The notes under the pieces were generated by a model. The model was not told where the DNA came from and made no database searches. It was given only the letters and a program-made list of their open reading frames with translations. From Candidatus Heimdallarchaeum aukensis (lineage in GTDB: Archaea > Asgardarchaeota > Heimdallarchaeia > Heimdallarchaeales > Heimdallarchaeaceae), in assembly GCA_021513695.1 (NCBI GenBank), contig CP084166.1, positions 96,001 through 160,000 of the forward strand: DNA of 64,000 bases, given 5' to 3'. The position numbers were made by a program, and so were the translations under genes. Position 1 is the first letter of the stretch; the number at the start of each line of letters is the position of its first letter. Positions 1-64,000 of this stretch are shown piece after piece.

Positions 1-976
1 TGACATTGTATTCTGTAGCTAAACCTGTGTAAATTGGGTAGTTACCAGAATTTGTGTCTCCATAAATTCTTATGTTAGAAGATGACCAACCTAATGTTCC
101 AGTAAGGAAGTTATACCAATCTGTTGCATCTTCGTCACAGTAGGAGAGGTCACTAATTACTTCATAATCACTAATTCCAACGATAACAGCATAGTAATTG
201 GTTACACCATCACCAGTACTTCCTCCACTACTATATTCCACTGTAACGGTTAGATCGTAAGCACCTGAACCACTGTATGAATGGACCATTATGTACCATC
301 TTCCTTCTCCTGGATCATCATAGGTTACATCTTCTCCTCCGTAAGTATATCCTCTCCAATCGTAAGTACTAGTAGTTGGTTCGGCGCCCAGTCTTCCATA
401 TAGATCATAATCGGATGAACCACAAGTTAAAACTGAACGCATGCTAATTGCATTAGCCGCAACATCAATGTACCACATTTCACTGTCTCCAGTGGCACTT
501 AAGCTGCTTGTAACAGTTTGTCCATTACTTAGAGCTCCGCCAGTACTTCCTCCGCTACCACCTTCATATTCAATAAGGTCAATCTTGAAACCCCATTTTG
601 TAACAGAGTAATCTGTAACTAGCCTGATTTTAATTGTGTCACCATTAGAAGCTGCAGTCCATCCTCCACTTGAATAGGTTCCTGTTAATCTGTGTAAAGT
701 ATTTCCAGCATAGTCATAGACGTACAAATAATCATAATTTGTCTCTACTTCTATGTACGTAAAATGAACTTTTATACTGGTTGCACCAGGTTTAGTAATA
801 GTCCAAGTGTAATCGAAGTTATTGCTGTAGGGATGACTACTCTCAAGAATATAAGTTTCTTGAGTTGCCCTTGCATTGTTATCCATTAATTGATTTTCTG
901 CATTTGTCACTGTAGGTAAAACCATTACCAATAGTGACACAATTATTGCTCCAATAACTAATTTTTTATTTATCAT
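1..976 (-). CDS. Secreted multi-domain protein, 3' end (C-terminus) cut by the window edge. It has a signal peptide, a CUB-like beta-sandwich, a PPC (pre-peptidase C-terminal)-like domain, and the start of a caspase-like (clan CD) peptidase domain.
   Basis: The ATG is at 976 (reverse complement of cat at 974-976). The N-terminus MINKKLVIGAIIVSLLVMVLPTVTNA is a signal peptide. HPYSNNFDYTWTITKPGATSIKVHFTYIEVETNYDYLYVYD resembles a CUB fold. GDSEMWYIDV...DYDLYGRLGAEPT...GAYDLTVTV resembles PPC. YYAVIVGISDYEVISDLSYCDEDATDWYNFL resembles the N-terminus of a C14/caspase-like domain. The ORF runs off the window start. Confidence 0.5.
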   Translation of the reverse strand, partial: MINKKLVIGAIIVSLLVMVLPTVTNAENQLMDNNARATQETYILESSHPYSNNFDYTWTITKPGATSIKVHFTYIEVETNYDYLYVYDYAGNTLHRLTGTYSSGGWTAASNGDTIKIRLVTDYSVTKWGFKIDLIEYEGGSGGSTGGALSNGQTVTSSLSATGDSEMWYIDVAANAISMRSVLTCGSSDYDLYGRLGAEPTTSTYDWRGYTYGGEDVTYDDPGEGRWYIMVHSYSGSGAYDLTVTVEYSSGGSTGDGVTNYYAVIVGISDYEVISDLSYCDEDATDWYNFLTGTLGWSSSNIRIYGDTNSGNYPIYTGLATEYNV

Positions 977-1178
977 TTTAATCCATTTTCTCGCTTTCTA
1001 ACTGTTGAGTTTTCACTCAGCAGTCAATGCATTTTTTTTCACATATTTAAACTTATTTTGGAATTAATTGCATTAATCTTTTTTCACATTAAATTTGCGT
1101 TTTATGGCTTGAAATGATGATTCAAGTATCGTTTTCTTTTGCATTACATAAAGGAAGTAACGAAAAATGTTTTTTAAG

Positions 1179-1193
1179 AAAAAAATATAAACA
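1179..1193 (+). promoter_or_regulatory. Putative archaeal TATA box / BRE (gaaaaaaatataaac) centred about 27 nt upstream of the ATG at 1219, implying a leaderless transcript.
   Basis: An A-rich BRE-like run is followed by ATATAAA. The spacing to the ATG matches the canonical -26/-27 TATA position. The same 13-mer recurs upstream of the gene at 4164. Confidence 0.35.
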
Positions 1194-1218
1194 AGCTACA
1201 TTTGAGTGAAATAGAAAA

Positions 1219-2013
1219 ATGAAAATTAAAGATAAAGTTGTTTTGATAACAGGAGGAACAAAAGGAATAGGTAAAGTAACCGCTGACTTACTTTCTTCTA
1301 AAGGGATGAAGGTTTATGTAACAACTAGAAAAGAGGAAAATGTTAAAGATAATATCCTTTTATTAGATGTTACAAATGAGGAGTTAGTAAATCAATGTGT
1401 TAATGAGGTTATTAAAAGAGAAGGAAGAATTGATGTTCTAGTTAATAATGCTGCATATGGTTTATGTGGCCCTATTGTTGATTCTACAACAGAAGAAATT
1501 AAGGAATTATTTGATACTAATTTCTTTGGTCCTCATCGTATGATAGAAGCAGTTTATCCTATAATGAAAAAACAAGGATATGGTAAAATAATTAATGTTA
1601 GCTCCTATGCTGGGCGATTAGCAGTACCTTTTCAAGGTGTTTATAGTGCAGCTAAAGCTGCTTTATCCATCTATTCAGATTCTTTACGTATGGAAATTGT
1701 AAGCGATGGAATAGATGTTTGTACAATAGAACCAGGGGATACAAAAACTGACTTTCATTCAAGTAGAACATACACAAAAGGTTTTGAAAATAATGAGAAT
1801 GCAAAACGCGCAATAGAGAAAATGCACAGAGATGAACAATCTGGGTCGAATCCTAAAGCTGTTGCAAAGAAAATACTAAAGGCAATTAAATCTCGGAGAT
1901 CTAATCCTAGATATATTGTAGGGTTACAAGTAATATTAGTAACAGTAGTTAGGCATATTTTTCCTAGAAAATTCCAACAATTTCTACTTCGGAAATATTA
2001 TGGTTTGAAGTAA
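1219..2013 (+). CDS. Short-chain dehydrogenase/reductase (SDR family oxidoreductase)
   Basis: The glycine-rich NAD(P) motif is VVLITGGTKGIGK (TGxxxGxG). NNAA is present. The catalytic YxxxK is YSAAK. Length is 264 aa. Confidence 0.8.
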   Translation: MKIKDKVVLITGGTKGIGKVTADLLSSKGMKVYVTTRKEENVKDNILLLDVTNEELVNQCVNEVIKREGRIDVLVNNAAYGLCGPIVDSTTEEIKELFDTNFFGPHRMIEAVYPIMKKQGYGKIINVSSYAGRLAVPFQGVYSAAKAALSIYSDSLRMEIVSDGIDVCTIEPGDTKTDFHSSRTYTKGFENNENAKRAIEKMHRDEQSGSNPKAVAKKILKAIKSRRSNPRYIVGLQVILVTVVRHIFPRKFQQFLLRKYYGLK

Positions 2014-2028
2014 AAAAAAGAAAAGTAG

Positions 2029-3993
2029 TTAATTTCTTATTTTTATTTCTCTCTTAAACATTAAAGGTAATATTTGAGAAGTTTTCTCTTTTTCTTCTTC
2101 TGCTTTCTTAATTTGATGTTCATAGAGCATTTCTTCATCGTATTTTTTGTAATGCATATTAATGTTAGATTCAGTTATAGAGAAATGATTTTTCATTTTT
2201 GTTGCAAATACTTCTTTAATTTCCTTATTTTTATCTTTCATAATTGAAAGATTTGGGTTAAAGGGAATTAATCTATCATAGTCGTAAGTGGGTAATATAG
2301 CTTTACTGTTAGCCATGAATATAGTGTTGTTTGCAACATAGGTTGTAGTATTCTTCCATAGGGGTTCTCCTGTATTAGGATTAGGCTCGAATTTTGGGTA
2401 ATTAGAACTTGAAATATCCAGTCTTATTTTATGACCTGGAGTAAAAACATATGCAGTAGAATCTAATGTAATGTTTAATATGTATCTTTTTCCTGGTTCA
2501 AGAAGATCCCATGTTGAGTATGAATCTCTATTTCTAGCTCTAATGATTGTATCAGTAATAAGCATAGAAGTGTTGTCAGGGAAAACATCCGTTAGTTTTA
2601 CTGAAAAATCTGTATCTGTACAATTTGAAGATATCTCCAACATTACTTTAATTTGTCCTATAACAGTAATAGGTTCAGTAAGAGTTTCTGAAGTAAAAGT
2701 GAGTACGTCATCTCTTTTTTCTAATTCACTTTGATCATAAGTTCCTGCTTTTAGAGCAAGATTCCCTCCTCCTTCTGTAGGAACGGGGTTTAATGGGTTG
2801 TATAAATATGAAATAGCACTGTCTATATTTACTTCCTGTGCTAGACTTAAACTCATATTACTGTTGAAAAACAATGTTTTCTCTTCTGTTTCTAAAGGCC
2901 AATGATTAGAAGAATACCAATTATTACCAAGTTTATTATTGTTATAAGGGAGAGAACTCATGAGATAAAAAATAACATTAGGTAAATTGTCCCACCTAGT
3001 GCCATTATCCTTGAGCCACTTCTCGAAAACTATATCTCCTAACTCAACTAACATTCCTGCATTCTGGTTAGGATAAATATATGGTATCCCCTTATATTCT
3101 CCAGAAGGTAAAGCTCCAAAACCGCCAACATGAGTCCATGGCCCCATAATTAATTTTGAATTACCTGCTGCTCCTTCTCCTCCTTGTGTTTGATATCCTA
3201 CAAAGGCGTCAATAGTGTTCTGTGTGAATATATCATACCAACCACCTATATGCATAGCTGGAACATGTATGTCTTTGTAATTGTTAACTATTCTAACAGG
3301 ATCCCATCTATCGTCTAGTTTTTCCATATCTACAAAACTGTTTATTTCTTCAATTGTATAACCTTGAGCTACCATCCAAGGAACCATTAATTCTGATCTT
3401 AATACTCCACCTCTGAAAGCTGCTTCATAGACATCTGGTGTTCCTACAATTGGTACTTGACATTTTAATTCTTCTGAAGCATTAGGAGCTAGAAGATATT
3501 GGGCAATAGCTAAAGCTGACGGACCCCAAGTTCCAATTTTTCCATTACACCAAGGTTGAGCACTGATCCATTCTAAACTTCTTTTTCCATCAACACTCTC
3601 GGTAAAAAAGGGCATAGATTTTTCTCCTTCAGAAGCAAAGTAACCTCTAAAATCCTGAATTACAATTGCATAACCTTCTTCAGTATAAGTACTAAAGATT
3701 TCAAGTTCGTTCTTATTATATGGTGTTCTGATGAAAATTACTGGTAGTGAAGAATTAATGTTCTTTGGAATATATAAATCAGTAGCAAGCTTTACTCCAT
3801 CATCCATTTTTACAAAATATGTTATCTTGTAGCTATTTCCATGAATACTTGCGTTTAAGGGTATAGTCCAATTAAATTCTCTTGAAATCCTGTTATTATT
3901 TAGTAAAATAACCGTATAAATTCCAGTTAGCAATGAAAATCCTATGATACCTATTAATATGAAAGAATGGATATATTTTTTCATTTTTTTCAC
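2029..3993 (-). CDS. CocE/NonD-family (X-Pro dipeptidyl-peptidase S15-like) alpha/beta hydrolase, membrane-anchored or secreted
   Basis: The N-terminal hydrophobic segment is YIHSFILIGIIGFSLLTGIYTVILL. The family motif is QDFRGYFASEGE. The nucleophile region is TWGPSALAIAQYL. Length is 654 aa with a C-terminal beta-sandwich-type region. Confidence 0.65.
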   Translation of the reverse strand: MKKMKKYIHSFILIGIIGFSLLTGIYTVILLNNNRISREFNWTIPLNASIHGNSYKITYFVKMDDGVKLATDLYIPKNINSSLPVIFIRTPYNKNELEIFSTYTEEGYAIVIQDFRGYFASEGEKSMPFFTESVDGKRSLEWISAQPWCNGKIGTWGPSALAIAQYLLAPNASEELKCQVPIVGTPDVYEAAFRGGVLRSELMVPWMVAQGYTIEEINSFVDMEKLDDRWDPVRIVNNYKDIHVPAMHIGGWYDIFTQNTIDAFVGYQTQGGEGAAGNSKLIMGPWTHVGGFGALPSGEYKGIPYIYPNQNAGMLVELGDIVFEKWLKDNGTRWDNLPNVIFYLMSSLPYNNNKLGNNWYSSNHWPLETEEKTLFFNSNMSLSLAQEVNIDSAISYLYNPLNPVPTEGGGNLALKAGTYDQSELEKRDDVLTFTSETLTEPITVIGQIKVMLEISSNCTDTDFSVKLTDVFPDNTSMLITDTIIRARNRDSYSTWDLLEPGKRYILNITLDSTAYVFTPGHKIRLDISSSNYPKFEPNPNTGEPLWKNTTTYVANNTIFMANSKAILPTYDYDRLIPFNPNLSIMKDKNKEIKEVFATKMKNHFSITESNINMHYKKYDEEMLYEHQIKKAEEEKEKTSQILPLMFKREIKIRN

Positions 3994-4140
3994 GTGATCT
4001 TGATTATAGTAGATAATTAAATTTTAATCTTAATTAGTTTTGTTGTTTGAATTTGCAGTTTAATGAAAATCTAAGTTAATAACAGCATTTATAACTTTCC
4101 TTCTTCTTGCTAATTATCGGATTCTCAATTTTTCGTTACA

Positions 4141-4153
4141 AAAAAAATATAAA
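4141..4153 (+). promoter_or_regulatory. Putative TATA/BRE (aaaaaaatataaa) for the locus-1 ABC operon
   Basis: It is an identical 13-mer to the box upstream of the SDR gene. Its position suggests a TSS near 4176-4180 and a real start at TTG 4185 rather than TTG 4164. Confidence 0.3.
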
Positions 4154-4163
4154 TGTATGAAGT

Positions 4164-7100
4164 TTGCCAATTCTGATAAGGTTGAAATTAAGAAGTTCTT
4201 TTCTGATTATTATTGTACTTGTAGTTTTATCGTTTAATTCTTTAATTCTGGGTGAAAATGAATCAGAATATACTCTTCTATATACAGAGAATATAGATGA
4301 TGGAGGAATTATCGAAACTTTTCCTGTAATCGATATGAATCAAAACATCCATGTTTTTGTCCATTTGCGAACTTCAGTTGAGGATAAATTGATAGTTCTT
4401 TATAATGATGGTTCAAAGTTAATTCAATCCAATTTACTGGAAGACGTATCAGTAATAACATTTTATGATAGTTTCATTTATGATGATCAATTGTTTGTGA
4501 TTTTTAGCGCGGTAAATCCTTTAGGTACTATAAGTTTTTATGAATACTCTTGGTCTCCTTCTTCCAACAAGACTATTCCTATTGTTTCCATCGCTTCTAG
4601 TGTTTTACCATACATTAATTACTTCAAAGTTACAATCGATAATGGTACAACACATTTATTTTTCAACAAATTCTATGGTGATAAAAACGAATTTATGAAC
4701 ATCACTCATTATTACGGAAGATCTGGTTCATTCAAAAAAGAATATTTTTCCATTACAAATCCATATTACAGAGTAGGTTTAGATTTTGTCGTAAATAATG
4801 GTACAATATATTACTTTTATCAAAAATGGGAAGATGAATATAACAAAGGTGAATTTACAGGAGACTTTGGTTTTGGAATTTTAGATAATCAAACTTTTTA
4901 TCCTCAAGTAACTAAAATTTTCTCAAAGAAAATTGTTGGCAAAGTAGGAAAATTTGATGCAGAAAAAGGGATTAATGATAAAATATTCACATTCGCATTT
5001 TTTGAACAAAAGAAGATGTATTATGGATGGTTCAATGGTACTCATGTTTTAAATATGACTCAAAATCTATTAACACAAGATAACTATTATGATTTCTCTC
5101 TTAATACTGAAAATGATACAGAACAAATGTTCTTAATCACTAGACCAGAAGGTTTCGATTATGTTTCTGTTTTCAGAGGGACCTATAACAATCTAACACT
5201 TCTCTGGGAATTTCAACCAATAACAACTTTAGAGAAGATTTCTCCATATGGTTATTCATTCACACTCTTCGATTCTAGCTACTTACTACTTTATAATTCA
5301 ACAGTAAGTACAAAAGAAATCCCACATCCAATAGGTTTACAATATAAGAATGAAACTGCAGTTTCTTTGATATTAGTAACTAATCTCCCAATTTCTCCAA
5401 TAGAACCAATTATAGACAATGGTTTACAATTGTATAATCCTATTACTTACTTCATTAAGAATAACATTCCAATAGTAATTGCACTATCTGTGCTACTATT
5501 AATTGTTATTGCTCTTCTTACAGTATTGTGGATAAGAAAAGCAAAAACCATTAAAGCCTTCCTTTATGACACTTCAGAGGTTGGAGAACATAAAAAGTTC
5601 ATATTATTTTTCTTGAATTTAAACAGATACATATCTAACTTCTTTAGTACAGTAAAAACAATTGGTTTTTCGAATAAAAAGCGAACGTTAATTACTCTTG
5701 CAGGTTTTATAATCACAGGATATCTCCTTGCTTCTGCTATCATTATTTCTCAAAGTGAGCAATCCTCCTTAGTTAAGTCTTACTACAATGCAAATAATAT
5801 TATTTCAGATGGAAAAGCAAGTGTAAGTCTAATAACAAATATAGTTAGAATCAATGAAGGTTCAGCTACAATTGCTAAAAATTATGATGCTCTTGCTAAA
5901 TCACAAATTAGTTCAATACTTAGCGATCTCACACTTTCCAAATATATAACTTCTATAGAATCAGTTTATTATAGTTTTGTCCGTGCTCAACATCCTACTG
6001 TAGATTTTAACAAAGAAGTTAAGATATCTGCTTTTCCTGATGATTCTGAACCTTACCTTTCTTCTGTTATAACAGAAGGTCGTGCTCCACAAGCTGATAA
6101 TGAAATTTTAATCCAAGGATCACTCTTTAGAGATTTTGATTTAACTCTTAATGACAATATTACTATAGTTCTTTCTCAAAAAGCTGTTTTATCTAATGAA
6201 ATTCAGGATTATCAAGTGAATCTTACAATAGTAGGAATCTTTGAACAAGTAACAACTTCAGAACTTTATAAAACTAGTCTATTTCTTGGTGAATCAAATG
6301 ACATTTTTGGTTTGCTCGAAACTTCTCAAATAGTCTTATACAATACCAACTTCTTTGAACTTCTTTCAAACAGTAATAAAATAAACATGCAACTTAGAGG
6401 AATCTATCAGTTTAATTTAGACTTTTCAAACTTCAGGATTGAAGAACGTACATTAATATCAAAAGAATATGAAAGACTTGTAGGACTTACTTATTCATTT
6501 AGTCATGATAGTGCTTCTGCAGTAGCATTCACACAGGAGATAATAGAGTTCTTTGAGAACTTCAATAGCTACTACTTGAATAACATGACTCGTTTGTTTA
6601 TCTTTGCATTTCCAGCAATTCTACTGTCAATCTTTATGATCTTTGAATCTTCAGAACTCTTTTCTTCAAGTTATCAGCAAGAAGTTTCTGTACTTAAAAA
6701 TAGAGGTATTAGAAGAAGAAGGATGGTCTCGATTTATATTTGGATCAGACTATTTGAAGTTATATTGGCTACAATTATAAGTTACGGAATTGCCATTCTT
6801 ACTTCGATTCCTTTAATTAGAGTAAATGGTTTCCTAACTTTCAATAATAGAGATACAGAACTAAGAATAGGAAATCTTCCTGTTGAAATGCTTTTAACTG
6901 CTCTAATTCTATTTACTATTTCGATTCCAAGAATTCTTTTGATTGTAAGAAGAGAAAGAAGGATTGAAAAAACACCTAGTAAACTTTCAAAACTATTCAA
7001 AAGAATCAGCTGGAGAGAAGTAAGTTTTCTACTTATAGGTATGCTGATTTTTGGAGTATTCTACTATTTGACCTTTGTAGCATATATTGAAGCAAGTACG

Positions 7101-8462
7101 AAAAACTTTCCACTATTCCTTAACTTAACAATTATAGGGGCATTGTTTACTCTAATAGGAGCTTTACCACTTTTGATGAAACTTCTATCTATTGTTTGGA
7201 AAGGAATAGGAACAGTAATTTGGAATTCAGAAAAGAAAAACAAGTTCAGGTTCGTATTTGCTGAGATATCTAAAGATATAAGATATTTCGAAAATATTAC
7301 TCTAATATTCTTGTTACTTATTGGTATTATCATTCCTTCTATAATTGTTCCATTTTCCAAAGAGAGAACGCTTACTAATCAAGCTTATTTCATGAACGGA
7401 TCAGAGTTAATGGTTCCAAATTGGCACAAATATTCAAACGGAATAACATTAGAAAATATCAGTGCAATTGAAGGAGTAGAATCAGCTTCTTATGTAAGAC
7501 TATATACGATGTACAGTGACTATAATTTAGGATATCATGGAACAAAAATAATGGTCATAAACACAACGAGTTTTATGGAAACCGTCCGGCAACCTCCTAC
7601 AACAGTTACAAAGTTCAATTGGCAACAGTTGGGTTCTCTTACTAAAGATACTGTTATAATTAGTAGAACTTTATCTGAAAAGTATAAAAAAGAAGTAGGA
7701 GATGAGATTTTTCTTATTCATCCTGATGCAACTTTTGATCCAAGATATGACAAATTTGTTCATAAATACAATCATACTATGACAGTAATATCAACATTTG
7801 ATCTCTTCCCGATTTTCTTCCTAGAAAAAGATAAACAAGAAGAAGAGCTAATGATGATTGTAACAGCTGAATGCTTTGACACGATATTGAAAAACGTAGT
7901 TACTAGACGATTACTCACTTCTTCGGCATTGTTGATTAAACCAACTAGTAAAGATGATATAGATCAAGTTGCTCAACAAGTATTTGATATTTCAGGAGGA
8001 GCTTATGTTCAAAGTTTCAGTAGTTTGAAGGATAACCTCAAAACTCCTCTCTATAATATTTTTGTTATTGAAATGATTCTTTCATTGTTCATTGCTGTTG
8101 TAGTTTTAATATTTTCAAGCTTTACCACAGCAACAAAGATATTAGAAAAGAGAGTAATCAAGCACGATATAATGAAGAAAATGGGAATAAATGTTACGAC
8201 AATAATCAACCTATCAGCTATAGAAAGTTTTATAGCTGCAATAATACCTTCCATGCTTCTGGGTTCGTTATTTGGATTTTTAGTGATAAATCCGATGTTG
8301 GGCCTTCTAAGTTATGGAGCAGAACCTTATCCTCTTACCATGCAGTATCCATTAATTCCGTTATTACTGAGTTTCTTGGCTTTACCTGTTATACTGTATA
8401 TTAGTTTGACATTTAATTTGCGTAGAGAATTTGCCAATTATTCTCCTACACAATTGGAGTGA
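4164..8462 (+). CDS. Giant ABC transporter permease, paralog 1. It has an N-terminal signal/TM anchor, a roughly 420-aa N-x-S/T-rich extracellular domain, and two tandem MacB/FtsX-type permease modules (each 1 TM, a roughly 250-aa extracytoplasmic domain, then 3 TM).
   Basis: No in-frame ATG is available, so the start is TTG at 4164, or more likely TTG at 4185 (LKLRSSFLIIIVLVVLSF, signal-like). Many N-x-S/T sequons occur in residues 30-440. The first TM is IPIVIALSVLLLIVIALLTVLWI. FtsX-like 3-TM bundles occur twice. The gene ends TTGGAGTGA, 5 nt before the ATPase ATG. The region from 5531 onward is 100% identical to the copy at 9341. Confidence 0.8.
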   Translation: MPILIRLKLRSSFLIIIVLVVLSFNSLILGENESEYTLLYTENIDDGGIIETFPVIDMNQNIHVFVHLRTSVEDKLIVLYNDGSKLIQSNLLEDVSVITFYDSFIYDDQLFVIFSAVNPLGTISFYEYSWSPSSNKTIPIVSIASSVLPYINYFKVTIDNGTTHLFFNKFYGDKNEFMNITHYYGRSGSFKKEYFSITNPYYRVGLDFVVNNGTIYYFYQKWEDEYNKGEFTGDFGFGILDNQTFYPQVTKIFSKKIVGKVGKFDAEKGINDKIFTFAFFEQKKMYYGWFNGTHVLNMTQNLLTQDNYYDFSLNTENDTEQMFLITRPEGFDYVSVFRGTYNNLTLLWEFQPITTLEKISPYGYSFTLFDSSYLLLYNSTVSTKEIPHPIGLQYKNETAVSLILVTNLPISPIEPIIDNGLQLYNPITYFIKNNIPIVIALSVLLLIVIALLTVLWIRKAKTIKAFLYDTSEVGEHKKFILFFLNLNRYISNFFSTVKTIGFSNKKRTLITLAGFIITGYLLASAIIISQSEQSSLVKSYYNANNIISDGKASVSLITNIVRINEGSATIAKNYDALAKSQISSILSDLTLSKYITSIESVYYSFVRAQHPTVDFNKEVKISAFPDDSEPYLSSVITEGRAPQADNEILIQGSLFRDFDLTLNDNITIVLSQKAVLSNEIQDYQVNLTIVGIFEQVTTSELYKTSLFLGESNDIFGLLETSQIVLYNTNFFELLSNSNKINMQLRGIYQFNLDFSNFRIEERTLISKEYERLVGLTYSFSHDSASAVAFTQEIIEFFENFNSYYLNNMTRLFIFAFPAILLSIFMIFESSELFSSSYQQEVSVLKNRGIRRRRMVSIYIWIRLFEVILATIISYGIAILTSIPLIRVNGFLTFNNRDTELRIGNLPVEMLLTALILFTISIPRILLIVRRERRIEKTPSKLSKLFKRISWREVSFLLIGMLIFGVFYYLTFVAYIEASTKNFPLFLNLTIIGALFTLIGALPLLMKLLSIVWKGIGTVIWNSEKKNKFRFVFAEISKDIRYFENITLIFLLLIGIIIPSIIVPFSKERTLTNQAYFMNGSELMVPNWHKYSNGITLENISAIEGVESASYVRLYTMYSDYNLGYHGTKIMVINTTSFMETVRQPPTTVTKFNWQQLGSLTKDTVIISRTLSEKYKKEVGDEIFLIHPDATFDPRYDKFVHKYNHTMTVISTFDLFPIFFLEKDKQEEELMMIVTAECFDTILKNVVTRRLLTSSALLIKPTSKDDIDQVAQQVFDISGGAYVQSFSSLKDNLKTPLYNIFVIEMILSLFIAVVVLIFSSFTTATKILEKRVIKHDIMKKMGINVTTIINLSAIESFIAAIIPSMLLGSLFGFLVINPMLGLLSYGAEPYPLTMQYPLIPLLLSFLALPVILYISLTFNLRREFANYSPTQLE

Positions 8463-8467
8463 TGTAA

Positions 8468-9364
8468 ATGAGTGGAATATATGTTAAAGATTTAATAAAA
8501 GTGTATCATGACCCAGAAACAGATGTAAGGGTCTCTGCTTTACGTGGGTTAGATCTATTTGTAAAAGAAGGGGAAGTTGCTTCAATAATAGGTCCATCGG
8601 GTGCAGGAAAAAGTACACTAATCAAAATTCTATGTGGTTTAGAAACAGCTTCTGGAGGATCAGTTTATATAGGTGATACAAATATAATTGAACTTTCAGA
8701 AAAGGAGATGCAAACGTTTAGATTCAAAAATATTGGTATAATAAACCAATTTGTTGCCCAGAATTTATTACCTAATTTAACTGTAGAGCAGAACATCCTT
8801 TTACCACTAAAAATGAGATATGCTAGTAAACAAAGAGCAAGAAAAGAACTAGAGGAATTGTTATCTGCTTTAAATATAGAAAGGATACGTTATAATCCTG
8901 TAACCAAAATCTCAGGAGGAGAAGCAGTAAGAACAAGCATTGGAGTTACACTAGCTAAAAAACCTAAAATCATACTCGCGGACGAACCTACAGGACAATT
9001 GGACACTGCTAACACAAACAATATTATTGAAACTTTTAAAGAACTGAATGAAGCTTTCAACACTACTATTCTAGTTGTGACACATGACTTGAGGTTTAGA
9101 AACGCTTTCAATAAAAGCTATATTATTCGTGATGGGAGACTAGTTGGTGTAAATGTTGAAATGGACCGTTCTGAACTTGATTTTCTTATTAAACCTCAAG
9201 AGTCTTCTCTCCAATCTGTAATTGACAGCAGCCAATTCGTAAGATTACCTGATGAAGTATACCAAACTGGAGAATTCAAGCATATTGTTGAATTTGATAT
9301 TCATCCTTCAAAGAAATTTTCAATTTTATTCAATCCTAACGATAAGAAAAGCAAAAACCATTAA
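8468..9364 (+). pseudogene. Truncated ABC ATPase copy containing NBD1 only, created by the tandem duplication. The frame runs across the junction at 9340/9341 into permease codons and ends DKKSKNH*.
   Basis: The first 291 aa are identical to 12278..14065. Walker A is GPSGAGKST, the signature is ISGGEAVR, and Walker B is ILADEPTGQLD. NBD2 is absent. Confidence 0.6.
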
Positions 9365-12272
9365 AGCCTTCCTTTATGACACTTCAGAGGTTGGAGAACA
9401 TAAAAAGTTCATATTATTTTTCTTGAATTTAAACAGATACATATCTAACTTCTTTAGTACAGTAAAAACAATTGGTTTTTCGAATAAAAAGCGAACGTTA
9501 ATTACTCTTGCAGGTTTTATAATCACAGGATATCTCCTTGCTTCTGCTATCATTATTTCTCAAAGTGAGCAATCCTCCTTAGTTAAGTCTTACTACAATG
9601 CAAATAATATTATTTCAGATGGAAAAGCAAGTGTAAGTCTAATAACAAATATAGTTAGAATCAATGAAGGTTCAGCTACAATTGCTAAAAATTATGATGC
9701 TCTTGCTAAATCACAAATTAGTTCAATACTTAGCGATCTCACACTTTCCAAATATATAACTTCTATAGAATCAGTTTATTATAGTTTTGTCCGTGCTCAA
9801 CATCCTACTGTAGATTTTAACAAAGAAGTTAAGATATCTGCTTTTCCTGATGATTCTGAACCTTACCTTTCTTCTGTTATAACAGAAGGTCGTGCTCCAC
9901 AAGCTGATAATGAAATTTTAATCCAAGGATCACTCTTTAGAGATTTTGATTTAACTCTTAATGACAATATTACTATAGTTCTTTCTCAAAAAGCTGTTTT
10001 ATCTAATGAAATTCAGGATTATCAAGTGAATCTTACAATAGTAGGAATCTTTGAACAAGTAACAACTTCAGAACTTTATAAAACTAGTCTATTTCTTGGT
10101 GAATCAAATGACATTTTTGGTTTGCTCGAAACTTCTCAAATAGTCTTATACAATACCAACTTCTTTGAACTTCTTTCAAACAGTAATAAAATAAACATGC
10201 AACTTAGAGGAATCTATCAGTTTAATTTAGACTTTTCAAACTTCAGGATTGAAGAACGTACATTAATATCAAAAGAATATGAAAGACTTGTAGGACTTAC
10301 TTATTCATTTAGTCATGATAGTGCTTCTGCAGTAGCATTCACACAGGAGATAATAGAGTTCTTTGAGAACTTCAATAGCTACTACTTGAATAACATGACT
10401 CGTTTGTTTATCTTTGCATTTCCAGCAATTCTACTGTCAATCTTTATGATCTTTGAATCTTCAGAACTCTTTTCTTCAAGTTATCAGCAAGAAGTTTCTG
10501 TACTTAAAAATAGAGGTATTAGAAGAAGAAGGATGGTCTCGATTTATATTTGGATCAGACTATTTGAAGTTATATTGGCTACAATTATAAGTTACGGAAT
10601 TGCCATTCTTACTTCGATTCCTTTAATTAGAGTAAATGGTTTCCTAACTTTCAATAATAGAGATACAGAACTAAGAATAGGAAATCTTCCTGTTGAAATG
10701 CTTTTAACTGCTCTAATTCTATTTACTATTTCGATTCCAAGAATTCTTTTGATTGTAAGAAGAGAAAGAAGGATTGAAAAAACACCTAGTAAACTTTCAA
10801 AACTATTCAAAAGAATCAGCTGGAGAGAAGTAAGTTTTCTACTTATAGGTATGCTGATTTTTGGAGTATTCTACTATTTGACCTTTGTAGCATATATTGA
10901 AGCAAGTACGAAAAACTTTCCACTATTCCTTAACTTAACAATTATAGGGGCATTGTTTACTCTAATAGGAGCTTTACCACTTTTGATGAAACTTCTATCT
11001 ATTGTTTGGAAAGGAATAGGAACAGTAATTTGGAATTCAGAAAAGAAAAACAAGTTCAGGTTCGTATTTGCTGAGATATCTAAAGATATAAGATATTTCG
11101 AAAATATTACTCTAATATTCTTGTTACTTATTGGTATTATCATTCCTTCTATAATTGTTCCATTTTCCAAAGAGAGAACGCTTACTAATCAAGCTTATTT
11201 CATGAACGGATCAGAGTTAATGGTTCCAAATTGGCACAAATATTCAAACGGAATAACATTAGAAAATATCAGTGCAATTGAAGGAGTAGAATCAGCTTCT
11301 TATGTAAGACTATATACGATGTACAGTGACTATAATTTAGGATATCATGGAACAAAAATAATGGTCATAAACACAACGAGTTTTATGGAAACCGTCCGGC
11401 AACCTCCTACAACAGTTACAAAGTTCAATTGGCAACAGTTGGGTTCTCTTACTAAAGATACTGTTATAATTAGTAGAACTTTATCTGAAAAGTATAAAAA
11501 AGAAGTAGGAGATGAGATTTTTCTTATTCATCCTGATGCAACTTTTGATCCAAGATATGACAAATTTGTTCATAAATACAATCATACTATGACAGTAATA
11601 TCAACATTTGATCTCTTCCCGATTTTCTTCCTAGAAAAAGATAAACAAGAAGAAGAGCTAATGATGATTGTAACAGCTGAATGCTTTGACACGATATTGA
11701 AAAACGTAGTTACTAGACGATTACTCACTTCTTCGGCATTGTTGATTAAACCAACTAGTAAAGATGATATAGATCAAGTTGCTCAACAAGTATTTGATAT
11801 TTCAGGAGGAGCTTATGTTCAAAGTTTCAGTAGTTTGAAGGATAACCTCAAAACTCCTCTCTATAATATTTTTGTTATTGAAATGATTCTTTCATTGTTC
11901 ATTGCTGTTGTAGTTTTAATATTTTCAAGCTTTACCACAGCAACAAAGATATTAGAAAAGAGAGTAATCAAGCACGATATAATGAAGAAAATGGGAATAA
12001 ATGTTACGACAATAATCAACCTATCAGCTATAGAAAGTTTTATAGCTGCAATAATACCTTCCATGCTTCTGGGTTCGTTATTTGGATTTTTAGTGATAAA
12101 TCCGATGTTGGGCCTTCTAAGTTATGGAGCAGAACCTTATCCTCTTACCATGCAGTATCCATTAATTCCGTTATTACTGAGTTTCTTGGCTTTACCTGTT
12201 ATACTGTATATTAGTTTGACATTTAATTTGCGTAGAGAATTTGCCAATTATTCTCCTACACAATTGGAGTGA
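9252..12272 (+). CDS. 5'-truncated duplicate of the permease, with the two FtsX-type modules only. Real homology starts at 9342 (IRKAKTIK...). The ATG at 9252 is a fortuitous start inside the 3' end of the truncated ATPase.
   Basis: It is 100% identical to residues about 457-1432 of the 4164..8462 product. It lacks the signal peptide and extracellular N-domain. It could be an assembly artefact or a recent amplification. Confidence 0.45.
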   Translation: MKYTKLENSSILLNLIFILQRNFQFYSILTIRKAKTIKAFLYDTSEVGEHKKFILFFLNLNRYISNFFSTVKTIGFSNKKRTLITLAGFIITGYLLASAIIISQSEQSSLVKSYYNANNIISDGKASVSLITNIVRINEGSATIAKNYDALAKSQISSILSDLTLSKYITSIESVYYSFVRAQHPTVDFNKEVKISAFPDDSEPYLSSVITEGRAPQADNEILIQGSLFRDFDLTLNDNITIVLSQKAVLSNEIQDYQVNLTIVGIFEQVTTSELYKTSLFLGESNDIFGLLETSQIVLYNTNFFELLSNSNKINMQLRGIYQFNLDFSNFRIEERTLISKEYERLVGLTYSFSHDSASAVAFTQEIIEFFENFNSYYLNNMTRLFIFAFPAILLSIFMIFESSELFSSSYQQEVSVLKNRGIRRRRMVSIYIWIRLFEVILATIISYGIAILTSIPLIRVNGFLTFNNRDTELRIGNLPVEMLLTALILFTISIPRILLIVRRERRIEKTPSKLSKLFKRISWREVSFLLIGMLIFGVFYYLTFVAYIEASTKNFPLFLNLTIIGALFTLIGALPLLMKLLSIVWKGIGTVIWNSEKKNKFRFVFAEISKDIRYFENITLIFLLLIGIIIPSIIVPFSKERTLTNQAYFMNGSELMVPNWHKYSNGITLENISAIEGVESASYVRLYTMYSDYNLGYHGTKIMVINTTSFMETVRQPPTTVTKFNWQQLGSLTKDTVIISRTLSEKYKKEVGDEIFLIHPDATFDPRYDKFVHKYNHTMTVISTFDLFPIFFLEKDKQEEELMMIVTAECFDTILKNVVTRRLLTSSALLIKPTSKDDIDQVAQQVFDISGGAYVQSFSSLKDNLKTPLYNIFVIEMILSLFIAVVVLIFSSFTTATKILEKRVIKHDIMKKMGINVTTIINLSAIESFIAAIIPSMLLGSLFGFLVINPMLGLLSYGAEPYPLTMQYPLIPLLLSFLALPVILYISLTFNLRREFANYSPTQLE

Positions 12273-12277
12273 TGTAA

Positions 12278-14065
12278 ATGAGTGGAATATATGTTAAAGA
12301 TTTAATAAAAGTGTATCATGACCCAGAAACAGATGTAAGGGTCTCTGCTTTACGTGGGTTAGATCTATTTGTAAAAGAAGGGGAAGTTGCTTCAATAATA
12401 GGTCCATCGGGTGCAGGAAAAAGTACACTAATCAAAATTCTATGTGGTTTAGAAACAGCTTCTGGAGGATCAGTTTATATAGGTGATACAAATATAATTG
12501 AACTTTCAGAAAAGGAGATGCAAACGTTTAGATTCAAAAATATTGGTATAATAAACCAATTTGTTGCCCAGAATTTATTACCTAATTTAACTGTAGAGCA
12601 GAACATCCTTTTACCACTAAAAATGAGATATGCTAGTAAACAAAGAGCAAGAAAAGAACTAGAGGAATTGTTATCTGCTTTAAATATAGAAAGGATACGT
12701 TATAATCCTGTAACCAAAATCTCAGGAGGAGAAGCAGTAAGAACAAGCATTGGAGTTACACTAGCTAAAAAACCTAAAATCATACTCGCGGACGAACCTA
12801 CAGGACAATTGGACACTGCTAACACAAACAATATTATTGAAACTTTTAAAGAACTGAATGAAGCTTTCAACACTACTATTCTAGTTGTGACACATGACTT
12901 GAGGTTTAGAAACGCTTTCAATAAAAGCTATATTATTCGTGATGGGAGACTAGTTGGTGTAAATGTTGAAATGGACCGTTCTGAACTTGATTTTCTTATT
13001 AAACCTCAAGAGTCTTCTCTCCAATCTGTAATTGACAGCAGCCAATTCGTAAGATTACCTGATGAAGTATACCAAACTGGAGAATTCAAGCATATTGTTG
13101 AATTTGATATTCATCCTTCAAAGAAATTTTCAATTTTATTCAATCCTAACAACGTTACAAAGAAAGAAATTTACGAAATTTTACCTAAAACACATGAATA
13201 CTCTGATATTGAAGAAAAGATTGAAGCAGAAGCAGAAGATCACAAAGTTTCATTTGACGAAGTAAGACCCATAATGGAGCAAGAATTTCTAGCAGATTTA
13301 TCTGACAGAAATATTATTGAAGTAAAAAACCTTGTAAAATCTTTTCCATTAGGCAAACGTACCCATGAAGTTCTAAAAGGAATAAGTTTCAACATTCGAA
13401 AAGGTGATTTTGTAGTTATTGCTGGAAAAAGTGGAGCAGGAAAAACTACTCTTATGAATGTTGTTTCTGGAGTCGAAAAACCCACTTCAGGTGAAATTAT
13501 CATCGATGGCATAAACATCACAGAAGAAAGCGGTTCAACAATATCAAACATGCGTTTCAAGGATATTGCCATGATTAGTCAAGTCAACAATCTATTCAGT
13601 CAATATACAGTAAAAGAAAATATGGAGATTCCCGAGATTTTCAACGGAATTAAAGACTTTTATTCACACATTGACTTTCAAGAGATAGCAGAAGAATGTA
13701 AAATTGATCATAGACTAAACCAGTATCCTCCAGAACTTTCAGCAGGAGAAAAACAACGTGCTGCGCTAGCTGTAGCTCTCTCTAGACATACCCCAATAAT
13801 CTTTGCAGATGAACCTACAGCCAATTTAGATTCAAGGTTAGCGAGAAATATTATCTCAATGCTCATGGAGACTGCAAGAGTTTACAACACCACAATTGTA
13901 ATGAGTACTCACGATTTGTCTCTAGTAAGACCTGGATTCAGATTAATAAGATTGCAAGATGGAAAAATAATTGAAGATGTAAGAGTTACAAAGAACAAGC
14001 TTAAAGGAATTTTGGAAGACTATTTAGATATTAAAATAGAAGAAAACGGTTCAGTTAGCTATTAA
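12278..14065 (+). CDS. ABC transporter ATP-binding protein with two tandem NBDs joined by a roughly 110-aa conserved linker domain, paralog 1
   Basis: NBD1 has GPSGAGKSTL, ISGGEAVR, ILADEPTGQLD and VVTHDLRF. NBD2 has GKSGAGKTTL, LSAGEKQRAALAVAL, IIFADEPTANLD and STHDLSL. The ATG lies 5 nt after the permease stop and is preceded by GGAGTGAT (SD-like). Confidence 0.85.
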   Translation: MSGIYVKDLIKVYHDPETDVRVSALRGLDLFVKEGEVASIIGPSGAGKSTLIKILCGLETASGGSVYIGDTNIIELSEKEMQTFRFKNIGIINQFVAQNLLPNLTVEQNILLPLKMRYASKQRARKELEELLSALNIERIRYNPVTKISGGEAVRTSIGVTLAKKPKIILADEPTGQLDTANTNNIIETFKELNEAFNTTILVVTHDLRFRNAFNKSYIIRDGRLVGVNVEMDRSELDFLIKPQESSLQSVIDSSQFVRLPDEVYQTGEFKHIVEFDIHPSKKFSILFNPNNVTKKEIYEILPKTHEYSDIEEKIEAEAEDHKVSFDEVRPIMEQEFLADLSDRNIIEVKNLVKSFPLGKRTHEVLKGISFNIRKGDFVVIAGKSGAGKTTLMNVVSGVEKPTSGEIIIDGINITEESGSTISNMRFKDIAMISQVNNLFSQYTVKENMEIPEIFNGIKDFYSHIDFQEIAEECKIDHRLNQYPPELSAGEKQRAALAVALSRHTPIIFADEPTANLDSRLARNIISMLMETARVYNTTIVMSTHDLSLVRPGFRLIRLQDGKIIEDVRVTKNKLKGILEDYLDIKIEENGSVSY

Positions 14066-14092
14066 TTTTCTTTCTTTTTTTTACAATTGATA
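14066..14092 (+). terminator. Oligo-T tract (ttttctttcttttttttac) immediately after the ATPase stop, a possible archaeal intrinsic terminator
   Basis: A T-rich run lies directly downstream of the stop codon and is followed by 160 bp of noncoding sequence. Confidence 0.3.
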
Positions 14093-14229
14093 ACTTTAAC
14101 TTTTTTACCTAATTTTAGTTTGCTAGTTAAAATTAGTGACAGTTATTACTGCATCCATAATTAAAGCTAGAGTGATTTTTTTACTATTTCAGAGGTTTAA
14201 CTTAAAAACACGATGATTTTTTTTTCTGT

Positions 14230-15012
14230 TTGAGAAAGTTTTTTATTGAAATAAAAAAAATAACTCACATGGTAACTTTTCAAATTGAAAACAGTAAACT
14301 GAAAAACATTGAACTAGTCTGTATTGACAAAGATGGAACTGTCCTAACTTACGATATGTATTTTCCTGTGATGAAAAAACGTGCAGAAGAATTAGTAAAA
14401 AGGTATAATTTACCAAATGAAACAAAGAAAGATATACTAGAAATCATGGGTCTAGATTCGAATGAGCAAATTATAATGGGTGGGAGAATTCATATGCCTC
14501 GTTTGGAGAACATAAGAGCTACGATTGATTTTTTAAGAAAAAATTCAGTTAATGCAAGTTTTAAAGAGATTTCTGACCTCTTTAATGAAATTGATGAAAT
14601 TGTAGATTTATCAAAACATACTAAAGTATATCCTGGAATTGAAATGTTTCTTAAGACATTAAAAGAAAAGAATGTAAAAATTGTTATGACTACATTTGAT
14701 AGTACAGATGCAGCAAAAAGGCATCTTAAAAATAGTAAATTACTAGAATACTTTGATCTTGTTCTTGGAATAGATGAAGATTCTCCATATAATCCTAAAC
14801 CTGCTCCTGATATGCTGCAATACTCTTGTAAACTTCTAGAAGTAGACCCTCATAGGAGTGTTGTTATTGGAGATGACAATAACGATATGTTATTGGCAAA
14901 AAACGCTGGTGCATTAGCTGCTATTGGTGTTTTAACTGGAAGATCTAAAAGAGAGGATTTGAAAAACGCTGATTTTATCATAGATTCTATAAATGATATT
15001 AAAATAAAATAG
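14230..15012 (+). CDS. HAD-superfamily hydrolase (phosphatase-like)
   Basis: Motif I is VCIDKDGTV (DxDGT). Motif IV is VIGDDNNDMLLAKNAG. The real start may be the Met at MVTFQIEN, about 14269. Confidence 0.75.
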   Translation: MRKFFIEIKKITHMVTFQIENSKLKNIELVCIDKDGTVLTYDMYFPVMKKRAEELVKRYNLPNETKKDILEIMGLDSNEQIIMGGRIHMPRLENIRATIDFLRKNSVNASFKEISDLFNEIDEIVDLSKHTKVYPGIEMFLKTLKEKNVKIVMTTFDSTDAAKRHLKNSKLLEYFDLVLGIDEDSPYNPKPAPDMLQYSCKLLEVDPHRSVVIGDDNNDMLLAKNAGALAAIGVLTGRSKREDLKNADFIIDSINDIKIK

Positions 15013-15026
15013 AAATAAGAAATTAA

Positions 15027-16223
15027 GTGATTTTTATGGGAAAGGCTAAAGTAGCAATAGTAAGAATTGAAAATGGAGACTTTTTTTCTGCAGTACAAAA
15101 AGCTATAGAACTAGCTGGAGGGCTTCCGGAAAAAATTGAGAAAGATATCTTAATTAAACCAAATATTCTCACTTTCAAAAAAACAGAAGAAGAGACTTCA
15201 CCTATAATTACTAATCCTGAAGTCGTTAAATCTATAATTAAAATAGTAAAAGAAAAAGACTACAACAAAAAAATTTATGTTGCAGATTCATCGGGTAGCG
15301 GTCTTGATACATCAAAAGTAATCGAGAAAACCGGTTTTACAAAATTAGAAGAAGAAGGAGTTACAGTATGCCAAATATCTTTGAATGGTTCGACTGAAAT
15401 AGAGCCAAAAAATCCTTTAAAACTTAAAAGAACTACTTTTTCTAATCTGTCTTTAAATTCTGCAATTATCAACGTTCCAAAAATGAAAACTCACACTTTA
15501 ACAAGAGTGACATTAGCGATAAAGAATCTTTTTGGAACTATTCCTGGGATGGAGAAATCTAGAATACACGCTGTAGGTAATACTGCTAAAGGATTTAGTA
15601 AGTGTTTAGTTGACATTTATTCTGTATTAAAAGATAATATCGTGATGAATGTAATGGATGCTTCTATAGCTATGGAAGGGCATGGGCCTTCTCACGGTTC
15701 TCCTGTTAAAATGGATCTTATCTTGGCAAGTAAAGATGCAGTTGCTTTAGATGCAGTAGCAACAAGTATAATGAGTGAGAAACCTTCTCGCGTTTTTACC
15801 ACTAGAATTGCTAGCGAAAATAATCTTGGTGTAGGAAATTTAAATGATATTGAAATAGTTGGTGAAAAGATAGAAAACATTCGACGCAAATTTAAAATGC
15901 CAGAAAAGTTTATCTCTTTCCTTCCGATAGGTATATTCTTTGAACTAGCTAAAAAACAACCTAAATACAAAGGTTCTGGATGTATAGCTTGTTTACGATG
16001 TCAAAAAATCTGTCCTGTACAAGCTATTGTAGTTGATAAAAAAGAAAAAAGACCTTATTTCGATTATAAGAAATGTATCTCATGCTTCAGCTGCAATGAA
16101 ATCTGTCCAGAAGGAGTAATTACGATTACTAGGCGTAAATATGGAAAACACATACTTTTCGGAGGTTTACTTAGTTCATTAATCATTGCTCTAATTGTTA
16201 TATTATCAATACTTCTCACTTAA
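15027..16223 (+). CDS. DUF362-type protein with a C-terminal 2x[4Fe-4S] ferredoxin domain and a terminal TM helix
   Basis: CIACLRCQKICPVQAI and CISCFSCNEICPEGVI are two CxxCxxCxxxCP cluster motifs. The C-terminal hydrophobic tail is LLSSLIIALIVILSILL. Confidence 0.65.
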   Translation: MIFMGKAKVAIVRIENGDFFSAVQKAIELAGGLPEKIEKDILIKPNILTFKKTEEETSPIITNPEVVKSIIKIVKEKDYNKKIYVADSSGSGLDTSKVIEKTGFTKLEEEGVTVCQISLNGSTEIEPKNPLKLKRTTFSNLSLNSAIINVPKMKTHTLTRVTLAIKNLFGTIPGMEKSRIHAVGNTAKGFSKCLVDIYSVLKDNIVMNVMDASIAMEGHGPSHGSPVKMDLILASKDAVALDAVATSIMSEKPSRVFTTRIASENNLGVGNLNDIEIVGEKIENIRRKFKMPEKFISFLPIGIFFELAKKQPKYKGSGCIACLRCQKICPVQAIVVDKKEKRPYFDYKKCISCFSCNEICPEGVITITRRKYGKHILFGGLLSSLIIALIVILSILLT

Positions 16224-16321
16224 CTCTTTTTTATTCAACTTTTTTCTATTTTTTTGATTGTCAATAAGCATACTTTTAAAATAAAGTTCTTCCCATTGTT
16301 TCTCTAGCGACGGTAGATAAT

Positions 16322-18154
16322 ATGTCGGAAGTCTTTGACAAAATTCTCTTATTATTAGATGAAATTTTTGAGATTGTAACAAATAAACGTTGGGCACATT
16401 ATTCTAAAAAAAGAACAGAAATATTATTATCACAAAAGATTTATGAACTAAAACATATCCTTTCCGAGATTCCTATTGACTTTAACATTAATAGCAAGGC
16501 TTCTTCTGAATATTTTGAAAAAATATTAAGTAAAATAACTGAAATTATGAATAATATGACTCCAGCAGATCTTCTATTTTCGTGGTATGAAATTGAAATT
16601 TTTAGATTAAACTTTGCAACCATTTATGCAAATATGTGGGGTCAGGCGGGAGACTTAAGTATAGCTGGGACAGCTAATGCACTAGCAAATGCTTTACTAG
16701 GAATACAAACCTTAGATGTTGATGATCTTTACGTTCCTTGGGGACACCACCAATTTCATAAAAGACGTGTAATTATTTTAAACTATCTCGATTCAGCTAT
16801 GAGTTTTTTCTTTACGCTTGTAAATACACTAGATATTGTCTACAAACATGATATAGAACATTGGTTGACAGAAGCTTTAAGGGCATGTGAGCAATATTTA
16901 TACTACTCTGATTTATTTTGGGATGTTCCTAAAAACGTTGCTTTAGAAAAGAAAAGAAGATTGGATACTTCCAAACCAAATTACTCTATGTATTACGCAT
17001 TATTTTTCGGAATAGATGAAATAATAAACAATTTTCTGATGAGTCAAAAGTTCTTTTTTGATAGTGAAATAAATGTGGAAAATGAAACTTTTGCAGTCAA
17101 AACTCCTGAAGATTTTTGGAAAACAGTCTACAAGATTATTGATAAGTTAGATTTTTACATTTCGGATTTGAAGGAGCATGTCGAGAAAAAAACATTTGGT
17201 TATAACGAATCTCCTCTTGAGGATGAAACAGTATTAGAATCTCTTTACCAAATCGATCTTACAAAAGTATATGTCAAAGGTTTTTATTCACTTTTTAAAT
17301 ACTTTAAAGAGAGCGCTGCTAATATTCTAAAATCTCTTAGAGATACTGTATTCATTAATTTCTTTAATTTTCTTCATAGATATGAAGAAATGATGAGCCA
17401 ACCTGACTTTATTAGTAGTCAAATGGCAGACGGTATATCTTTTCTGTTAGAAGAATTGTTACCTTGGAGCGGGTTAATAGCACTAAAATTAGATGATTAT
17501 TCTCTATTAGAAGAAGTAGAAAAAAAATTTGCTTATGTTTTTTCAAAAAAAGGAAAAGATCGATACCCTACTATGAATGGTTTAAGGATACTAGTAAGGC
17601 TTACACTTGATATTTCAAAAGATAAAACTGATAGATTTAAAGAATATGCAAAAGACTTAATTTATATCTCGAAAAAAGCTTCTTTTGAACCACGAAACTC
17701 TTTTGCTTTTGCATTGTTAGGTTATTTGTTAAGCTTAATAATAAAAACAATTTCCATTAAACAATTTAAACAGACAATTTCTGAAGTTTTTGAAAATATG
17801 TACGCTTCGTTTGGTCACCAATTGTCTGATGAAATTGAAATATATCTTCACAACTTGTTTTTGGCTCTCGATAATGAAAAACCCTCTTACAATATGAGTA
17901 GGTTATTAGCTCCAAAATATTATGATCCTTACACTTATTTTGTCCCAGATTTGAATAAAATTGCGAAAGATATTGAGAAAGATATAATCTATCTTCCATT
18001 TAATCTACAAAGCGATTCTATTATTCATGCTGAGCATTCAATGATAGAAGAACCTGAAACTTATTTAAAAAGAACGGAGCTAACAGAGTCACAAGGTAAA
18101 GAACAAGGAACAGAGATGTTGGCAGAACCTAAACTAGAAAAAGAAGAGGAATAG
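16322..18154 (+). CDS. Hypothetical protein, probably all-alpha, with a Glu/Lys-rich C-terminus
   Basis: It is a 610-aa ORF. No motif was recognised. It is convergent with a roadblock-like gene. Confidence 0.45.
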   Translation: MSEVFDKILLLLDEIFEIVTNKRWAHYSKKRTEILLSQKIYELKHILSEIPIDFNINSKASSEYFEKILSKITEIMNNMTPADLLFSWYEIEIFRLNFATIYANMWGQAGDLSIAGTANALANALLGIQTLDVDDLYVPWGHHQFHKRRVIILNYLDSAMSFFFTLVNTLDIVYKHDIEHWLTEALRACEQYLYYSDLFWDVPKNVALEKKRRLDTSKPNYSMYYALFFGIDEIINNFLMSQKFFFDSEINVENETFAVKTPEDFWKTVYKIIDKLDFYISDLKEHVEKKTFGYNESPLEDETVLESLYQIDLTKVYVKGFYSLFKYFKESAANILKSLRDTVFINFFNFLHRYEEMMSQPDFISSQMADGISFLLEELLPWSGLIALKLDDYSLLEEVEKKFAYVFSKKGKDRYPTMNGLRILVRLTLDISKDKTDRFKEYAKDLIYISKKASFEPRNSFAFALLGYLLSLIIKTISIKQFKQTISEVFENMYASFGHQLSDEIEIYLHNLFLALDNEKPSYNMSRLLAPKYYDPYTYFVPDLNKIAKDIEKDIIYLPFNLQSDSIIHAEHSMIEEPETYLKRTELTESQGKEQGTEMLAEPKLEKEEE

Positions 18155-18168
18155 TTTAGATTTTTTTT

Positions 18169-18636
18169 CTACTCTTTTGGAAGTAAATATTTAATTTGTA
18201 ATTCATTCATTCTTTGAATGATAAGACTTTGATGCTCCTCTGGAATGTAAAAAACTCCTTTCTTGACCATCTCACTAAGTTCAATTGCTTTTAGATCTTC
18301 AGAAATGTCTTGAATCATTTTTTTAATATCTCTCTTCCAGACTTTTGGATGGAAACCTCCTACAATAAAGTATGTTTTAGAATCGTCAAAATAAAATTTA
18401 AATTGCTCCATTTGGATATTATAAAGTTTTGTTCCCAGTTCTCTTGCAAAAACAACTATTGCTGCACTAAAACCCGAAAAAAGTATTTCGTCAACATTTG
18501 TGTTGACATAAGATTTGTGGAAAAGAACCATTCCACTTTGTTCTATAACAGAAAGCTGAGTTATCGGATTCTTGATGTAAGGTCTTCCTCTTCTTTGATG
18601 TTTTTTAGCCTTCTGATTATCTTTCATCAAAATCAC
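18169..18636 (-). CDS. Roadblock/LC7 (MglB-like) domain protein with a basic N-terminal extension
   Basis: VIEQSGMVLFHKSY...DEILFSGFSAAIVVFARELGTKLYNIQMEQFKFYFDDSKTYFIVGGFH matches the beta-alpha-beta-beta pattern of the other roadblock domains in this window. The N-terminus is KAKKHQRRGRPYIKNP. Confidence 0.5.
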   Translation of the reverse strand: MILMKDNQKAKKHQRRGRPYIKNPITQLSVIEQSGMVLFHKSYVNTNVDEILFSGFSAAIVVFARELGTKLYNIQMEQFKFYFDDSKTYFIVGGFHPKVWKRDIKKMIQDISEDLKAIELSEMVKKGVFYIPEEHQSLIIQRMNELQIKYLLPKE

Positions 18637-18940
18637 AAGTTTATCTTGACAATTCTAAAAAAACAGTTGGCTTCTAACCTTTTATTTTTTGTGTTGGACA
18701 GATTGTTATTTATATTTAATTTATAAGTAGTAATTATCTAGATTTTATGTTTTGAAAAGAAACAAATATATATTGTCATTTCGATGAACTTTCAATTAAG
18801 AGGTGATTGTTTAGTATGAAAAAGGAATATTTTTGTAAGTTAGAAGATTATAAACAATCCCTCTTGAAGAAATAAACTTCTCATTGGATTGTCTTCTATT
18901 TGATACAAAACCTTCTATAACAATCATATAGCAAAAAGAG

Positions 18941-21900
18941 ATGAAAAAAATGAATAAAATTAAAAAAAATGTTATCTTTCCAGAACCAGTCTCTACTATT
19001 AAAATCAGACCATTGCAAAAAACAGAAAAAGATTACAAAGAAATAGCTCGATGCTTTAATTCTTTCAATGACTCGGATTCTTGGCCTGATGGATTTGGTG
19101 GTTCATTTGTTTTTACTGAAGAGTGGGCAGAGAATGAATATTCGTTAAAAGATCTTTCTTCTCACTTTGTTGCTTTAACAAAAGATGAAGATCAAAAAAT
19201 TGTAGGAGTATGTTATTGTAATAGAAGTTCTCATTTAAAAGATGCGTGGTATGTAGCTCTTTTAGGAGTAGATCCAGCTTTTCAAGGTAAAAAAATTGGT
19301 AAATCATTATTGCTTAATGCTACTAGATTTGCTTTGGAAAAACAAGCAAGATTAATTTCACTTCATACATGGGGAGGAAATTTGAAAGCTATGCCTCTTT
19401 ATAAACGACAAGGATACAAGTGGAGACCAGATACAGTAGTTTACATGGAAAATTATATTCCCCAAATTCTTAATTTTCCTCTCTTTACACCAATATTTAA
19501 GCAAATATCTTGGTACGATAGTTTTAAACCTCATATTACCCAAGAACAAGATAAAGAATTTATTGAAAAAATGAAAATATATGAATATAAATTCCAAAAT
19601 GAAAAAGATGATTTCGAATTAACCACGTGGATTGACAGAACAATTGGATACATTAGTGGTTTCCATTTAAAACATGAGAAAGAAGATATTTCTATAAAAG
19701 CTTATACTCCTAAATCTGAAGCTTTTATAGGAGTAGAAAAATTTCCTGTTTTCTTAGAGATTTCTAATAATACAGATAAAGAAAAAACTCTTAATATTTT
19801 TCTAATTAGCTCTTCATCAATTAAAATAGATGAATCAAAGACAGACGAACAAATCAAAATAAAACCAAATACAAAGATAAAATTGTCTTTTAAAGGTTCA
19901 TTTCTTCCATCTACTCCTGAATTTGATGATAAGAGATTCAAACAATCTCTAGTAGAACATTACGTTTCTTTTAAAATTCAATACAATGAAACTGAATTTC
20001 ATCTGTATGTCGGTAAGATTCCTAAATCACCTGTAAAAGTTGAGATTTCACCATATTACTTAAATGTTTTACCTAGTTCAAAGACCTCTATTCCTTTTAG
20101 TATCAGTAATTTTACAGGAGAAAAGCAAAATTGGACACTAAAAATTAAAAATGGAAATTATGTCTCTTTTCTCTCTAATACTATAGAAACAGAAGTTTCG
20201 ATATATGACAACTTGGTTGAAGTAGATGCAGAAGTAGAAAATACTTCCACCACAGTAGACTATATTCAAGCTAAAATCTATTCCAACGAGATCAACAAAG
20301 AGATTGGCTCATTTGATTTACCTATATTGATAGTTAATAAAGATAAAGCCATTCACTATAAGATAAACCAATTCCACTATATCGAAAATAAGTATGTTAG
20401 AGTAAAGTTCGATGAAACTCCTTTAAGTAGTAATATGATTTATATAGATGATAAAAAGAGAAAACTCAAAATAATGGGGAATTCAATCGTCTTAGGATTA
20501 CCATTTGACAATGAAGGTTCAGAGTTTTACACAAAAAAACTTAACCACGAAATAAAAGAGTTGGAAGATGGAATATTATTTATAAGTACGTGTCTTTCTG
20601 AAAACAAAAAGGGTATAAAAGTTGTAAGAAAACTCTTTATTCCACATGATGCATCTCCATTGAAGATTAGTTATGAGCTAGAAAATACCACAGATAACAA
20701 AATAGAGAACATGGGTGTTCATTATGGATATTGGTGGTGGTCTGGACATCAACCACAAAAATATAAGATAATTCCATTGAAAGAAGGAATTTACTACTCT
20801 AATCTATTCGAACTATCGCTTGAATTAGGAAAAGATCCTTCAAAACTAAAAGAAGGTTGGGTTGCTTGTAAATACGATAATGGTTTTGCAGGTTTTCTCT
20901 TTAATTTAGAAAAAACAGACAAAGTATATTTAGATAGCACACTTCCACATGTAGATTATATTCTCCCATTTATTGAGCCAAAAACTAAAATTGAGCTTCC
21001 AGCTGTATATTTCTATTTTGCTGATGACTGGAAGAGTGTAAGAGAAAAATGGTCTGAACTCTATTTAGGTAAATATTTAGTCGATGAAGAAGACGAACAA
21101 CCTTCACCAATGAGGATTTATGGTATTTCATTAGGAAAAGAAGCATCAATTGTTGATGGGTTATTTATTGAAAAAAATAACTCTAAATTCTACTTTAATT
21201 TTGACGCCTTTCTACCTACTGAGTTTAAAGGGAAAATTCTATTCAAAGAAGGTAAAATTTATCCCAATGAAATAAAACTAGAAGGCAAGAAGATTGCTAG
21301 GTTCTCACAAGATCTAAAAATTGACGTTCTTGATACCCTTGAAACTTTAAAAGAAAAATTAATTCTAGATACAGGCTCATATATTGATGAAAAAGATATT
21401 GCTCTATGTTTCTACAGCAACGAAAAACCAATTAAAAAAGAGATTAACGAAGAAAAAAACAAATATATCCAAGTTTCTAATGGATTGGTTACATTTCGTG
21501 CAAGTCATAACTTCAATGGTGTTGCTTACTTTCTATCCTATAAAGACCAGAAAAATATATTCAAAACTTTTTGGCCAGAGAGTCCACCCTTTCTATGGGA
21601 TAACCGCTTTTTTGGAGGAATTGCTCCGCACATTGTACAATATAACAGTTGGGATTTCCAAGATTATTTGGATCTAAAATTTGAACTATTACCTGATGTT
21701 CGAAAGGGAAAACTTGAAGGAGTAGGAATGAAAAGTGAGATAATAACTTATTCTCCTTATCTTAAAGGCTTGCAAGTTACTAATTACTATTTGACACTAC
21801 CTGCTTCACCTTTTCTTTTAGTACAACAGCAAATTTACAACCATTCAGGTGTTTCTAGATACTTTAATCCAGTGATAAGTATAAACCTCGAACCATCAGG

Positions 21901-22255
21901 AACAACAGAAGATAAATACTACATTGATAATGGTGAGACTTATTTAACCTTTAGAACTCAAGATTTCGAAAGCGACGCTTGGAAACGCAAGAAAGGAAAA
22001 ACAAGATGGGTTGCTTATAAAAATAGAGATGCTCCCTATTATTTAGGTGTTGTAATCAACTCTAAGAAATTTGGATATACTGTAGAACCTTACATACCTA
22101 ATTTAAACATTTCAAAAATAATTGTGCAATCTCCTATAGCGAAAATAAAACCTAAAGAAACGCTTACTTTTGAAACAATGATAATATTTACTGATGAACT
22201 TGAAAAAATCAAACCATTTACCAATAATAATATTAGAGAATTAATTGAAGAATAA
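18941..22255 (+). CDS. GNAT-family N-acetyltransferase domain (roughly residues 20-170) fused to a roughly 940-aa beta-rich domain of unknown function
   Basis: VALLGVDPAFQGKKIGKSLL is the GNAT motif A (Q/RxxGxG/A). HTWGGNLKAMPLYKRQGYK is the GNAT C-terminal motif. No signal peptide is present. Total length is 1104 aa. Confidence 0.6.
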   Translation: MKKMNKIKKNVIFPEPVSTIKIRPLQKTEKDYKEIARCFNSFNDSDSWPDGFGGSFVFTEEWAENEYSLKDLSSHFVALTKDEDQKIVGVCYCNRSSHLKDAWYVALLGVDPAFQGKKIGKSLLLNATRFALEKQARLISLHTWGGNLKAMPLYKRQGYKWRPDTVVYMENYIPQILNFPLFTPIFKQISWYDSFKPHITQEQDKEFIEKMKIYEYKFQNEKDDFELTTWIDRTIGYISGFHLKHEKEDISIKAYTPKSEAFIGVEKFPVFLEISNNTDKEKTLNIFLISSSSIKIDESKTDEQIKIKPNTKIKLSFKGSFLPSTPEFDDKRFKQSLVEHYVSFKIQYNETEFHLYVGKIPKSPVKVEISPYYLNVLPSSKTSIPFSISNFTGEKQNWTLKIKNGNYVSFLSNTIETEVSIYDNLVEVDAEVENTSTTVDYIQAKIYSNEINKEIGSFDLPILIVNKDKAIHYKINQFHYIENKYVRVKFDETPLSSNMIYIDDKKRKLKIMGNSIVLGLPFDNEGSEFYTKKLNHEIKELEDGILFISTCLSENKKGIKVVRKLFIPHDASPLKISYELENTTDNKIENMGVHYGYWWWSGHQPQKYKIIPLKEGIYYSNLFELSLELGKDPSKLKEGWVACKYDNGFAGFLFNLEKTDKVYLDSTLPHVDYILPFIEPKTKIELPAVYFYFADDWKSVREKWSELYLGKYLVDEEDEQPSPMRIYGISLGKEASIVDGLFIEKNNSKFYFNFDAFLPTEFKGKILFKEGKIYPNEIKLEGKKIARFSQDLKIDVLDTLETLKEKLILDTGSYIDEKDIALCFYSNEKPIKKEINEEKNKYIQVSNGLVTFRASHNFNGVAYFLSYKDQKNIFKTFWPESPPFLWDNRFFGGIAPHIVQYNSWDFQDYLDLKFELLPDVRKGKLEGVGMKSEIITYSPYLKGLQVTNYYLTLPASPFLLVQQQIYNHSGVSRYFNPVISINLEPSGTTEDKYYIDNGETYLTFRTQDFESDAWKRKKGKTRWVAYKNRDAPYYLGVVINSKKFGYTVEPYIPNLNISKIIVQSPIAKIKPKETLTFETMIIFTDELEKIKPFTNNNIRELIEE

Positions 22256-22285
22256 AACTCTATTTACTAGAGTAAATCTTCTTTT

Positions 22286-24304
22286 TTATTTATTAAATCC
22301 TGTATACTCCAGAATCTCTTTGATATTCTTTTCATAAAATTGTGGTTTTACTGGTGCTCTCGGTATTTCTTTTATTCTTTCAGCAAGAGAAAGTGTCCAA
22401 ATTCTTATTTCTGAACTCATTTCAGAAGCAATAACAGCAATAATTCCGTTTTTTATGGCTTGCAAACTAATTGTAAAGTCTTCATAGAAAACATCCTTTA
22501 ATCTACGAATTTCTTTATCTCCAGTGATACTTTCTGCAAGTTGATTAATGGCCATTAGTAATCCCGAAAGTAAAATGTCATTAGCCTTCAGCTTTTCTTT
22601 TAGGTTAGAATAAACAGGGACTCCACTTTCGCTAATGACAAGTACTCCTAAAATCTCTGTCTCATGGTTTTTTGAACTTTCGACTTTAAGTGATAGAAGA
22701 GACTTGAATTGAGGAAGAATATAGTCGATTACATTTTGTTTTTTTATTTGTAATGTACCTGTTTTTTCAGAAAGACGGATATTTTTTTCTACTTCATCTA
22801 TATCTTTCTTAAGCGCATCTAGTTCTATTTCTTCACCTATCTTTCTGGCTTCTAGCAATAAATTAAACGCTGTCTCTGTATCTCCGTCTATCGCAACCAA
22901 AACCGCATTCACAAGATAACTTACTGCTAAGAGCTGATTATGCTTATATTCTACAGCTAATTGTTTGACTGTTTCACAATAGTTAAGTGCTAAATTAAGG
23001 TTTTCTTGAGTTTCAAGTAGTCTATAATATATTAAATAAGCTACAGCTAACTGAATGTTAGAATAGAGTATCAATTCTGTATCGTTAATGAGAGAAGCGT
23101 TTTCAAGTGCTGAATGAAGAAAGGAAATTGCACTAGTTAAGTTGTGTTGAAGCATTTCTAAGAACCCTCTGAGATAATCAACTCTAATATTAATCGAAGG
23201 AACTTCAAGTTCTCTCGCTAGACTTTTTAGTTCTTTTAAATATCTCTTAGCTTCTGCTATTTTTTCCACTCTTAAATAGTAATGAACTAGTTCAAATAAA
23301 ATGAATGCTTTGTGCATCGATTTTTCATTTTTCTGTATTTCATATGCAGCCAAAAATGATTCTTCAGCTCTATTATCTCCCAAAAGAAAATAGAGATTTC
23401 CAATTTCAGTGAGATAAAGATAAGGCCATTTTCCTGTGCTCTTTTTGTAAAGATTTATAGCTTTTTCCATCATATCTTTAGCTTTTTTTATTTTTCCTTC
23501 AACTGCTAATACTTCTGCTAAATTTCCAGTTGCGATAGATAATCTATAGTTATCATTGAATTGGCTATGGATTTCAATGAGTTTCTCAAAACATTCTATA
23601 GCTTCTTTAGTTTTACCAAAATAACTGTAAATGCTTCCTTTTACATTTAGGAATGTTGTTTTGCTTTTATAGGATCCATACCTTTCTATATAAGGGCTGA
23701 TAAATGAAAACTCCTTTTCATAATTTATATCTACCCCAGCGTGAAGTAACCACCATATAATATTATGAAACGCTTCGTGAAGATGGTGGTGTTCAATTAT
23801 TTCTTCTGACTTTGTTATTCTCTCTTTAACTATTTTTAAAATAGGTTTAATTTTATCTATTTCACCTTGTTGTCCATGAACCCATGATTGTATGTTGTAA
23901 ATTGCTGCTTGTATCTCGTTTGTTATCTTTTTCTTTTTTCGAATCTCTTTTTCTTGAGCATCAATTTCTCTTACTATCTTTGAATAATTTTGGGGGTTCT
24001 CTTGAAAATAGAGACTAAATAAGGAAACAAAAGGGTCATCAACTTTTTCGAGTGTTTTGATAAGCTCTTCTGTAGCCCGCATTTTTTGGGTCAGATAGCA
24101 GGTAAGTGTAGCTAAAGTAACTATTTGCTGGTTGTTTGAAGGGATAGTTTTCTCTTTTTCCAAAAGAATTTTCAATGCAGAAAAAGATCCTCTTTGAAGT
24201 TTCTCATTAGGATTAGGTGAACTCTGCTTTTTTACTTCATTTACAACAAGTTCTCTACTTTCTTCATCTAACCTTTTGAGCATTTCTTCGTATATTAATT
24301 GCAT
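22286..24304 (-). CDS. TPR/alpha-solenoid repeat protein with a C-terminal roadblock/LC7-like domain
   Basis: Repeated about 34-aa helical hairpins occur through the middle. The C-terminus reads ILGVLVISESGVPVYSNL...DILLSGLLMAINQLAESITGDKEIRRLKDVFYEDFTISLQAIKNGIIAVIAS, which is the roadblock pattern. Confidence 0.55.
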   Translation of the reverse strand: MQLIYEEMLKRLDEESRELVVNEVKKQSSPNPNEKLQRGSFSALKILLEKEKTIPSNNQQIVTLATLTCYLTQKMRATEELIKTLEKVDDPFVSLFSLYFQENPQNYSKIVREIDAQEKEIRKKKKITNEIQAAIYNIQSWVHGQQGEIDKIKPILKIVKERITKSEEIIEHHHLHEAFHNIIWWLLHAGVDINYEKEFSFISPYIERYGSYKSKTTFLNVKGSIYSYFGKTKEAIECFEKLIEIHSQFNDNYRLSIATGNLAEVLAVEGKIKKAKDMMEKAINLYKKSTGKWPYLYLTEIGNLYFLLGDNRAEESFLAAYEIQKNEKSMHKAFILFELVHYYLRVEKIAEAKRYLKELKSLARELEVPSINIRVDYLRGFLEMLQHNLTSAISFLHSALENASLINDTELILYSNIQLAVAYLIYYRLLETQENLNLALNYCETVKQLAVEYKHNQLLAVSYLVNAVLVAIDGDTETAFNLLLEARKIGEEIELDALKKDIDEVEKNIRLSEKTGTLQIKKQNVIDYILPQFKSLLSLKVESSKNHETEILGVLVISESGVPVYSNLKEKLKANDILLSGLLMAINQLAESITGDKEIRRLKDVFYEDFTISLQAIKNGIIAVIASEMSSEIRIWTLSLAERIKEIPRAPVKPQFYEKNIKEILEYTGFNK

Positions 24305-24430
24305 TGTGTTAATCCCTTCAGCTTATTAATTAAAATCTAGAATTTAAGTCTTTACTCTAACCGTGCAAATATTTACACTTAGACCATCGTGAAAGGAAAT
24401 TAAGGCTGGATGAAATACTAATATTTTTAT

Positions 24431-25237
24431 TTGAACAGTGAAAAGATTAGTATGAAATCTTTAATAGTTTTAACTCAACCAGAATGCAAAAGAATAATAG
24501 CAAAAGGAATTCTTAAGCATCCTCATTTTAAACATTCATATGAAAAAGGTAAAATTTTTCTTGCTAGAGGATCAACTAATGCTTATATTCTTGAAGAAAT
24601 AAAAAAGGAAGCAATCGAAAAACAATTTTATGTGGCAGGGCAGATTACAGGAGATAAAGAGATTATCAAAAGGTACGGTGGTGTTTCTTCTAATAAACGG
24701 ATGAAAGAAATAGTTTTAGAAAAAAAACAAATAAGAGAAATAGATGACTCAAAACAAGAATTAGAGAAATTTAGCTCCGAAGACTTGATAATAAAAGGAG
24801 GAAACATTTTAGATGATAATTATGTAGCTGGAGTTTATATGGCTCATCCAAATGGTGGAACTATTGGAAACATCCTCCCAATTGCTGTAGCAAGGGGAAT
24901 CCCTATACTTGTTCCTATTAGCTTAATTAAGAGAAGTTCTGAAGATGTATTTATTCTTGCTCAGTTAATGGGGAATGAAACATTTAAACCAGAACTTGTA
25001 ATGGGTCATCCTATTGGAATAATGCCTATTATCGGAGAAGTTTTTACTGAATTAGATGCTTTTGAACTTCTGTTTCCTGAAGTTGAATTTGTTCATATAG
25101 GTTCTGGAGGAGTAGGAAAAGCTGAAGGTTCTTTGCACTTTCTTATGATTGGAGAAGAAGATAAGGTGAAAAATGCTTTCAACGAAATTAAGAAATTAAT
25201 TGAAAATGAAAAGGATTACCAGCCTTTTATTGAGTAA
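24431..25237 (+). CDS. Hypothetical protein
   Basis: It is a 268-aa ORF with no recognised catalytic motif. It contains GSGGVGKAEGS. Confidence 0.4.
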   Translation: MNSEKISMKSLIVLTQPECKRIIAKGILKHPHFKHSYEKGKIFLARGSTNAYILEEIKKEAIEKQFYVAGQITGDKEIIKRYGGVSSNKRMKEIVLEKKQIREIDDSKQELEKFSSEDLIIKGGNILDDNYVAGVYMAHPNGGTIGNILPIAVARGIPILVPISLIKRSSEDVFILAQLMGNETFKPELVMGHPIGIMPIIGEVFTELDAFELLFPEVEFVHIGSGGVGKAEGSLHFLMIGEEDKVKNAFNEIKKLIENEKDYQPFIE

Positions 25238-25303
25238 ATAAAGGTCTTTTTTCTAACTTTTCTACCATATTTTTTTAAGTAAGCATATTATTTTTAAATA
25301 TCA

Positions 25304-26356
25304 ATGTCTTATAAATGGAAATTTATTATTAATCCAAATAGTGGATCTCAACAATGTGCAAAAAGATGGAAAGAAGCAGAGGAAGTTGTAAAAAAACAAG
25401 AAATTGATTATGATGTTTCTTTCACCAGCGGACCAAAGCAAGCAAATATCTTTGCTGAAGAAGCTGTAAAAAATGGTTTTAACAGAATTGTTGTAGCAAG
25501 CGGAGATGGAACTTTAAATGAAGTAGTTAATGGTTTAATGAACTTATCTCCAGAACAAAGGAAAGAAGTAGCTTTAGGAGTTTTGCCTTTTGGAACAGGA
25601 AATGATTATGCTACTACGCTAGGTTTCCCATGGAATCCAAAAAATGCAATTGATGTTCTTTTCAATAAATCAGAAATCTCACCCGCTTCTATAGGGAAAA
25701 TTCATTTGGTTGATACAGGATATGAAAGATATTTCATTAACTTACTAGATGCAGGTATTTCTTCTGAAGTAGGTTTAGGAAACAAAAAAGGAGAATTAAA
25801 GTTCATCAAAAGTGCAAGTAGATATACTCTGCTAGCTCTGAAAAAATTAGTTACTATGAAACAAAGAAAAGCTGTTGTAACGATTGATGATGAAAAAAAA
25901 TACAATGTTAGGCTTATGTTGTTAATTTTTGGTAATGGAATTTCATTAGGAGGAGGAATGATAGGCTGCCCAGATGCACATCCACAAAAAGAATTATTTG
26001 ATTTCTTTTTAACAGAAAATTTTACCAAACTTAGAACACTAAAAGGATTGATGAAAATCTTCAATGGAGAGCATCTTAAAATCAAAGGAGGAATCTATTC
26101 TACAGCAAAAAAAATAGAAGTAGAATTAGAAGATGCTATTCCATTTGTCTGTGACGGAGAGTTAGATATTCCTGAATCAATTTCTACTCACTTAATCGGA
26201 GAAATCATTCCCCATGCTATAAATGTACTTTATTACAGGGATCATAAATCTATAAAGTGGTTAAGTAGAGAAGAACTTGATAAAGGATTAAGACCCCTAA
26301 AAAATCAATATTTGGTTCCTCATTCAGAATTCCGTAAATGGCAAGAAAAGAATTAA
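25304..26356 (+). CDS. DAGK_cat-family lipid kinase (YegS/BmrU-like diacylglycerol kinase catalytic domain)
   Basis: The motifs are KFIINPNSGS, RIVVASGDGTLNEVVNGL (GDGT) and LGVLPFGTGNDYA. Confidence 0.75.
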   Translation: MSYKWKFIINPNSGSQQCAKRWKEAEEVVKKQEIDYDVSFTSGPKQANIFAEEAVKNGFNRIVVASGDGTLNEVVNGLMNLSPEQRKEVALGVLPFGTGNDYATTLGFPWNPKNAIDVLFNKSEISPASIGKIHLVDTGYERYFINLLDAGISSEVGLGNKKGELKFIKSASRYTLLALKKLVTMKQRKAVVTIDDEKKYNVRLMLLIFGNGISLGGGMIGCPDAHPQKELFDFFLTENFTKLRTLKGLMKIFNGEHLKIKGGIYSTAKKIEVELEDAIPFVCDGELDIPESISTHLIGEIIPHAINVLYYRDHKSIKWLSREELDKGLRPLKNQYLVPHSEFRKWQEKN

Positions 26357-26381
26357 AAAATTATTAAGCTTTTCAAACTTA

Positions 26382-27290
26382 TTAACTTCTTATCTTTTCT
26401 TTCCCTAAATAAGTTTCACAACCTTCAGTTGTTCTAGCTAAAGCAAGAAGTTTAGGTATTTTTTCAGGAATAAAGACCAGTTTACATTTAATTATTTTTC
26501 CTATGCTTTTCTCAAAATTTTGAACTGTAACTTCTTCCTCAAAAGTAAGTTTCTTGATTCTATAAAAAATCACTTTTTTAGGAGAAATTTGCTCTAAATC
26601 CTTATTAGAAACAGATAGTTCTTTTATATCTCTTATAATTAAAGGAAAAGTTCTAGTTTCTCGCTCAATAATTCGTATGTATTCAAATATTTCAAAGGTA
26701 GGAAGATAAAAAGCTAAAGTTTCTGAGAATAGTTCTCCTGTAGTTTTTTCTTCTTCTTTACTTTTAGCCAAAAAAGCATCATATACTTCTTTAGATACCT
26801 TTCTAATTGTTATATCTTTAAGTTTTTCAGGATCAGACGGGTAGATGTAACTCCCTTTTTTAATTACAAGACCTAGTTCAACAAGTTTAGGAACATCTCC
26901 CTTGAATTTAACATTATTACATTTTCTAATAGCATGAATAGTTTCAGATAATAATTTCCCGTCAACATCTTCACTAAAAATAAGATTGTTTATTCTTGTA
27001 AAGAAAAAGGTTTTCTTTCCTTTAAGTACTTCTAAGTCTTTTCTTGTTATTGTTAGTTCTTCTATATCTGAAATAACTTCAGGTCTTTCATGTCTTTTTA
27101 TTGGGTGAAATCGTTTTCGCGCTAATCTAAAAGGAGAAATGTTCTGATCTATGAATCCTGCAAAGAGAATGTTAAATAGTTGTCCTGTTGTTAGACCTTC
27201 TTTTTTTGCATAAGTTGAAAATTGATCATATAATTCTGAGTCTACATTTCTTATTGTAACATCTTTTAATTCTTTTTCACTGATTTCCAT
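26382..27290 (-). CDS. Protein with two ribbon-helix-helix (Arc/FitA-like) type repeats, a possible DNA-binding regulator
   Basis: The internal repeat is LKDVTIRNVDSELYDQFSTYAKKEGLTTGQLF and LKDITIRKVSKEVYDAFLAKSKEEEKTTGELF, a beta-strand then helix pattern like RHH antitoxins. Paired TGTATGAT motifs lie in the flanking intergenic region. Confidence 0.4.
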   Translation of the reverse strand: MEISEKELKDVTIRNVDSELYDQFSTYAKKEGLTTGQLFNILFAGFIDQNISPFRLARKRFHPIKRHERPEVISDIEELTITRKDLEVLKGKKTFFFTRINNLIFSEDVDGKLLSETIHAIRKCNNVKFKGDVPKLVELGLVIKKGSYIYPSDPEKLKDITIRKVSKEVYDAFLAKSKEEEKTTGELFSETLAFYLPTFEIFEYIRIIERETRTFPLIIRDIKELSVSNKDLEQISPKKVIFYRIKKLTFEEEVTVQNFEKSIGKIIKCKLVFIPEKIPKLLALARTTEGCETYLGKEKIRS

Positions 27291-27304
27291 GTTATCATAT
27301 GAGT

Positions 27305-27426
27305 GGTATGATTTGTATGATATAAATATTTCTATTGTTTTTAAAGTCTCATAACAACTCCAATATATCTATGTATTATGGATAAAGAAATATTTAAAAA
27401 GTATAACTTGTATGATGTGTATGATA
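27305..27426. promoter_or_regulatory. Divergent promoter region with two pairs of the direct repeat GTATGAT, one pair proximal to each flanking gene start. It is a candidate operator.
   Basis: The motif sits at 27306-27312 and 27315-27321, with a 9-bp period and followed by a TATAAATA box. It recurs at 27410-27416 and 27419-27425. Confidence 0.35.
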
Positions 27427-27445
27427 AGGTGTAAGGGTATTTAAT

Positions 27446-29284
27446 ATGTTTGTAAAAAAAACGAAATCAGTTTATCAAAAATCAATGTACATAGATAAAC
27501 AATCTCTTATAATTGAGAAATATAAAAACGCTAATAAATGGTTCTGGTCTGCACTTTTGCGCTATCCTTTTCATTATTTGATTGGCTTTCTTTTGCTTAT
27601 TGTAAGTACTTATTTAACTGTAAACACAACTGCTCTCATAGGGACAGCTCTGGACTACTTACATGAAGAAGGTTTTTCAACTAATTTTAATAAAACTATT
27701 ACTTTAATGCTTATTTTTGTTCTTTTCAGCTGGATTGCTCAATCTTTGAGTGTTTATGTCTGGGCAATAGCTTCTTTCAGAATTCAGAGAGATATGCGTC
27801 AAGAATTTTATGAAGTCATTCAACAACACTCAATGGCTTTTTTTGATATTAATGATAGTGGAATTATTCTTAGCATGGGTATGAACGAAATAAATAGTAT
27901 TAGACTGGCTTTTAATCCTGCTTTAAGAATGTTATTGAGTTCAGTTGTAGGAATTATTATTTCCATCTTTTTCTTGTGGAGAGCTGATTTTTATATAGGT
28001 ATATCAATCTCTATAGCTTTTATAATATATTTTGTAATTGCTTGGATTTATGCTGGAAAGGTAGGCCCTATAAGGAAAAAGTTAGCAACTGATCTAAGTG
28101 AGCTATCTTCATTAAGTCAAGAGATGTTTAAAGGTATAGATACAGTCAGATCTTTTGATAATGAGGAAAAAGAGATAGCTAAGTTTGAGCACGTAAGTTA
28201 TCGATATGCTGAAGATATGAAAAAAGAAGGATATTTAAGCGCCTTCTATTGGCCTGCACTTATTACTGTTGTTTTTACTGCAGGAGCTTTTGCTTATGGG
28301 TCATGGATGGTAGTTAATAATTATTTTACGATCGGGACATTAATTACGATTCTAGCTTTGTTAATGTCTTTAAATAGACAAAATTTCATGATTCCTGCAA
28401 GGTTAATAATGCTTCAAGGGGGGATACAAAACGCAAAAAGATTGTGGGCTAAAATTTCATTCCAAGACCCATTAATAGAACCTTCAGATCCACTCACCGG
28501 TAATTGGGATAAAGGTATTGAGTTTAGGAATGTTAATTTTGCCTACCCAGGAACAAGTAAGTATTCGCTCCGTGATGTTTCCTTTAAAATACCTGTTGGA
28601 GCTCGTGTTGCCTTAATTGGAGGGCCAGGTTCTGGAAAATCTACTATTCTAAAACTTCTTTTACGTTTATATGATCCCAATGAAGGGGCTATATTTGTTA
28701 ATGGTACTCCTTTAAACCAAATGCACACTAAATATATAAGACAACATGTAACTTTAGTTGAACAAGAAATTTTTCTTTTTTCTGATACCATAAGAGCTAA
28801 TATCTCTTTTTCTAAACCTGATGCGACAGATGAGGAGATAAGAATTGCTGCAGAACGAGCTCAAATTGCTCAATTTATTGAATCTTTACCTCAAAAATAT
28901 GATACTGTTATAGGTGAAAGAGGAGTAACTTTAAGTGGTGGTCAAAGACAAAGAATAGCTATTGCTCGAGCACTACTCTCTAATCCTAAACTTCTGCTTT
29001 TAGATGATAGTACAAGTGCTGTAGATATAAAAACCGAGTTAAGATTACGTTATGCTATGGAAGAACTAATGAAAGGAAGAACAAGTGTAGTCGTTACTCA
29101 AAGATTAACAACTTTAGTGGAAGCTGATATGATTATTTTGATGAAAAAAGGAAAAGTTGTAGACATAGGAACTCATGAAGAGCTCTTAAGTCGTTGTGAA
29201 GAGTACCAGTTTATGTGTAAACATTTACCAATCAACAACGGATTAGAGCCTTCAGTTGCTGAAAGTGTTGGAGGTGGAAGATAA
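27446..29284 (+). CDS. ABC exporter subunit (TMD+NBD, type I exporter fold), the degenerate-site partner of a heterodimer
   Basis: There is a 6-TM N-terminal domain. Walker A is GGPGSGKSTIL. The signature is LSGGQRQRIAIARAL. Walker B is LLLDDSTSAVD, with Asp in place of the catalytic Glu. The gene ends ATAATG, overlapping the next gene. Confidence 0.85.
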   Translation: MFVKKTKSVYQKSMYIDKQSLIIEKYKNANKWFWSALLRYPFHYLIGFLLLIVSTYLTVNTTALIGTALDYLHEEGFSTNFNKTITLMLIFVLFSWIAQSLSVYVWAIASFRIQRDMRQEFYEVIQQHSMAFFDINDSGIILSMGMNEINSIRLAFNPALRMLLSSVVGIIISIFFLWRADFYIGISISIAFIIYFVIAWIYAGKVGPIRKKLATDLSELSSLSQEMFKGIDTVRSFDNEEKEIAKFEHVSYRYAEDMKKEGYLSAFYWPALITVVFTAGAFAYGSWMVVNNYFTIGTLITILALLMSLNRQNFMIPARLIMLQGGIQNAKRLWAKISFQDPLIEPSDPLTGNWDKGIEFRNVNFAYPGTSKYSLRDVSFKIPVGARVALIGGPGSGKSTILKLLLRLYDPNEGAIFVNGTPLNQMHTKYIRQHVTLVEQEIFLFSDTIRANISFSKPDATDEEIRIAAERAQIAQFIESLPQKYDTVIGERGVTLSGGQRQRIAIARALLSNPKLLLLDDSTSAVDIKTELRLRYAMEELMKGRTSVVVTQRLTTLVEADMIILMKKGKVVDIGTHEELLSRCEEYQFMCKHLPINNGLEPSVAESVGGGR

Positions 29285-31200
29285 TGGGACATGGAACTCG
29301 AGGACCTGGAAGAGCTCTAGGATTAGAGAAACATAAGCGTGCACGTTCTACTAAAGTTTTATTAGCTAGTTTGTGGAAATACTTGAAAAACTATATCTGG
29401 TCAATTTTCTTTGCTGCTTCTTTAATTATTCTTTATTCTCTATTTTCATTGGTTACTCCTTTAATACTTAAAACGGGCATAGATAAAGTCACAGAAGAAG
29501 ATGCTTCAATGAAAATCTTAATGCCAGTGATTGTCTCTTTCTTTGTATTGGTTATTTTAGGTTGGATAATTAACAGTATATCAACTATTATACTTACTAA
29601 AATAAATTCAAAGATGCTTCATGAAGTAAGAACAGACCTTTACAGAAAATTAAGTTACTCTGACATGTCCTATATCAAAAATGAACAATCAGGAAATATA
29701 ACTGCAAGGGTAACTTCAGATACTGGAGAATTGGCAACAGGGATACAAATATCAACTTCAATAGTTGCGCAGCTATTGTTGATCATAGGTTCTTTTGTCA
29801 TATTACTGGTTACAAATTGGGTAATAGCTTTGATTTCTATAGCTGCTGTCCCTATAGCTTTTGGAATAAGTTCAATTCTGAGTTATTTTGGAAGAAAAAT
29901 AGTTTTAAGAGTGAGAAGAGCTTTTGGCTATGTTTCAGGAAAGATGGCAGAAGGCTTAAGTGGAATTGCAGTAGCAAAATCGTTTAACAGAGAAGAAGAA
30001 CTAGCTACTGAATTGAGAGAATTAAACCAACAACACTATAATTATTCAAAGCAATTCGGATTTCTTATGATGTTTGTTATGCCATCCATTAGTGCATTAA
30101 GCTATGCTCTATTCACCTTGATCATTTATATGAGTGGATGGTTAAATAAAACTACAAATGTCATTAGTCTAGGAGATATTTATTTATCTATTAATTTATC
30201 TCAACAATTTCTCTTTCCGATTGTGATGCTAGCTATGTCTTTTCCTCAATTAGAATCTGCTTTTGGTGCAATGGATAGAATAATAGATATTTTTGATGCC
30301 AAACCTGCTATTTCTGATGCTCCTGATGCAAAATCTCTTCAAGAAGAAGATGATAGTGTACATTTTAAGAATGTAAGCTTTGCTTATAAAGAAGGAAATT
30401 ATGTGTTAAAGAATATCAACTTTTCGGCTAAACCAGGAGAATTAATAGCTGTAGTAGGACATACTGGAGCTGGAAAAACTACTTTGTTTTCCTATTTACT
30501 TCCTCGGTTCTATGATGTGACAGAAGGTGAGATATACATAGGTAACCAAAACATTAAGGAAGTAACACAGTCTTCTTTAAGACAGGCAATAGGCCTTGTT
30601 ACTCAAGAACCATTTCTTTTTTCTGGTACTGTTTATGAAAATATCATTTATGGAAAACCTGATGCTACAGAAGAAGAAGTGCGTAGTATCTGTGAAAGAA
30701 TAAATGCAGACGAATTTATTGAAGCTTTACAACATGGTTACAATACAAAAATAGTAGAAGGAGGAAAGAGACTATCTTCTGGTCAAAAACAAATAATTAC
30801 CATCGCAAGAACAATGTTGGCTAATCCCAGAATACTTGTTTTAGATGAAGCAACAAGCAGGTTAGATGCATATACAGAATCTTTGGTTCAAGCTGCACAA
30901 ATGGAATTATTCAAGGGAAGAACAACTTTTGTAATTGCTCATAGGTTATCAACAATTAAAGATGCTGACAGAATAATTGTACTTGATCATGGAAGGCTTG
31001 TAGAAGTAGGAACACATGAAGAATTAATGGAAAAGAAGGGAATATACCAAGACCTTTATACAACTTATTATGCCTATCAAGGATTAGAAAAAGTAGATAT
31101 TGATATTGAAGAATTGGAGCCTGAAATAGTGGAAAAACCAATAAAACCAAAGAAAAAACCTGCTCAATTCAAGTTAGATTCTAAGAAAAAGAAACCTTGA
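29284..31200 (+). CDS. ABC exporter subunit (TMD+NBD), the consensus-site partner
   Basis: Walker A is GHTGAGKTTL. The signature is LSSGQKQIITIARTM. Walker B is LVLDEATSRLD. The H-loop is AHRLS. It has a Lys-rich C-terminal tail. Confidence 0.85.
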   Translation: MGHGTRGPGRALGLEKHKRARSTKVLLASLWKYLKNYIWSIFFAASLIILYSLFSLVTPLILKTGIDKVTEEDASMKILMPVIVSFFVLVILGWIINSISTIILTKINSKMLHEVRTDLYRKLSYSDMSYIKNEQSGNITARVTSDTGELATGIQISTSIVAQLLLIIGSFVILLVTNWVIALISIAAVPIAFGISSILSYFGRKIVLRVRRAFGYVSGKMAEGLSGIAVAKSFNREEELATELRELNQQHYNYSKQFGFLMMFVMPSISALSYALFTLIIYMSGWLNKTTNVISLGDIYLSINLSQQFLFPIVMLAMSFPQLESAFGAMDRIIDIFDAKPAISDAPDAKSLQEEDDSVHFKNVSFAYKEGNYVLKNINFSAKPGELIAVVGHTGAGKTTLFSYLLPRFYDVTEGEIYIGNQNIKEVTQSSLRQAIGLVTQEPFLFSGTVYENIIYGKPDATEEEVRSICERINADEFIEALQHGYNTKIVEGGKRLSSGQKQIITIARTMLANPRILVLDEATSRLDAYTESLVQAAQMELFKGRTTFVIAHRLSTIKDADRIIVLDHGRLVEVGTHEELMEKKGIYQDLYTTYYAYQGLEKVDIDIEELEPEIVEKPIKPKKKPAQFKLDSKKKKP

Positions 31201-31337
31201 TCTTCCCTTCTTCTTTTTCTTAAATTGATATTCAGAAAAAGTGTTTATGGAATTCAATTTGGATTTTGAAATTTTTTTAATACATCAAGGTTGCAATTGA
31301 GAAATAATCATATAAATATCTTAACAATTATCAAATT

Positions 31338-31778
31338 ATGACATTTGATCCACGTTCAACCCAAGAAAAATTAGAAGACTATGTTTTATTTGCTCTTTTG
31401 TCAATTATCTTTCTAATCTTGTATATTATTGGAGGAACATTTGTTAGATTCGTTCTCTTACTTTTTATCGGTGTTATTGTTTTCAGTTATGTAATCTCAA
31501 AAATAGTTAAGATATTTACAGAATCTAAAGTGGGATTATCAGTTTCTTATTGGGGTAACGAGATTCTTTATACTCTATTCGGTATTCCTCTTTTGGTTAT
31601 TGCTATTTTCTATTTACCAGTAGCTGTTTTTTTGATGTTTTTTGGAAATACTGAATTTCCAGTAACTGATTTAATTAAATGGGGTACTCTTGTAATAACT
31701 GTCACTCTACAAATTAGCTCACTTACTGTCTTTTTGATAAGAGTAAGAAAAGATAAAAAATCTAAAGAAGAGGAATAA
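31338..31778 (+). CDS. Small integral membrane protein (about 4 TM)
   Basis: Hydrophobic helices run throughout. Length is 146 aa. Confidence 0.45.
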   Translation: MTFDPRSTQEKLEDYVLFALLSIIFLILYIIGGTFVRFVLLLFIGVIVFSYVISKIVKIFTESKVGLSVSYWGNEILYTLFGIPLLVIAIFYLPVAVFLMFFGNTEFPVTDLIKWGTLVITVTLQISSLTVFLIRVRKDKKSKEEE

Positions 31779-32402
31779 TTAGTTATTTTTATTATTTTCA
31801 GAAAGAATATCTTCTATAGTCAATATTCTACTTACTCTTTTTTGGTAATTTGCTCTTAATCTTTCTAAATTCTCATATAGATAGTTAATCCTTCTACTAT
31901 TTTGCAGTATTATTCGTTCTTTGTATTCTTTTTTATCATTACTAAACACATATCTAATGAATTTAAATATTGACATATTGTGTTCTTTAGCAATAATATT
32001 TATTGTATTTAATATATGAATGAAAGGATATAACACCATTACTGTATAGAAAATGATGTATGTTGCTAAAGTAGCATGTCCTGTCATCAAAGATATTATT
32101 GAGATTGGTAAGTAAACCAATAAAAAAGCTCCTCCAACGCTAAAGGTAATGTATAAACTTTCAAAAATCACAGTTAAGAGTTTTACTTTACCTTTAGTTA
32201 GATAGAACCCTACTGCTGTAAAAACTATAGAAACTACTAGAAAAATTCCACCTAACATAATAATTAAGTCAGAGAAACCTGTGTTACATTTTAACATATA
32301 AATTGCGAGAGCTCCTATTAGAAAAATGTAGATTGAACTGTCCAAAAACTTTCTGTAAAAAGGTTTTGAACGTAACATAAGACATATTATGCTTTTGGAC
32401 AT
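31779..32402 (-). CDS. Integral membrane protein (about 5 TM)
   Basis: It is a 207-aa hydrophobic ORF that is convergent and abuts the previous gene. Confidence 0.45.
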   Translation of the reverse strand: MSKSIICLMLRSKPFYRKFLDSSIYIFLIGALAIYMLKCNTGFSDLIIMLGGIFLVVSIVFTAVGFYLTKGKVKLLTVIFESLYITFSVGGAFLLVYLPISIISLMTGHATLATYIIFYTVMVLYPFIHILNTINIIAKEHNMSIFKFIRYVFSNDKKEYKERIILQNSRRINYLYENLERLRANYQKRVSRILTIEDILSENNKNN

Positions 32403-32490
32403 TTATATATTTGACTAAAAAAGTAGCTGTTTTTGTGAAACTTGTTCAAAGACTTCTAAAAAAGGAAAATAGTGAAAAAAATAAAAATTT

Positions 32491-33567
32491 CTATGTTGGA
32501 ACAGTAACTTTTTGTTCTTTGATTTTTCGTTTTGTTTTGAGTTGTTTGAATGTTTTATCTTTGTTGTAATAAGGAGATTTACTTAATAATACTGCTCTTG
32601 CAATAGGTCTAAAGGGTATGATAAGCATCCGCATTAGCATTCTTTTTCTCTTGAACTCTTTTAGGAAATCTTCAAAGTTAAATCTCTGAAACTTTAAGAC
32701 CCTTTGTGCTTCTTCTGTATCCATCCAATCGCAGTGGTAGTAATCGTCTTCAGTCTTAATAGGTTTAAAAGCTTCTTCAGGGAGCATGCCAATTCCCATA
32801 GCGCCAAGCATTCCTCTGATATATTCGCTTTGTATCATCCTGTTTCCGTCTCCTCCTCCAATAAAGAATATCTTACTTATTGCTTCTTCATTTCCTACAG
32901 CGTTGGCGCATGCTAAACCAACATCTCTAGTATCAACAACTTCAATTCTTTGTGTCAAAGGAATCTCAAACATTATTGGGGGGATCTTAAAAGAGATTTC
33001 AAAAGGTGTTACCACTCCAAAACGCAGGATAGTCCAATTTAACTTACTTTCAAGTAGGATGTTTTCAACTGTTATTTTGTGTGAAGCATAATTGTCATAG
33101 TTTAATGGTTCCAAAGGGTCTGTTACTTTTGTAGGCGGTGGATATTTCATCCTGTTTCCATGTACAGCAATAGAAGATGCATAAATAAATTGAATATTTT
33201 TATCATTCTTTTCTTGCTCTTTTTCTGCACACTCAATCAAACTCTTTGATCCTAATACATTTACAGAGAAGGCAAAATCTGGCTTTTCATAAGCTAGTGG
33301 TGGAATAATTGCAGCTAGATGAACTATAGTATCAACATCTTGAACTATTTTTTTTACTGTTTCTTTATCTCTAATATCTCCCCAGACTACTTCAAAACTT
33401 TTATTTTCTTTTTTTAACTGTCTATATAATTTTCTCTTAACTTCAACATTTCGTTGTGTTTTTACATCAAAAGCTCTAACTTCATACCCCTTTTTTATAA
33501 GTTCTAATAGAGCATTTTTTCCAACATTACCGAATGACCCTGTTAGTAATACTTTCATTTTAACCAA
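32491..33567 (-). CDS. NAD-dependent epimerase/dehydratase (extended SDR)
   Basis: The Rossmann motif is VLLTGSFGNVGKNAL. The active-site motif is YASHK (YxxxK). Length is 358 aa. Confidence 0.75.
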   Translation of the reverse strand: MVKMKVLLTGSFGNVGKNALLELIKKGYEVRAFDVKTQRNVEVKRKLYRQLKKENKSFEVVWGDIRDKETVKKIVQDVDTIVHLAAIIPPLAYEKPDFAFSVNVLGSKSLIECAEKEQEKNDKNIQFIYASSIAVHGNRMKYPPPTKVTDPLEPLNYDNYASHKITVENILLESKLNWTILRFGVVTPFEISFKIPPIMFEIPLTQRIEVVDTRDVGLACANAVGNEEAISKIFFIGGGDGNRMIQSEYIRGMLGAMGIGMLPEEAFKPIKTEDDYYHCDWMDTEEAQRVLKFQRFNFEDFLKEFKRKRMLMRMLIIPFRPIARAVLLSKSPYYNKDKTFKQLKTKRKIKEQKVTVPT

Positions 33568-33764
33568 TTTACCATTGTTTTTAGTAGTAATAATCAGTTA
33601 GATTCAACCGTTTTTTTCAGAATATGAGAACTGTTTTTGGGAAAGATTTATATAATAGACTTAAAACAGCAGAATTTTAAAAACACTAAACTTAAGGCTT
33701 GTAACAGCCAAAATATTAAAAAAAAAGAAAATAGGTTAATTCTTATCTTCGTCTAAAGAGTTTT

Positions 33765-34233
33765 CTCCAAAATAAAATCTTAGTTTTAAGATTAATACTA
33801 CACATTGGCTCTTTTTCTATAATTTTTAATTCAAGGAGATCTTTATCAAAAGATTCGAAAATTCCAAGGTCAGAATATCCCCTTCCAATTTCTCCTTCGT
33901 ATTTTTTAATAAATTGTTCATGGAGCAGTAAAAACTATAATTATTCCTCTTTCTTCATCTGTTTTAAAGTATAATTTTAAATTAGTAAAAACTACTTTTT
34001 CTTTACTCTTGTTAACCAAAACTTTCTTTGGAATATGCATATAGAGCAGCTAAAAAGCTAGTTTGAAGGGTGTGATCGGGTCTCATCTTGCAAGTTTTTC
34101 CACCAAAACACTTGCTGTAATAAGGAATTCCACTTTTATCTAAAATAAAAATATCATCTGGTATAATTTTCCATTTTCTCTTTTCGTGACTGCTTAGTAA
34201 CATTGCCTTTAGACAAAAGTTCACAAACATCAA
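33765..34233 (-). pseudogene. Roadblock/LC7-like domain remnant split over at least three reading frames
   Basis: Frame 1 (34012..34233) reads IIPDDIFILDKSGIPYYSKCFGG...LQTSFLAALYAYSKESFG. Frame 2 reads KVVFTNLKLYFKTDEERGIIIVFTAP. Frame 3 reads GYSDLGIFESFDKDLLELKII. Together these recapitulate the order of a roadblock fold, as in the TPR-roadblock protein. Confidence 0.3.
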
Positions 34234-34702
34234 GAGGACAATTTAAGCATACTTTAGCATTGTAATCAAATCTTTTTGAAGTAAATATTCTTTTTATGAT
34301 AAAAAAAGCGAATGTTACTGCAATTGGGATAACTATTCGATACCATAGTATCTTGTCAACGAAAGAATAAAAAATGCTTGAAAAAATAATATACATAGAA
34401 GAAGCAGAAGAAAAACCTAACAAAAAGCGTGCTATGTCTTTAATTATTCTTTTCATTTCAAAAAAAACTGTAAAAATTGTTGGAATAAAAGTTAAAATTA
34501 TAATTAATAGCAATGCAGGGACATCTAGAACTTTGTAAAAAGAGAAAGATAGGTAAAAAACTACCCCTATTGCTAATCCTGAATAAAAGTTTGTGCACCC
34601 TCTGCAGATTCTATATCCATTAATTATATATACATGATTAGCAAAAAATGAACAATTAGGGTGATGTGACCAAGTATCTTTATCTTTAGGAAGAAGTTTC
34701 AT
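34154..34702 (-). CDS. Cys-motif integral membrane protein (DUF2085-like). Its 3' end overlaps the roadblock remnant out of frame.
   Basis: The motifs are HHPNCSFF...ICRGCTNFYSG and CLNCPLDVC. There are 4 TM helices. Confidence 0.45.
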   Translation of the reverse strand: MKLLPKDKDTWSHHPNCSFFANHVYIINGYRICRGCTNFYSGLAIGVVFYLSFSFYKVLDVPALLLIIILTFIPTIFTVFFEMKRIIKDIARFLLGFSSASSMYIIFSSIFYSFVDKILWYRIVIPIAVTFAFFIIKRIFTSKRFDYNAKVCLNCPLDVCELLSKGNVTKQSRKEKMENYTR

Positions 34703-34740
34703 CTACTATCTTATTTGATGGCAAAATTAAAATTGTTTGT

Positions 34741-35187
34741 TTGTTCGATATATTTTTATTGTTCACTATATTTTCCATTTTAATGAACTCCAACTCAAAG
34801 AAAAGTGATGAAAGCACAATAAAAAAAGAAAACAAACAAAGCAATGACGTTATAAACAAGGCCAAAAAAAGTGCTGGTAAGACTGCGGAGAAAAAATCAT
34901 ATGAAGAAAAAGAAGAACTACTAATTAGTGAACTTAAATCTGTTAACAGATCATGGATAAAAAACCCCTATTTGTTTTGGATTTGTTTAATCGCAGGTCC
35001 TGCGTGGTTTGTTGGAGCATTATTTGTACCACTAGAAAGCACATTGTTAAGTTGGATACAAGCTATTTTCTTTTTCTTAAGTGTTGGTTTCTCAATTCTG
35101 CCATTAAGTTACTTGTTTAATCTTCTATGGATAGAATTACTTAAAAAACAAGAAAAAAAAAGAATTAGTCAAAAATCAGAAGAATAA
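34741..35187 (+). CDS. Small 2-TM membrane protein upstream of ABC locus 2
   Basis: It is a 148-aa protein with a Lys-rich N-terminus and two hydrophobic helices. Confidence 0.4.
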   Translation: MFDIFLLFTIFSILMNSNSKKSDESTIKKENKQSNDVINKAKKSAGKTAEKKSYEEKEELLISELKSVNRSWIKNPYLFWICLIAGPAWFVGALFVPLESTLLSWIQAIFFFLSVGFSILPLSYLFNLLWIELLKKQEKKRISQKSEE

Positions 35188-35259
35188 ACATAAAAATCTT
35201 TATTCTTCAATGTCTTACTAATATTCTTAAATTCTTTTATTAAATAAATAATAAATAAT

Positions 35260-38200
35260 TTGCATATATTTATTAATGTCTGTTTAAAATTCACCTTTAT
35301 GAGTATAAAAAGCAAAAAAATTTTTTTGTCTTTTATTATTATTATGTTTATTACTTTAACAATAAATAGTGTAAAAGCTGAAGAGCAAGCAGCTCCTATT
35401 TTATATACGAAGTATTCTTCTTACACCAATATAGTTGAGTCAGTTTTTGACGAGAATAATCAAATGCATATTTTTCTCGGTCGTTCAGATGAATTTAATT
35501 ATAAAATCTTACATATCTTTAATGGAGAAGCGATACTCATTGATGCTGGTGTAAATAACATAGAAAGATTTTTCAAAGCAAAAATCTTCCCTGGAGGAGT
35601 TGCATTATTCTATTTAGATCACGATATTACAAAAGGAGATACATTATACTATTATTATTATTTCATAAATAACGGTTCACATGGCCTCAAGGTAATAACA
35701 AAATCAGGATTAGCATCTAATTATAAAATCAATATATTTCAGGATAACTCCAGATTTACAATTATTACTTCGTATAGTATTTCCTATTATACAAGTGCAA
35801 TAAAAAGCTTTAACTGCAGTTTTAGCGGAGAAATTTTAGACTCTGAAAGTTATGATGTTGAAGTCTCAATTTACAAGATAAAAGGATTCGTCTTTCAGAA
35901 TGAAAAAATATTCTTTTATTTTTACAAAGATGTTTATAACGCTAGTGCTTACCTCTCTTTTCTCTATGTTCAAGGGATAAACGAAAATGGACATATTTTC
36001 AATTCGAGCGTAATTGAATATCCTAATAGTTATTCAGAAACAATTATAACGCAAGGAATCAAAAAAGATTTTTATATCCAAACTATACAAGATGGTCAAA
36101 TTTTTTATTATTCTTTTAATGAAAATGAGACTTTTAGTTTCAGTGACTATAATTCTGCAGATTTTTATATTTACTATTATAACGAATATTCTATCGAGTA
36201 CACAGGTAATTGGATAAACACGACTTTCATAGAGTATGAATACATGTATTATAGTGACTTCTCTTATTCTTCAACTATTAACATTTTAGCTATCGTTACT
36301 TCATATAATTCAGAACAAATGTTGTTTGCAAAATTTGAAAAAACTATAACTTTTCAAGAAAGCTTTTTCCAATACTCAGTAGACATTGCTCTCGATGGTC
36401 CTTATTATTATATGTTTATTGCCACTAAAAGTACTGAAAAAATCCACTTTAATGAAACTGAAGTTTTAGGATTATATGTTCTCACAGATGATCCTAATTT
36501 TGTTCCACCTAAAGAACCAATATACTATGAAATCAAGCATATCTCCAATTTTACCTATTTCATGAAAAATTATTGGTGGACCCTTTTAATCGGTTTCGGT
36601 TTCATTGGTGGAATGTACGGTATTTTCCACAAGAGGATTAATAAGTCAATTCGCAAAATGAAAAAATTCCTGTTAAGACCTGTTGTGGACAATGTTTCTA
36701 CTGCTAAACTAATTTTAATCAACATTTGGCTATTTTTCTTTAATACTTATAGTTTAGTTCTTTCTTTGTGGAGAGTTAATAAAAAAAGACTAATAATAAA
36801 CATTCTTGGTCTTTCAATTCTTGCGTTTGTTCTGATAAACACTTCAGTACTTTATAATTCAGAACAGGCAACTGTTCTTCAGAAATATTTTGACAACCAT
36901 GACTTTGGTTCTAATTATGATACTTCTGTAGATTTTACAAAGACATTTATTGAACAATCAAAAACCGCTGAAAATATTTCCTTAATTAATGAAAATTATA
37001 CTTTATTAGCTGCAGAAGATATAATGAAATCTTTGAAACAAAAAGCTCCTACTTTAGCTTCCTTAATAGTTGATTATCAACTAACCAGTTTAATTACTAT
37101 CACAGGTTCAAACGTTACTTACGGAAATGAAGATATTCAATATTATTCAATAAACTCAAGCTATAATTTTGTTTTACAATCACTACTAGTTAATGGTACT
37201 TTGCCTAATAAAAAAGGAGAAGTAATTGTTTCTAGTAGTGTTGCTGAATATTATGACTTTCAAGTGGGTGAAGTAATACAATTTCAAGCAGTAAGCTATA
37301 AAGGTGCTTTCCTAAATTATGATGTAGTCAACCTAACTGTTTCTGGAATTTTTTCTAGTATTGGTTACAATACTTTGCGACAACTATGCGCAGATAATGA
37401 TCTACCATTTGATCCTGTTAGATATCTTACCTCTAACATGTTTTCAGCTATCGCTTTTAACAAATACTTCTTAAAAAATCTAGAAAATATCTCTTTAGGA
37501 CAACTAACCTTGTACGGAGATTTAGAGTTTATTTATGACTTTTCTTCGCTTGATCTAGAATCCTTTGAAAAACTAGTTGAAGAATATGAGTATTTAACTG
37601 AAAATCCTACTCAATACTTTAAATTTGATCCCAATGGTACCTGGTCATTAAGTTACGAGTTACGATATGTTATAATATATTTCCAATATGACCTAATAAT
37701 CATGCGGTTTTTAATCTATTTACTAACAATACCTATAGTCTTCTTAGCTTTATTTTTATTAAGTGAAGTTAACTCTATCTTTGCTTCAAGTTTTAAACAA
37801 GAGATAGAAATATTACAATCCCAAGGATTATCTGTTGGAAGAATAACTTTCATTTATTCTTCAATGAAATTCGGAGAGTCAGTTGTTGGAACAGTATTTG
37901 GACTTCTTGGAACATTTATATTTACACCAATTCTTTTAAAAGTTGATAAATTTCTACAATTTACGAACCCAATTTATCATTTTACTTTAAAGGGTAGCTT
38001 ATCTACAATTTTCATAACCTTTTTTGCTTTAATCATAGCTTCTCTCCCTCGAATTATTAGATTGGCAAAACAATCTGAAAAGAAACAAAAAGAACCAAGA
38101 AGATTTGTAACTCTAATAAAACGATTAAGAATACATTACTTTTTAGTCGTTATTTTTGGCGGAATTATTGCTTTCGGGGGATATTATTTAGCTGCTATTT

Positions 38201-39579
38201 TCACTTGGGTTTTTGAAGATTCATTTACTTCTCTCCTTGCTGTTTTTGTCAGCTTAATGGGAATAGGAGCTATGATTTCTATTTTCGGTATCGGATTAAT
38301 AATCAGAGAATTACATAATCTTCTCCTCATAATAGTCAGTAAATTGTCTTGGAAAGTTAAGAAATCTATAGGTTCCTTTTCATTAATTGAAGTTCGTTCT
38401 GATGCTAAGTTATTTACAAATACCTTTTTCTCATTTCTACTAATAATAGCTTTTGTAGTCCCTTCAATTATTGTTCCTTTGGCAATACAGGACCATTTCG
38501 TAAATATATCTTATTTCTCTTCTGGATCAGATGTTTATATTTCTAGCTGGTCTCTGTATAATGCTTCTAAGTCAAATATTACTTCTTACGATGAAGTAGT
38601 AAGTGTTGCTAATATTAGTGTTATAGAAACTACATATGGAGAACTCAACTTCCGTTTTCTAGTAATAGATAATTTAACAGAGTTCCGTTCTACAATATAC
38701 GATGTTCCAAAATACATAATGCCTGATTTTGATGAACTTCTATCCAAATTAGAACAAAATGATACTATGCTAGTAAGTAAGTTGTTTAACAAAGTTTTTC
38801 TTTCTCCTGAAACTTTTACCTTCACATCAGCTAATGAATCACTCAATAAAGAAATTCGAGTTGGAGGAGAGTTTACATACTTCCCTATCTTTTTCTTTGG
38901 CGATCGGTGGTTAAACGATAATTTTGAAATTTATTATTACGATTACATATGGTTTACTTTTCATATTGTCTTGACAAATCAAACTTTTACAGAAATCAAA
39001 GAAACTTTGAAAACACCTACTGTAGTTGTTGATAGACTCTTAATCAAACTTAAACCTAATTCTAATCCCATTAAATTTACTGAAAAAATTAAAAGAGATC
39101 TAAATATTGATTCAAGAAGTACGAAAGAACTAGCTGACTCAACTCTGTTTCAAGCCTATCCTTTCTATAGTGTTTTAACTTCGATGTTTGTTTATACAAT
39201 ACTAATGAGTATATTTGCAGTTGCTTTTATCAGTCTGAGTAATCCTTTGAAACTCTTGATACAGAAATCATCAAAGAATGACATTTTAAGAAAACTGGGT
39301 GTAAGGGTGAATAGAATTATTAACATATCTGCTTTTGAAATCTTTGTTTCAAGTTTTATACCTGGGATGATTCTTGGAGGACTTAGTGCCTACGGATTGT
39401 ATGTATTTTTCAAATACATTTTTATTGACTTTGGTTGGCGCGGTCTACCATACAAGAGTTACATGTTCTTCCCTGTTACTGGCGTTGTTATAGGCATATT
39501 TGGAGCATTATATTATGTCATCTTCTACTTCTCTATGAAGATGAATTTCTATAAATATAGACCTAGAAATTTGGAGTGA
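35260..39579 (+). CDS. Giant ABC transporter permease, paralog 2, with the same architecture as 4164..8462
   Basis: The likely start is ATG 35299. The signal peptide is IFLSFIIIMFITLTINSVKA. The extracellular domain is sequon-rich. There is a TM (WWTLLIGFGFIGGMYGIF) and two FtsX-type modules. It ends RPRNLE* within TTGGAGTGAT. Confidence 0.8.
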   Translation: MHIFINVCLKFTFMSIKSKKIFLSFIIIMFITLTINSVKAEEQAAPILYTKYSSYTNIVESVFDENNQMHIFLGRSDEFNYKILHIFNGEAILIDAGVNNIERFFKAKIFPGGVALFYLDHDITKGDTLYYYYYFINNGSHGLKVITKSGLASNYKINIFQDNSRFTIITSYSISYYTSAIKSFNCSFSGEILDSESYDVEVSIYKIKGFVFQNEKIFFYFYKDVYNASAYLSFLYVQGINENGHIFNSSVIEYPNSYSETIITQGIKKDFYIQTIQDGQIFYYSFNENETFSFSDYNSADFYIYYYNEYSIEYTGNWINTTFIEYEYMYYSDFSYSSTINILAIVTSYNSEQMLFAKFEKTITFQESFFQYSVDIALDGPYYYMFIATKSTEKIHFNETEVLGLYVLTDDPNFVPPKEPIYYEIKHISNFTYFMKNYWWTLLIGFGFIGGMYGIFHKRINKSIRKMKKFLLRPVVDNVSTAKLILINIWLFFFNTYSLVLSLWRVNKKRLIINILGLSILAFVLINTSVLYNSEQATVLQKYFDNHDFGSNYDTSVDFTKTFIEQSKTAENISLINENYTLLAAEDIMKSLKQKAPTLASLIVDYQLTSLITITGSNVTYGNEDIQYYSINSSYNFVLQSLLVNGTLPNKKGEVIVSSSVAEYYDFQVGEVIQFQAVSYKGAFLNYDVVNLTVSGIFSSIGYNTLRQLCADNDLPFDPVRYLTSNMFSAIAFNKYFLKNLENISLGQLTLYGDLEFIYDFSSLDLESFEKLVEEYEYLTENPTQYFKFDPNGTWSLSYELRYVIIYFQYDLIIMRFLIYLLTIPIVFLALFLLSEVNSIFASSFKQEIEILQSQGLSVGRITFIYSSMKFGESVVGTVFGLLGTFIFTPILLKVDKFLQFTNPIYHFTLKGSLSTIFITFFALIIASLPRIIRLAKQSEKKQKEPRRFVTLIKRLRIHYFLVVIFGGIIAFGGYYLAAIFTWVFEDSFTSLLAVFVSLMGIGAMISIFGIGLIIRELHNLLLIIVSKLSWKVKKSIGSFSLIEVRSDAKLFTNTFFSFLLIIAFVVPSIIVPLAIQDHFVNISYFSSGSDVYISSWSLYNASKSNITSYDEVVSVANISVIETTYGELNFRFLVIDNLTEFRSTIYDVPKYIMPDFDELLSKLEQNDTMLVSKLFNKVFLSPETFTFTSANESLNKEIRVGGEFTYFPIFFFGDRWLNDNFEIYYYDYIWFTFHIVLTNQTFTEIKETLKTPTVVVDRLLIKLKPNSNPIKFTEKIKRDLNIDSRSTKELADSTLFQAYPFYSVLTSMFVYTILMSIFAVAFISLSNPLKLLIQKSSKNDILRKLGVRVNRIINISAFEIFVSSFIPGMILGGLSAYGLYVFFKYIFIDFGWRGLPYKSYMFFPVTGVVIGIFGALYYVIFYFSMKMNFYKYRPRNLE
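35261..35275 (+). promoter_or_regulatory. Putative TATA box (gcatatatttatt) about 27 nt upstream of the ATG at 35299
   Basis: Its position suggests the real start is MSIKSKKIFLSF... at 35299, a signal peptide, rather than 35260. Confidence 0.3.
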
Positions 39580-41333
39580 TAAAAGTGATACAAGCTGATG
39601 ATTTATTAAAAGTATATTATGACCCTATTACTGAATACAAAGTTGCTGCTTTAAGAGGGTTATCTCTTGATATTAAAGAAGGTCAGTTAGTTAGTATAAT
39701 AGGCCCTTCTGGTTCAGGTAAAACAACCTTAATTAACATTTTAGCCGGACTTGATGTTCCTACAGGTGGAAGAGTAATTGTTAAGGGTCAACAATTAGAT
39801 AAAATGACAGAAAGAGAAAGAAGAGAGTTTAGGTATTATAATATTGGTTTAATTAATCAGTTTATAAGCCAGAACTTGTTTCCAAGACTCACTGTAATAG
39901 AAAATCTGATGATACCTAAACGTATGTTTTGTCTTCCTCATGAAACAGCTAAAAAAGAAGTAGAAGAGTTACTCGAACTTTTGAGATTAAAGCATATAGC
40001 AAAGAATAATGTAGAAAAAATATCTGGAGGAGAAGCAATTCGGTTGTCTCTTGGAGTAGCCTTAGCAAAGAATCCTGATATTTTGTTGTGTGACGAACCT
40101 ACAGGTCAATTAGACAATATGCATACTAAAGAAGTAGTTGAAACTATTAAAGATGTAAATATTACCATGGGTAAAACAATACTTGTAGTTACCCACGATA
40201 TTCGCTTTAGGACTGTTTTTGAACGAAGTTTCATCATTCGTGATGGCCGTCTTGCTGGAATTAGTGTGGATATTAATAGGAATCAACTAGAATTTCTTAT
40301 GGAATCTTCTGAAATGAAGAGATCTTATGTAGACCCTTCTAATTTCGCTAGAATTCCAGATGAAATAAAACGCAGTTTAGGCATTAAAGACACTGTTGAA
40401 TATGATCTTCATCCTTCGAAAAAGATTGGTTTAATTTGGAATCCTGATTTGATAACTAGAGAAGATATTTTCCACATATTAAACAACCCAGAAGAAGAGT
40501 ATGAAGAGACAGTAGATCAAATAAGCTATGAAGATGTAGAACCTATTCTCTCTCGAAGTTTTGTACCTCCTGAAAAAGAAGAACCTATTATTAAAATAAG
40601 TAATTTGAAGAAAGGATATCCTTCTCCAGCTGGATATAATCTTGTACTAAAGGGTATTAACTTATCAATTAATAAAGGAGATTTTGTTTTTATTTCTGGT
40701 CCCAGTGGAGTAGGTAAGACTACGCTCTTTAATTGTATTTCAGGATTAGATAAGATTGATGATGGACATGTAGAAATAATGGGTTTTGATATCAAAAACC
40801 AACCAGAACCTCTTATTTCTGATTTTAGATTAAAGCACATATCTTATATCACTCAGCACAATAACCTTTTTGAACCGCTATTAGTTGAAGATAACCTTTT
40901 CTTACCTTATTTGTTTTTAGGAGAGAAGATAGATATAGATTATGCCAAAAAAATAATGAAAGAATGCTTTATTGATCATAAAATTAAGTCTTACCCTGAT
41001 GAACTTTCTGCAGGAGAAAAACAACGTGCAGCACTAGCTACTAGTTTGGCAAGGAAAACATCTATCCTTATTGCTGATGAACCCACTGCTAATCTTAATT
41101 CTGAACTTGCCCGTTCAATAATTAATCTTTTTATGGATATATCTAAGCTAGAGCAAAAAACAGTTATTATCTGTTCTCATGATTTGAGTTTATTACGTCC
41201 AGGATTTAGACATATTCGTCTATCAGATGGTCAGATAGCGGAAGATTATCGTGTAACAAAAGAGCAATTACAAGAGATTATTACAGAATACCTTAGCATT
41301 CAAAAGAACAAAAAAAATGAATCTATTACGTAA
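39576..41333 (+). CDS. Tandem-NBD ABC ATPase, paralog 2
   Basis: NBD1 has GPSGSGKTTL, ISGGEAIR, LCDEPTGQLD and VVTHDIRF. NBD2 has GPSGVGKTTL, LSAGEKQRAALATSL, LIADEPTANLN and CSHDLSL. The conserved linker is IPDEIKRSLGIKDTVEYDLHPSKKIGLIWNPD. The start is GTG 39576, overlapping the permease stop (GTGA), or GTG 39585. Confidence 0.85.
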   Translation: MIKVIQADDLLKVYYDPITEYKVAALRGLSLDIKEGQLVSIIGPSGSGKTTLINILAGLDVPTGGRVIVKGQQLDKMTERERREFRYYNIGLINQFISQNLFPRLTVIENLMIPKRMFCLPHETAKKEVEELLELLRLKHIAKNNVEKISGGEAIRLSLGVALAKNPDILLCDEPTGQLDNMHTKEVVETIKDVNITMGKTILVVTHDIRFRTVFERSFIIRDGRLAGISVDINRNQLEFLMESSEMKRSYVDPSNFARIPDEIKRSLGIKDTVEYDLHPSKKIGLIWNPDLITREDIFHILNNPEEEYEETVDQISYEDVEPILSRSFVPPEKEEPIIKISNLKKGYPSPAGYNLVLKGINLSINKGDFVFISGPSGVGKTTLFNCISGLDKIDDGHVEIMGFDIKNQPEPLISDFRLKHISYITQHNNLFEPLLVEDNLFLPYLFLGEKIDIDYAKKIMKECFIDHKIKSYPDELSAGEKQRAALATSLARKTSILIADEPTANLNSELARSIINLFMDISKLEQKTVIICSHDLSLLRPGFRHIRLSDGQIAEDYRVTKEQLQEIITEYLSIQKNKKNESIT

Positions 41334-41386
41334 AATTGTTTTTTTTTAGAAATTTTTTTATCTTTCTTTATTATTCATAATATACT

Positions 41387-41770
41387 ATGAAAAAAAATGT
41401 AAGAACACAAGCTAGAGATACTTTAGATTTTCTAGGAAGAATGAGAGTTTATTTCTTAAGAGGGCATAATAGTTGGTTTTACCTAGTTTTTTATTTTGTA
41501 AATTTCACATTAATTTTCTACAACCTACTAATAGAAAAACTATATTTTATCCCAGACTGGGTTTCATTCTGGAAATTCGCCTTGCTTTTTATTATTCTTT
41601 ATCCTCCTATTGCAATAATTGTAGGTAGATTCGATTATAGAAAGGGGACATATAAAGGAGAACAAGAAGTTCAATTAGCAGTAAATCCTCTATGGAAAAA
41701 AAATTTCCAGCGTCTAGATGACTTAGAAAGAGAAATTAAAGAGTTAAAGAACTTATTACTTCAAAAATAG
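41387..41770 (+). CDS. Small 2-TM membrane protein with a C-terminal coiled-coil-like tail
   Basis: It is a 127-aa protein directly downstream of ATPase 2. Confidence 0.4.
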   Translation: MKKNVRTQARDTLDFLGRMRVYFLRGHNSWFYLVFYFVNFTLIFYNLLIEKLYFIPDWVSFWKFALLFIILYPPIAIIVGRFDYRKGTYKGEQEVQLAVNPLWKKNFQRLDDLEREIKELKNLLLQK

Positions 41771-41818
41771 TTTTTCCTCCCTCAAAAAATATATAATTAA
41801 TGTTCCTTAATATAGGTT

Positions 41819-44758
41819 ATGAAAAAGTCTACACTCTTTTTTCTTCTATCTTTTCTAATTTTAAATATATCAAGTTTAATGTATGGATCATCTAATTCTA
41901 ATGTGAATAAGTATGTTGTTTCTTTAAATAGTAAGAATTTAGATTCTACAGAAGACACAATTTCATACCAAATAGAATCAAGATCTTATTCTCGCTCAAT
42001 TAGGAAAGATACTACAAACTACTATAGTTGGATAGAAAGTAGAAGCCTTTCAAGTGCAAAAGATCTAGCATTCTTCATGCTAGAGCAATTCGATTTTAAC
42101 TCAATACAAGTTACAAATGTTCATGATCTGGCTTTAGTTCACTTTGCAATAGCTTATATTGACCTTTTCTTTGCCACTTACAATCCTGATTATCTTTATA
42201 CAGCTCACTGGATTGTTAATAATAGTCTATTTTTAGATATAAACAAAAATATGATTGCTCTAGATACAAAAACTACCGACTATAAGGTATTTGCCTATGA
42301 TAATCTTTACTTGGTTTTAATGTATGAAAGATTTGCCAAAGCTTATGAAGCAACCTTTGATTTTCTAGTTGCTGATACTTTTTGGACTCTAGCTGATAAT
42401 TTGATGAACAATATTACAACTATTTTTTATGATGAAACTAATCACATTATCAAAGAATATGCTTTTATTTCAAGTACTGATTGGTCTGTTATTAATTCAT
42501 CTAGTTACACAACAGCAGAAATAGCTGGATTATACTCCATGGCTTCTCATGGTCTTAAGGATCCTACAAGCTACCATTCTCAAAGTTATGATGTAATTAA
42601 ATACTATTTCAACAACTATATTCAATATGTGAATCTAGGCGAAGGGTTCGATCGTTGGGCACCACTTAAAGGAACAAATCCGGCGATTAATGATACTCTC
42701 GCATTTACTGGAAGTGTTTTCTTGTCTTCTGCATACTTCTATGAAAGTAAGTACTTAAAGAGTCAAGGAAATACAACTTATGAAGATTTATTCTTTGTAT
42801 ATGGACAATGGTTGTTAGAGGATGCTCTAGCTATATTTTATAATTCAGAATACAATTTGCCGGTGTCAACGTATAACATTACTTCTAGCACTAAAGGAAC
42901 TATTATTTCAGCGTTTGATAGTACATTAGCTGCATTAGCTCTTAGAGAGTTTAATAGATACCATCTAGAGAAATATGGTTTTTCTCCAGGTGAACTTGCT
43001 ATTTCCATAATTACTACAACACAGGGTGTTTTCAAGACAGCTAATTTTTACGATCCTGGATTATCTACAGATCAAGGAATTTTTTCCTATAAAATAGATG
43101 AATATAGGAAAAACCCCTTTGTTATCAATTCAATGGCAATTTCAATGGAATTAAAGAAATATGCGTTAGCAGCTGATTTATCTGTTCCTGAATTTATTTA
43201 TACTAATGAAACTGTTGACATTTTCTGGACTATTTTCTGGAGTGAGAGCACAAATATCTTTAGTTACTCTAATGCCTCTTTTGCTACAAGTTTTGATTTT
43301 ACAATAGACAGTGTTCTTAATTTCACAGCTAACGATACTATAATAATAAATACATTTTCCATTGACGCTGTCCAAGTTACAGAACCCACTAGTTTCTATG
43401 TAAACACTACAGTAAGTGAAGGAGGAGATTACTACCCGAGATTCACCATTTCTATAGGTGAAACAACTGTAATTGATCATGAAAGTAGCATTTACGTTTT
43501 AAGAGAATTAAGGGTATACACTGATCCATCTAGGATTCAAGCGACTCAAGGGGTTGATGAATATTTAGAATTCTCTATCTTATGTGAAGATGAAAAAGGT
43601 ATTTCAGTACCAAAAGTTTCTTTATCTCTAACTTGGCTCGGTAATACTACTAATGTAATTTCAAACAATGCTGGTTCATATGATTTTAAAATGTCAGTGA
43701 AAGATATTTTAGCTCTACCAGAATTTACAAACAATCCTGATGAAAATCCAAGATTTGATTTCGAAATATATGCAACTAAAGATGGGTTCGTTGAATTTTG
43801 GTTAATTAAAACCATAACAATAAGAAGAAATGCTCTTATTCTTGAACTCTCACAAGATTTAGCTGTGAAAAGAGGAAATGATTTGACACTAACTATAGGC
43901 GTACAACCTCAAATACAAACATTAGTTCTTAATCCTAAAGCTTCAATCTATCTGAACGGTGAAGATATTTCAAATGAAGTTTCTCAAAGTATGGACCCAA
44001 GATTTGCTCCGAAGTTAATGCCTATTCCTCTTCCAGCTCAAATAACTTTACCAACAAAAGATTTGAAAGAAAATGCTAATTTAGTTATTGAGATAACAAG
44101 TAATAACTTTCCAACAGAACGTTTTGAGTATGAGATCGAAATAATACCGTTAAACACTTTTGAAGCTATTTATCAATGGTTATCTGACGTGTTCTCATCA
44201 ACTCTAGGGAAAATACTAGGTTCTCTCAGTGTTATTTGGGCAGTTCTGTGGAAACAATTCTCTCTCTATGTTCTACACATTATTAAACGCTGTCCCTATT
44301 GTGGTGAAACAGTGAAAAGAAGATATTCAACTTGTAGATATTGTGGAAACATAATTGATAGGTCAAAGTATGTTCAAACAAAAATGAAATTTTTACCTGA
44401 AGATACAGAGCATGATCATAATCCAAAAAACAATTTTAATCTTGATAAAAATCCAAGTCCAAAAGAAAATCTTAAGTCAAAAGATTCAGGTTTAACTTCA
44501 ATTCCTTTCGATGAGAACACTTATACAGAGCCTAAGTCTCCTTCTGAAGATACTTATACAGAGCCTAAGTCTCCTTCTGAAGATACTTATACAGAGCCTA
44601 AGTCTCCTTCTGAAGATACTTATACAGAGCCTAAGTCTCCTTCTGAAGATACTTATACAGAACCTGAGCCTTCTTCTGAAGATGCTTATACAGAACCTGA
44701 GCCTTCTTCTGAAGATACTTATACAGATTCAGAAAAAGATGAAAGCAATTGGTTTTAG
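41819..44758 (+). CDS. Large type-I membrane/surface protein with a signal peptide, an extracellular domain of about 800 aa (sequon-rich), a TM, a cytoplasmic CxxC...CxxC zinc ribbon, and a C-terminal 11-aa tandem-repeat tail
   Basis: The signal peptide is MKKSTLFFLLSFLILNISSLMYG. The TM is ILGSLSVIWAVLWKQFSLYVLHII. The zinc ribbon is CPYCGETVKRRYSTCRYCGN. The tail is (TEPKSPSEDTY) x4 followed by (TEPEPSSEDxY) x2. Confidence 0.6.
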   Translation: MKKSTLFFLLSFLILNISSLMYGSSNSNVNKYVVSLNSKNLDSTEDTISYQIESRSYSRSIRKDTTNYYSWIESRSLSSAKDLAFFMLEQFDFNSIQVTNVHDLALVHFAIAYIDLFFATYNPDYLYTAHWIVNNSLFLDINKNMIALDTKTTDYKVFAYDNLYLVLMYERFAKAYEATFDFLVADTFWTLADNLMNNITTIFYDETNHIIKEYAFISSTDWSVINSSSYTTAEIAGLYSMASHGLKDPTSYHSQSYDVIKYYFNNYIQYVNLGEGFDRWAPLKGTNPAINDTLAFTGSVFLSSAYFYESKYLKSQGNTTYEDLFFVYGQWLLEDALAIFYNSEYNLPVSTYNITSSTKGTIISAFDSTLAALALREFNRYHLEKYGFSPGELAISIITTTQGVFKTANFYDPGLSTDQGIFSYKIDEYRKNPFVINSMAISMELKKYALAADLSVPEFIYTNETVDIFWTIFWSESTNIFSYSNASFATSFDFTIDSVLNFTANDTIIINTFSIDAVQVTEPTSFYVNTTVSEGGDYYPRFTISIGETTVIDHESSIYVLRELRVYTDPSRIQATQGVDEYLEFSILCEDEKGISVPKVSLSLTWLGNTTNVISNNAGSYDFKMSVKDILALPEFTNNPDENPRFDFEIYATKDGFVEFWLIKTITIRRNALILELSQDLAVKRGNDLTLTIGVQPQIQTLVLNPKASIYLNGEDISNEVSQSMDPRFAPKLMPIPLPAQITLPTKDLKENANLVIEITSNNFPTERFEYEIEIIPLNTFEAIYQWLSDVFSSTLGKILGSLSVIWAVLWKQFSLYVLHIIKRCPYCGETVKRRYSTCRYCGNIIDRSKYVQTKMKFLPEDTEHDHNPKNNFNLDKNPSPKENLKSKDSGLTSIPFDENTYTEPKSPSEDTYTEPKSPSEDTYTEPKSPSEDTYTEPKSPSEDTYTEPEPSSEDAYTEPEPSSEDTYTDSEKDESNWF
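44515..44727 (+). repeat. Coding tandem repeat of 33 bp x about 6.4 (unit gatacttatacagagcctaagtctccttctgaa)
   Basis: Units start at 44515, 44548, 44581, 44614, 44647 and 44680. The last two are diverged (cct gag cct tct). A partial seventh unit follows. Confidence 0.9.
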
Positions 44759-44772
44759 TTTAAGATTAAAAT

Positions 44773-46098
44773 TTACTCAAAACTTTCAATTATTCCTTTT
44801 TTTATTATTTCATTTTTACATTCTTCAGGACAGATAAGTAGGCTATTATGTTTTGGTTTAGATAGACTTTGAACCACTTCTGATACTTCTGAAAGCTGTT
44901 TAACTGTTCCATCTTTCATTTTAACTAAAATTGCATTTCTATTTTTTTCTTCATATGGAGTATAGTATCTTGAATAAAAACTATCAATTCCCCAAAATTC
45001 TTTAGGATAATTAAATTTTTCAATTATTCTATCTATCTCATCGCTGTTTTTAAGCAATTTATTTGCAGTTTCTTTAGTAATTGGTATACTCTTAAACAAT
45101 TTTCTTCTTAACAATCTTTTTGCAAGATCTTCTAGAACTTTATTTTCTTCCTCTTTCAGTGCTGATAACTGAATTTGCGTATAAATTGTATCATCGGTTA
45201 AAGGTAACATTGTTTTCCAATACGGATTTTTAATGAAATTTTCAAGAAAAGGTAGTAGTACAATCTCAATTCCTTCTTCTTCACTTCTTATTAGTTCATA
45301 AATAAATGTTTTAACCATGAATTCCCAACATCTAACAGTTTTATGAAAATAAACTCTCGCAAATTGCATGTATCTAGCAACAACAATTTGTTCAACAGAT
45401 TGTAATCCTTTCTCTTTAATAATAATATTTCCATCATTAGAGATATTTAGCATAGCAATAAGCCTATCAATGTTGTATAAACCATAAGAAACGCCTGTTT
45501 CTAATGAATCTCGCATCAGATAGTCAATACTATCTCCATCAAGTTGAGATGCAATTATCTGGTTTAGAAAAGGTTTCCCTTCTATTTCTTTTCCAATAAT
45601 CAAGTGGGCAATTTTTCGTTTATTAAATCCTTTTTCTTTTAATATCTTTCCAATCTCAGATTCGTCAGATAGAACTATCTGTTCTGTAATGTTTTCATGT
45701 TTTTGGAATGGTTTAAACTTTTTAACGTTTTTTTCATTTTTGCAGAATTTAGTAAATATATCTTCAAACATGTGACTAAAAGGACCATGACCTATATCAT
45801 GAATCAAGGAAGCTATTCTAACATAATCAACATCTTCCTCTGAAACTATATCAGAGTGTTTATGTTTTAGTGATGTGATCATCCTGTTAGCTATATGAAA
45901 AGCTCCTAAACTATGTGCAAATCTACTGTGAGTGGCAGAAGGATATGAAATTTGTACTCCACCTAGTTGTCCTAATCTTCTTAACCTCTGAAACTCTGAA
46001 GTGTCTATTAAGTTTAAATAAAATTTATCAGGAATAGAGATATATTTATGGACTGAATCAGCGATTTGAACGATTTTACTATTCGTGTTAAAACTCAT
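44773..46098 (-). CDS. HD-domain phosphohydrolase, dNTP triphosphohydrolase (dGTPase/SAMHD1)-like
   Basis: The motifs are HSRFAHSLGAFHIA and ASLIHDIGHGPFSH. Length is 441 aa. Confidence 0.7.
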   Translation of the reverse strand: MSFNTNSKIVQIADSVHKYISIPDKFYLNLIDTSEFQRLRRLGQLGGVQISYPSATHSRFAHSLGAFHIANRMITSLKHKHSDIVSEEDVDYVRIASLIHDIGHGPFSHMFEDIFTKFCKNEKNVKKFKPFQKHENITEQIVLSDESEIGKILKEKGFNKRKIAHLIIGKEIEGKPFLNQIIASQLDGDSIDYLMRDSLETGVSYGLYNIDRLIAMLNISNDGNIIIKEKGLQSVEQIVVARYMQFARVYFHKTVRCWEFMVKTFIYELIRSEEEGIEIVLLPFLENFIKNPYWKTMLPLTDDTIYTQIQLSALKEEENKVLEDLAKRLLRRKLFKSIPITKETANKLLKNSDEIDRIIEKFNYPKEFWGIDSFYSRYYTPYEEKNRNAILVKMKDGTVKQLSEVSEVVQSLSKPKHNSLLICPEECKNEIIKKGIIESFE

Positions 46099-46192
46099 TA
46101 TTTTACAATTTTTAAAGAACTAAAAAACATTTGTTTTTTTACTAATTTCATTTGAAAAATTTAATATATCTTTAGCCAATGTTCTCTTCAAG

Positions 46193-47518
46193 ATGAATAT
46201 TGCAGTAATAGGAACAGGTTATGTAGGACTGGTAACTGGAACTTGTTTTGCATCAAAGGGGCATAAAGTCACTTGTGTAGATGTTATTCCAGAGAAAGTG
46301 GAAAAAATCAATAAAGGGATACCACCTATTTATGAAAAAGATTTAGACAGAATGTTGAAAGAAGTTGTAGAAGAAGGTTACTTAAAAGCTACTCTAGATT
46401 TATCTGAAGCTGTAGCCAACTCTGAGATAATTTACATTTGTGTTGGAACACCTTCTCTTCCTGATGGTTCAATGGACTATACCTATGTGAGAGAAGCTGC
46501 AAAAGGTATAGCCCAAGAACTAAAAAAAAGTGAAGAATTCAAGGTAATTGTAGTTAAAAGTACTTGTGTTCCGGGAACTACTGATGAAATAGGTAAAACA
46601 ATAATTGAAAAAGAGAGTGGAAAAAAACTTAATATAGACTTCGGATTAGGAATGAATCCTGAATTTTTAAGAGAAGGAGTAGCTATAAATGATTTCCTTT
46701 ATCCTGATAGAATAGTTATTGGGGGATCAAATAGAGAAACACAAAATACAATCGCTAAATGTTATGAGGGATTTGATGCTCCTATTCTGTTTACAGATAA
46801 TACAGCAGCAGAAATGATAAAATATGCGTCAAACTCATTTTTAGCAATGAAAATCTCGTTTATTAACGAAATGGCCAATTTAGCAGAGAAATTTGGAGTA
46901 GATATTGTTGATGTAGCTAAAGGAGTTGGAATGGATCATAGAATATCAGACAAATTTTTGCGCGCAGGGGCAGGGTTCGGAGGAAGTTGTTTTCCAAAGG
47001 ATGTTAGTGCACTATATGTTAAATCAAAAGAACTAAAACAACCTTCGATGTTGTTAGAAGCAACTCTAGCGGTAAATAAAAAACAGCCACTTAGACTTGT
47101 AGATTTGCTTAAAAAAGGTCTAGAAACTGAAGAAATCAAAGGTAAAACAATAGGACTTTTAGGTTTAGCTTTTAAACCTGATACTGATGATATGAGAGAA
47201 GCTCCTTCTTTAATTCTAATAAATAAATTATTAGAAGAAGGTGCAACAATAAAAGCAACAGATCCTATAGCCCTAGAGAACGCCAAAAAAGAAATTACAC
47301 ATGAAAAATTAATTTACTGTGAAAATGTAGAGGATGCTGTTAAAGAGACAGATGCAGTTATTTTGATCACAGAATGGAAAGAATTCAGGGATCTGAATGC
47401 AGAATTCTTTATCGAAAATATGGAAAATCCAATAATTATTGATGGAAGAAGAGCATTTGACTATAGACAATTTAGAGAAAAAGGAATAAAGATCCTAGCC
47501 ATAGGTCTGGGTAAATAA
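46193..47518 (+). CDS. Nucleotide-sugar (UDP-glucose/GDP-mannose family) 6-dehydrogenase
   Basis: The NAD motif is IAVIGTGYVGLVTG. The catalytic Cys region is GFGGSCFPKDV. Length is 441 aa. Confidence 0.85.
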   Translation: MNIAVIGTGYVGLVTGTCFASKGHKVTCVDVIPEKVEKINKGIPPIYEKDLDRMLKEVVEEGYLKATLDLSEAVANSEIIYICVGTPSLPDGSMDYTYVREAAKGIAQELKKSEEFKVIVVKSTCVPGTTDEIGKTIIEKESGKKLNIDFGLGMNPEFLREGVAINDFLYPDRIVIGGSNRETQNTIAKCYEGFDAPILFTDNTAAEMIKYASNSFLAMKISFINEMANLAEKFGVDIVDVAKGVGMDHRISDKFLRAGAGFGGSCFPKDVSALYVKSKELKQPSMLLEATLAVNKKQPLRLVDLLKKGLETEEIKGKTIGLLGLAFKPDTDDMREAPSLILINKLLEEGATIKATDPIALENAKKEITHEKLIYCENVEDAVKETDAVILITEWKEFRDLNAEFFIENMENPIIIDGRRAFDYRQFREKGIKILAIGLGK

Positions 47519-47537
47519 CTTTTATTTTTTTTAGTTT

Positions 47538-48911
47538 TTATGTTTCATCTTCAGCGACTGTATCTTGAACAACTGTAGCATCTAAATCTTCTTCAAATGC
47601 GTGTAAATATTTCTCCTTTTCAAAGAAGAATTTATCTCCGTGTAAAGGTTCAAGTTGATCTATCCAAGTTGCTTTCTCATTGAACTTAGCAAAGAAAGGT
47701 TTGCCTACCCATTCAGGGTTCCGAGCTTGAATGAATCTTAAAACAAAAATATCTTTATCATTATCCAGTTTATTTACGCCCAAGACATGTATTTTACCGT
47801 ATAAAGAACTCATTACAGGTCCTCTAACTGTTCGTGATAGACCAGAAACTGAACTGTAAGCTTTTATGTAAATTTTCCATGCATCAGATAATGAAACTTC
47901 AAAGAAGTGTCTTGCACCTGTGTCTCTAGCTATAAACATATAATAAGGAATCATTCCTAAATTGACCTGTTTAAACCACATTTCAGACCATACTTCTGGA
48001 GAATCGTTGATATGTTTAAGAATTGGTGATTGAGTTCTTATTACAGCACCAGTCTTTAAAATTCTCTTTATTGCTTCTTTAACAGCTTCTGTTTTCAGTT
48101 CGTTTGGATGGTTGAAATGAGCCATAAAAGCTAAATGTTTTTTATTTTCAACTATCTCAGAAAATAGCTCCAGAATGTCTTCATGGTCTTTGTCACTTAA
48201 ATATCTATAAGGCCAGTAACTTAATGTTTTGGAACCTATTCTTATACGTTTAAGATGTTTAATATCAGCTTCTAGAATTGGGTCAATGTACCTACGTAAA
48301 ACACTTGCTTGCATTATCATAGGGTCTCCACCGGTAATAAGGAGATCTTGAACTTCTTGGTGCATTTGTAAATAATCCACAAGCTTATCAGGATTCCTTA
48401 AACTCATCTTCCACTCTTTTTCTTTAATAAATTGAGGCCATCGGAAGCAAAAAGTACAGTAAGCATGACATGTTTGACCTTGAATAGGAAAAACTAAAGC
48501 TGTTTCTCTGTATTTATGTTGAATACCTTCAACAATTTCTCCTTGAAATTTAGGAATATTGTATTCAAGCTGTCCTGCTGGATGAGGATTTAGTTGCAAA
48601 TGTATTTGATGTATATAGTGAAAAAGTTCTTTTTTGTCTCCTTTCTGATAAATTTCCTTTAGGTTATCAAACTCATTATGAGGTAGCATCTTTTTATGAG
48701 GGAAATTTAGCAAGAAAATAGGATCTGATTTATAATATTCCCAGTCGATCAGTTCTTCCATAACATAATTATTGGTTTTAAAAGGAAAAACTAATGAAAG
48801 AAGTTTAATCTCTTCTATAACTTCTTTAGGAAGATTATTCTCTTCTGCTATTTTTTCTATATCTTTTCTCAAATATGCTTTATACCTTTTTTGAAACTCC
48901 ATTAAATTCAC
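47538..48911 (-). CDS. KamA-family radical SAM protein (lysine-2,3-aminomutase-like)
   Basis: The CxxxCxxC motif lies in GQTCHAYCTFCFRWPQF. The size and motif placement fit the aminomutase family. Confidence 0.65.
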   Translation of the reverse strand: MNLMEFQKRYKAYLRKDIEKIAEENNLPKEVIEEIKLLSLVFPFKTNNYVMEELIDWEYYKSDPIFLLNFPHKKMLPHNEFDNLKEIYQKGDKKELFHYIHQIHLQLNPHPAGQLEYNIPKFQGEIVEGIQHKYRETALVFPIQGQTCHAYCTFCFRWPQFIKEKEWKMSLRNPDKLVDYLQMHQEVQDLLITGGDPMIMQASVLRRYIDPILEADIKHLKRIRIGSKTLSYWPYRYLSDKDHEDILELFSEIVENKKHLAFMAHFNHPNELKTEAVKEAIKRILKTGAVIRTQSPILKHINDSPEVWSEMWFKQVNLGMIPYYMFIARDTGARHFFEVSLSDAWKIYIKAYSSVSGLSRTVRGPVMSSLYGKIHVLGVNKLDNDKDIFVLRFIQARNPEWVGKPFFAKFNEKATWIDQLEPLHGDKFFFEKEKYLHAFEEDLDATVVQDTVAEDET

Positions 48912-49112
48912 CTACAAACAACAATGTGAGGAATTAACAATTAGAAATTAAACTAAAAGCATTAAATGGCCCTCTCAAGATTGTTTACTTCTCATTACTT
49001 AAATAATTTATCATAGAAATCTTAATAAATAATTAAAGTCCTTTTTATAATTATAAATCCATAAAAAAAAACATTGTTGTCTATTGAAAAATTAGTGGGG
49101 TTAATGGATTAT

Positions 49113-51200
49113 TTAAACACTCATTGTGAGGGTTTCATTAAATTGAGGGACAACTAGATCTTTGTGTTTAATAGTAATATTCTCTGGAGTATGAACCATT
49201 ATTTTCTTCCCATTAAGTTCTGAAATAAACTTATCCAAATTTCTAGGAGTAGTGTGTCCACTTATTTGTAGATTGTAAATTTGCTGAGAGTATTGATTTA
49301 AAGCTACAGGATGATTTGTTTTTAATGAGTAGCCTAAAGTTTCAGGGGCTTGATAACCACAGATTATTACTCCAACATCATCATTATCTCTTGTTTCATC
49401 TAAGAGCAATCTAGAGGTTCCTCCTTGAAGCATTCCATTTCCTGCAATTACAATATCTCCATCTTCAAATTCGTCAGCGTTCATACTTTTTAGTAATGTA
49501 TGATCTCCTGAAATACCCATTAATTTTGTTATTTCACTAGCTAACCCAACAATTTTTACATTGTGTTCTTTTGTTAAACGTAGTTTTTCTAAAAGTGTAT
49601 ACATTTCCTGTGCTCTTCCAACAGAAAAAGCTGGGATAATTACCTTTTTATTCTGTTTAACGGCATTTAAAACAGTTGTTTCATTATCAACCTTTTTTAG
49701 ATTTCTATTATAGTATGTTCCATCAAAAATGGTTACATCGGCATCGGTAGGAAATTCAGCTCCTTTGAAAAGATAACTTTTTTCTACTTTAAAATCTCCA
49801 GTAAACAAAATTCTCTTTCCGAATATTTCAATTAAATATCCATAACTTCCAAATACATGAGAAGAAGGAATAGGAGTAATTAAGAACTCAGGAGAAATCT
49901 CTATAGATTTTTTAGGTTTAAGTGGATTAAATCTATTAAAGAAATGAATTAATGTTGATTCACTTTTTATTGCTTTTAGGTATGGTGATAATAACTTTTC
50001 ATCAGGTATTCCTTTTAACATTGTTGAAGTGTTGAAAAGTAACTTTTCTCCTATTACTTTTGTATTTACACTTCCATACCATCTTTTTTCTTCATCAATA
50101 TTTACTAAATAAGGTAGAGCTCCAATATGATCTAAATGAGCATGGGTCACAAGTATTGCTTTCACAGTTCTCAAAGAAGGATGCCATCGAGGAATAGAAT
50201 AGTTGCTAACACTCATCCCATAATCTAGTAAAATGGCATCGTTATTATGTTGAATAAGTATAGCCATATTTCCAATTCCTCCACCACCTAAAAATGTAAT
50301 TCGTACTTTTTGGGCTAGTTTATGGCAAGAATAAGCTTTTTTCGAAGCAAATTCTTTAATTAACTTTGGAGGAGTATTTGCTAATTCTTCTAATTTTACT
50401 ATTCTAGGTTCTACTTTTTCTCTTATTTTCTCAAAGAATGGTTTGTATGTAATGGGGACAATTGGGTATTTACTTTTATTTAAAAGATTTTCAATCTTTT
50501 TTTGAACTTCTGGAATTGATGTTTTTTTATCCAGAGAAAGTTCTGAAATAATAAATTCACTATATCTTAAATCTAGTTCAGATAGTAGCTTATAATCTAT
50601 AAAAAAATCTAGAAATTCTAGCACTTCTGTAGGAAAATTTGGAATAAATTCTTCTAAATAGTTAGATTTTTCTTGTAATAGCTTAACCATTTTTTCTAAT
50701 TTTTCTGCTAATTCCTGAGTTTTTTGGTTGATGGTAAATGGTACGTTTAGTTTTTCTAAAATAGCGATGAATTCTGAAAAAGATCTAGGTTTTATACCCA
50801 TATCTCTACAAAAGTTTAGATACTGAAAGTAATCAATCTCTCTTTTTTTTACTTTCTTGGTTGAATAAATTAGAAAGAACAATATTATATTTTCATGTTT
50901 CAGACTATCTGTAAGCTGTAAATGTTGAAAAACCTCCTTTACAAGTTTAATATCGATTAAATCCTTTGCATACAAAGTAAATAAAACAGCAAGAAATTGT
51001 TCTCTTTGTTCTATGTCAATAGGTGTATTCCATGAAAGATTGAAGATATCTCCTATTGTTTTTGGGATTTCTTCAATTTCTCCTTTTTCTAGTATTCTAC
51101 TAAAATGTTTAACTTGCGTAATTAACTCTTCTTCTATTTGGGGTTCCTTTTCACCATTTAACAAAAATTCAATAATATTTTTTCCTGCTTGAATACTCAT
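49113..51200 (-). CDS. Metallo-beta-lactamase-fold / beta-CASP-like hydrolase (putative nuclease) with a roughly 290-aa N-terminal domain of unknown function
   Basis: The motifs are GGGGIGNMAIL, ILVTHAHLDHIGALPYL (HxHxDH) and a C-terminal ISGHTTPRNL (beta-CASP motif C-like). Confidence 0.55.
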   Translation of the reverse strand: MSIQAGKNIIEFLLNGEKEPQIEEELITQVKHFSRILEKGEIEEIPKTIGDIFNLSWNTPIDIEQREQFLAVLFTLYAKDLIDIKLVKEVFQHLQLTDSLKHENIILFFLIYSTKKVKKREIDYFQYLNFCRDMGIKPRSFSEFIAILEKLNVPFTINQKTQELAEKLEKMVKLLQEKSNYLEEFIPNFPTEVLEFLDFFIDYKLLSELDLRYSEFIISELSLDKKTSIPEVQKKIENLLNKSKYPIVPITYKPFFEKIREKVEPRIVKLEELANTPPKLIKEFASKKAYSCHKLAQKVRITFLGGGGIGNMAILIQHNNDAILLDYGMSVSNYSIPRWHPSLRTVKAILVTHAHLDHIGALPYLVNIDEEKRWYGSVNTKVIGEKLLFNTSTMLKGIPDEKLLSPYLKAIKSESTLIHFFNRFNPLKPKKSIEISPEFLITPIPSSHVFGSYGYLIEIFGKRILFTGDFKVEKSYLFKGAEFPTDADVTIFDGTYYNRNLKKVDNETTVLNAVKQNKKVIIPAFSVGRAQEMYTLLEKLRLTKEHNVKIVGLASEITKLMGISGDHTLLKSMNADEFEDGDIVIAGNGMLQGGTSRLLLDETRDNDDVGVIICGYQAPETLGYSLKTNHPVALNQYSQQIYNLQISGHTTPRNLDKFISELNGKKIMVHTPENITIKHKDLVVPQFNETLTMSV

Positions 51201-51291
51201 TTTTCTATCACATAAGTTGGAAATTAATTAAAGTCAAAGATAATATAGACACATAGCTAATAATAAAAGGAAATGAAGAGTAAGAAAATAA

Positions 51292-52254
51292 TCATTTTTC
51301 TTCTTCATCATCATTTAACAAGCTACTGAAGGCTGCTCTTAATTCATTTTGAAGTGATTCTTTCATTTGCTTTGTAGATTTTTTAGGAGTAGCTGGTGTA
51401 GGCTCTGATACTGGGCTTACTTCATCTGATTCTTCCATTCGTTGAGATCTTCTTTGTTGAGCAGCTTTAACTTCTGAAAGTAAAGCTTGTTGTGGAGAAA
51501 GAGGTCTTGATGCTTGTGCAGCTTGTTCTCTCTCTTTTTTATGAGCATCAGGATCAACTTTCTTTAATTTTGCTTTTGCTTCCAGAATTGCTGAAGCTGT
51601 TGGTCCACCTAATGGTCCCACACCTCCCCCACCCATAGGTCCTGGGCCAGGAGCTGGTGATTGTTGCACTGGAGCTTTTTGTAATTTTGCTTTTGCTTCC
51701 AGAATTGCTGAAGCTGTTGGTCCACCTAATGGTCCCACACCTCCCCCACCCATAGGTCCTGGGCTAGGTGCTGGTGATTGTTGCACTGGAGCTTTTTGTA
51801 AAGATTTGGCAGCATTAGCTATCTCGCTAGCAAATCCTGGAGAACCTGGCCCTGCTCCTAGATTAGGAGCTGGTGCAGGAGCTCCACTTAAATTTGGTGT
51901 TGGAGCTGGTCCCCCTAGATTAGGCGCAGAAGTCGCTCCACCCCCTATATTTGGCGCTGGAGCTGGTCCAGAACTCAATTTAGGTGCAGAAGGTATCGAG
52001 GGACTTGGAGTACTTCCACCTATACTTGGAGCACTAGGCATTCCCATTCCTCCTCCAGGTGCTCCACCTAATTTATTCTCCAAAGCTGTTATTCGCGCAT
52101 CTAATTCGTTAATAGCATCTTCAATTCTTTCTGTAGATTTGATCATAATACTTCCAAAGTTTTCAAGAAGTCTAGTTAATTTTGCAATCGCAGTTTTCGT
52201 AGGGGAAGAACCTTCAGATAATAAATTGTCTAGGTACTCATCAATTGACATCAA
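51292..52254 (-). CDS. Low-complexity Pro/Gly/Ala-rich protein with an N-terminal coiled coil, two 39-aa repeats each ending in a WH2-like AILEAKAKL(Q/K)K(A/V) motif, and an acidic C-terminal tail (LLNDDEEEK)
   Basis: The translation contains LQKAPVQQSPAPSPGPMGGGGVGPLGGPTASAILEAKAK twice. Its N-terminus is IDEYLDNLL...ITALENKLGG. Confidence 0.5.
   Translation of the reverse strand: MMSIDEYLDNLLSEGSSPTKTAIAKLTRLLENFGSIMIKSTERIEDAINELDARITALENKLGGAPGGGMGMPSAPSIGGSTPSPSIPSAPKLSSGPAPAPNIGGGATSAPNLGGPAPTPNLSGAPAPAPNLGAGPGSPGFASEIANAAKSLQKAPVQQSPAPSPGPMGGGGVGPLGGPTASAILEAKAKLQKAPVQQSPAPGPGPMGGGGVGPLGGPTASAILEAKAKLKKVDPDAHKKEREQAAQASRPLSPQQALLSEVKAAQQRRSQRMEESDEVSPVSEPTPATPKKSTKQMKESLQNELRAAFSSLLNDDEEEK
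51566..51799 (-). repeat. Coding tandem repeat of 2 x 117 bp (about 97% identical)
   Basis: Copy 1 is 51566-51682 and copy 2 is 51683-51799. They differ at gccaggagc vs gctaggtgc. Confidence 0.85.
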
Positions 52255-52335
52255 ATATCAAAATATACTAGACTGAAAACTATAAAAAGACTTTGTTAAT
52301 GCATAATGAAAAAGAAAAATTAATTGTTCTTGAAA

Positions 52336-53364
52336 TTAGAACGCCTCTGAAAGAACTTTAACTACTTTTTCAATATCTTCTCTGCTTATATTGAAGTGAG
52401 TTACAAAACGAATCAATTGCTCTCCCATTTGTGTTACTAAAACCCCTTGTTTTTCTAGTTTTTTGCTTAAGGTATTTGCATTATATTCTGAGTCTGAAAG
52501 ATCAATAATTACAATGTTTGTATCCACAGGTTTGACAATTATATTTTCCTTTTCTCGAAGAACTTTTTCAATCATTTTAGCGTGATCATGATCTTCTTTT
52601 AATCTATCAATCATATGGTTAAGGGCATATATTCCTGGTGCTGCTATAACTCCTGCCTGTCTCATTCCCCCTCCTACTCTTTTTCTGTTTTTTCTGGCTT
52701 TTTCAATAAACTCTTCTGTTCCCACGATTATAGAACCAATTGGACAAGCAAGTCCTTTACTTAAACAAATCTGTATTGAATCTGCATGTTCTACTAGTTT
52801 TGCTGGAGAAATATCTAACGCTACTGAAGCGTTAAATAATCTAGCTCCATCAATATGTACAGGAACTTCATAATCATGTGCTAGTTTTGCTATTTCGTCC
52901 ATATTCGATTTAGGAATAACTCTTCCTCCCCCTCTGTTGTGAGTATTTTCAATACATACTAATTTAGGATCTGCGTAATGAACATTATATGGTCTAGAAA
53001 GAATTGCTTCAATATCTTTAGGATCCATTAACCCATTGTCTCCTCTTATTAAATAAGGTAAAGCTCCAACTATTGATGCAATTCCACCAGCTTCATACAA
53101 ATATATATGGCTCTCTGCTTCTAAAATTATTCCTTCTCCTTTATTTAGATGAGTCATCTCTGAAACTAGATTTCCTTGTGTACCACTTGTAACTAGTAAG
53201 CCTGCTTCTTTACCTAGTATTTTTGCTGCTAAAACCTCTAATTCTTGTACTGTAGGGTCTTCTCTCCAAACATCATCGCCTAATTTAGCTGTTAAAATTG
53301 TTTCTAACATCTCTTTTGGAGGTAAAGTTAATGTATCAGAACGCAAATCAATTACTTTTTTCAT
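52336..53364 (-). CDS. ltaE: Low-specificity L-threonine aldolase (PLP-dependent beta-eliminating lyase family)
   Basis: The N-terminus is VIDLRSDTLTLPPKEML. The size and overall PLP-fold pattern fit the family. Confidence 0.7.
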   Translation of the reverse strand: MKKVIDLRSDTLTLPPKEMLETILTAKLGDDVWREDPTVQELEVLAAKILGKEAGLLVTSGTQGNLVSEMTHLNKGEGIILEAESHIYLYEAGGIASIVGALPYLIRGDNGLMDPKDIEAILSRPYNVHYADPKLVCIENTHNRGGGRVIPKSNMDEIAKLAHDYEVPVHIDGARLFNASVALDISPAKLVEHADSIQICLSKGLACPIGSIIVGTEEFIEKARKNRKRVGGGMRQAGVIAAPGIYALNHMIDRLKEDHDHAKMIEKVLREKENIIVKPVDTNIVIIDLSDSEYNANTLSKKLEKQGVLVTQMGEQLIRFVTHFNISREDIEKVVKVLSEAF

Positions 53365-53425
53365 TTCAAATATTATTTGAACAAGCTATTTAAATTATTT
53401 TTGATAAAAAAAGAGAAAATAAAAA

Positions 53426-54961
53426 CTAAAGGAATTTAGGTGGTTCAGGGATATTATCTAAATATTTAAGGAAAGGTTCTGGCCATTCGTCAGTTTTTAA
53501 GCCTTTTTGAGAAACAAAGGCAGTAATAAATCGTTCAAAACTTCCTCCTCCACAGCCTGACCAAAGATCTTTTCCTCCTTCAGTTTTTACACTAAATCCT
53601 CTTGGATATTTGTCTCCTATAATAGAAATATTCTGGATTTCTAACCACTCACTTTCTTCTCTAGAACCTCTATAAGGCATATAAGTTTCGAAGTCAATTG
53701 TACCAACAAGCATGTCTTCTTCCTCTTCATCTTTTGCAGATTGTTCAAGCCACCAAGGCATAACTTTTGCTTCTCGGACTTCTAAATCAAAAATTCTGTC
53801 AAAAACTTCTCTTAATTTCTTTCTTGTTTCAGTTGCTACCTCTTTTACTTGTTTTGGAGTGCCAATAAACAATGTTTCAATTCTATGTAATTCATCTACT
53901 CTTTCAAAACCATAAGCAGAGCCAGATTCATATCTATATGTTGGTCCACTCCAATCATAAACTAGTATAGGTAAGCTCTCTTTAGCAATTGTTTTTCCTT
54001 GAAGCCAAGCCCAGAAAGGAGGACATTGAGCATAAGACAATCCTCCTATTGGAGGAGTGATTTTTTCATATAGTTTGTCTTCAGGAATTGTTTTTGTTAT
54101 TGTTATATAATCAGCTATTTCTTCAAAAAATTCAGGGTTTGCACTTTTAGGTTGAACAACAAAGTACGGTTCAAACCCTCCTTGAAACATTCCTTCTGCA
54201 TGACCAGAGCGTAGCCAAATTGACCAGTCCACAAGCTTTGGTATCATCATTTTCTGATAGTTTAGAGGAGTATATACATGTTCAACCATTATCTTCTTTA
54301 TTGCTTCAATAACTGCTGTAATGGAAGGAGTTAAAATCCATTGATTTCTATAATTTGTTCTTTTAATCCATCCTTCTTTTTCAAGAAGTTTTGTTGGATT
54401 TTTGGAAGTAAGAAGTTTCTTTTCACCTGAATACCAAGCAACTGTATGGTGTTCTTTTTTAGCTCCATGATAATCTTTAGATATTTTATCATTGATTCTT
54501 CTTAATATCCGTTCTATTGCTCCTTTTTCAACAAAATCTTCTTCTATTTCAGGGTCTATCTCAATTCTTGCCCAAGGTTCATCCTCTTTTTTGAAAAACT
54601 CAAGCTTTGATGTTAAAGGTAAAGTAAATTCTCTTTTAGGTTCAAGTTTAAGTTTTTTCTCTATCTCATATTTGATAAATTTAAAACCTCTTAGACCAAT
54701 TTTGTATTTTTTGCCAATTTCTTGTGCTAATTGTTTGCGCATGCGTAAAACTATAGTGTGAGGAGCATATGAGTCAACTGAATTAAGAGAAAGTACAATC
54801 TTCTTATCCTTTATTTCAGAAAGTTCAATAGTGAATTTTCCTTTTGGACGTTTAGAATTTAAATCTTGTTCATATTTTGAAATAAACTGTGTTAAATGTT
54901 CTATACTCTCTTTAGGTAATTCTCCGCTTGTGATAAAATATAGTTCTAAAGTTTGTTTCAT
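53426..54961 (-). CDS. serS: Class II aminoacyl-tRNA synthetase, most like methanogen-type (zinc-dependent) seryl-tRNA synthetase
   Basis: Motif 2 is YRYESGSAYGFERVDELHRIE (SerRS-like R.E.GS.G..RV......E). Motif 3 is GCGGGSFERF. The candidate Zn ligands are C313, E345 and C470, in the Cys/Glu/Cys arrangement known for methanogen-type SerRS. Confidence 0.5.
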   Translation of the reverse strand: MKQTLELYFITSGELPKESIEHLTQFISKYEQDLNSKRPKGKFTIELSEIKDKKIVLSLNSVDSYAPHTIVLRMRKQLAQEIGKKYKIGLRGFKFIKYEIEKKLKLEPKREFTLPLTSKLEFFKKEDEPWARIEIDPEIEEDFVEKGAIERILRRINDKISKDYHGAKKEHHTVAWYSGEKKLLTSKNPTKLLEKEGWIKRTNYRNQWILTPSITAVIEAIKKIMVEHVYTPLNYQKMMIPKLVDWSIWLRSGHAEGMFQGGFEPYFVVQPKSANPEFFEEIADYITITKTIPEDKLYEKITPPIGGLSYAQCPPFWAWLQGKTIAKESLPILVYDWSGPTYRYESGSAYGFERVDELHRIETLFIGTPKQVKEVATETRKKLREVFDRIFDLEVREAKVMPWWLEQSAKDEEEEDMLVGTIDFETYMPYRGSREESEWLEIQNISIIGDKYPRGFSVKTEGGKDLWSGCGGGSFERFITAFVSQKGLKTDEWPEPFLKYLDNIPEPPKFL

Positions 54962-55031
54962 TTCGTTCGATAGAAAGAATCAGTTATCTATTTTAAACTA
55001 TTTCTTCTATCGATAAAAAAGTAAAAAGAAG

Positions 55032-56774
55032 TTATTTGTCATTGATTTTTACTTGTAAGAAATACTCAATTATTTCTTTCAAATCTTTCTTTGTTATACG
55101 TTTATCTGACTGAATTCCACCTTTTTCTAAGACTATGTGTCTCATTCCTGGTCTTAACAAACTAAGATCATGCGAGCAAATAATTACTGTTGTTTGTAAT
55201 TTTTCTGCAACATCCATTAATACATCAATTATGGCTCTTGCCAAATCACTATCTAAATTAGCTGTTGGTTCATCTCCTATTAGAATAGGCGTTTTTCTTG
55301 TTAATGCAAGTGATAAGGAAGCTCGTTGTTTTTCTCCAGCAGAAAGTTCATCAGGATAAGCTTCTAACTTATGTTTTATTTGACATTCCTCAACCATATT
55401 TAGAGAGTACTCTTCATCATAGTCTAATTTAGAAAACAGATAAGGGACAAGAAGATTATCTTTAACTGTAACAGGTTCAAAGAGGTTATTATGCTGAGTG
55501 ATATAAGCAATGTTCTTTAATCTAAACATTGATGTTTCATATTCATCTTTATCATGAAGTGAAACATTATTGATAATTATTTCTCCTTTATCTGCTTTTA
55601 CAAGTCCTGTAATGCAATTAAAAAGGGTAGTTTTTCCTACTCCACTGGGCCCAGTAATCATTACGAAATCTCCTTTTTTAACTTCTAAGTTAATGTTTTT
55701 TATTACTTGATTATAACCTGCTGGAGAATGATATCCTTTGGAAACTCCTTTTAATTGCAAAATATTTTCTCTACTCTCTATGAAGTTGAATTTTCTGCTA
55801 ATAATTTTTTCAATTTCTTCATAAGAAATTTCTCGAGATTCTTTAATCGCTTCGTCAACTGGTTTATTCAAAATCTTGTATATTTCTTCTCTATTTACTA
55901 TATCAGGATTCCAAAATAAACCAAGAGATCCAGCAGGATGAGCGTCAAATTCTACTACATCATAAAGCTTTGTTTTCATCTTTATTTGATCAGGTATTCT
56001 AAGAAGGCTATTTTTATCTAAGTAAGCCCGATTATTTGTAGAAGAACTTGTCATAAATTCAAGTTTATCTTTTTCCATATCTTGACTTACTCCTACTAAT
56101 CTCCCATCTCTAATGATAAAGCTATGTTTGAATACATTTCTAAAGCGGATATCGTGAGTCACAACAACAATAGTTTTACCCGTGTTCTCGTTAATATCTT
56201 TTATAGTATTAATTACTTCTTTAGTATGCTCAGTATCTAATTGACCTGTAGGCTCGTCAAGAAGTAGAAATTTAGGATTTTTAGCTAAGGCTGCACCTAA
56301 AGATAAACGCATAGCCTCTCCACCAGAAATGCGAGAAACGAGATTATTTCGCACATGATATAAGTTTAACAGTTCTAAAATTTCCTTGACTTCTCTTCTG
56401 GCTTGCTCTCTTGGAATGTAAAATAATTTTTTGTGTATCATAAGATTCTTTTCAACAGAGAGATTTGAGAATAAGTTATCGCTAATATTTTGATTGATCA
56501 ACCCAATGTATCTGAATCTGAACTCTCTTAGTTGTTTTTGAGACATTTTTTCTAAATGATGGTTGTCAATAATGACTGATCCTCCAGTAATATCTTCTAA
56601 GCCAGATAAAATCTTGATTAATGTGGTTTTTCCTGCTCCAGAAGGACCAACTATACTTACAAGATCACCTTTTTCTACATATAAATCTAATCCTCTTAAA
56701 GCAGCAACTTTATAATCAGAATGAGGGTCGAAATAAATTTTAAATAAATCAATACATTGTATCATTTTTATCAC
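55032..56774 (-). CDS. Tandem-NBD ABC ATPase, paralog 3
   Basis: NBD1 has GPSGAGKTTL, ISGGEAMR, LLDEPTGQLD and VVTHDIRF. NBD2 has GPSGVGKTTL, LSAGEKQRASLSLAL, LIGDEPTANLD and CSHDLSL. The start is GTG 56774 (GTGA overlap) or ATG 56765. Confidence 0.85.
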   Translation of the reverse strand: MIKMIQCIDLFKIYFDPHSDYKVAALRGLDLYVEKGDLVSIVGPSGAGKTTLIKILSGLEDITGGSVIIDNHHLEKMSQKQLREFRFRYIGLINQNISDNLFSNLSVEKNLMIHKKLFYIPREQARREVKEILELLNLYHVRNNLVSRISGGEAMRLSLGAALAKNPKFLLLDEPTGQLDTEHTKEVINTIKDINENTGKTIVVVTHDIRFRNVFKHSFIIRDGRLVGVSQDMEKDKLEFMTSSSTNNRAYLDKNSLLRIPDQIKMKTKLYDVVEFDAHPAGSLGLFWNPDIVNREEIYKILNKPVDEAIKESREISYEEIEKIISRKFNFIESRENILQLKGVSKGYHSPAGYNQVIKNINLEVKKGDFVMITGPSGVGKTTLFNCITGLVKADKGEIIINNVSLHDKDEYETSMFRLKNIAYITQHNNLFEPVTVKDNLLVPYLFSKLDYDEEYSLNMVEECQIKHKLEAYPDELSAGEKQRASLSLALTRKTPILIGDEPTANLDSDLARAIIDVLMDVAEKLQTTVIICSHDLSLLRPGMRHIVLEKGGIQSDKRITKKDLKEIIEYFLQVKINDK

Positions 56775-59700
56775 TCCAAATTCATAGGTTGATATCTAGC
56801 AAATTGCATTTTCATTGTCATGTAGAATATAGAGAAAAACATAACAGGAATAACTAGAAAAATTATCACCGCAATAACTGGTGGAAACTGAATAGGATTA
56901 GGCAATATCTCTTGCCTTAGGCTTCTTAACACTCTTCGTATAATTTCAGTTATTGTAAAACCTACTGCTGTACCACTGATTATTCCAGGAAGAATTCCAA
57001 TCATGAATAATTCAAAGGAACTCATTTGAATTATAAGTTTGTTAGGTATACCCATCTTCTTAAGAATGTCATGCTTACCCATTCTTCTTTGCAATATCTT
57101 AAGAGGATTACTCATACTTGTAAATACAATAGAGATTATGCAAATTAATAATGAAAAAACAAATATTGAAACTATCGAAGCATAAAAGGGAAGATTGGTA
57201 CGGTAAATTTCTTGTTCTTCTTCAACTATGTTAATGATTTCTAGATTGTATTTCTCTTCTAAACTTGAAGAAAATTGAACTATATCCGTTTTTTCTTCAA
57301 CATTTATTAATAATCTATAACCAAATACTCCAAAAACGGTTAAACTCTCTTCTATTTTCTCATAATTGCTCTCTGTTAGAACAATCATAGGAGTTCCTCC
57401 CGATTCTCGTGGACCATAAGGATAGATTATGGGGAAATAGTCAAACTCATCTATTATCTTCACTTCTACGTCATCGAATGAGTATTTCATTTCGCTAATA
57501 TCAAAGAAAAACTTGAAGTTGCTAGAAACAATTATCTCTTTATCGTTATCCAGTTGAGGAATAATATCATCCCAATTTTTGTAAAATCTTTCTGAAGGTT
57601 TATACGCTGTATTATAGAAATCCGAAGCTTTTTGAATCACTAAAAGATTTAACTGTCTTCCTCCAAACATTGCGTCAACTTGAGAAACGTTACATATGCC
57701 GATTACTTCGGGAAGAATTTTAATTTCATCACTGATACTGGAATTAACGTTATTGTAATTGCTTATATACATATCAGCTCCTGCCATAAAGTAAGAATCT
57801 TTTATTATCCCATTCTGCATTGTTAGAGGAGCAGCTATTGCAGGAACAGCAATTCCTACCAAAAGTAAATAGGTCAAGAAAATATCATTAAACAATGAAA
57901 GATCTGTTTTTACTTCAACTAATGAGAAAGTGAATATATTCTTCTTAATTTTCCACAAAGTTTTGCTTAAAACTGCCATAATAAAAGAGTGAAGATCTTT
58001 TAAAATTAGTCCTAAACCGAATAAAGATATCATTACTCCAATTCCAATAATATACACGAAAATGTTTATCAATTGGTTATCTGAAGAAGAAAGATTTTCG
58101 CTGAAAGTTAGATATAGTTTTAGTCCTCCGTAAATTATTCCTCCTCCAACAGCAATAATAATGAAGTTGCCGATTTTCACCTTTTTAAGAAAAGAAACAA
58201 ATTTGTTATAATCTCTTATTTGCTCCTTCTTTATTTTTGCCATTCTTATTGTTAAAGGTAAAGTAATAATTATTAAACCAAAGAACGAAATTGTGAAAAT
58301 TAAAGGAAGATTCTTTAACGAAGGCATTGTAGAACTTAGATTGAAAGAGACAAATCTATCTAATTTTAATAAAATGGGAATAATCAGTATTGCTTCTCCT
58401 AAACCTAAAAAGGTTGCAATAAGTGATTCTACAAATTTCATTACTGTGTTCAGATAAACTATTTTTCCAGTTGACAACCCTTTGGAACGGAGAATTTTAA
58501 TTTCTTCATCAAAACTTGTAGCAAATAAGGCATTTGTTTCAAAAATCAAGAATAGTGCAAGGTAAAGGACAGGTATTGATAATAAAACAATTAGAAATTG
58601 AGTAGAGGAATAGGAAGGAACTAAACTTTGCAATACTAGTTTTAATTCAGTTGAAATAACCCAAGAACCACCTAAATCAAATTTTACAGGATGATCGTAA
58701 CTTGGTTGTAAAATGTCAAAATCATTTATTAGTTTTCCAATATTTTTAGAATTAACTAAAGAAAAATCATAGAAAAATTGAACTATACCATCAAATTTCA
58801 GATGTTGAACTGGCATAGTTTTTAAACTTGACAGATAAAAATCATTGAAAGTTATTGCACCGATGTATTGTGAAATCATTTCTATGAGATCATATGATAA
58901 TCCATAATCTCTACTCATCTTAAATAATGAAGGTTCTGTTGGTTTTTCGTAAATCCCTACAATAGTCATGTTCACTCTTTCTTTTAAACCTCCAACAGAG
59001 ACATCTGCACCAACAAAGACAATAGTGTCGTTTATTGTTTTATTGAAAGCTGTCGCTGTAGTTTGATCGATTATAACTTCATTGATTTTATCAGGTAACC
59101 TACCTGAAACTAGAATTCTTCCCAAAATATCCTTATAATTAGTAGATAAGGAATAATATGATTCTACGCTCTGAACTGTACTCTCAGTATCCTTCTTAAA
59201 TAGAATTCGCATTTGCATTGAATAATCAGAATCAATAATTATATCCTTCAAAACTTCAGTTTTAAAAGCGATAGTTGAAAGAATCTCGTTCATAACAGCA
59301 GAAGAAAAATTCTCGTAAAAAGGTGAGTATTCATTTACTCTCCCCCATCTCGCGGAAAGAACATTATGCATTCTCGAAAACGTAGCTGAAGCTTTTTCAT
59401 CTTCTTCTAAATGAGCATCTTCTAAATATTGTTGTATCATCATGTTTTGTTTATATGAAAAGAGTGAAGAAGAAGAGAAAACAATCATTGCCAAAATTGA
59501 TAAGCCTAGTATTGTTATTATAGCTCTCTTTTTGTTTGATCTCCATAAATCGAAAGGAAGACTCAATGAACTTACAATAAAAACCCATAGATTGAGAAAT
59601 ACTAAAACAAATTTACTTTTTCCAGTTTTTATAGGTCTAAATAAAAACCTAAATAGTTTTTTTCCTTGATTTACTATTTTTTTGTAAAATATGGCTATAA

Positions 59701-61195
59701 ATAGTAAGAGAATTGAGATAGCTATTGTAAATTCAATCCAATGTATTCTAAAAACATATTGAAAGAAGTTTACTAAAGTTAGATCGTAAATAACAGGTCT
59801 TATAATACTGTTGAAAGATAAATTACTATTTGAATAAATTAAAACAGAAAAGACATTAGGTTCTACTATAACTTTGTTTTCTAGTTGAGTATCATGAAAT
59901 CTCTGTGTTCTACTAACTAAAAAAGTAGTAGGAGATTGAAAATTGATATGAGTCGAGTCGAAAACCGTAATGTTTGAAGTGAAAGGAATATCAATAAATT
60001 GTTGAGTAATATTTTTTCCATTATATCTTAAAATAGTAAATTCAGTAATTAAATCAGCCTTAGAATTACTTGAATTAAGAGGTAAGTGGGGATTAGGGTT
60101 GATTAAGAATGTTATTGACGAATCAAAAGAGTAGTGATACAAGTCATCATATGAATACATTCCCAATTGAAATTCACTAAAGTTTTCAAAAGAAAGACTT
60201 TCGTTCAATTTAAAATTATGAGTATAGAATGTTGATCCTTTAATTAGAGCCAAGTTTAGTGTAGTTTGATTAAATACCGATAAATAAACATCATAATCAG
60301 TATTGAAAAGAAGATAGTTACTTAAATAAGGGTCATCGTTTATGATATATATTCCAACTAGCCTTGTTGGGAAAAACATATACTTGTACAATGCAACTAA
60401 TTTTCCATCAACAAGTAGCAATGTTTGAATGCCATTATATTCTAAATCTGTAAACCAATTTTCAGTGCTTGAAGTTCCATTTAGAAAAACTGTTAATTTT
60501 TTAAATTTAGTCTTTGGGTGCTCATCCATTGCCGATTCAAACATTGGTTCTGCAAACAGCAAATAGAAAGAGTTTTCTATAAACTGAACATTATAGATAA
60601 AATAATTTCCAAAAAAACTTGAATGGTAAATCAAGAAATTACTTTTGTTTTGTTCTGATTCCCAAACATACATTTCAATATTGAATTGCCCAAAGTTTCC
60701 ATGATATGAATAGAACAATACTATTTTGTTATCAATTCTAAAGGTGTCAAAAATTGTTCCTGGACTTAAATCTGTTTTAATCTTTGATATATTTCCTTCA
60801 AACAAATGAAAGATAGTGAAGGATTGATTTTCTAATTCCATTTTTATGAATAAGTGTAATCTTTCTTGAGTGTCTAACACCGCTCTTGTTTCTAAATCTA
60901 CTATTGTTTCATAAGCTTGAAAATAACCTATAACCTCTTCTTTAACTTCTGGATTTTCAGTTATATCAGCACTTATTAGCAAAGAATTATAATTTAAACT
61001 TAATATAGACGCTATTAAAATAAACACGAAATATTTTTTTTCCATACCAATCTCCCATCGGATATGCCTTTTTTTGAACACTTTAAAATTTTCCTCTGTA
61101 AAAATATTTTTTAAATGAATAAATACTTCAAGAAAAGAATTTATATATTGCAAGTTCTTGTTAAGCAAAATGTCCTCAAAAACCTCTAAAGACAC
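56771..61195 (-). CDS. Giant ABC transporter permease, paralog 3. The likely true start is ATG at 61045 (MEKKYFVFILIASILSLNYNSL, a signal peptide).
   Basis: It has the same architecture as paralogs 1 and 2. It ends YQPMNLE*. The upstream extension to 61195 overlaps the divergent MFS gene, so it is probably not translated. Confidence 0.8.
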   Translation of the reverse strand: MSLEVFEDILLNKNLQYINSFLEVFIHLKNIFTEENFKVFKKRHIRWEIGMEKKYFVFILIASILSLNYNSLLISADITENPEVKEEVIGYFQAYETIVDLETRAVLDTQERLHLFIKMELENQSFTIFHLFEGNISKIKTDLSPGTIFDTFRIDNKIVLFYSYHGNFGQFNIEMYVWESEQNKSNFLIYHSSFFGNYFIYNVQFIENSFYLLFAEPMFESAMDEHPKTKFKKLTVFLNGTSSTENWFTDLEYNGIQTLLLVDGKLVALYKYMFFPTRLVGIYIINDDPYLSNYLLFNTDYDVYLSVFNQTTLNLALIKGSTFYTHNFKLNESLSFENFSEFQLGMYSYDDLYHYSFDSSITFLINPNPHLPLNSSNSKADLITEFTILRYNGKNITQQFIDIPFTSNITVFDSTHINFQSPTTFLVSRTQRFHDTQLENKVIVEPNVFSVLIYSNSNLSFNSIIRPVIYDLTLVNFFQYVFRIHWIEFTIAISILLLFIAIFYKKIVNQGKKLFRFLFRPIKTGKSKFVLVFLNLWVFIVSSLSLPFDLWRSNKKRAIITILGLSILAMIVFSSSSLFSYKQNMMIQQYLEDAHLEEDEKASATFSRMHNVLSARWGRVNEYSPFYENFSSAVMNEILSTIAFKTEVLKDIIIDSDYSMQMRILFKKDTESTVQSVESYYSLSTNYKDILGRILVSGRLPDKINEVIIDQTTATAFNKTINDTIVFVGADVSVGGLKERVNMTIVGIYEKPTEPSLFKMSRDYGLSYDLIEMISQYIGAITFNDFYLSSLKTMPVQHLKFDGIVQFFYDFSLVNSKNIGKLINDFDILQPSYDHPVKFDLGGSWVISTELKLVLQSLVPSYSSTQFLIVLLSIPVLYLALFLIFETNALFATSFDEEIKILRSKGLSTGKIVYLNTVMKFVESLIATFLGLGEAILIIPILLKLDRFVSFNLSSTMPSLKNLPLIFTISFFGLIIITLPLTIRMAKIKKEQIRDYNKFVSFLKKVKIGNFIIIAVGGGIIYGGLKLYLTFSENLSSSDNQLINIFVYIIGIGVMISLFGLGLILKDLHSFIMAVLSKTLWKIKKNIFTFSLVEVKTDLSLFNDIFLTYLLLVGIAVPAIAAPLTMQNGIIKDSYFMAGADMYISNYNNVNSSISDEIKILPEVIGICNVSQVDAMFGGRQLNLLVIQKASDFYNTAYKPSERFYKNWDDIIPQLDNDKEIIVSSNFKFFFDISEMKYSFDDVEVKIIDEFDYFPIIYPYGPRESGGTPMIVLTESNYEKIEESLTVFGVFGYRLLINVEEKTDIVQFSSSLEEKYNLEIINIVEEEQEIYRTNLPFYASIVSIFVFSLLICIISIVFTSMSNPLKILQRRMGKHDILKKMGIPNKLIIQMSSFELFMIGILPGIISGTAVGFTITEIIRRVLRSLRQEILPNPIQFPPVIAVIIFLVIPVMFFSIFYMTMKMQFARYQPMNLE

Positions 61196-62492
61196 AGAAA
61201 AATTAAGAAGTAAACTGAAAGACTTGTTATCAATACCCAGTTCTCTGTTAATAGTTTTTCTGACAACATTGTTAATGAGAGCCAGTTTTTATTTGGCAAT
61301 TGCAATCTTGAATTATCCTCATTATTTAACTCATCTTTCTTCAGTTCAAAAAACATGGATTTTTATTGTTTATCCATTAAGTGAATTATTAACTGTATTA
61401 TTTTTTGGAGTGCTATCTGATAAGATTGGGCGAAAGATTATTTATTACATTGGTCTAGGCACAACTGCGATAGCGATTTTATTATTTTCCTTTGTTTCAG
61501 AATTTGCATTATTATTGGTTGTTTCTTCAATATTGGGAATTGGTGCAGCTGCTCAAGTCGCCTCTACCTTATCTATTGTAGCAGATGAAGCTCCTGAAGA
61601 CAAAAGAGGGCGATTTATGGGTTTTTACGATGCGATGACACTTATAGGTTTAGGTTTAGGATTTGGAGGAGGTTTCCTCATTATGGAAATCTTGTTTGGG
61701 AATGAAGATGTTACGACGATGACTAGTTCCCAGCAAACTGAGTTTTACAAAAGAGTTGCAACAACGAGCGAAGTTCTTTTTGTAATTGCAGCTGTGTTGC
61801 TTTTTATTTCATTAGTAGTAGCAGTGGTATTGTTAAAAGGAAAACAATTTGTAAAATTCGGTAAAGAACAAACAATAAAAGAGAAGGTCAGTTTTATAAT
61901 TAAAGATAAAAATTTACGTTACTTGATGCCTGTTTGGGTACCAATAATCTGTCTTTATGCAATTGTATTGACTAATGCTGAAGAATTAGCTCACACACTG
62001 AACCTACATGACGTCAAACTACTTATCGTTCTTGCAGTTATTTTCGGTTCTATACTGATAGGCTTTCCTCTTAATGGAATATTAAGTGACAAAATAGGAA
62101 GAAAACCTTTTCTGTATATAGGCATGTTCTCTTTTGCCGGATTTGTTACAGTTCTAATAATTGGTGCAGAACAAGCTAAAGTTAACAATCCAAATCTACT
62201 ATTGTATCTATCTCCATTGATGTTTGTTCTAGGTATCGGTTGTGGAGCTTTTCCTCCAGCAGCACTAGCATTGTTAACTGATCTATCTCCAAAAGAAAAT
62301 TATGGGTCAAGTATGGGTGCTTATTCTGTAGTTTATGGAACTGGAATGATTATTGGTCCTCTCTCTGCAGAATATTCACAATCAGTTGGAGGTTTATTTG
62401 GATTAATCATTTTGATTTGGATTCTTTGTGCAATTAGTGTTGTTGGAACATTATTAGTTCCAAAACATCTTTTGAGCAAAGGATCTCATTAG
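61158..62492 (+). CDS. MFS transporter
   Basis: There are 12 predicted TM helices. The MFS loop motif occurs in both halves (LSDKIGRKIIYY and LSDKIGRKPFLY). Confidence 0.8.
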   Translation: MLSKMSSKTSKDTEKLRSKLKDLLSIPSSLLIVFLTTLLMRASFYLAIAILNYPHYLTHLSSVQKTWIFIVYPLSELLTVLFFGVLSDKIGRKIIYYIGLGTTAIAILLFSFVSEFALLLVVSSILGIGAAAQVASTLSIVADEAPEDKRGRFMGFYDAMTLIGLGLGFGGGFLIMEILFGNEDVTTMTSSQQTEFYKRVATTSEVLFVIAAVLLFISLVVAVVLLKGKQFVKFGKEQTIKEKVSFIIKDKNLRYLMPVWVPIICLYAIVLTNAEELAHTLNLHDVKLLIVLAVIFGSILIGFPLNGILSDKIGRKPFLYIGMFSFAGFVTVLIIGAEQAKVNNPNLLLYLSPLMFVLGIGCGAFPPAALALLTDLSPKENYGSSMGAYSVVYGTGMIIGPLSAEYSQSVGGLFGLIILIWILCAISVVGTLLVPKHLLSKGSH

Positions 62493-62533
62493 TTTTTCTA
62501 TTTTTTTTCTAATTAATAATTAAGTAACCTTTA

Positions 62534-63379
62534 TTATTTACTAAAATAAGCCGATTCTTCATTATTTATTTCTAATAGAATCTTAGCCATTTTTGGGAAT
62601 TCTGTAGGAGCTATTAAGCTAGCATTCTGACACCCAGTATTTACTAATATATAGACAAACAAATCAGAATAGTGCGCAATAACCTCTATATTCCCATTGG
62701 TAAAAGCTATTTTGTTTAAGTTTTCTTTTATTAAGATGGAAAATTTGATTTCGTTTAAAATTTTTAAAAGGTAGGTATGATCTGAATAAAAAATATTTGA
62801 AGTTGTTTTATGAAATAATAACTCATTTGTATATCTATCTAAAATAAAAAGATTATAGGGAGTATTTTCTACATATTTATCTACTCTATTGAAAAAATCT
62901 AGTTTCTTTGCTGAGTCAATGTTTAGATTGTAAATTCTTTCTTCTTCTCTTATTTCATAATCTTTTAGCACATCAAGAATCTGCATGAAGGGTTCTTTAA
63001 AGAGTTTTAAAAAGAAAGTACCATCTCCAAATTCACGATTAATTATCTCTTCATTTTCATAATCACTAAAAGTACTTGAAACTAGAAATCTAAAATTTTC
63101 CACTTCTTTTAAAAACACTCTTTCTCCTTTTTCGAATTCAATTCTTGCTACAAGAAAGAAACGATTATTAAAAAAAGGAATGTAAATCAGTCTTTCATCT
63201 CCCGCAATATCTAGGTAATTAATGGTTTTTCCAGTTAACTCAACTGAGAAGGATTGTAAAGCACTCATTAGAGCACCTATTAAATCAGGGTCGATAGGAA
63301 CAGATTTTCTTATTATCGCGTGATTTATTAGAATACCATCATTTGAAACTAACCACATTTCTTTAATCATTTTTTTCAC
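62534..63379 (-). CDS. Roadblock/LC7 (MglB-like) protein with tandem roadblock-type domains
   Basis: The N-terminal domain is MWLVSNDGILINHAIIRK...DLIGALMSALQSFSVELTGKTINYLDIAGDERLIYIPFFNNRFFLVARIE. The start is adjacent to the stop of the upstream GTPase gene. Confidence 0.6.
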   Translation of the reverse strand: MKKMIKEMWLVSNDGILINHAIIRKSVPIDPDLIGALMSALQSFSVELTGKTINYLDIAGDERLIYIPFFNNRFFLVARIEFEKGERVFLKEVENFRFLVSSTFSDYENEEIINREFGDGTFFLKLFKEPFMQILDVLKDYEIREEERIYNLNIDSAKKLDFFNRVDKYVENTPYNLFILDRYTNELLFHKTTSNIFYSDHTYLLKILNEIKFSILIKENLNKIAFTNGNIEVIAHYSDLFVYILVNTGCQNASLIAPTEFPKMAKILLEINNEESAYFSK

Positions 63380-64000
63380 TTATAGTTTTTTTATATATTC
63401 GATTATAGAATTAAAATTATTATTAGTTAGAGAAGAGTATACAATCAGATTTTTCTGTAAGAACGAAATTTCTTCCAGCTTTTTGCTTATTCTTTCAAAG
63501 TTTTTAGTTGTATTTTTAATATCACTTTTTGTTAAAATAAATGACATTCTAAGTTTATTCTCATCTTCAATTTTCTTCAGAATTGCAAAAATTCTTTCAT
63601 ACAAAGATTCTTTGTAGATAAAGCCATAGTCAAGAACAAAAAAGATCGCATCAAAGTTATTTTCGACTTTTTCATTTAGATAATATGAAATCAAATCCAT
63701 ATTTCCGCCAATTTCTGTAATTTTTAATTTTTTTCCAAGGAAATAAAATTGAGATGTGGAAATTCCGATATTATGAAGTTTAGTTCCCAAAAAAGCATTG
63801 TAATTTAATCTGTGAATAATACTCGATTTTCCACATTTACTAAAACCAATTAGTAGAATGTTGAGTTGTTTATTTTCCTTTCTTGAGATTGAATATTGTA
63901 CTTTGAATTGATTTTTTTGTCCAAAAGTAATTTTGGTAGAATATTGACCTAGAATTGAGCCTGTTGATTCAATTATTTTTCCAAAACCATCAAAAATGCT
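63380..64000 (-). CDS. Protein with a C-terminal small GTPase (Arf/Sar/Rag-like) domain. The ORF is open through the window end, so it is 5'-partial.
   Basis: The P-loop is LLIGFSKCGKSSI. Switch II is ITEIGGN (WDxGGQ-like). The NKxD equivalent is LTKSD. SSL is the SAK equivalent. The 210 bp upstream of the TTG at 63790 translate without a stop (SIFDGFGKIIESTGS...). Confidence 0.6.
   Translation of the reverse strand, partial: SIFDGFGKIIESTGSILGQYSTKITFGQKNQFKVQYSISRKENKQLNILLIGFSKCGKSSIIHRLNYNAFLGTKLHNIGISTSQFYFLGKKLKITEIGGNMDLISYYLNEKVENNFDAIFFVLDYGFIYKESLYERIFAILKKIEDENKLRMSFILTKSDIKNTTKNFERISKKLEEISFLQKNLIVYSSLTNNNFNSIIEYIKKL

Follow-up and report, generated by a model that had tools for sequence, protein, structure and literature searches.

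Is the perfect 3,810-nt tandem repeat inside an ABC transporter locus of the deposited Candidatus Heimdallarchaeum aukensis PM71 chromosome a real property of the sequenced organism, and if so, how might it have arisen and what would it do? The window analysed here is a stretch of 64,000 nucleotides from that chromosome; coordinates refer to it, and all features except an inverted repeat are given on its forward strand. A preliminary description of this DNA had proposed either a very recent amplification, perhaps selected for dosage, or an assembly artefact. We asked which of these the sequence, the related loci and an independent assembly of the reads favour.

The repeat unit and its junction

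Direct comparison within the window bore out the coordinates, perfect identity and junction sequence that the preliminary description had given: positions 5531-9340 and 9341-13150 are each 3,810 nt long and differ by 0 mismatches. Each copy (copy 1, 5531..9340; copy 2, 9341..13150) comprises permease codons 457-1432, a 5-nt spacer and ATPase codons 1-291, and so includes 68% of the permease gene (its 3′ part) and 49% of the ATPase gene (its 5′ part), but no complete gene. The copies lie head to tail without a spacer, and adding even one base at either edge of the repeat ends the identity. In register, the flanking 100 nt are 37% and 29% identical, which is background for sequence of 31% G+C; the flanks of the two copies are unrelated. 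A repeat scan of the window returned the same pair, at a spacing of 3810, as its sole long perfect repeat, and a perfect repeat of 3,810 nt cannot be the product of chance.

The only sequence owed solely to the duplication is the region around the novel junction (9311..9370), where CAATCCTAAC ends at 9340 and GATAAGAAAA begins at 9341. In a simulated k=31 graph, this 60-nt stretch forms a separate unitig in which AAGAAATTTTCAATTTTATTCAATCCTAAC abuts GATAAGAAAAGCAAAAACCATTAAAGCCTT. The join is blunt, an outcome expected in ~51% of random joins; microhomology-mediated joining was considered and is ruled out, the junction sharing 0 nt. Position 9341 falls on the first base of a codon in the ATPase frame and on the third in the permease frame. 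The junction is thus out of register for both genes, and the ATPase copy consequently stops after seven foreign codons. The duplication had been called in-frame, and 3810 is indeed divisible by 3, but since the junction joins two genes out of register this length is without consequence.

The left breakpoint, between 5530 and 5531, falls in the 12-nt loop (5521-5532) of an imperfect inverted repeat (5499..5554) whose arms, 5499-5520 and 5533-5554, are complementary at 19 of 22 positions. This inverted repeat has z-scores of -3.0 and -3.9, is the sole member of its class in 60 kb, ranks in the top 0.23% among 72-nt windows, and is the strongest short-loop example in the window. Its counterpart in H. 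endolithica is weaker (15/22). The right end of the unit is an unremarkable site, so that one of the two breakpoints lies at an inverted repeat. The position of the left breakpoint in a putative hairpin loop, an association noticed after the fact, points to structure-triggered illegitimate recombination. An origin from an IS element, a repeat, an integrase or another mobile element was also considered and rejected, the unit ends being devoid of homology, repeats and integrase, and the window of tRNA genes.

Genes and predicted products of the locus

The full-length permease (4164..8462, 1432 aa; the GenBank entry, UJG40935.1, starts at 4182) and the tandem-NBD, LolD/FtsE-like ATPase (12278..14065, 595 aa, UJG40938.1) are both intact as ORFs, as had been claimed. 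According to a domain map that combines hydropathy, Pfam and one PDB match, the permease begins with an N-terminal module (residues 1-456) made up of a signal anchor, an extracytoplasmic domain of ~400 aa and a transmembrane segment, TM2, and continues with two FtsX/MacB-like halves. Between these genes lie the two truncated ORFs that the preliminary description had also reported, and the ORF analysis confirms both. The truncated ATPase (8468..9364, 298 aa, UJG40936.1, UniRef A0A9Y1BKW9) consists of ATPase residues 1-291, which hold NBD1 and an inter-NBD linker of ~55 aa, followed by the seven out-of-frame residues DKKSKNH and a stop codon. The truncated permease ORF (9252..12272, 1006 aa, UJG40937.1, UniRef A0A9Y1BLG3) consists of 30 out-of-frame residues read from ATPase DNA and permease residues 457-1432. 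Because these junction ORFs are on record in GenBank, a repeat planted on purpose was rejected as an explanation.

Would these by-products be translated? A Shine-Dalgarno-like GGAGTGAT precedes the ATPase start and overlaps the permease stop codon (8456..8463, with a copy at 12266-12273), and the truncated ATPase retains this native ribosome-binding site. We infer that an NBD1-only ATPase fragment would be made from it. In a survey of Shine-Dalgarno sequences, operon-internal genes are preceded by GGAGTGAT or GGAGGTG. Neither a Shine-Dalgarno nor a TATA-like motif was found upstream of the permease ATG at 9252, and because nothing similar to GGAGTGAT or GGAGGTG precedes it, translation from this ATG, which had been suggested earlier, appears doubtful.

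The locus resembles the MacB / LolCDE / FtsEX-type (type VII) ABC transporters. The NBDs are likewise LolD/FtsE-like: the ATPase scores 354.5 bits against TIGR02211 (LolD; cut-off 307.75) and 310.6 bits against TIGR02673 (FtsE; cut-off 264.85), with two stretches matched in each case. The permease matches are weak and lie under the Pfam gathering thresholds (FtsX, 20.3 and 16.5 bits, cut-off 25.5; MacB_PCD, 25.7 bits, cut-off 27). Its PDB match is the FtsX-family permease YtrF (E=0.002), and its hydropathy fits two units of one TM, an extracytoplasmic domain and three TMs, as in that type. Unlike these systems, both permease halves are fused here with the 456-aa N-terminal module into one protein of ~1,430 aa, and both NBDs are fused in one protein of 595 aa. 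All 18 related loci that we found are in Heimdallarchaeota or Asgard assemblies, and the N-terminal permease module is a conserved part of every orthologue and paralogue.

Related loci and other sequence collections

The orthologous locus of H. endolithica is single-copy, with identical synteny and 84-86% nucleotide identity, and the unit aligns to it twice. In a second Heimdallarchaeaceae genome, the orthologous locus is likewise collinear and single-copy. None of the 18 related loci contains a near-identical repeat of at least 300 bp. As judged from these alignments, the ancestral state is a single copy. Moreover, in a near-identical strain (99% amino acid identity) the contig runs unbroken across the left boundary, and the duplication is therefore not species-wide.

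Searches of larger collections were negative. The left-boundary 39-mer has 0 matches in GTDB genomes. Among JGI metagenome contigs, the junction 39-mer and the natural right-boundary 32-mer have 0 matches each; since the natural boundary is also absent, the strain is not in that collection and the absence of the junction says nothing. The contig index, queried for exact matches to the ATPase products of 298 and 595 aa, gave none, as Logan contains no intact copy. None of the PCR primers of the genome paper lies inside the window (PMC8813620).

The locus in an assembly made from reads alone

Logan contigs are built at k=31, with singleton k-mers dropped and non-branching paths output after error simplification (PMC12424806). 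They represent a de Bruijn graph of raw SRA runs, free of repeat resolution, scaffolding and polishing. The contig ends that a genuine junction should leave were predicted beforehand, as partial products of 465, 976, 291 and 314 aa. A k=31 graph simulation of the duplicated sequence reproduces these ends, whereas simulation of a single-copy sequence gives 0 breaks across 3000-15500.

The contigs of run SRR15988954 follow the prediction: contig _468 ends at window position 5560, SRR15988954_23034 is a stand-alone 3,810-bp contig equal to 5531-9340, and contig _6740 starts at 13121, each with 0 mismatches. Similarly, a contig of SRR15988958 starts at 5531 and one of SRR15988959 at 13121. The three runs apparently derive from one DNA sample, and the support is thus independent in method and not in biology; for the junction itself, it consists of the graph topology that the reads imply. 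The predicted partial products are absent from the protein-cluster table by exact look-up, where cut products are evidently not included, and were recovered via the contig index. Seven of the eight intact flanking genes tested were recovered in Logan; of the permease and the ATPase, no full-length version was.

Discussion

What is the origin of the repeat? We consider it likely that the sequenced Ca. Heimdallarchaeum aukensis PM71 population carries a real tandem segmental duplication of very recent date. We propose that homology-independent (illegitimate) joining added a second, head-to-tail copy of the 3,810 bp between permease codon 457 and ATPase codon 291, and that one end probably originated at the hairpin-forming inverted repeat, where a fork stalled or a cruciform was cut. 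Such an event would have spared the complete permease and ATPase genes, and would have created a permease ORF that lacks the N-terminal 456-aa module as well as evident start signals. A founder effect in the enrichment culture would probably have made the duplication frequent, and recombination between the 3.8-kb copies should readily remove it.

A duplication of this sort is an ordinary, known kind of mutation. Homology-independent (“short-junction”) tandem duplications were reportedly described in Salmonella and E. coli by Kugelberg et al. in 2010 and by Reams & Roth in 2015. Quasi-palindromes have been proposed as their initiating sites. The PM71 repeat resembles these duplications in being a few-kb head-to-tail copy whose ends have no repeat or IS element, in having little or no junction homology and zero divergence, and in its expected instability through inter-copy recombination. 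It differs from them in its Asgard archaeal host, in having one of two breakpoints at an inverted repeat, and in showing neither a known selection nor a visible inverted (tandem inversion duplication) intermediate. Selected gene duplication-amplifications, such as the ampC amplicons and those of heteroresistance, are likewise chromosomal tandem direct repeats that are unstable and can vary within a population (PMC12625342, PMC11846870). Those amplicons, however, hold the complete selected gene, often in many copies, whereas the PM71 assembly has two copies of two gene fragments. The dosage selection raised in the preliminary description is accordingly unsupported: no complete gene gains a copy. 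Judged by its predicted consequences as a whole, the duplication is most probably a passenger, either neutral or slightly deleterious.

Could the repeat nevertheless have been made by the assembly, either by joining overlapping contigs, by placing a contig twice or through a long read made chimeric by MDA, with polishing then equalising the copies? An unmerged 3.8-kb overlap between contigs was once our leading idea, and the repeat shares with the false duplications of scaffolded or gap-closed assemblies its perfect identity, its blunt junction and an error-prone hybrid pipeline. Zero divergence with a blunt junction is the expected remnant of an unmerged overlap; the genome was built with metaSPAdes, two rounds of LRScaf with Nanopore reads of MDA-preamplified DNA, and then Pilon, and the genome paper does not mention the duplication (PMC8813620). 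LRScaf, in turn, “merges” contigs at a negative estimated gap (PMC6902338). Unlike in false duplications, however, the boundaries of the PM71 repeat are already present in the read-only graph. An assembly without scaffolding, long-read linking or polishing breaks at both boundaries and yields the unit as a contig of its own, two further runs show the same boundaries, and a single-copy locus would have yielded no break at all. Branch points in such a graph cannot come from a scaffolder, and the Illumina library was prepared without MDA amplification (PMC8813620). Since the graph branches at both unit ends (5560, 5531-9340, 13121), the artefact half of the earlier alternative is largely refuted, the overlap idea was dropped, and the duplication half is favoured; we regard any form of artefact as highly improbable, and the duplication as very probably genuine, with neither scaffolding nor polishing as its source.

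The remaining alternatives accept the junction. In one, the chromosome itself is unduplicated, and the assembler has unrolled either an extrachromosomal 3.8-kb circle that accompanies a single copy or a duplication confined to a minority of cells. In a de Bruijn graph, a circle or a mixed population would be indistinguishable from a fixed tandem duplication, and recombination between the copies would itself release 3.8-kb circles and regenerate single-copy cells. Yet the segment consists of two gene fragments without replication or integration genes, so that the copy number of a circle should be too low to survive the error removal of the graph, and the tandem arrangement is part of the circular chromosome that the authors of the genome closed (PMC8813620). 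A mixed population, for its part, is not truly a rival, being a likely state of the genuine duplication that we favour. Taken as a whole, an unduplicated chromosome appears quite improbable to us. In the other alternative, the duplication was selected as an innovation: either it pairs a stand-alone NBD1 ATPase with a core permease that lacks the N-terminal module, as a simplified second transporter, or it alters expression of the operon. Here the argument is the placement of the breakpoints, which in both genes avoids the domains themselves. In the permease, the cut separates W456 from I457, right after TM2, where the double FtsX core begins on the cytoplasmic side; this core is predicted to retain a self-consistent N-in topology, and a tblastn alignment with a paralogue likewise begins at permease residue 457. 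Similarly, the ATPase is cut at residue 291, inside the inter-NBD linker. By a rough, post hoc estimate, the joint chance of both domain-boundary cuts is ~1-2%. Against selection, the truncated permease ORF has no ribosome-binding site or promoter-like motif upstream, and, given the conservation of the N-terminal module in orthologues and paralogues, a permease deprived of this module is probably unable to perform the native function. In addition, the number of complete genes duplicated is zero, the full ATPase could face competition from the NBD1-only fragment, and growth of the enrichment from 0.03% to 4-7% of the community would explain a high frequency by founder effect without selection. 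We therefore consider a selected innovation unlikely, and it is quite unlikely that we have caught a functional innovation as it arises, with a fused Heimdallarchaeal ABC system splitting off an extra NBD and a core permease. If this were true, the innovation would be a simpler new transporter offered to selection, in the archaeal lineage closest to eukaryotes.

As a genuine and probably passenger duplication, the repeat matters chiefly to users of the sequence. PM71 is among very few closed Heimdallarchaeia genomes and is in wide use as a reference, and 3.8 kb of it would be an unstable, strain-specific duplication of which its users should know. Both by-product ORFs are already deposited in GenBank as proteins, and UJG40936.1 and UJG40937.1 are best regarded as by-products of the junction and not as members of their families. 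The locus would also provide a clean Asgard example, at zero divergence, of hairpin-adjacent illegitimate recombination that yields gene fragments cut at domain boundaries, and would make a minor contribution to the debate on gene duplication in the Asgard lineage. Finally, we note that Logan contig ends can substitute for read mapping when perfect repeats in finished genomes are to be judged.

Structure of the duplicated locus

Direct comparison of positions 5531–9340 with 9341–13150 reveals no mismatch in 3,810 nt, and on each side the first base beyond the identical run differs; the flanking 100 nt, compared in register, are 37% and 29% identical, which is background for DNA of 31% G+C. A repeat search of the 64-kb window finds no other long perfect repeat. 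The duplication noticed in the preliminary description is thus confirmed, and its interpretation is partly supported. The ORFs of this ABC-transporter locus are as it described: the permease (4164–8462), a 298-aa ATPase fragment ending DKKSKNH-stop (8468–9364), a 1006-aa truncated permease ORF comprising 30 out-of-frame residues and permease residues 457–1432 (9252–12272), and an intact 595-aa ATPase with two nucleotide-binding domains (NBDs; 12278–14065). The term "in-frame", by contrast, is misleading: position 9341 falls on codon position 1 of the ATPase and on codon position 3 of the permease, and therefore the two genes join out of register.

Where does the duplication cut the two proteins? 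Profile matches assign both ATPase NBDs to the LolD/FtsE type. For the permease, the hydropathy profile, together with weak matches to FtsX and MacB_PCD and a PDB match to YtrF, an FtsX-family permease, describes three parts: the N-terminal module (residues 1–456), which contains a signal anchor, an extracytoplasmic domain of ~400 aa and TM2 (residues 437–455), and, after residue 456, two halves that each follow the pattern "TM, extracytoplasmic domain, three TM". The duplication cuts the permease between W456 and I457, immediately past TM2, where the double FtsX core starts on the cytoplasmic side. The ATPase is cut at residue 291, within the NBD1-NBD2 linker; NBD2 begins near residue 346. 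The permease start is itself ambiguous (4140–4185), being TTG 4164 according to Prodigal run on contigs from Logan (public assemblies of single SRA runs) and TTG 4182 in GenBank. With a TATA-like AAAATATAAA as close as ~13–22 nt ahead of 4164, the permease transcript would seem to be leaderless or to have a very short leader.

The internal operon genes of the locus have GGAGTGAT or GGAGGTG ahead of them. The ATPase fragment retains a signal of this type at 8456–8463 and the intact ATPase a copy at 12266–12273; at ATG 9252 and the junction there is no similar signal, and no TATA-like box upstream. From these motifs we infer that the full permease, the NBD1-only fragment and the full ATPase are made in the cell, and that little or no truncated permease is. 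The proposed 5'-truncated permease from ATG 9252 exists as an ORF, but its translation is doubtful.

Evidence that the junction is present in sequenced DNA

Is the duplication real, or was it created during assembly? The preliminary description left both branches standing, and an unmerged contig overlap was at first the leading explanation. The pipeline invites suspicion: metaSPAdes contigs passed through two LRScaf rounds with Nanopore reads from MDA-preamplified DNA and then through Pilon (PMC8813620), and LRScaf "merges" contigs if the estimated gap is negative (PMC6902338). Furthermore, an unmerged overlap would leave a blunt junction without microhomology, as seen here. Logan, however, assembles each SRA run separately in a k=31 de Bruijn graph, discarding single-occurrence k-mers and simplifying errors, and its output consists of non-branching paths containing each 31-mer once, without repeat resolution, scaffolding or polishing (PMC12424806). 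If the reads hold the junction k-mers, the left contig should end at 5560, the unit 5531–9340 should stand as a separate contig, and a right-hand contig should begin at 13121, yielding partial products, fixed before the look-up, of 465, 976, 291 and 314 aa. A simulated k=31 graph of the duplication breaks at these points, and that of a single-copy locus has no break within 3000–15500.

The Logan contigs follow the prediction. SRR15988954_468 (69,432 bp) ends at window position 5560, cutting the permease at 465 aa (0 mismatches over 5,560 nt); SRR15988954_23034 (3,810 bp) is exactly 5531–9340 (0 mismatches over 3,810 nt) and carries products cut to 976 and 291 aa; and SRR15988954_6740 (31,428 bp) starts at 13121, cutting the ATPase to 314 aa (0 mismatches over 15,034 nt). 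One contig of SRR15988958 starts exactly at 5531 and one of SRR15988959 exactly at 13121; all three runs appear to come from one DNA sample. Seven of the eight intact flanking genes tested were recovered in Logan, and neither the full-length permease nor the full-length ATPase was found there. The long, error-free contigs of SRR15988954 point to the Illumina run, whose library was made without MDA amplification according to the genome paper (PMC8813620). Branch points in a read-only graph are beyond the power of a scaffolder or polisher. Because the breaks fall at the predicted points, at both unit boundaries, we largely reject a false assembly duplication and conclude that the sequenced DNA very probably contained the junction at appreciable coverage. 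The same k=31 graph would arise from one chromosomal copy plus a 3.8-kb circle of the segment, and it gives neither copy number nor the share of carrier cells. Such a circle is nevertheless unlikely: no replication functions are encoded on the segment, and the genome authors closed the chromosome in tandem form.

Distribution and public record

By exact-sequence look-up, the proteins of the window match those of the 3,081,793-bp H. aukensis chromosome in GenBank, among them UJG40935.1 (permease), UJG40936.1 (298-aa fragment), UJG40937.1 (1006-aa ORF) and UJG40938.1 (ATPase). Since both junction ORFs are deposited, the duplication is already in the public record and was not inserted into the window afterwards; the text of the genome paper (PMC8813620) does not mention it. 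It matters chiefly to users of the H. aukensis reference genome and of the by-product entries UJG40936.1 and UJG40937.1.

The closest outside relative of the permease, at 87% aa identity, belongs to Candidatus Heimdallarchaeum endolithica, which is collinear with the whole window at 83–86% nt identity. Its permease-ATPase pair is single-copy, with positions 11350–15158 of the fetched locus (L001) aligning to both window copies, and the arrangement is likewise single-copy in a second Heimdallarchaeaceae genome. Of 18 related loci taken from GTDB genomes, none has a near-identical repeat of at least 300 bp. In a 97–100% identical strain, known from fragments in other assemblies, a 3,198-bp contig carries the permease ORF uninterrupted across the left boundary; the duplication is therefore strain- or culture-specific.

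Origin and frequency of the duplication

At the junction the two ends share no microhomology (0 nt), as expected in ~51% of random joins; this speaks against both microhomology-mediated joining and homologous recombination. An inverted repeat surrounds the left breakpoint, which falls inside its 12-nt loop; the 22-nt arms (5499–5520 and 5533–5554) are complementary at 19 of 22 positions. Its single-stranded folding energy is −10.4 kcal/mol for one strand and −12.1 kcal/mol for the other (z-scores −3.0 and −3.9), and the folding energy of its 72-nt window is in the top 0.23% (35 of 15,030 windows, over about six loci). The inverted repeat is unique in its class within the collapsed 60-kb window, and five Markov-shuffled controls contained none; its H. 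endolithica orthologue is weaker (15 of 22). Inverted-repeat and folding analysis found no comparable hairpin at the right breakpoint. The association, spotted post hoc, is a lead and not proof. Bacterial palindromes reportedly stall forks or are cut, seeding illegitimate duplications (Reams & Roth 2015; Kugelberg et al. 2010), and the hairpin here would fit that pattern: a fork stall or cut at the left breakpoint may have led to illegitimate duplication of the unit. The event itself is a homology-independent tandem duplication of zero divergence, an ordinary kind of mutation, in an Asgard archaeon.

Was the duplication selected? The suggested dosage benefit is unsupported, since the unit contains no complete gene. 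Selection of a new, simplified transporter has a low probability. Both breakpoints fall between domains, a placement with a rough joint chance, estimated post hoc, of ~1–2%; however, start signals for the truncated permease are missing, the N-terminal module is conserved in permease orthologues and paralogues, and the NBD1-only fragment would likely interfere. During enrichment H. aukensis rose from 0.03% to 4–7% of the community, and therefore a founder effect suffices to account for the high frequency of a variant that is neutral or mildly harmful; it could have made the duplication frequent without selection.

Other features of the window

Three paralogous permease-ATPase loci lie within the 64 kb (4164–14065, +; 35260–41333, +; 55032–61195, −), each encoding a permease of ~1,430–1,470 aa, in which two FtsX/MacB-like halves follow the N-terminal module, and a tandem-NBD ATPase of 580–595 aa. 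The permease paralogues share 21–23% aa identity, all three loci are kept in H. endolithica, and all 18 relatives found are in Heimdallarchaeota or Asgard assemblies. At loci 2 and 3 the ATPase genes (40020–40917 and 55433–56330, in inverted orientation) are 70–82% identical in nucleotide sequence over stretches of 94–314 nt, a similarity far above that of the permeases they are paired with; the ATPase genes could have been duplicated later or undergone gene conversion.

Two further ORFs contain tandem repeats. In ORF 41819–44758 (+), whose 979-aa product has a zinc-ribbon motif at residues 823–844, a 33-nt repeat of ~8 units (44479–44742) encodes ..TYTEPKSPSED.. close to the C-terminus; this repeat probably belongs to the "intragenic tandem repeats" counted in PMC8813620. 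ORF 51292–52254 (−) holds two tandem 117-nt units of 97% identity (51558–51791), a region with the window's most stable local DNA folds (−16.6 kcal/mol; collapsed coordinates ~48,030–48,136).

Finally, a 610-aa protein (16322–18154, +), conserved beside the ABC locus in H. endolithica, has as its only Pfam hint a sub-threshold match to the Sec7-like HUS-domain (E=1.3e-4; 22.2 bits, cut-off 27.3), which, if real, would be a eukaryote-like membrane-trafficking signature. The seryl-tRNA synthetase (53426–54961, −) has a PF18490 tRNA_bind_4 N-terminal domain, which we take to mark the unusual methanogen-type enzyme, as opposed to the common bacterial-type N-terminal coiled coil. In a 695-aa metallo-beta-lactamase/beta-CASP nuclease-like protein (49113–51200, −), residues 102–170 at the N-terminus weakly match the Cdc6 C-terminal winged helix (E=0.002).

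Follow-up and report, generated by a model that had tools for sequence, protein, structure and literature searches.

Putative two-chain type VII ABC systems with a predicted surface beta-propeller and a tandem-NBD ATPase in Candidatus Heimdallarchaeum aukensis

Type VII ABC transporters take part in lipoprotein sorting, the control of division hydrolases, antibiotic resistance, and lipid extraction in bacteria and, to our knowledge, they are known almost solely from these organisms. The closest described system to the loci presented here is YbbAP-TesA of Escherichia coli, a type VII transporter (PDB 9GE6/9GE7/9GE8; PMC12646458). Its permease, YbbP, has 10 transmembrane (TM) helices, with MacB-type periplasmic domains at TM1-2 and TM7-8 and a linker at TM5-6 (PMC12646458). 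The single-NBD protein YbbA (NBD being the ATPase domain) is used twice in this complex (2:1), and TesA is its extracytoplasmic hydrolase partner. Another 10-TM fused type VII permease is that of BceAB(-BceS) from Bacillus subtilis (PDB 7TCG, 8G4C), where BceB carries a single large extracytoplasmic domain (ECD), at TM7-8, BceA acts as a homodimer, and a histidine kinase is the partner of the system. LolCDE, MacB, FtsEX, HrtBA, and YtrEF have separate or homodimeric 4-TM permeases instead, and MacB carries its NBD at the N-terminus of the permease chain rather than joined to a second NBD.

Here, we describe three loci, A, B, and C, from the archaeon Candidatus Heimdallarchaeum aukensis, all of them located in one stretch of 64,000 nucleotides (the window). 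What is new in them is the fusion of a surface beta-propeller to the membrane subunit, together with the placement of both ATPase domains on one chain. This architecture is previously undescribed, with neither a tandem-NBD partner nor a covalently fused N-terminal domain found in the papers and family libraries consulted. We lean towards regarding each locus as a complete two-chain type VII (MacB/FtsX-class) ABC mechanotransmission machine.

Three loci and their genes

Each locus consists of a gene for a permease of about 1,425 aa, followed directly by one for an ATPase of about 580-595 aa, and the open reading frames (ORFs) lie where a preliminary description of this DNA had placed them. In locus B, permB (35260..39579, plus strand) is an ORF from a TTG at 35260. 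Its probable true start is the ATG at 35299, which gives 1,426 aa, and its product is 100% identical to an annotated protein of the species (P0001, 1,426 aa). The next gene, atpB (39576..41333, plus strand), begins with a 4-nt overlap of the permB stop and encodes a tandem-NBD ATPase of 585 aa, in which a pair of ABC_tran domains was detected (E 7.5e-63). The same 4-nt overlap links the genes of locus C: permC (56771..61195, minus strand), recognized as an ORF of 1,474 aa by domain search and alignment with the other copies, and atpC (55032..56774, minus strand), for a tandem-NBD ATPase of 580 aa (annotated protein P0055). The probable start of permC is Met51, at 61045, resulting in about 1,424 aa. 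The length of about 1,450 aa given earlier for these permeases is corrected by the probable starts, which give about 1,426 aa in locus B and 1,424 aa in locus C.

Locus A comprises permA (4164..8462, plus strand; 1,432 aa), whose ORF, domain search, and alignment reveal the architecture of permB, and the full tandem-NBD ATPase gene atpA (12278..14065, plus strand; 595 aa, annotated protein P0107). Even though it contains the same two-gene module, as had been claimed, its layout in the assembly is not the plain one, since self-comparison uncovers a 3,810-bp unit that is present twice, head to tail and with 100% identity (5531-9340 and 9341-13150, plus strand). The breakpoints fall just past the helix TM0 of permA, described below, and within the atpA linker, and the duplication results in a truncated ATPase ORF of 298 aa (8468-9364) and a propeller-less permease ORF of 1,006 aa (9252-12272). 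The orthologous locus of H. endolithica (L015) lacks this duplication.

A YbbP-like permease core and a predicted propeller

AF2 modelled the last 1,000 aa of permB (pLDDT 87.9, pTM 0.84) with 10 TM helices, a pair of MacB-type ECDs, and a linker at TM5-6. According to this model and Foldseek, the first FtsX unit (36700..38070, plus strand) is formed by an elbow helix plus TM1, ECD1 (36928-37650), TM2, a coupling helix, TM3, and TM4. A TM5-TM6 hairpin (38131..38358, plus strand; model helices 519-545 and 551-594) joins it to the second unit (38368..39555, plus strand), where an elbow helix plus TM7, ECD2 (38533-39156), TM8, a coupling helix, TM9, and TM10 follow each other. Type VII systems are defined by a 4-TM unit with a large MacB-fold ECD between its TM1 and TM2, and the model contains this unit twice. 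In a Foldseek search of the core against the PDB, the best matches were those to YbbP (9ge6/9ge7; E 8e-22 and 3e-19, about 995 aligned columns), followed by BceB (E 4e-15 to 2.5e-12), LolC/E, MacB, YtrF, and HrtB, all with probability 1.00, and the isolated periplasmic domains of MacB, LolC, LolE, and YknZ were also retrieved. The TM-scores of the core to YbbP are low (0.37-0.48), so these matches support the topology and fold class, not the conformation.

YbbP offers the best match over the full 1,000 aa, sharing with the core the single-chain, pseudo-symmetric 10-TM build, the ECDs at TM1-2 and TM7-8, the TM5-6 linker, and the coupling helices after TM2 and TM8. Contrary to the permeases described here, YbbP has neither an N-terminal propeller nor an extra TM helix, and Heimdallarchaeum is an archaeon without an outer membrane. 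Sequence identity to YbbP is about 10%, and HMMER and NCBIfam detect no relationship. In the three permeases, the Pfam models FtsX (PF02687; 18.6-19.6 bits) and MacB_PCD (PF12704; 19.3-25.7 bits) score under their gathering cutoffs of 25.5 and 27, respectively, and NCBIfam has no match to the permease; more distant relatives do have precomputed FtsX matches. Among permA, permB, and permC, the core is 24-33% identical (alignment of the C-terminal ~1,000 aa).

The two MacB/FtsX-type units recognized in the preliminary description are hence borne out by structure prediction and Foldseek, and its assignment to the MacB/FtsX-type (type VII) systems is supported by both the core fold and the NBD class. 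Each unit had been drawn as one TM helix, a domain of about 250 aa, and three further TM helices; the doubling holds, but the TM count does not, given the additional TM0 and TM5-6 hairpin. Neither does the idea that a single-chain double-FtsX permease is unusual, as the match to YbbP places the core within an arrangement already known from YbbP and BceB. LolCDE, MacB, FtsEX, HrtBA, and YtrEF share the fold of each core half and the NBD class, and differ in their 4-TM permeases and in having no fused propeller.

The N-terminus of permB is a predicted signal peptide or N-terminal anchor (MSIKSKKIFLSFIIIMFITLTINSVKA; 35299..35379, plus strand), defined by hydropathy and by model helix 4-21, and its homologues have similarly hydrophobic N-termini. 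A V-K-A|EEQ site in permB would fit signal peptidase I, from which we infer cleavage. The domain that follows (35386..36528, plus strand) is predicted to be extracellular and to fold into a 7-bladed beta-propeller (pLDDT 86.5), with 28 strands in seven groups of four. Blade 1 carries the near-invariant motif D-x2-[GN]-x-[LFM]-H-x-F, and no recognizable active site is present in the propeller beyond this one conserved Asp/His motif. Beta-propellers are a very common fold. None of the profiles of described families (WD40, PQQ, Kelch, FG-GAP, TolB, and others) matched this one, nor did it have a specific structural relative, and among the relatives found it was seen solely in Heimdallarchaeaceae. 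An extra helix, TM0 (36547..36672, plus strand), identified by hydropathy and in both models (helix 417-458 of the N-domain model, helices 2-32 of the core model), would then bring the chain back to the cytoplasm.

The N-domain had been reported as packed with N-x-S/T sequons, which is not sustained by a count of 7 against 4.5 expected (p=0.15). Sequons are modestly enriched in both extracytoplasmic domains of the core (p ~0.01; ECD2 p=0.008), and the confinement of this enrichment to predicted extracytoplasmic domains supports the predicted topology. The N-domains of the three copies are less than 25% identical and connected by short BLAST links only, in agreement with the earlier estimate of clearly under 50%. 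The propeller is the fastest-evolving part of the system, with at least three paralogous types. These features could suit a BceAB-like detoxification or sensing module, where antimicrobial peptides or their lipid targets would be recognized at the membrane surface and freed or expelled, and the propellers would serve as alternative recognition heads. Structurally, BceB ranks second after YbbP, the best NBD matches include BceA and PsdA, and relatives are labelled by JGI as 'ABC-type antimicrobial peptide transport system permease'. We nevertheless regard such a role as unlikely, since BceB has one large ECD against two in the Heimdallarchaeum permease, no histidine kinase or response regulator is encoded near any of the three loci, and the dN/dS of the propeller (0.10-0.13) indicates purifying rather than diversifying selection. 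A BceAB-type assignment was rejected on the two ECDs and the lack of an adjacent two-component system.

The tandem-NBD ATPase and its linker

Contrary to YbbA and BceA, the ATPases of these loci have two NBDs on one chain, connected by a linker of about 110 aa. In atpB, NBD1 occupies 39576-40256, the linker 40257-40586, and NBD2 40587-41255 (all plus strand, the NBDs as ABC_tran domains). All three ATPases have two ABC_tran domains (E ~1e-62) with the signatures ISGGEA[VIM]R and LSAGEKQRA, just as first described. Across 118 homologues, both NBDs keep the Walker A, Q-loop, signature, Walker B-Glu, and H-loop motifs at a conservation of 90% or more and, judging from these motifs, the two putative composite ATP sites are both apparently catalytically competent. 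The two NBDs of one chain differ, with about 30% identity to each other. They belong to the LolD/FtsE/MacB class and are similar to BceA-class NBDs; in NCBIfam, LolD, FtsE, and DevA score best, with the LolD score passing its cutoff only through the summing of the two NBDs, and the best single-NBD matches in the PDB are LolD, MJ0796, PsdA, BceA, and YtrE.

Given that LolD is the best NBD match in both NCBIfam and the PDB, and that both halves of the permease strongly resemble LolC and LolE in structure, the loci might encode Lol-like extractors, pulling lipid-modified or membrane-anchored proteins from the archaeal membrane to release them or move them to the surface layer. This seems very improbable to us: a resemblance to LolD is shared by the whole NBD class and reaches the cutoff by addition of two domains, LolCDE relies on a pair of separate 4-TM permeases and on a LolA chaperone docked on its hook, and no LolA-like gene lies near the three loci. 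A MacAB-TolC-type system was ruled out, as the NBDs form a chain of their own and no adaptor (MFP) gene lies nearby.

The conservation of the linker in the three copies, pointed out previously, is confirmed in its motif. The conserved core in atpB (YVDPSNFARIPDEIKRSLGIKDTVEYDLHPSKKIGLIWNP; 40326..40445, plus strand) is common to A, B, and C, to distant tandem ATPases, and to the C-terminal tail of an unfused NBD from Hodarchaeales, and the dN/dS of the linker (0.02-0.025) reveals a constraint equal to that of the NBDs. Pfam and PDB sequence searches with the linker core gave no match, and an hhalign comparison with AbrB of B. subtilis, a representative of the AbrB/SpoVT swapped-hairpin domains, in the expected register (P=0.0025, probability 12%), is a weak lead.

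Distribution, neighbouring genes, and proposed function

The pairing of permease and tandem-NBD ATPase is spread across Asgard archaea, to which all 24 members with an organism name belong, among those looked up. The tandem-NBD gene lies directly 3' of the permease in 14 of the 17 genome loci, that is, in every locus extending far enough (L010 and L012 stop with the permease, and L006 stops within the ATPase gene), and the pairing is also found in distant relatives. These include propeller-less permeases of about 950-980 aa in Loki-, Heimdall-, Hod-, and Odin-archaeal MAGs, which have a homologous core (E 1e-38 to 1e-15) and a tandem-NBD partner of 548-561 aa with the shared linker motif, but differ in having two permease genes per ATPase gene, or fusions of about 1,950 aa. 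In one relative from Hodarchaeales, each NBD has a gene of its own; the two genes lie side by side, with the linker motif as a tail of the first, which is likely a pre-fusion state. Purifying selection acts on copies A, B, and C, dN/dS being 0.02 in the ATPase (linker included), 0.06-0.10 in the core, and 0.10-0.13 in the propeller, and the split between A and B/C is old; both observations back the proposal of an old, maintained family. It had also been anticipated that the permease might turn out to be an ordinary YbbP/FtsX protein with a common N-domain fold, and the pair an annotated family of known function. That objection holds by half: the core is YbbP-like and the propeller fold common, but the pair is unannotated.

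Divergently from permA runs the gene of an S15 (X-Pro dipeptidyl-peptidase/CocE-NonD) alpha/beta-hydrolase (2029..3993, minus strand; Pfam Peptidase_S15 2.6e-49, PepX_C), a candidate partner of A-type systems whose product is sequon-rich and has an N-terminal hydrophobic signal anchor. In 10 A-type loci from other genomes, an S15 gene likewise stands upstream of the permease gene and, sister species excepted, the permeases of these loci share just 34-42% identity with permA. The HAD and S15 synteny could be the mere result of slow genome rearrangement within one family. The maintenance of S15 synteny at 34-42% permease identity was counted in favour of a link with the hydrolase, parallel to that of YbbAP with TesA, even though the loci have no SGNH (TesA-type) esterase beside them, the S15 alpha/beta-hydrolase is found at A-type loci only, and no hydrolase neighbour is conserved at B- and C-type loci. 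The family may be tentatively pictured as an Asgard-own type VII lineage with a fused heterodimeric NBD pair and, in Heimdallarchaeaceae, a built-in propeller. The A-type system and its S15 hydrolase would be an archaeal counterpart of YbbAP-TesA, extracting membrane lipids or lipid-linked molecules for the hydrolase to remodel the envelope; we see this full picture as possible, albeit with low probability.

The same neighbour could speak for an FtsEX-like regulator without transport activity, where the ATP-driven movement of the ECDs would reposition the propeller to switch on or hold an extracellular enzyme or adhesion partner, perhaps the S15 hydrolase at A-type loci. The type VII fold and NBD class are established, FtsEX-EnvC and YbbAP-TesA both control or feed an extracytoplasmic hydrolase, and propellers are typically protein-binding platforms. 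Yet FtsX has a small ECD and works as a 4-TM homodimer, unlike the core described here, and no enzyme neighbour is conserved at the B and C loci, making this mode of action doubtful.

In the two-chain mechanotransmission machine that we favour, the signal peptide would be cleaved and the propeller displayed outside the cell, with TM0 re-entering the membrane ahead of the YbbP-like pseudo-dimer of 10 TM helices. Both NBDs of the single ATPase chain would form the two composite ATP sites, each NBD presumably docking on one coupling helix. One permease and one tandem-NBD chain would thus build the intrinsically asymmetric full transporter suggested at the outset, a proposal that our results support at a putative stoichiometry. 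By analogy with YbbAP, LolCDE, BceAB, and HrtBA, the TM helices would zip together on ATP binding, swinging the extracytoplasmic domains. The probable job of this machine would be to pull an amphipathic molecule (a lipid, a lipid-linked compound, or a peptide) from the outer leaflet and pass it outward, with the tethered propeller as a built-in binding partner and, at A-type loci, the neighbouring extracellular S15 hydrolase as a possible acceptor.

Practical value is limited pending the substrate. Asgard archaea, the closest known archaeal relatives of eukaryotes, have an expanded, lineage-specific set of type VII systems, in which two design changes, the one-chain NBDs with a constrained linker and the fused partner-like propeller, would make asymmetry obligatory. 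For structural biology, they would provide a naturally locked two-chain model to study the division of labour between type VII halves and, for Asgard cell biology, abundant unannotated surface proteins to investigate.

Gene organization, duplication and maintenance of the three loci

The ORF map of the window, whose GC content is about 30%, bears out the three loci of the preliminary description, each of them pairing a permease with an ATPase that carries two nucleotide-binding domains (NBDs): locus A, with permA (4164-8462, + strand) and atpA (12278-14065, +); locus B, with permB (35260-39579, +) and atpB (39576-41333, +); and locus C, with permC (56771-61195, -) and atpC (55032-56774, -). 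In loci B and C, the stop of the permease gene overlaps the start of the ATPase gene by 4 nt. The permB product is the same, at 100% identity, as an H. aukensis protein annotated as hypothetical, and shares 78% identity with the orthologue in H. endolithica; its true start is likely Met14, in agreement with the 1,426-aa length of the database entry. The true start of permC is probably Met51, at 61045, since the signal peptide begins there; the start of the longer ORF (GTG, 61195) overlaps a divergently transcribed MFS transporter gene (61158-62492).

Locus A had also been described as a two-gene module. Even though the full permease and the full ATPase are indeed present, they do not form a plain pair, as a 3,810-bp duplication lies within the locus. 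Bases 5531-9340 equal bases 9341-13150 at every position (100% identity) in a head-to-tail arrangement, with one breakpoint just past the permA transmembrane (TM) helix that follows the N-terminal domain (N-domain), and the other in the inter-NBD linker of atpA. As a consequence, the order in the assembly is the full permease, an ORF of 298 aa with NBD1 only, a permease ORF of 1,006 aa without the propeller, and the full ATPase. Because the orthologous locus of H. endolithica (L015) lacks the duplication and contains only a 1,432-aa and a 595-aa gene, this would be either a very recent event or an assembly artefact.

The three copies are well diverged. Over the C-terminal ~1,000 aa, PermB and PermC share 32% identity, and PermA shares 24-25% with either of them, whereas the ATPases are 46-58% identical between loci. 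The N-domains are linked by short and weak BLAST matches only; since intermediate family members connect them, they are one fast-evolving homologous domain. Between H. aukensis and H. endolithica, dN/dS, approximate because dS is about 1, is 0.016-0.035 for NBD1, linker and NBD2, with the linker as constrained as the NBDs, 0.06-0.10 for the permease core, and 0.10-0.13 for the propeller. All six genes are maintained, and with values of 0.02-0.13 a pseudogene reading was rejected for each of the three copies. Distance clustering of the ATPases separates a deep A-type clade (n=43) from a B/C clade with sub-clades (n=75), and this depth makes the paralogues older than much of the Heimdallarchaeaceae radiation.

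A YbbP-like permease core with an N-terminal propeller

Against Pfam, the permease gives only below-threshold matches to FtsX and MacB_PCD, and neither the permease against NCBIfam nor the core profile against PDB sequences gives a match. The permease core is thus linked to YbbP by fold comparison only. For the last 1,000 residues, AF2 with a 70-sequence alignment gives a model (pLDDT 87.9, pTM 0.84) that contains, in order, the post-propeller helix; an elbow helix and TM1; a first extracytoplasmic domain (ECD1) of ~240 aa; TM2, a short coupling helix, TM3 and TM4; a TM5-6 hairpin; an elbow helix and TM7; ECD2, of ~205 aa; and TM8, a coupling helix, TM9 and TM10. The top match of this model in a Foldseek search of the PDB is Escherichia coli YbbP (9ge6 and 9ge7; E 8e-22 and 3e-19; ~995 aligned columns), followed by BceB (E 4e-15 to 2.5e-12) and, at lower ranks, by LolC/LolE, MacB, YtrF, HrtB, and the isolated periplasmic domains of MacB, LolC, LolE and YknZ, all with probability 1.00. 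The TM-scores are low (0.37-0.48), supporting the fold and topology rather than a particular conformation. Published work on YbbP shows the topology of the model: of its 10 TM helices, TM1-2 and TM7-8 each enclose a periplasmic domain, TM2 and TM8 are each followed by a coupling helix, and TM5-6 form the link; two YbbA subunits are bound per YbbP (PMC12646458). That the machine is a type VII ABC transporter with a YbbP-like core is well supported.

The N-domain, which matches no family in Pfam or NCBIfam, is modelled by AF2 from 30 sequences (pLDDT 86.5, pTM 0.81) as 28 strands that fall into seven groups of four, with a hydrophobic helix before them at the N-terminus and a long TM helix after them, and a Foldseek check retrieves generic propellers (TM 0.3-0.4). 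Blade 1 carries the motif D-x2-[GN]-x-[LFM]-H-x-F, near-invariant only at D, H and F. Among the 300 proteins collected, the propeller HMM matches all the ~1,400-aa Heimdallarchaeaceae members and no others; by eye, the same D..GN[IL]H motif can be read in the ~520-aa N-extensions of the relatives from Kariarchaeaceae. A more distant archaeal relative (P0246, 1,769 aa, at 8001-13310 of locus L004), with no ATPase gene adjoining, has a different N-terminal extension of ~830 aa, in which FG-GAP/VCBS-like DxDGD repeats occur along with thrombospondin type 3 repeats, so that different extracellular heads are fused to the same core.

The N-domain was initially thought to be packed with sequons and glycosylated. 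When sequon density was tested against shuffled sequence, however, the propeller held 7 sequons against 4.5 expected (p=0.15), and its description as heavily glycosylated was dropped. The excess is found in ECD1 (8 against 3.5, p=0.011) and ECD2 (7 against 2.7, p=0.008), while the ATPases have 3-7 against 3.1-4.3 (p=0.13-0.73). This distribution fits the predicted topology without singling out the N-domain.

Two intact NBDs joined by a conserved linker

Each ATPase has two ABC_tran domains. Among curated models, LolD, FtsE and DevA match them best, and their closest solved single-NBD relatives are LolD, MJ0796, PsdA, BceA and YtrE; the NBDs are of the class of type VII transporters. The signatures and the linker motif first read by eye were confirmed in the alignments. 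Throughout the 118-member alignment, the Walker A, Q-loop, signature, Walker B with catalytic Glu, and H-loop are each at least 90% conserved in both NBDs. With these motifs intact, a degenerate ATP site was rejected as the source of the asymmetry, which does not lie in one dead site.

The linker, of ~110 aa, has a core, YVD..N..RIPDE...VEFD.HPSKK....WNP, which is also present in distant tandem ATPases of 548-561 aa. It matches nothing in Pfam and PDB sequence searches. In AtpB (residues 251-290; window 40326-40445), its pattern resembles the hairpin-helix-hairpin of AbrB/SpoVT (VDxxGxxRIPxE...), and hhalign places it on AbrB in the expected register (P=0.0025), with a probability of only 12%; a putative AbrB-like core is thus a weak lead.

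Distribution, neighbouring genes and proposed role

Word-indexed searches, a weak guide to absence, returned only the protein itself and the H. endolithica orthologue for the whole permease, and one partial relative for the N-domain alignment. The core profile, run exhaustively with HMMER against 1.84 billion representatives, yielded only 601 proteins at E<=1e-3, 58 of them at E<=1e-30. One group consists of about 25 representatives, ~1,400 aa long, whose N-extension measures 400-450 aa; past a gap to about E 1e-44 come Kariarchaeaceae proteins of ~1,490 aa. The other groups are propeller-less proteins of ~950-990 aa and proteins of ~1,950 aa. In the 20 clusters looked up, all organism-named members are Asgard (Heimdallarchaeaceae, Kariarchaeaceae, Hodarchaeales, Loki/Promethearchaeota and Odinarchaeota). 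A genome scan with a 4-sequence alignment found 17 loci, all in Heimdallarchaeota, unclassified archaeal or Promethearchaeati MAGs; in H. endolithica, all three loci lie inside the same ~60 kb. In the ATPase search, tandem-NBD proteins of 575-600 aa numbered more than 120, the named ones all Heimdall or Asgard.

Of the 17 genome loci, the 14 whose sequence reaches far enough all have a tandem-NBD gene after the permease (L010 and L012 stop at the permease, and L006 inside the ATPase gene). Propeller-less relatives (L001, L022 and L023) have two double-FtsX permease genes of ~950-980 aa followed by one tandem ATPase gene of 548-551 aa, and in Hodarchaeales and Odinarchaeota (P0209 of L002 and P0235 of L024) two such permeases are fused into ~1,950 aa with four FtsX units. 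The Hodarchaeales locus has two separate single-NBD genes upstream (298 and 230 aa), one with the linker-core motif as its C-terminal tail, and the simplest reading of this arrangement is that it represents the state before fusion.

Loci A, B and C have no gene for an adaptor, chaperone, kinase or regulator beside them. Upstream of permA, and divergent from it, is a signal-anchored, sequon-rich S15/CocE-NonD alpha/beta-hydrolase (2029-3993, -), and downstream of the module is a HAD hydrolase (14230-15012, +). Their positions are kept in 10-11 other Heimdallarchaeota genomes (L008-L021) at 47-58% identity, sister species apart: the S15 gene in 10 A-type loci, whose permeases, again except in sister species, are only 34-42% identical to PermA, and the HAD gene in 11. 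Since TesA, a periplasmic hydrolase, works together with YbbAP (PMC12646458), the S15 hydrolase would be a reasonable partner candidate for the A-type module.

Just downstream of locus B (41819-44758, +) is a gene for a 979-aa secreted or membrane protein, in which a TM segment is followed by a zinc-ribbon and the C-terminal tail repeats EDTYTEPKSPS near-perfectly about seven times; it is kept beside locus B in H. endolithica (81% identity). Elsewhere (27446-31200, +), two adjacent genes encode half-transporters of 612 and 638 aa, each with ABC_membrane and ABC_tran, whose heterodimer would be a conventional ABC exporter of the type IV fold, unrelated to the three loci.

In the literature searched on FtsX in Asgard archaea, Heimdallarchaeum ABC systems and type VII ABC transporters with fused NBDs, this family is not described. 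No paper or family library was found to contain a dedicated chain of two NBDs joined by this conserved linker, nor, as in Heimdallarchaeaceae, an N-terminal propeller held by an additional TM helix. By analogy with YbbAP, LolCDE, BceAB and HrtBA, we infer that the machine would extract an amphipathic molecule from the outer leaflet at the expense of ATP, and that the propeller may act as a built-in partner.

Follow-up and report, generated by a model that had tools for sequence, protein, structure and literature searches.

A conserved, mostly disordered coiled-coil protein of Heimdallarchaeia with WH2-like motifs: a candidate multivalent scaffold

In this study, we have described a protein that is real, conserved, mostly disordered and specific to the Heimdall group of Asgard archaea. 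As judged from its sequence, it falls in a family without annotation that has at least 60 members, all of them in Heimdallarchaeia, and it is neither a proven Arp2/3 activator nor a detectable member of the WH2, VCA or CCDC53 families. We tentatively suggest that it may be a cytoplasmic, largely disordered, oligomeric and multivalent scaffold with monomeric Asgard actin as its putative ligand, a reading that we consider possible but would not bet on. The actin of Asgard archaea is eukaryote-like, and those in culture form protrusions and crawl in an actin-dependent manner. No Asgard actin nucleator, elongation factor or nucleation-promoting factor appears in the literature, where papers up to late 2025 list profilins and gelsolins only, and no paper connects these archaea with CCDC53, BRK1, nucleation-promoting factors or WH2-domain proteins beyond gelsolin linkers.

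The gene is more than a chance open reading frame (ORF): invariant blocks recur in at least 57 homologues, and the gene is flanked by a TATA-like box and, 3' of the stop codon, by a T-rich stretch (Table 1). Its TTG codon directly precedes an ATG codon (52251-52249) and the homologues start with MSID; therefore, on sequence grounds, the ATG is probably the real start. The TATA-like box suggests that the scaffold gene has its own promoter, and the T-rich stretch is likely to be an archaeal terminator, which would part the gene from the downstream beta-CASP gene. An opposite-strand ORF of 156 aa (51806-52276) overlaps the gene; most probably, it is an antisense artefact that arises from the high G+C content of the repeats.

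Table 1. Features of the scaffold gene and its product, with positions in the window (the whole 64-kb stretch of DNA analysed)
Feature	Position	Strand	Residues	Basis or remark
Whole ORF, stop codon included	51292..52254	minus	320 aa from TTG; 319 aa from ATG at 52251	
TATA-like box TTTTTATA	52281..52288	minus		Read directly in sequence; 30-37 nt 5' of ATG
T-rich stretch immediately 3' of stop codon	51262..51291	minus		Read directly in sequence
N-terminal module: short helix (SIDEYLDNLL) and 45-residue heptad coiled coil with invariant STER-ED core	52066..52248	minus	3-63	AlphaFold2 and invariant columns
Disordered Gly/Pro/Ala/Ser linker with four P-N-[LI]-[GS] repeats, without polyproline	51835..52065	minus	64-140	AlphaFold2 and sequence
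Motif 1 FASEIANAAKSLQKAPV, helix and L-Q-K-A-P	51784..51834	minus	141-157	AlphaFold2 helix 141-153
117-nt tandem duplication, 2.1 copies, 96% identity; adds one helix-LxK[AV] motif	51558..51801	minus		Repeat analysis
Duplicated motif copy TASAILEAKAKLQKAPV	51667..51717	minus	180-196	Tandem-repeat and sequence reading
Motif 2 TASAILEAKAKLKKVDPDAHKKEREQ (family consensus ATDIQDVRSGLTKVDPDEHRKER), WH2-like candidate	51523..51600	minus	219-244	Alignment and AlphaFold2
Basic amphipathic helix SPQQALLSEVKAAQQRRSQRM, "C-like"	51436..51498	minus	253-273	AlphaFold2 helix 254-275
Acidic patch EESDEVSPVSEP	51400..51435	minus	274-285	Family alignment
C-terminal amphipathic helix KKSTKQMKESLQNELRAAFSSLL (invariant; residues 291-313) and acidic tail NDDEEEK	51295..51384	minus		AlphaFold2 helix 294-315, pLDDT up to 89

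A sequence-only reading of this ORF had listed an N-terminal coiled coil, long Pro/Ala/Gly-rich stretches, two 39-residue repeats and a short acidic C-terminus, and all of these features are present. AlphaFold2 placed helices at residues 4-13 and 18-62 (pLDDT of about 80), the second with a perfect 3-4 hydrophobic spacing, and this N-terminal module is the best-conserved part of the family. The repeats, which end in AILEAKAKLQKA and AILEAKAKLKKV, correspond to the 117-nt tandem duplication; it is shared only with the "Candidatus Heimdallarchaeum endolithica" PR6 lineage, and other relatives are single-copy. The linker is indeed rich in Gly (23%), Pro (21%) and Ala (15%) over residues 63-218, but the region described as proline-rich contains no two adjacent prolines. 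Motif 1 is a third related motif, N-terminal to the two repeats, that was missing from the earlier description. Apart from the one long helix (18-62) and short helices that fall exactly on the conserved motifs, the model has a pLDDT below 50; a Foldseek search with it against the PDB returned only meaningless matches (E > 2), which is no surprise at a pTM of 0.23. No signal peptide or membrane segment was seen in the protein sequence when judged by eye. The PNLS repeats were considered as N-glycosylation sequons, a reading dropped since PNLG stands in many of the copies and a signal peptide is lacking; likewise, an ESCRT-III MIM1 reading of the C-terminal helix was rejected because the protein lacks a Snf7 core and has the wrong spacing.

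All of the homologues come from Heimdallarchaeota metagenome-assembled genomes, and the window shares synteny and about 85% identity with "Ca. Heimdallarchaeum endolithica" PR6. The host genome itself belongs to the Heimdallarchaeaceae, so the Asgard origin on which the earlier suggestion of a eukaryote-like actin toolkit had depended is confirmed. The layout is common to the whole family: a heptad coiled coil of 45 residues, a linker of Gly, Pro and Ala in which PNL repeats occur (one to five per protein in 54 members, and present in distant relatives too), two to four tandem motifs of a helix followed by L-x-K-[VA], a basic helix and then an acidic patch, and a C-terminal helix with the superfamily-wide signature M-K-x-x-L-Q-x-x-L-[RK]-x-A-F. 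In distant relatives, from Kariarchaeaceae and one further lineage, this layout is kept, and the tandem motifs number three and follow the pattern hydrophobic-x-x-hydrophobic-[Q/K]-x-A-L-x-x-L-K-[K/S]-V. Outside the group, a profile search of 1.84 billion proteins found no eukaryotic relatives, the window protein had no NCBIfam match, and sequence and profile searches of the PDB returned only generic coiled coils (haemagglutinin HA2, a tropomyosin-like fragment and VP35), with no BRK1, WAVE or WH2-actin entry.

Across the family alignment, the N- and C-terminal blocks are invariant and motif islands are kept within the variable linker; these blocks and islands are still present where overall identity is down to about 40% and in other Heimdallarchaeia families. 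This pattern is difficult to reconcile with a nonspecific low-complexity, surface or spacer protein whose motifs are functionless, a possibility that the sequence-only reading had raised against itself. Such a protein would agree with the abundance of Gly, Pro, Ala and Ser and with a repeat number that varies among lineages; however, in addition to the conservation, the gene has its own promoter-like element and its product shows no recognizable export or membrane signal by eye, and we regard this explanation as hardly credible.

The central question is whether the repeated motifs are related to WH2 domains, whose consensus the repeats had been said to resemble. Within the L-x-K-V motif, three positions vary little or not at all: L at position 0, K at +2 and V, A or I at +3. 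The residue before the L is Gly, Ser or Asn, as it is in modules of the helix-cap-LKKV type. The motif-2 region has the family consensus D-I-Q-D-V-R-S-G-L-T-K-V-D-P, and LTKV replaces LKKV in 40 of the 51 members that match the motif-2 pattern (54 scanned), giving Thr at +1, where motif 1 has Gln; the LQKAP of motif 1 is found in 43 of 54 members. The AILEAKAKLKKV segment, for which a lack of conservation would have counted against the proposal, is kept in homologues, and the majority clade has equivalent motif peptides (e.g., FSPFGVSATDIQDVRSGLTKVDPDEHRKER). The resemblance holds at L, K and V, but it does not extend to profile searches. The WH2 Pfam model (PF02205), whose silence the sequence-only reading had named first among the results that would speak against it, had no match at E ≤ 10 in the window protein, in 39 members or in nine isolated C-terminal motif peptides. 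A home-built WH2 HMM made from 17 canonical sequences did no better, scoring the family at no more than 4.3 bits versus 5.7 bits for shuffles. By hhalign against a WH2 alignment, likewise home-built, motif 2 scored 13.9 versus 7.4 ± 2.2 in column-permuted controls, 1 of 60 of which reached 13.9; motif 1 was not above permuted controls.

C-terminal to the LxKV motif, a basic amphipathic helix (ALAKRKSR) leads into an acidic run that usually ends in Phe, an order collinear with V-C-A that the sequence-only reading had not noted. A genuine VCA-type nucleation-promoting factor, activating an Arp2/3-like assembly in Heimdallarchaeia, would be expected to have collinear V-like, C-like and acidic segments of this kind with a closing aromatic residue, and the acidic patch ends F-x-P in 44 of 54 relatives. 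In agreement, hhalign aligned the family collinearly with a home-built set of VCA sequences across V, C and A (60 columns, score of 20, probability of 12%), the basic helix plus acidic patch scored 19.1 against a home-built set of WASP-family CA sequences versus 6.6 ± 1.3 for permuted controls (0 of 60 reaching it; probability of 36%), and one family member had a Myo1_CA Pfam match at E = 1. However, these probabilities are low, the CA signal may reflect nothing beyond a basic run followed by an acidic run, and in distant relatives the "C-like" helix aligns with what is simply a third copy of the LK[KS]V motif. The Trp of the acidic region is the defining Arp2/3 contact; here there is no Trp in that region or anywhere else, and the window protein, which has Val or Ser at the Phe position, lacks Phe as well. 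Polyproline tracts, through which VCA-type factors recruit profilin or SH3 domains, are also absent, the longest Pro run being 1 in the window protein and 1 to 2 across 54 relatives. No Arp2/3 complex genes lie within the 64-kb window, and we know of no complete Arp2/3 complex described in Asgard archaea. We therefore consider a VCA-type factor very unlikely. The proposed WASP-family organization (proline-rich, WH2 and acidic) survives as a collinear V-C-A-like layout; because there is no WH2 profile match, polyproline, acidic-region Trp or cytoskeletal gene context, and no Phe in the window protein, the phrase "VCA-like actin regulator" now describes no more than a similarity of architecture and a testable lead; it does not place the protein in a family.

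A different eukaryotic connection was suggested by Pfam, in which the best match of the window protein was CCDC53 (PF10152), at residues 23-68 (E = 5e-4, 20.9 bits; below the gathering threshold of 24.6 bits). A close relative, P0001, passed that threshold with 26.9 bits, and 8 of 39 members matched at E ≤ 10, all within the sub-lineage of the window protein. Together with the same succession of coiled coil, disordered region and C-terminal helix with an acidic tail, these matches could indicate a very remote true homologue of CCDC53/WASHC3-BRK1/HSPC300, that is, a small coiled-coil subunit nucleating a WASH- or WAVE-type regulatory complex. We find this improbable: the alignment spans only positions 5-50 of the 147 in the model and leaves its conserved C-terminal region unmatched, the matched positions are mostly heptad hydrophobics, as is typical of spurious coiled-coil matches, and neither the majority-clade consensus nor any distant relative matched. 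For the N-terminal domain, hhalign gave a probability of 2% against human CCDC53 and of 9.7% over 12 columns against human BRK1. The family profile did not retrieve the BRK1 entries 3p8c_E and 3pp5_A from the PDB at E ≤ 10; the absence of CCDC53 among PDB matches is uninformative, since CCDC53 has no PDB entry. The lack of a eukaryotic relative among the 1.84 billion proteins also argues against homology.

The gene neighborhood consists of housekeeping functions (threonine aldolase, seryl-tRNA synthetase, beta-CASP nuclease and ABC transporters) and differs between lineages, and for this reason nothing links the gene to actin by context. The order threonine aldolase-scaffold gene-beta-CASP is perfectly conserved in Heimdallarchaeaceae and absent in Kariarchaeaceae and one further lineage; given this loss and the separate promoter- and terminator-like signals, context was rejected as a functional link. 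CYFIP-, NAP- or strumpellin-like partners were suspected among the large ORFs of the window and were likewise rejected: three of the four largest had only sub-threshold matches to MacB-type periplasmic domains, the fourth (35260-39579) had no Pfam match, and each adjoins an ABC ATPase gene. Of the GTPase-roadblock context that had been claimed for the window, an incomplete gene for a small GTPase (63380 to beyond 64000) and a gene of 281 aa that matched Roadblock weakly (E = 0.0034) could be recovered, but the "three further roadblock domains" had no Pfam match at E ≤ 1.

These loci bear on the possibility that the same oligomeric disordered scaffold with repeated linear motifs serves a partner other than actin, such as a small GTPase/roadblock module, another eukaryote-like machine of Asgard archaea or nucleic-acid-processing factors, with the LxKV likeness being coincidental. 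In one genome (locus L004), the genes immediately upstream of the orthologue encode an Arf-like GTPase, a roadblock-GTPase and a roadblock-like protein; the same GTPase/roadblock pair lies about 10 kb from the scaffold gene in the window, the Kariarchaeaceae relative has an Arf gene at a distance of 3 kb, and throughout Heimdallarchaeaceae the beta-CASP gene is a constant neighbor. Disordered proteins, moreover, often contain short amphipathic helices with basic residues after them, and WH2 profile support is absent. On the other hand, a GTPase neighbor occurs at only 1 of 19 loci, the beta-CASP gene is no longer a neighbor in the other lineages and has promoter- and terminator-like signals separate from those of the scaffold gene, and no test points positively to any alternative partner. 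We give a non-actin partner a little under an even chance.

If the scaffold does have actin as its ligand, the N-terminal coiled coil would oligomerize the protein, and because of this proposed oligomerization each particle would carry many motif copies and could display these short helical motifs to a globular partner. The leading candidate, and single most likely partner, would be monomeric Asgard actin, which the scaffold might gather and deliver in the manner of tandem-WH2 or Ena/VASP-type factors. For actin speak the near-invariance of L, K and V/A/I in the motifs, the motif-2 and CA scores relative to permuted controls, the collinear V-C-A alignment and the actin contacts of Asgard gelsolin linkers; against it speak the missing WH2 profile match, the shorter helix-to-LxKV spacing, the prevalence of LTKV, the lack of polyproline and of an acidic-region Trp, and the housekeeping neighborhood. 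It can further be envisioned, as a doubtful extension, that the family supplies the actin-assembly factor so far missing from archaea, in the form of an oligomer built on the coiled coil, with tandem proto-WH2 motifs and a proto-C/A segment that gathers Asgard actin monomers and nucleates or elongates filaments, either as a forerunner of, or in independent convergence on, the eukaryotic WH2/VCA and Ena/VASP design. By analogy, the family layout is that of a multivalent monomer-gathering machine, which would make it a cheap and concrete candidate for an actin factor. Should it bind actin, WH2/VCA-type regulation would be older than eukaryotes or would have arisen twice; should it not, it would still be a new disordered scaffold, conserved in the archaea that stand nearest to eukaryotes, with a partner worth finding.

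The layout of the family loosely resembles several known systems. Like CCDC53/WASHC3 and BRK1/HSPC300, it starts with an N-terminal coiled coil of about 45 to 50 residues and continues through a disordered stretch to a C-terminal helix that carries an acidic tail; its sub-threshold to marginal Pfam match is seen in a single sub-lineage and covers only the coiled-coil third of the model, and hhalign, the PDB profile search and the large protein search lend no support. With the WASP-family VCA region (WASP, N-WASP, WAVE and Las17), it shares a helix-LxKV motif, a linker of approximately 20 to 25 residues, the basic amphipathic helix and an acidic run ending in an aromatic residue, as well as a helical assembly domain at the N-terminus and, in the middle, a long flexible stretch. 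The C-region counterparts of ALAKRKSR are ALNKRKTK in Las17 and MQKRSKAI in N-WASP. Unlike the WASP family, its aromatic residue is Phe rather than Trp and is missing in the window protein, there is no polyproline and no GBD, WH1 or SHD domain, an extra invariant C-terminal helix follows the acidic patch, and the hhalign probability stays at 12 to 36%.

For an Arp2/3-independent factor, the closest mechanistic analogy is Ena/VASP, with its G-actin-binding site, F-actin-binding site and tetramerizing coiled coil. Like it, the scaffold would join an oligomerizing coiled coil to a flexible Pro-containing region and a short WH2-like site with a short linker (AIAGAKLRKV in VASP), followed by a basic helix. 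The domain order is reversed, with the coiled coil N-terminal in the window protein, and the family has no EVH1 domain, no profilin-binding polyproline and no detectable sequence homology to Ena/VASP.

The motifs themselves are reminiscent of WH2/beta-thymosin domains and of the tandem nucleators Spire, Cordon-bleu and VopL/VopF, with a short amphipathic helix, L-x-K-[VTA] and a charged stretch (LTKVDPDEHRKER in the window protein, the counterpart of LRKVEEQREQE in WAVE), the conserved L(0), K(+2) and V(+3) in agreement, and two to four copies separated by flexible linkers of 25 to 40 residues. WH2 domains bind an actin monomer at the cleft that separates subdomains 1 and 3, and their pattern (ELM style) is an amphipathic helix with the hydrophobic triad LLxxI, a 4- to 7-residue linker and L-[KR]-x-[VTA]. 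In the family, a helix is predicted and L-x-K-V is conserved, but only two hydrophobic positions precede it in place of the triad, the helix is one turn shorter and abuts LxKV with a linker of 0 to 3 residues (a spacing 2 to 3 residues shorter than that of canonical WH2), position +1 is mostly Thr or Gln rather than Lys or Arg, and no profile match unites the family with WH2; actin binding by these motifs is putative. A further parallel is the LKKT-type motif in the linker of Asgard two-domain gelsolins, a WH2-like L-[KR]-[KRH]-[VT] sequence in Heimdall and Loki proteins. That motif is anchored by a folded gelsolin domain, whereas the window protein is without any folded actin-binding domain; since the gelsolin-linker motif contacts actin in crystal structures (PMC9433394), this type of contact does exist in Asgard archaea.

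The 320-aa open reading frame is genuine. We show that its product is conserved, cytoplasmic, and for the most part disordered; it has a coiled coil at the N terminus and carries repeated copies of short helical motifs. Its true start is probably the ATG at 52251, since this codon directly follows the listed TTG and the N terminus of the homologues reads MSID.... Because a TTTTTATA box lies 30 to 37 nt upstream of this ATG, a T-rich stretch lies 3' of the stop codon, and the downstream gene is preceded by a second AT-rich box, the gene looks like a transcription unit of its own, if box and T-rich stretch function as we infer.

Coordinates of the features discussed (window positions, unless residues of the protein or another locus are named)
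Feature	Location	Details
Gene under study	51292-52254 (-)	320 aa
N-terminal module	residues 3-63	short helix and 45-residue helix
CCDC53 match	residues 23-68	
Disordered linker	residues 63-218	23% Gly, 21% Pro, 15% Ala
Tandem repeat	51558-51801	117 nt, 2.1 copies, 96% identity
Motif 1	51784-51834 (-), residues 141-157	family consensus GISSADLMKAAANLQKAPE
Motif 2	residues 219-244	family consensus FSPFGVSATDIQDVRSGLTKVDPDEHRKER
beta-CASP/metallo-beta-lactamase gene	49113-51200 (-)	695 aa; catalytic half, residues 300-695
Seryl-tRNA synthetase	53426-54961 (-)	N-terminal tRNA_bind_4 domain (PF18490)
GTPase and roadblock-like pair	62534 to beyond 64000 (-)	P-loop (GFSKCGKS) at ~63800-63900
Paralogous cassettes	4164-14065, 35260-41333, 55032-61195	giant permease (1006-1474 aa) and ABC ATPase
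Permease without Pfam match	35260-39579	
Overlapping ORFs	8468-9364, 9252-12272	113-nt overlap
HUS-domain match	16322-18154 (+)	610 aa; E=1.3e-4, 22.2 bits (cut-off 27.3)
GNAT protein	18941-22255 (+)	1104 aa
GTPase/roadblock pair of locus L004	7265-9937	
Kariarchaeaceae context	L021 4292-5764, L022 6237-7709, L023 5007-6479	

The sequence-only reading, which proposed a VCA-like actin regulator, described an N-terminal coiled coil, a Pro/Ala/Gly-rich stretch, two 39-aa repeats with characteristic ends, and an acidic C terminus. The protein bears this description out: an N-terminal helix and the low-complexity linker are present, the repeats terminate in AILEAKAKLQKA and AILEAKAKLKKV, and the tail reads NDDEEEK. 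Two corrections apply: the linker is devoid of polyproline (the longest Pro run is 1), and a third related motif, FASEIANAAKSLQKAPV, lies upstream of the repeats.

Family alignments and an AlphaFold2 model (mean pLDDT 60, pTM 0.23) define the anatomy of the protein. The N-terminal module is the best-conserved region of the family; along its long helix the 3-4 spacing of hydrophobic residues is never interrupted and the polar core (K-S-T-E-R-x-E-D) is invariant, and we read the module as a coiled coil that oligomerises through a specific interface. The linker carries one to five P-N-[LIVM]-[SGT] repeats; distant relatives have such repeats too. Motif 1 contains LQKAP in 43 of 54 members. A scan of 54 full-length members found the G-L-[TK]-K-V-[DN]-[PQ] segment of motif 2 in 47 of them (in 50 if Ile is accepted for Val), and its +1 position is Thr rather than Lys in 40 of the 51 members matched by the motif pattern. 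Next comes an amphipathic helix of basic character (consensus MALNxEVKDALAKRKSR), and directly after it an acidic run that ends in F-x-P in 44/54 members; the run of the window protein, EESDEVSPVSEP, has no aromatic residue. An invariant C-terminal helix (STKQMKEALQxELRxAFSSLL) precedes the acidic tail. Because distant relatives carry a third motif copy at the position of the basic helix, e.g., ITQDSIQSALKGLKSVKTKGKE, the predicted ancestral design is three tandem helix-LK[KS]V units; the 39-aa duplication, found in the window and the PR6 lineage, represents one further helix-LxK unit.

Two database variants (P0002 and P0068) break off or shift frame precisely at the tandem repeat (...AILEAKAQFWKQKQN and ...AKAKLKIIKKRENKLHK...), and the close relative P0001 lacks the 117-nt duplication, which suggests that the repeat either collapsed in assembly or is truly unstable between strains. 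In its majority form, SSADLMKAAANL, motif 1 is reminiscent of Lifeact (GVADLIKKFESI), a probe for F-actin; so short a match may be due to chance.

A first search found 4 relatives and a profile search 57, all unannotated "hypothetical proteins" from Heimdallarchaeota or Heimdallarchaeaceae MAGs. Among species-representative genomes, 19 loci carry the gene; its hosts include Heimdallarchaeota AB_125 and "Ca. Heimdallarchaeum endolithica" PR6 (complete genome), the latter with ~85% protein identity and full synteny. When a 39-sequence profile was run exhaustively with HMMER against 1.84 billion representative proteins, only 15 matched at E<=1e-3, none of them eukaryotic and none with extra domains; the distant ones were 430- to 480-aa Kariarchaeaceae proteins, a 339-aa protein on a 995-kb contig, and one fragment. 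The family is undescribed and is no demonstrable member of any named family. In the literature searched, no paper tied Asgard archaea to CCDC53, BRK1, nucleation-promoting factors, or, beyond the gelsolin linker, WH2 domains.

In every Heimdallarchaeaceae locus the gene order is ABC permease, ABC ATPase, seryl-tRNA synthetase, threonine aldolase, the gene under study, and the beta-CASP nuclease. The Kariarchaeaceae relatives and the lineage of the 339-aa protein have unrelated contexts, and no neighbor was conserved across the whole family when these three sets of loci were compared. In L004, the genes directly upstream of the orthologue are an orthologous GTPase/roadblock pair and an Arf-like GTPase extended at its C terminus; this adjacency is an isolated observation. 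In the window, the GTPase has an N-terminal roadblock-like part and runs off the end; after it comes a 281-aa protein that matches Roadblock/LC7 weakly (E=0.0034). The beta-CASP protein, immediately downstream in each Heimdallarchaeaceae locus, is distantly like aCPSF1 and Cas14-type MBL-CASP, far under equivalog cut-offs, and its N-terminal ~300 aa match no family. The seryl-tRNA synthetase (~65% identity across Heimdallarchaeaceae loci) has the N-terminal domain of the rare methanogen-type form. The distant relatives from Kariarchaeaceae are in each case preceded by a KaiC/RecA-like ATPase and a 490-aa protein whose sole match, to SQHop_cyclase_C, is faint; this context is conserved but differs from that in Heimdallarchaeaceae.

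The rest of the window holds housekeeping and transport genes. Three giant-permease/ABC cassettes are an unusual number for 64 kb; the ATPase is double in three of four permease cases, and for three of the four permeases the only matches are to MacB-type periplasmic domains and stay below threshold. One start of the overlapping ORF pair is probably misplaced, given the overlap. The only match of the 610-aa protein is to a Mon2/Sec7/BIG1-like HUS domain and falls below the cut-off; the protein is possibly eukaryote-like and related to Arf-GEFs. The GNAT acetyltransferase domain of the 1104-aa protein is N-terminal, with ~900 aa matching no family.

In Pfam, the protein matches best to CCDC53, which is part of the WASH complex (E=5e-4; 20.9 bits against a threshold of 24.6), and P0001 reaches 26.9 bits. 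However, the match occurs in only 8 of 39 members, is absent from the majority consensus and from every distant relative, and covers only model positions 5 to 50 of 147; hhalign gave probabilities of 2% against a provisional CCDC53 sequence and 10% against BRK1 (sequence verified against 3p8c_E), and no eukaryotic protein was retrieved from the 1.84 billion. True CCDC53/BRK1 homology is improbable, and the match is most simply seen as a heptad-driven coiled-coil coincidence.

Several results speak against the WH2/VCA reading. The proposed WH2 motifs found no match to Pfam WH2 (PF02205) at E<=10 in the protein, 39 relatives, or isolated motif peptides, and a PDB search with the family profile retrieved no WH2-actin, VCA, or BRK1 chains. 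When a hand-compiled set of 17 canonical WH2 sequences was turned into an HMM, members scored at most 4.3 bits, versus up to 5.7 for shuffled versions. The protein lacks polyproline and Trp, and helix-to-LxKV spacing is shorter than in canonical WH2. Other results favor the reading weakly. In profile-profile comparison with the same WH2 alignment, motif 2 scored 13.9 versus 7.4+-2.2 for column-permuted controls (1 of 60 reached it), and motif 1 did not exceed its controls. Compared with five hand-compiled CA segments of the WASP family, the basic helix and acidic patch scored 19.1, versus 6.6+-1.3 (0/60 controls; probability, 36%); one collinear alignment to hand-compiled references spanned V, C, and A (probability, 12%), and one member matched Myo1_CA at E=1. 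Since the reference sequences are provisional and disordered proteins commonly have basic runs followed by acidic ones, we regard these likenesses as a lead rather than a test passed, and a true VCA nucleation-promoting factor as very unlikely.

We propose that the coiled coil oligomerises and that the short helical motifs would bind a globular partner. Among single candidates for that partner actin ranks first, tentatively, because the motifs combine a helix, a cap, L-x-K-V, and then charged residues, because they are arranged in tandem, and because an L-[KR]-[KRH]-[VT] contact with actin is known from Asgard gelsolin structures (PMC9433394). Binding to a non-actin partner has close to an even chance; that the protein lacks function is scarcely credible. 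The family design is a variant of known scaffolds that join an oligomerisation domain, a disordered region, and short linear motifs. If actin is the partner, the protein would act by gathering monomers, in the manner of tandem-WH2 or Ena/VASP-type factors. Activation of Arp2/3 is much less probable.

Follow-up and report, generated by a model that had tools for sequence, protein, structure and literature searches.

The window, i.e., the whole 64,000-nt stretch of DNA that was analysed, comes from Candidatus Heimdallarchaeum aukensis. This is an Asgard archaeon, which agrees with an earlier note on the sequence that called the density of roadblock genes characteristic of Asgard archaea. Two genes abut at its right-hand edge, both on the minus strand. 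The upstream gene encodes a divergent Arf/Rag-like small GTPase, and the downstream gene a predicted two-domain protein of the roadblock/longin superfamily, here called the partner. Their features are as follows.

63380..64000, minus strand: 3′ part of the divergent Arf/Rag-like small GTPase gene (residues 59–264 and the stop codon).
63863..64000, minus strand: in-window tail of the N-terminal extension of the GTPase (residues 59–104), placed by AF2 secondary structure and ortholog invariants.
63824..63847, minus strand: G1, the P-loop GFSKCGKS (residues 110–117); G110, G115 and K116 are invariant in four orthologs.
63764..63784, minus strand: switch I, TKLHNIG (residues 131–137), placed by HMM alignment to Arl1 and by the ortholog alignment.
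63701..63715, minus strand: G3/switch II, EIGGN (residues 154–158), placed by alignments; E154 and G157 are invariant.
63521..63532, minus strand: G4, TKSD (residues 215–218), the guanine-specificity motif [NT]KxD; T215, K216 and D218 are invariant.
63428..63436, minus strand: G5, SSL (residues 247–249); SAV and SAI in the more distant orthologs.
62534..63379, minus strand: partner ORF, 281 aa, predicted two-domain roadblock/longin-superfamily protein.
63056..63370, minus strand: partner domain 1, ~105 aa, beta-beta-alpha-beta-beta-(beta)-alpha, with the motif KEMWLVSNDGIL...DPDLIGALMSALQSFSVEL.
62915..63055, minus strand: helical linker between the partner domains (AF2 helices 110–118, 122–126 and 128–150; low-confidence model).
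62537..62914, minus strand: partner domain 2, ~126 aa, alpha-beta-beta-alpha-beta-beta-beta-alpha, the classical roadblock order (AF2).

The translated GTPase segment is a 206-codon ORF that is open at the window edge and ends with a TAA stop codon (63380–63382). Residues 1–58 lie past the edge. They were recovered, as the earlier note had advised, by extending the contig: an identical public contig (L001) carries the window's GTPase fragment as an exact match and gives a full length of 264 aa. With ~107 residues ahead of the P-loop, the protein is thus longer than a bare small GTPase, as anticipated. Its GenBank entry, UJG40970.1, is annotated as "hypothetical protein", and that of the partner, UJG40969.1, as "roadblock/LC7 domain-containing protein". 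The partner ORF begins with a GTG right after the GTPase stop, so the direct abutment of stop and start reported earlier holds with this start codon; GenBank places the start at an ATG (63368–63370) 9 nt past the GTG, yielding 278 aa.

Judged by its profile and motif matches, the Ras-superfamily G domain that the earlier note placed at the C-terminus is real and not a chance match. The Pfam Arf profile matches at E 5.2e-7 (29.8 bits, cut-off 22.3), leading SRPRB (25.3 bits) and Gtr1_RagA (25.0 bits), both of which exceed their own cut-offs, by only 4–5 bits. In a PDB profile search nearly all matches were Arf/Arl proteins, with Arl1 at the top (E 2.7e-6). AF2 predictions were made on single chains, GTPase and partner separately. 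The GTPase model, built on a cluster representative with 92% identity (P0004), has a pLDDT of 80.4 and a pTM of 0.75 and displays the G-domain fold of Ras-superfamily small GTPases. Because identity to reference sequences is ~15%, a small tree would be unreliable for this protein.

The motif states were read from an alignment of four orthologs, among which GTPase identity is 29–43%. All three motifs called earlier (GFSKCGKS, EIGGN within ITEIGGN, and TKSD) are present. Besides the invariant residues listed above for G1, G3 and G4, T131 and S247 are invariant. G1 conforms to GxxxxGK[ST] and G4 (TKSD or TKND among the orthologs) to [NT]KxD, while G5, of the form S[SA]x, counts as the SA[KL] motif. 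G3 departs from the canonical DxxG plus catalytic Gln: the Asp is replaced by Glu154, invariant in the four orthologs (ExxG), and position 158, where the Gln would lie, holds Asn, or Asp in one ortholog. The stretch as a whole is EISGD in that ortholog and EIGGN in the other three. The earlier note had also allowed that the switch I Thr, G4 and G5 might be lacking; G4 and G5 are there, and in the Arf register the Thr is replaced. The position of the Mg-binding switch I Thr of Arf is occupied by Asn135, both in the HMM alignment to Arl1 and in a MAFFT alignment to ARF1, and by Ser in one ortholog (P0006). Four residues upstream of Asn135 is Thr131, which with H134 and G137 makes up the switch I invariants and could be an alternative G2 residue; the AF2 model is weak here (pLDDT <50 at residues 127–133). 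The retention of G1, G4 and G5, together with ExxG and with Asn or Asp for Gln, suggests a GTPase that probably binds guanine nucleotide and whose hydrolysis probably depends on the partner, or which is a slow switch. With ExxG, the missing Gln and the displaced switch I Thr, hydrolysis could also be lost.

Upstream of the first G-domain strand, the AF2 model folds an extension of ~100 aa into three helices and four beta strands, with a pLDDT of 85–91 across residues 10–110. It includes a hairpin, IxDxxGxxxESxG, whose residues I60, D62, G65, E69, S70 and G72 are invariant in the four orthologs. The extension has no match in Pfam or with a local HMM, and hhalign likewise gave no match to roadblock or longin domains. 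The roadblock-defining helix is missing between its strands 2 and 3.

The evidence supports a model of the partner as two roadblock/longin-superfamily domains in a single chain. The fold assignment draws on a five-stranded sheet, the order of the elements and structural similarity; the top fold matches are Mon1 and the Rag/Gtr C-terminal domains. The AF2 model of the partner is of low confidence (pLDDT 51, pTM 0.44, three-sequence alignment), so what underlies these matches is chiefly the order of secondary-structure elements, together with domain 2, which is modelled better though itself at a pLDDT of ~70 in parts. Domain 1 lacks the classical roadblock N-terminal helix and begins with a beta strand, i.e., the longin-type order. 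With Pfam Robl_LC7 the whole partner reaches 17.5 bits and domain 1 by itself 20.1 bits; each is under the 23-bit cut-off, and the match is confined to residues 5–49, the strand1–strand2–helix part; domain 2 has no Robl_LC7 match. Relatives of domain 1 were detected in a search of 1.8e9 protein representatives, and an HMM made from the distant ones matches domain 1 at E 6.7e-20. Thus, the earlier description of the partner as made of roadblock domains is upheld by fold searches and by the purpose-built HMM; the failure in HMM searches that it had named as a risk occurred with Robl_LC7, which stayed below threshold. An HMM of domain 2 found no sequence relatives beyond the four orthologs, and the partner profile had no matches among PDB sequences. 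Comparison of domain 1 with domain 2 by hhalign (E 0.75) gave no trace of internal duplication.

The pair is adjacent, with gaps of 0–22 nt, in H. aukensis, H. endolithica, a JGI Heimdallarchaeaceae contig and GCA_964590855.1 (L006). In the last of these the pair is intact though the flanking genes differ; thus, it moved as a unit. In five more metagenome-assembled genomes, consecutive protein accessions point to the same adjacency. The pair is under purifying selection (dN/dS, H. aukensis versus H. endolithica: partner 0.05, GTPase 0.14), and the GTPase evolves faster than the partner: identities to the orthologs are 83, 43 and 29% for the former and 90, 59 and 41% for the latter. The transcription unit may extend beyond the pair, given that the same strand in H. 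aukensis carries a dehydrogenase gene 19 nt upstream. A promoter and terminator scan found sites no commoner than in shuffled sequence; its consensus was that of bacterial sigma-70, which is uninformative for an archaeon. Word-seeded homolog searches returned 3–4 close relatives per protein, even at E 10 with a profile, and a scan of genome contigs returned H. endolithica only.

Relatives of domain 1 also occur as stand-alone proteins. In two independent metagenomic contexts these adjoin genes for Arf/Rag-like GTPases whose G4 is HKFD or HKYD. Often they are two tandem paralogs, an arrangement that fits a heterodimer fused in the partner protein. One relative (P0023) is on a short contig that carries no GTPase gene. 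A further return of the representative search, the repetitive protein P0024, was dismissed as spurious. Two copies related to domain 1 lie elsewhere in the window.

18169..18636, minus strand: stand-alone domain-1 paralog, 152 aa as annotated (UJG40942.1, "hypothetical protein").
22286..24304, minus strand: TPR-repeat protein, 672 aa (TPR_12, E 4e-18).

The first, which the earlier note took for a roadblock protein, belongs to the family of partner domain 1: the HMM built from distant relatives only matches its residues 31–123 at E 1.4e-12. It has no match in Pfam (Robl_LC7 included), NCBIfam or PDB sequences. The second was described as a TPR–roadblock fusion. Its C-terminal ~90 residues (22385–22648) resemble the domain-1 family weakly (local HMM E 0.0056 and 7e-4; Fuz_longin_1 E 0.019) and align with almost the full length of the Asgard Roadblock3 9jue_D at E 0.24; Robl_LC7 again gives no match. 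The same TPR plus domain-1-like architecture is found in P0025 and P0027.

The observations, i.e., domain content, motif states, the adjacency and its conservation, and purifying selection, are consistent with a two-gene module whose products form a complex of a small G protein with a regulator or platform, a reading that we think fairly likely. The two genes are probably co-transcribed, gene 2 beginning 0–9 nt past the stop of gene 1. The GTPase would bind GTP and GDP and switch between them, with a weak or unconventional intrinsic hydrolysis. Roadblock and longin domains are GTPase platforms (PMC3747258). The two domains of the partner may pack as an intramolecular pseudo-heterodimer, which would form a platform for one GTPase, as do the MglB dimer, the LAMTOR pairs and the Mon1–Ccz1 longin pair. 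By analogy with such systems, the partner probably binds and regulates the GTPase: it would contact the switch face and set either the nucleotide state, as a GAP or GEF, or the location. Binding, stoichiometry and the direction of regulation we infer. A GAP or GEF role is suggested by analogy, and GAP, GEF and scaffold roles are not distinguishable from present evidence.

One alternative, which we hold to be unlikely, is a split Rag-like assembly. The extension's hairpin, taken as roadblock-like, would pair with the partner domains by sheet extension, and the partner would be a constitutive subunit for dimerisation or anchoring, in the manner of Rag C-terminal domains on Ragulator, away from the nucleotide pocket. 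The invariance of the hairpin and the confident modelling of the extension fit this proposal, as does the company that domain-1 relatives keep, i.e., GTPases with Rag-like marks (HKxD, TS[IV]x) and no C-terminal roadblock domain. Against it, the extension has neither the defining strand 2–3 helix nor any match to a roadblock or longin domain, and the G domain carries no Rag marks (its G4 is TKSD) and is followed by no C-terminal domain.

A second alternative, to which we give slightly less credence than to the split assembly, makes the GTPase a pseudo-GTPase scaffold. Catalysis, and perhaps Mg-dependent switching, would be lost, and the protein would be a constitutively nucleotide-bound subunit of a stable complex with no GAP/GEF cycle. 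This reading is favoured by the substitutions, with an invariant Glu for the G3 Asp, Asn or Asp for the catalytic Gln and Asn or Ser for the Arf-register Thr, and by the faster evolution of the GTPase. However, G1, G4 and G5 are invariant despite an overall identity of 29%, which argues that nucleotide binding is under selection, and Thr131 could act as the G2 residue. Nor is Glu in G3 incompatible with catalysis, as the G3E-family GTPases hydrolyse GTP with it. MglA-family GTPases, too, are functional without the G3 Asp (PMC4316618).

A more specific version of the preferred module, in which the partner acts as an arginine-finger GAP on an Arf/Rag-like GTPase that has no Gln and is thereby a prokaryotic, fused counterpart of the eukaryotic longin-pair GAPs (FLCN–FNIP, GATOR1, C9orf72–SMCR8), seems improbable. 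In all four orthologs domain 1 retains Arg63, Arg79 and Arg87 (281-aa numbering). Were this reading true, ExxG and Asn/Asp would reflect a hydrolysis wholly dependent on the partner. A GP motif in the strand 1–2 loop marks FLCN/SMCR8/NPRL2-type GAP longins (PMC12290439); in contrast, the domain 1 loop reads S-N-D-G-I-L, the Gly being invariant and no Pro following it. Three distant stand-alone relatives of domain 1 have G-x-P in this loop.

That the two genes are neighbours with no functional link is very improbable: adjacency alone is observed, and three of the four lineages also keep other neighbours, e.g., the upstream 2-hydroxyacid dehydrogenase, but that gene is truncated in H. endolithica and absent from L006, whereas the pair persists where the neighbourhood changes, its gap is short in every case, and the wider domain-1 family recurs beside small GTPase genes.

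The small GTPases and roadblock/longin proteins of Asgard archaea, which are many, are thought to prefigure the eukaryotic switches of membrane traffic and nutrient signalling, and a matching regulator is known for almost none of these GTPases. A pair so conserved and tightly linked offers a concrete one-to-one candidate for expression and testing. Fusion of the two partner domains would lock in the two-to-one stoichiometry of MglB and MglA, and the altered catalytic residues predict a partner-dependent hydrolysis. The general picture is unchanged: the genome is published, one of the genes already bore a roadblock/LC7 annotation, and the family is limited to a few Heimdallarchaeaceae lineages.

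Among known systems, the bacterial MglA/MglB couple, a Ras-like GTPase and its GAP of roadblock fold, is the one to which the earlier note likened the pair. The pairing itself is kept in four lineages, but the GTPase is no member of the MglA family. MglA is marked by TVPGQ or GTPGQ as its G3, and group 1 also by an Arg beside the G2 Thr (PMC4316618). Here G3 is TEIGGN (ExxG[ND]), which rules out membership, and a Lys follows Thr131; the best profile match is Arf, and a 100-aa N-terminal extension is present. One MglB dimer binds one MglA asymmetrically (PMC11016934). MglB is a homodimer, whereas the partner joins two unlike domains in one chain.

The Arf family is the closest by sequence: it gives the best match in Pfam, above the profile threshold, and in PDB sequences. 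The likeness extends to the spacing of 19 residues between the switch I position and G3 (135 to 154) and to the Gly-Gly in G3, the third-position Gly being found in three of the four orthologs. Of the Arf interswitch toggle, which is coupled to the nucleotide state, it is this spacing alone that is matched. An N-terminal amphipathic helix directly preceding the G domain is an Arf hallmark (10.1101/2024.02.28.582541); none is seen here, and the ~100-aa extension takes its place. The Arf signature also includes Leu-Asp at G1 positions 2–3 and Gly at G3 position 3 (PMC11914678), whereas G1 in the orthologs begins G-F-S, G-E-S or G-E-D. The Asp, Gln and Thr at the catalytic positions of Arf are all replaced. 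The N-termini of AArf proteins are reported to be diverse, extra domains among them (bioRxiv 10.1101/2024.02.28.582541; PMC11914678).

In Rag/Gtr proteins a C-terminal roadblock domain is fused to the G domain, whereas the present GTPase ends with the last G-domain helix. The G4 of RagA/Gtr1 has the form HKxD, in contrast to TKSD here. Domain order and G4 thus rule out Rag membership. In Rag/Gtr–Ragulator, the Mon1–Ccz1 GEF and the FLCN–FNIP, GATOR1 and C9orf72–SMCR8 GAPs, a roadblock or longin pair is the small-GTPase-binding surface; there is no match to these proteins at the level of sequence.

Fusion to, or pairing with, roadblock or longin domains is common among Asgard GTPases (Tran et al. 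2024, PMC10933270; PDB 8yl2, LokiRagO, and 8yqk, a Roadblock-Longin protein). From these the present GTPase differs in an extension with no recognisable roadblock or longin domain and in its altered G3 and catalytic residues. About four lineages of this GTPase family are known, all Heimdallarchaeaceae or close relatives, and the literature searched holds no description of it. Pairings of this kind are known from bacteria, Asgard archaea and eukaryotes, and the present one is a lineage-specific version.

The gene pair and its landmarks are as follows.
63380-64000 (-): GTPase gene fragment, 206 codons, open at the window edge; translation ends at TAA 63380-63382
63824-63847 (-): G1, GFSKCGKS
63701-63715 (-): G3, EIGGN
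63521-63532 (-): G4, TKSD
62534-63379 (-): partner ORF, 281 aa, with a GTG directly after the GTPase stop
63056-63370 and 62537-62914 (-): domain 1 and domain 2 of the partner
61158-62492, opposite strand: MFS transporter gene, convergent with the pair

The abutting stop and start described in the earlier note are confirmed: the GTG follows TAA 63380-63382 at once. The database form of the partner has 278 aa, with an ATG start 9 nt beyond the GTG, and is identical to UJG40969.1 (Candidatus Heimdallarchaeum aukensis), annotated "roadblock/LC7 domain-containing protein". The GTPase entry, UJG40970.1, is labelled "hypothetical protein"; proteins closely related to it carry the name "ADP-ribosylation factor-like protein". 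The expectation that it is longer than a bare small GTPase was also correct. Public contig L001 holds an exact copy of the window fragment plus the missing 5' end, giving 264 aa (259 aa if the annotated GTG is taken as the start), of which about 107 residues precede the P-loop.

The GTPase fragment contains all the G-domain motifs previously quoted and exceeds three Pfam thresholds: Arf (29.8 bits vs a curated 22.3), SRPRB (25.3 vs 25), and Gtr1_RagA (25.0 vs 22). A profile of its orthologs matches almost only Arf/Arl among PDB sequences (best Arl1, E 2.7e-6), and the AF2 model of a 92%-identical representative (pLDDT 80.4, pTM 0.75) has the G-domain strands and helices in the usual order. Judged from sequence and model, "Arf/Rag-like" is thus a fair label, one that does not single out a closest group.

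Motif states were read from alignments of four orthologs (29–43% identity), with human ARF1 added in one alignment. Invariant residues are G110, G115, and K116 of G1, T215, K216, and D218 of G4, and S247 of G5. The G3 Asp position is invariably Glu (E154), and where the catalytic Gln would stand, three orthologs have Asn and the other one Asp. The motif loss once feared is therefore partial: G4 and the G5 Ser are kept, and the switch-I Thr in the Arf register is replaced by Asn135 (Ser in one of the four). Thr131, four residues upstream within a stretch poorly modelled by AF2, is invariant. Conservation of G1, G4, and G5 argues for binding of guanine nucleotide, and replacement of the Asp and Gln, together with Asn/Ser at the switch-I position, argues that GTP hydrolysis would be weak or partner-dependent. 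The protein may alternatively be a pseudo-GTPase.

The GTPase is a divergent Arf/Rag-like G protein that is filed in none of the Arf, MglA, or Rag families, because the hallmarks of each are absent. For Arf these are an amphipathic helix directly before the G domain (10.1101/2024.02.28.582541) and a Leu-Asp signature in G1 (PMC11914678); both are missing. Its G3 is neither the TVPGQ nor the GTPGQ of MglA (PMC4316618). Rag GTPases, unlike this protein, have a C-terminal roadblock domain and an HKxD motif.

The partner matches Pfam Robl_LC7 below the cut-off of 23, with 17.5 bits for the whole protein and 20.1 for isolated domain 1, and the match is limited to strand 1, strand 2, and the next helix. 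A search of PDB sequences with the partner gave no match. With only three sequences to work from, AF2 gave a poor model (pLDDT 51). The secondary structure of that model still reads as two domains with a helical joint: residues 4–103 are beta-beta-alpha-beta-beta-alpha, and residues 156–280 are alpha-beta-beta-alpha-beta-beta-beta-alpha, the classical roadblock order. Foldseek independently gives Mon1, Gtr/Rag, HPS4, and MglB (E 1e-4 to 1e-3), all of which are small-GTPase-binding domains. We accept the predicted membership in the roadblock/longin superfamily, with model quality as a caveat.

HMMER, run exhaustively against 1.8 billion protein representatives, found one additional full-length partner ortholog (P0022) and several domain-1-only relatives. 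Four of these stand alone (126–142 aa), and two are TPR proteins with the domain C-terminal. None reaches Robl_LC7, and a few have faint longin matches. The first element of the family's fold is a strand rather than a helix. For domain 2, the only relatives detected are the four orthologs. An HMM built solely from distant domain-1 relatives was run against all 220 six-frame window ORFs. It matched domain 1 (E 6.7e-20), ORF 18169-18636 (E 1.4e-12), and the C-terminus of the TPR protein at 22286-24304 (E 0.006), with no further match below 0.01. These matches indicate that the three earlier "roadblock" calls represent one domain family.

One TPR relative, P0027 (680 aa, C-terminal domain-1 copy), begins IALWDEALGP, resembling WDxxxGP of the C9orf72 longin domain (motifs as named in PMC12290439). 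The window TPR protein lacks this N-terminal region. Tail-to-tail with 18169-18636 lies a gene for a 610-aa protein (16322-18154, +) with a sub-threshold Mon2/Sec7/BIG1-like HUS match (22.2 bits vs 27.3), for which helical repeats alone may account. Sec7-family proteins are Arf exchange factors.

The two genes are adjacent, with gaps of 0–22 nt, in H. aukensis, H. endolithica, a JGI Heimdallarchaeaceae contig, and GCA_964590855.1; in five further metagenome-assembled genomes the accessions of the two proteins are consecutive, which points to adjacency there too. In GCA_964590855.1 the flanking genes differ, and therefore the pair moved together; window genes 52336-53364 and 49113-51200 have their orthologs on either side of it. 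Comparing H. aukensis with H. endolithica gives dN/dS values of 0.05 (partner) and 0.14 (GTPase). Neighboring GTPase genes on other contigs are as follows.
L006 4195-5181 (GCA_964590855.1, the most distant lineage): 328-aa canonical Arf-type GTPase, a third gene directly before the pair
L009 2864-3822 and L012 1497-4381 (metagenomic contigs): stand-alone domain-1 relatives in operons with short GTPases

The L006 protein (Pfam Arf 125 bits; G1 GLENAGKT, G3 DLAGH, G4 NKAD; C-terminal extension of about 150 aa) has no counterpart in the window. In two unrelated metagenomic contexts, stand-alone domain-1 relatives lie directly beside genes for Arf/Rag-like GTPases, often as two tandem paralogs, which fits the two-domain partner being a fused heterodimer. 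The short GTPases of L009 and L012 combine Arf-like G1 GLDNxGK and G3 WDFGGQ with Rag-like G4 HK[FY]D and G5 TS[VI]x, without a C-terminal roadblock domain; these arrangements look like a "split Rag". A 320-aa window protein (51292-52254, -) has just a faint match to CCDC53, a WASH subunit; judged on position alone, its gene may be the counterpart of the L006 Ala/Pro-rich 300-aa gene after the partner.

Elsewhere the window holds four paralogous modules, each with a very large membrane protein (1006–1474 aa) and an ABC ATPase.
4164-8462 (+): membrane protein, module 1; ABC ATPase 8468-9364
9252-12272 (+): membrane protein, module 2; ABC ATPase 12278-14065
35260-39579 (+): membrane protein, module 3; ABC ATPase 39576-41333
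56771-61195 (-): membrane protein, module 4; ABC ATPase 55032-56774

Two of the four large proteins have sub-threshold MacB_PCD matches. ABC_tran is confirmed for three ATPase genes, and 55032-56774 was assigned through its ABC_tran ortholog in contig L002. A direct tandem duplication of 3.8 kb (5501-9350 and 9311-13160, offset 3810 nt, 99.4% identical) spans an ABC ATPase gene and the 3' part of the giant MacB-like permease gene next to it; it could be recent or an assembly artefact.

Roadblock and longin pairs are known small-GTPase platforms (PMC3747258), and a single MglA is bound asymmetrically by one MglB dimer (PMC11016934). By analogy, the two-domain partner would most likely fold as a pseudo-heterodimer, bind the GTPase at its switch face, and control the latter's nucleotide state or location. 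It may do so as GAP, GEF, or scaffold, and the contact may instead be made through the N-terminal extension of the GTPase. The extension is modelled confidently (pLDDT 85–91) as three helices then four strands, and bears an IxDxxGxxxESxG hairpin, invariant in the four orthologs, that looks like roadblock strands 1-2. The helix that comes next in roadblock domains is missing, and the extension matches no Pfam model, local HMM, or hhalign comparison.

The GTPase–partner family is restricted to a few Heimdallarchaeaceae lineages. A fused two-domain partner combined with a GTPase that has this N-terminal extension and an ExxG G3 lacking Gln was not found described in the literature searched. The kind of pairing is already known: small GTPases with roadblock/longin partners have been reported in Asgard archaea (PMC10933270, PMC8813620), and the same kind is seen in MglA/MglB of bacteria and in Rag-Ragulator and Mon1-Ccz1 of eukaryotes.
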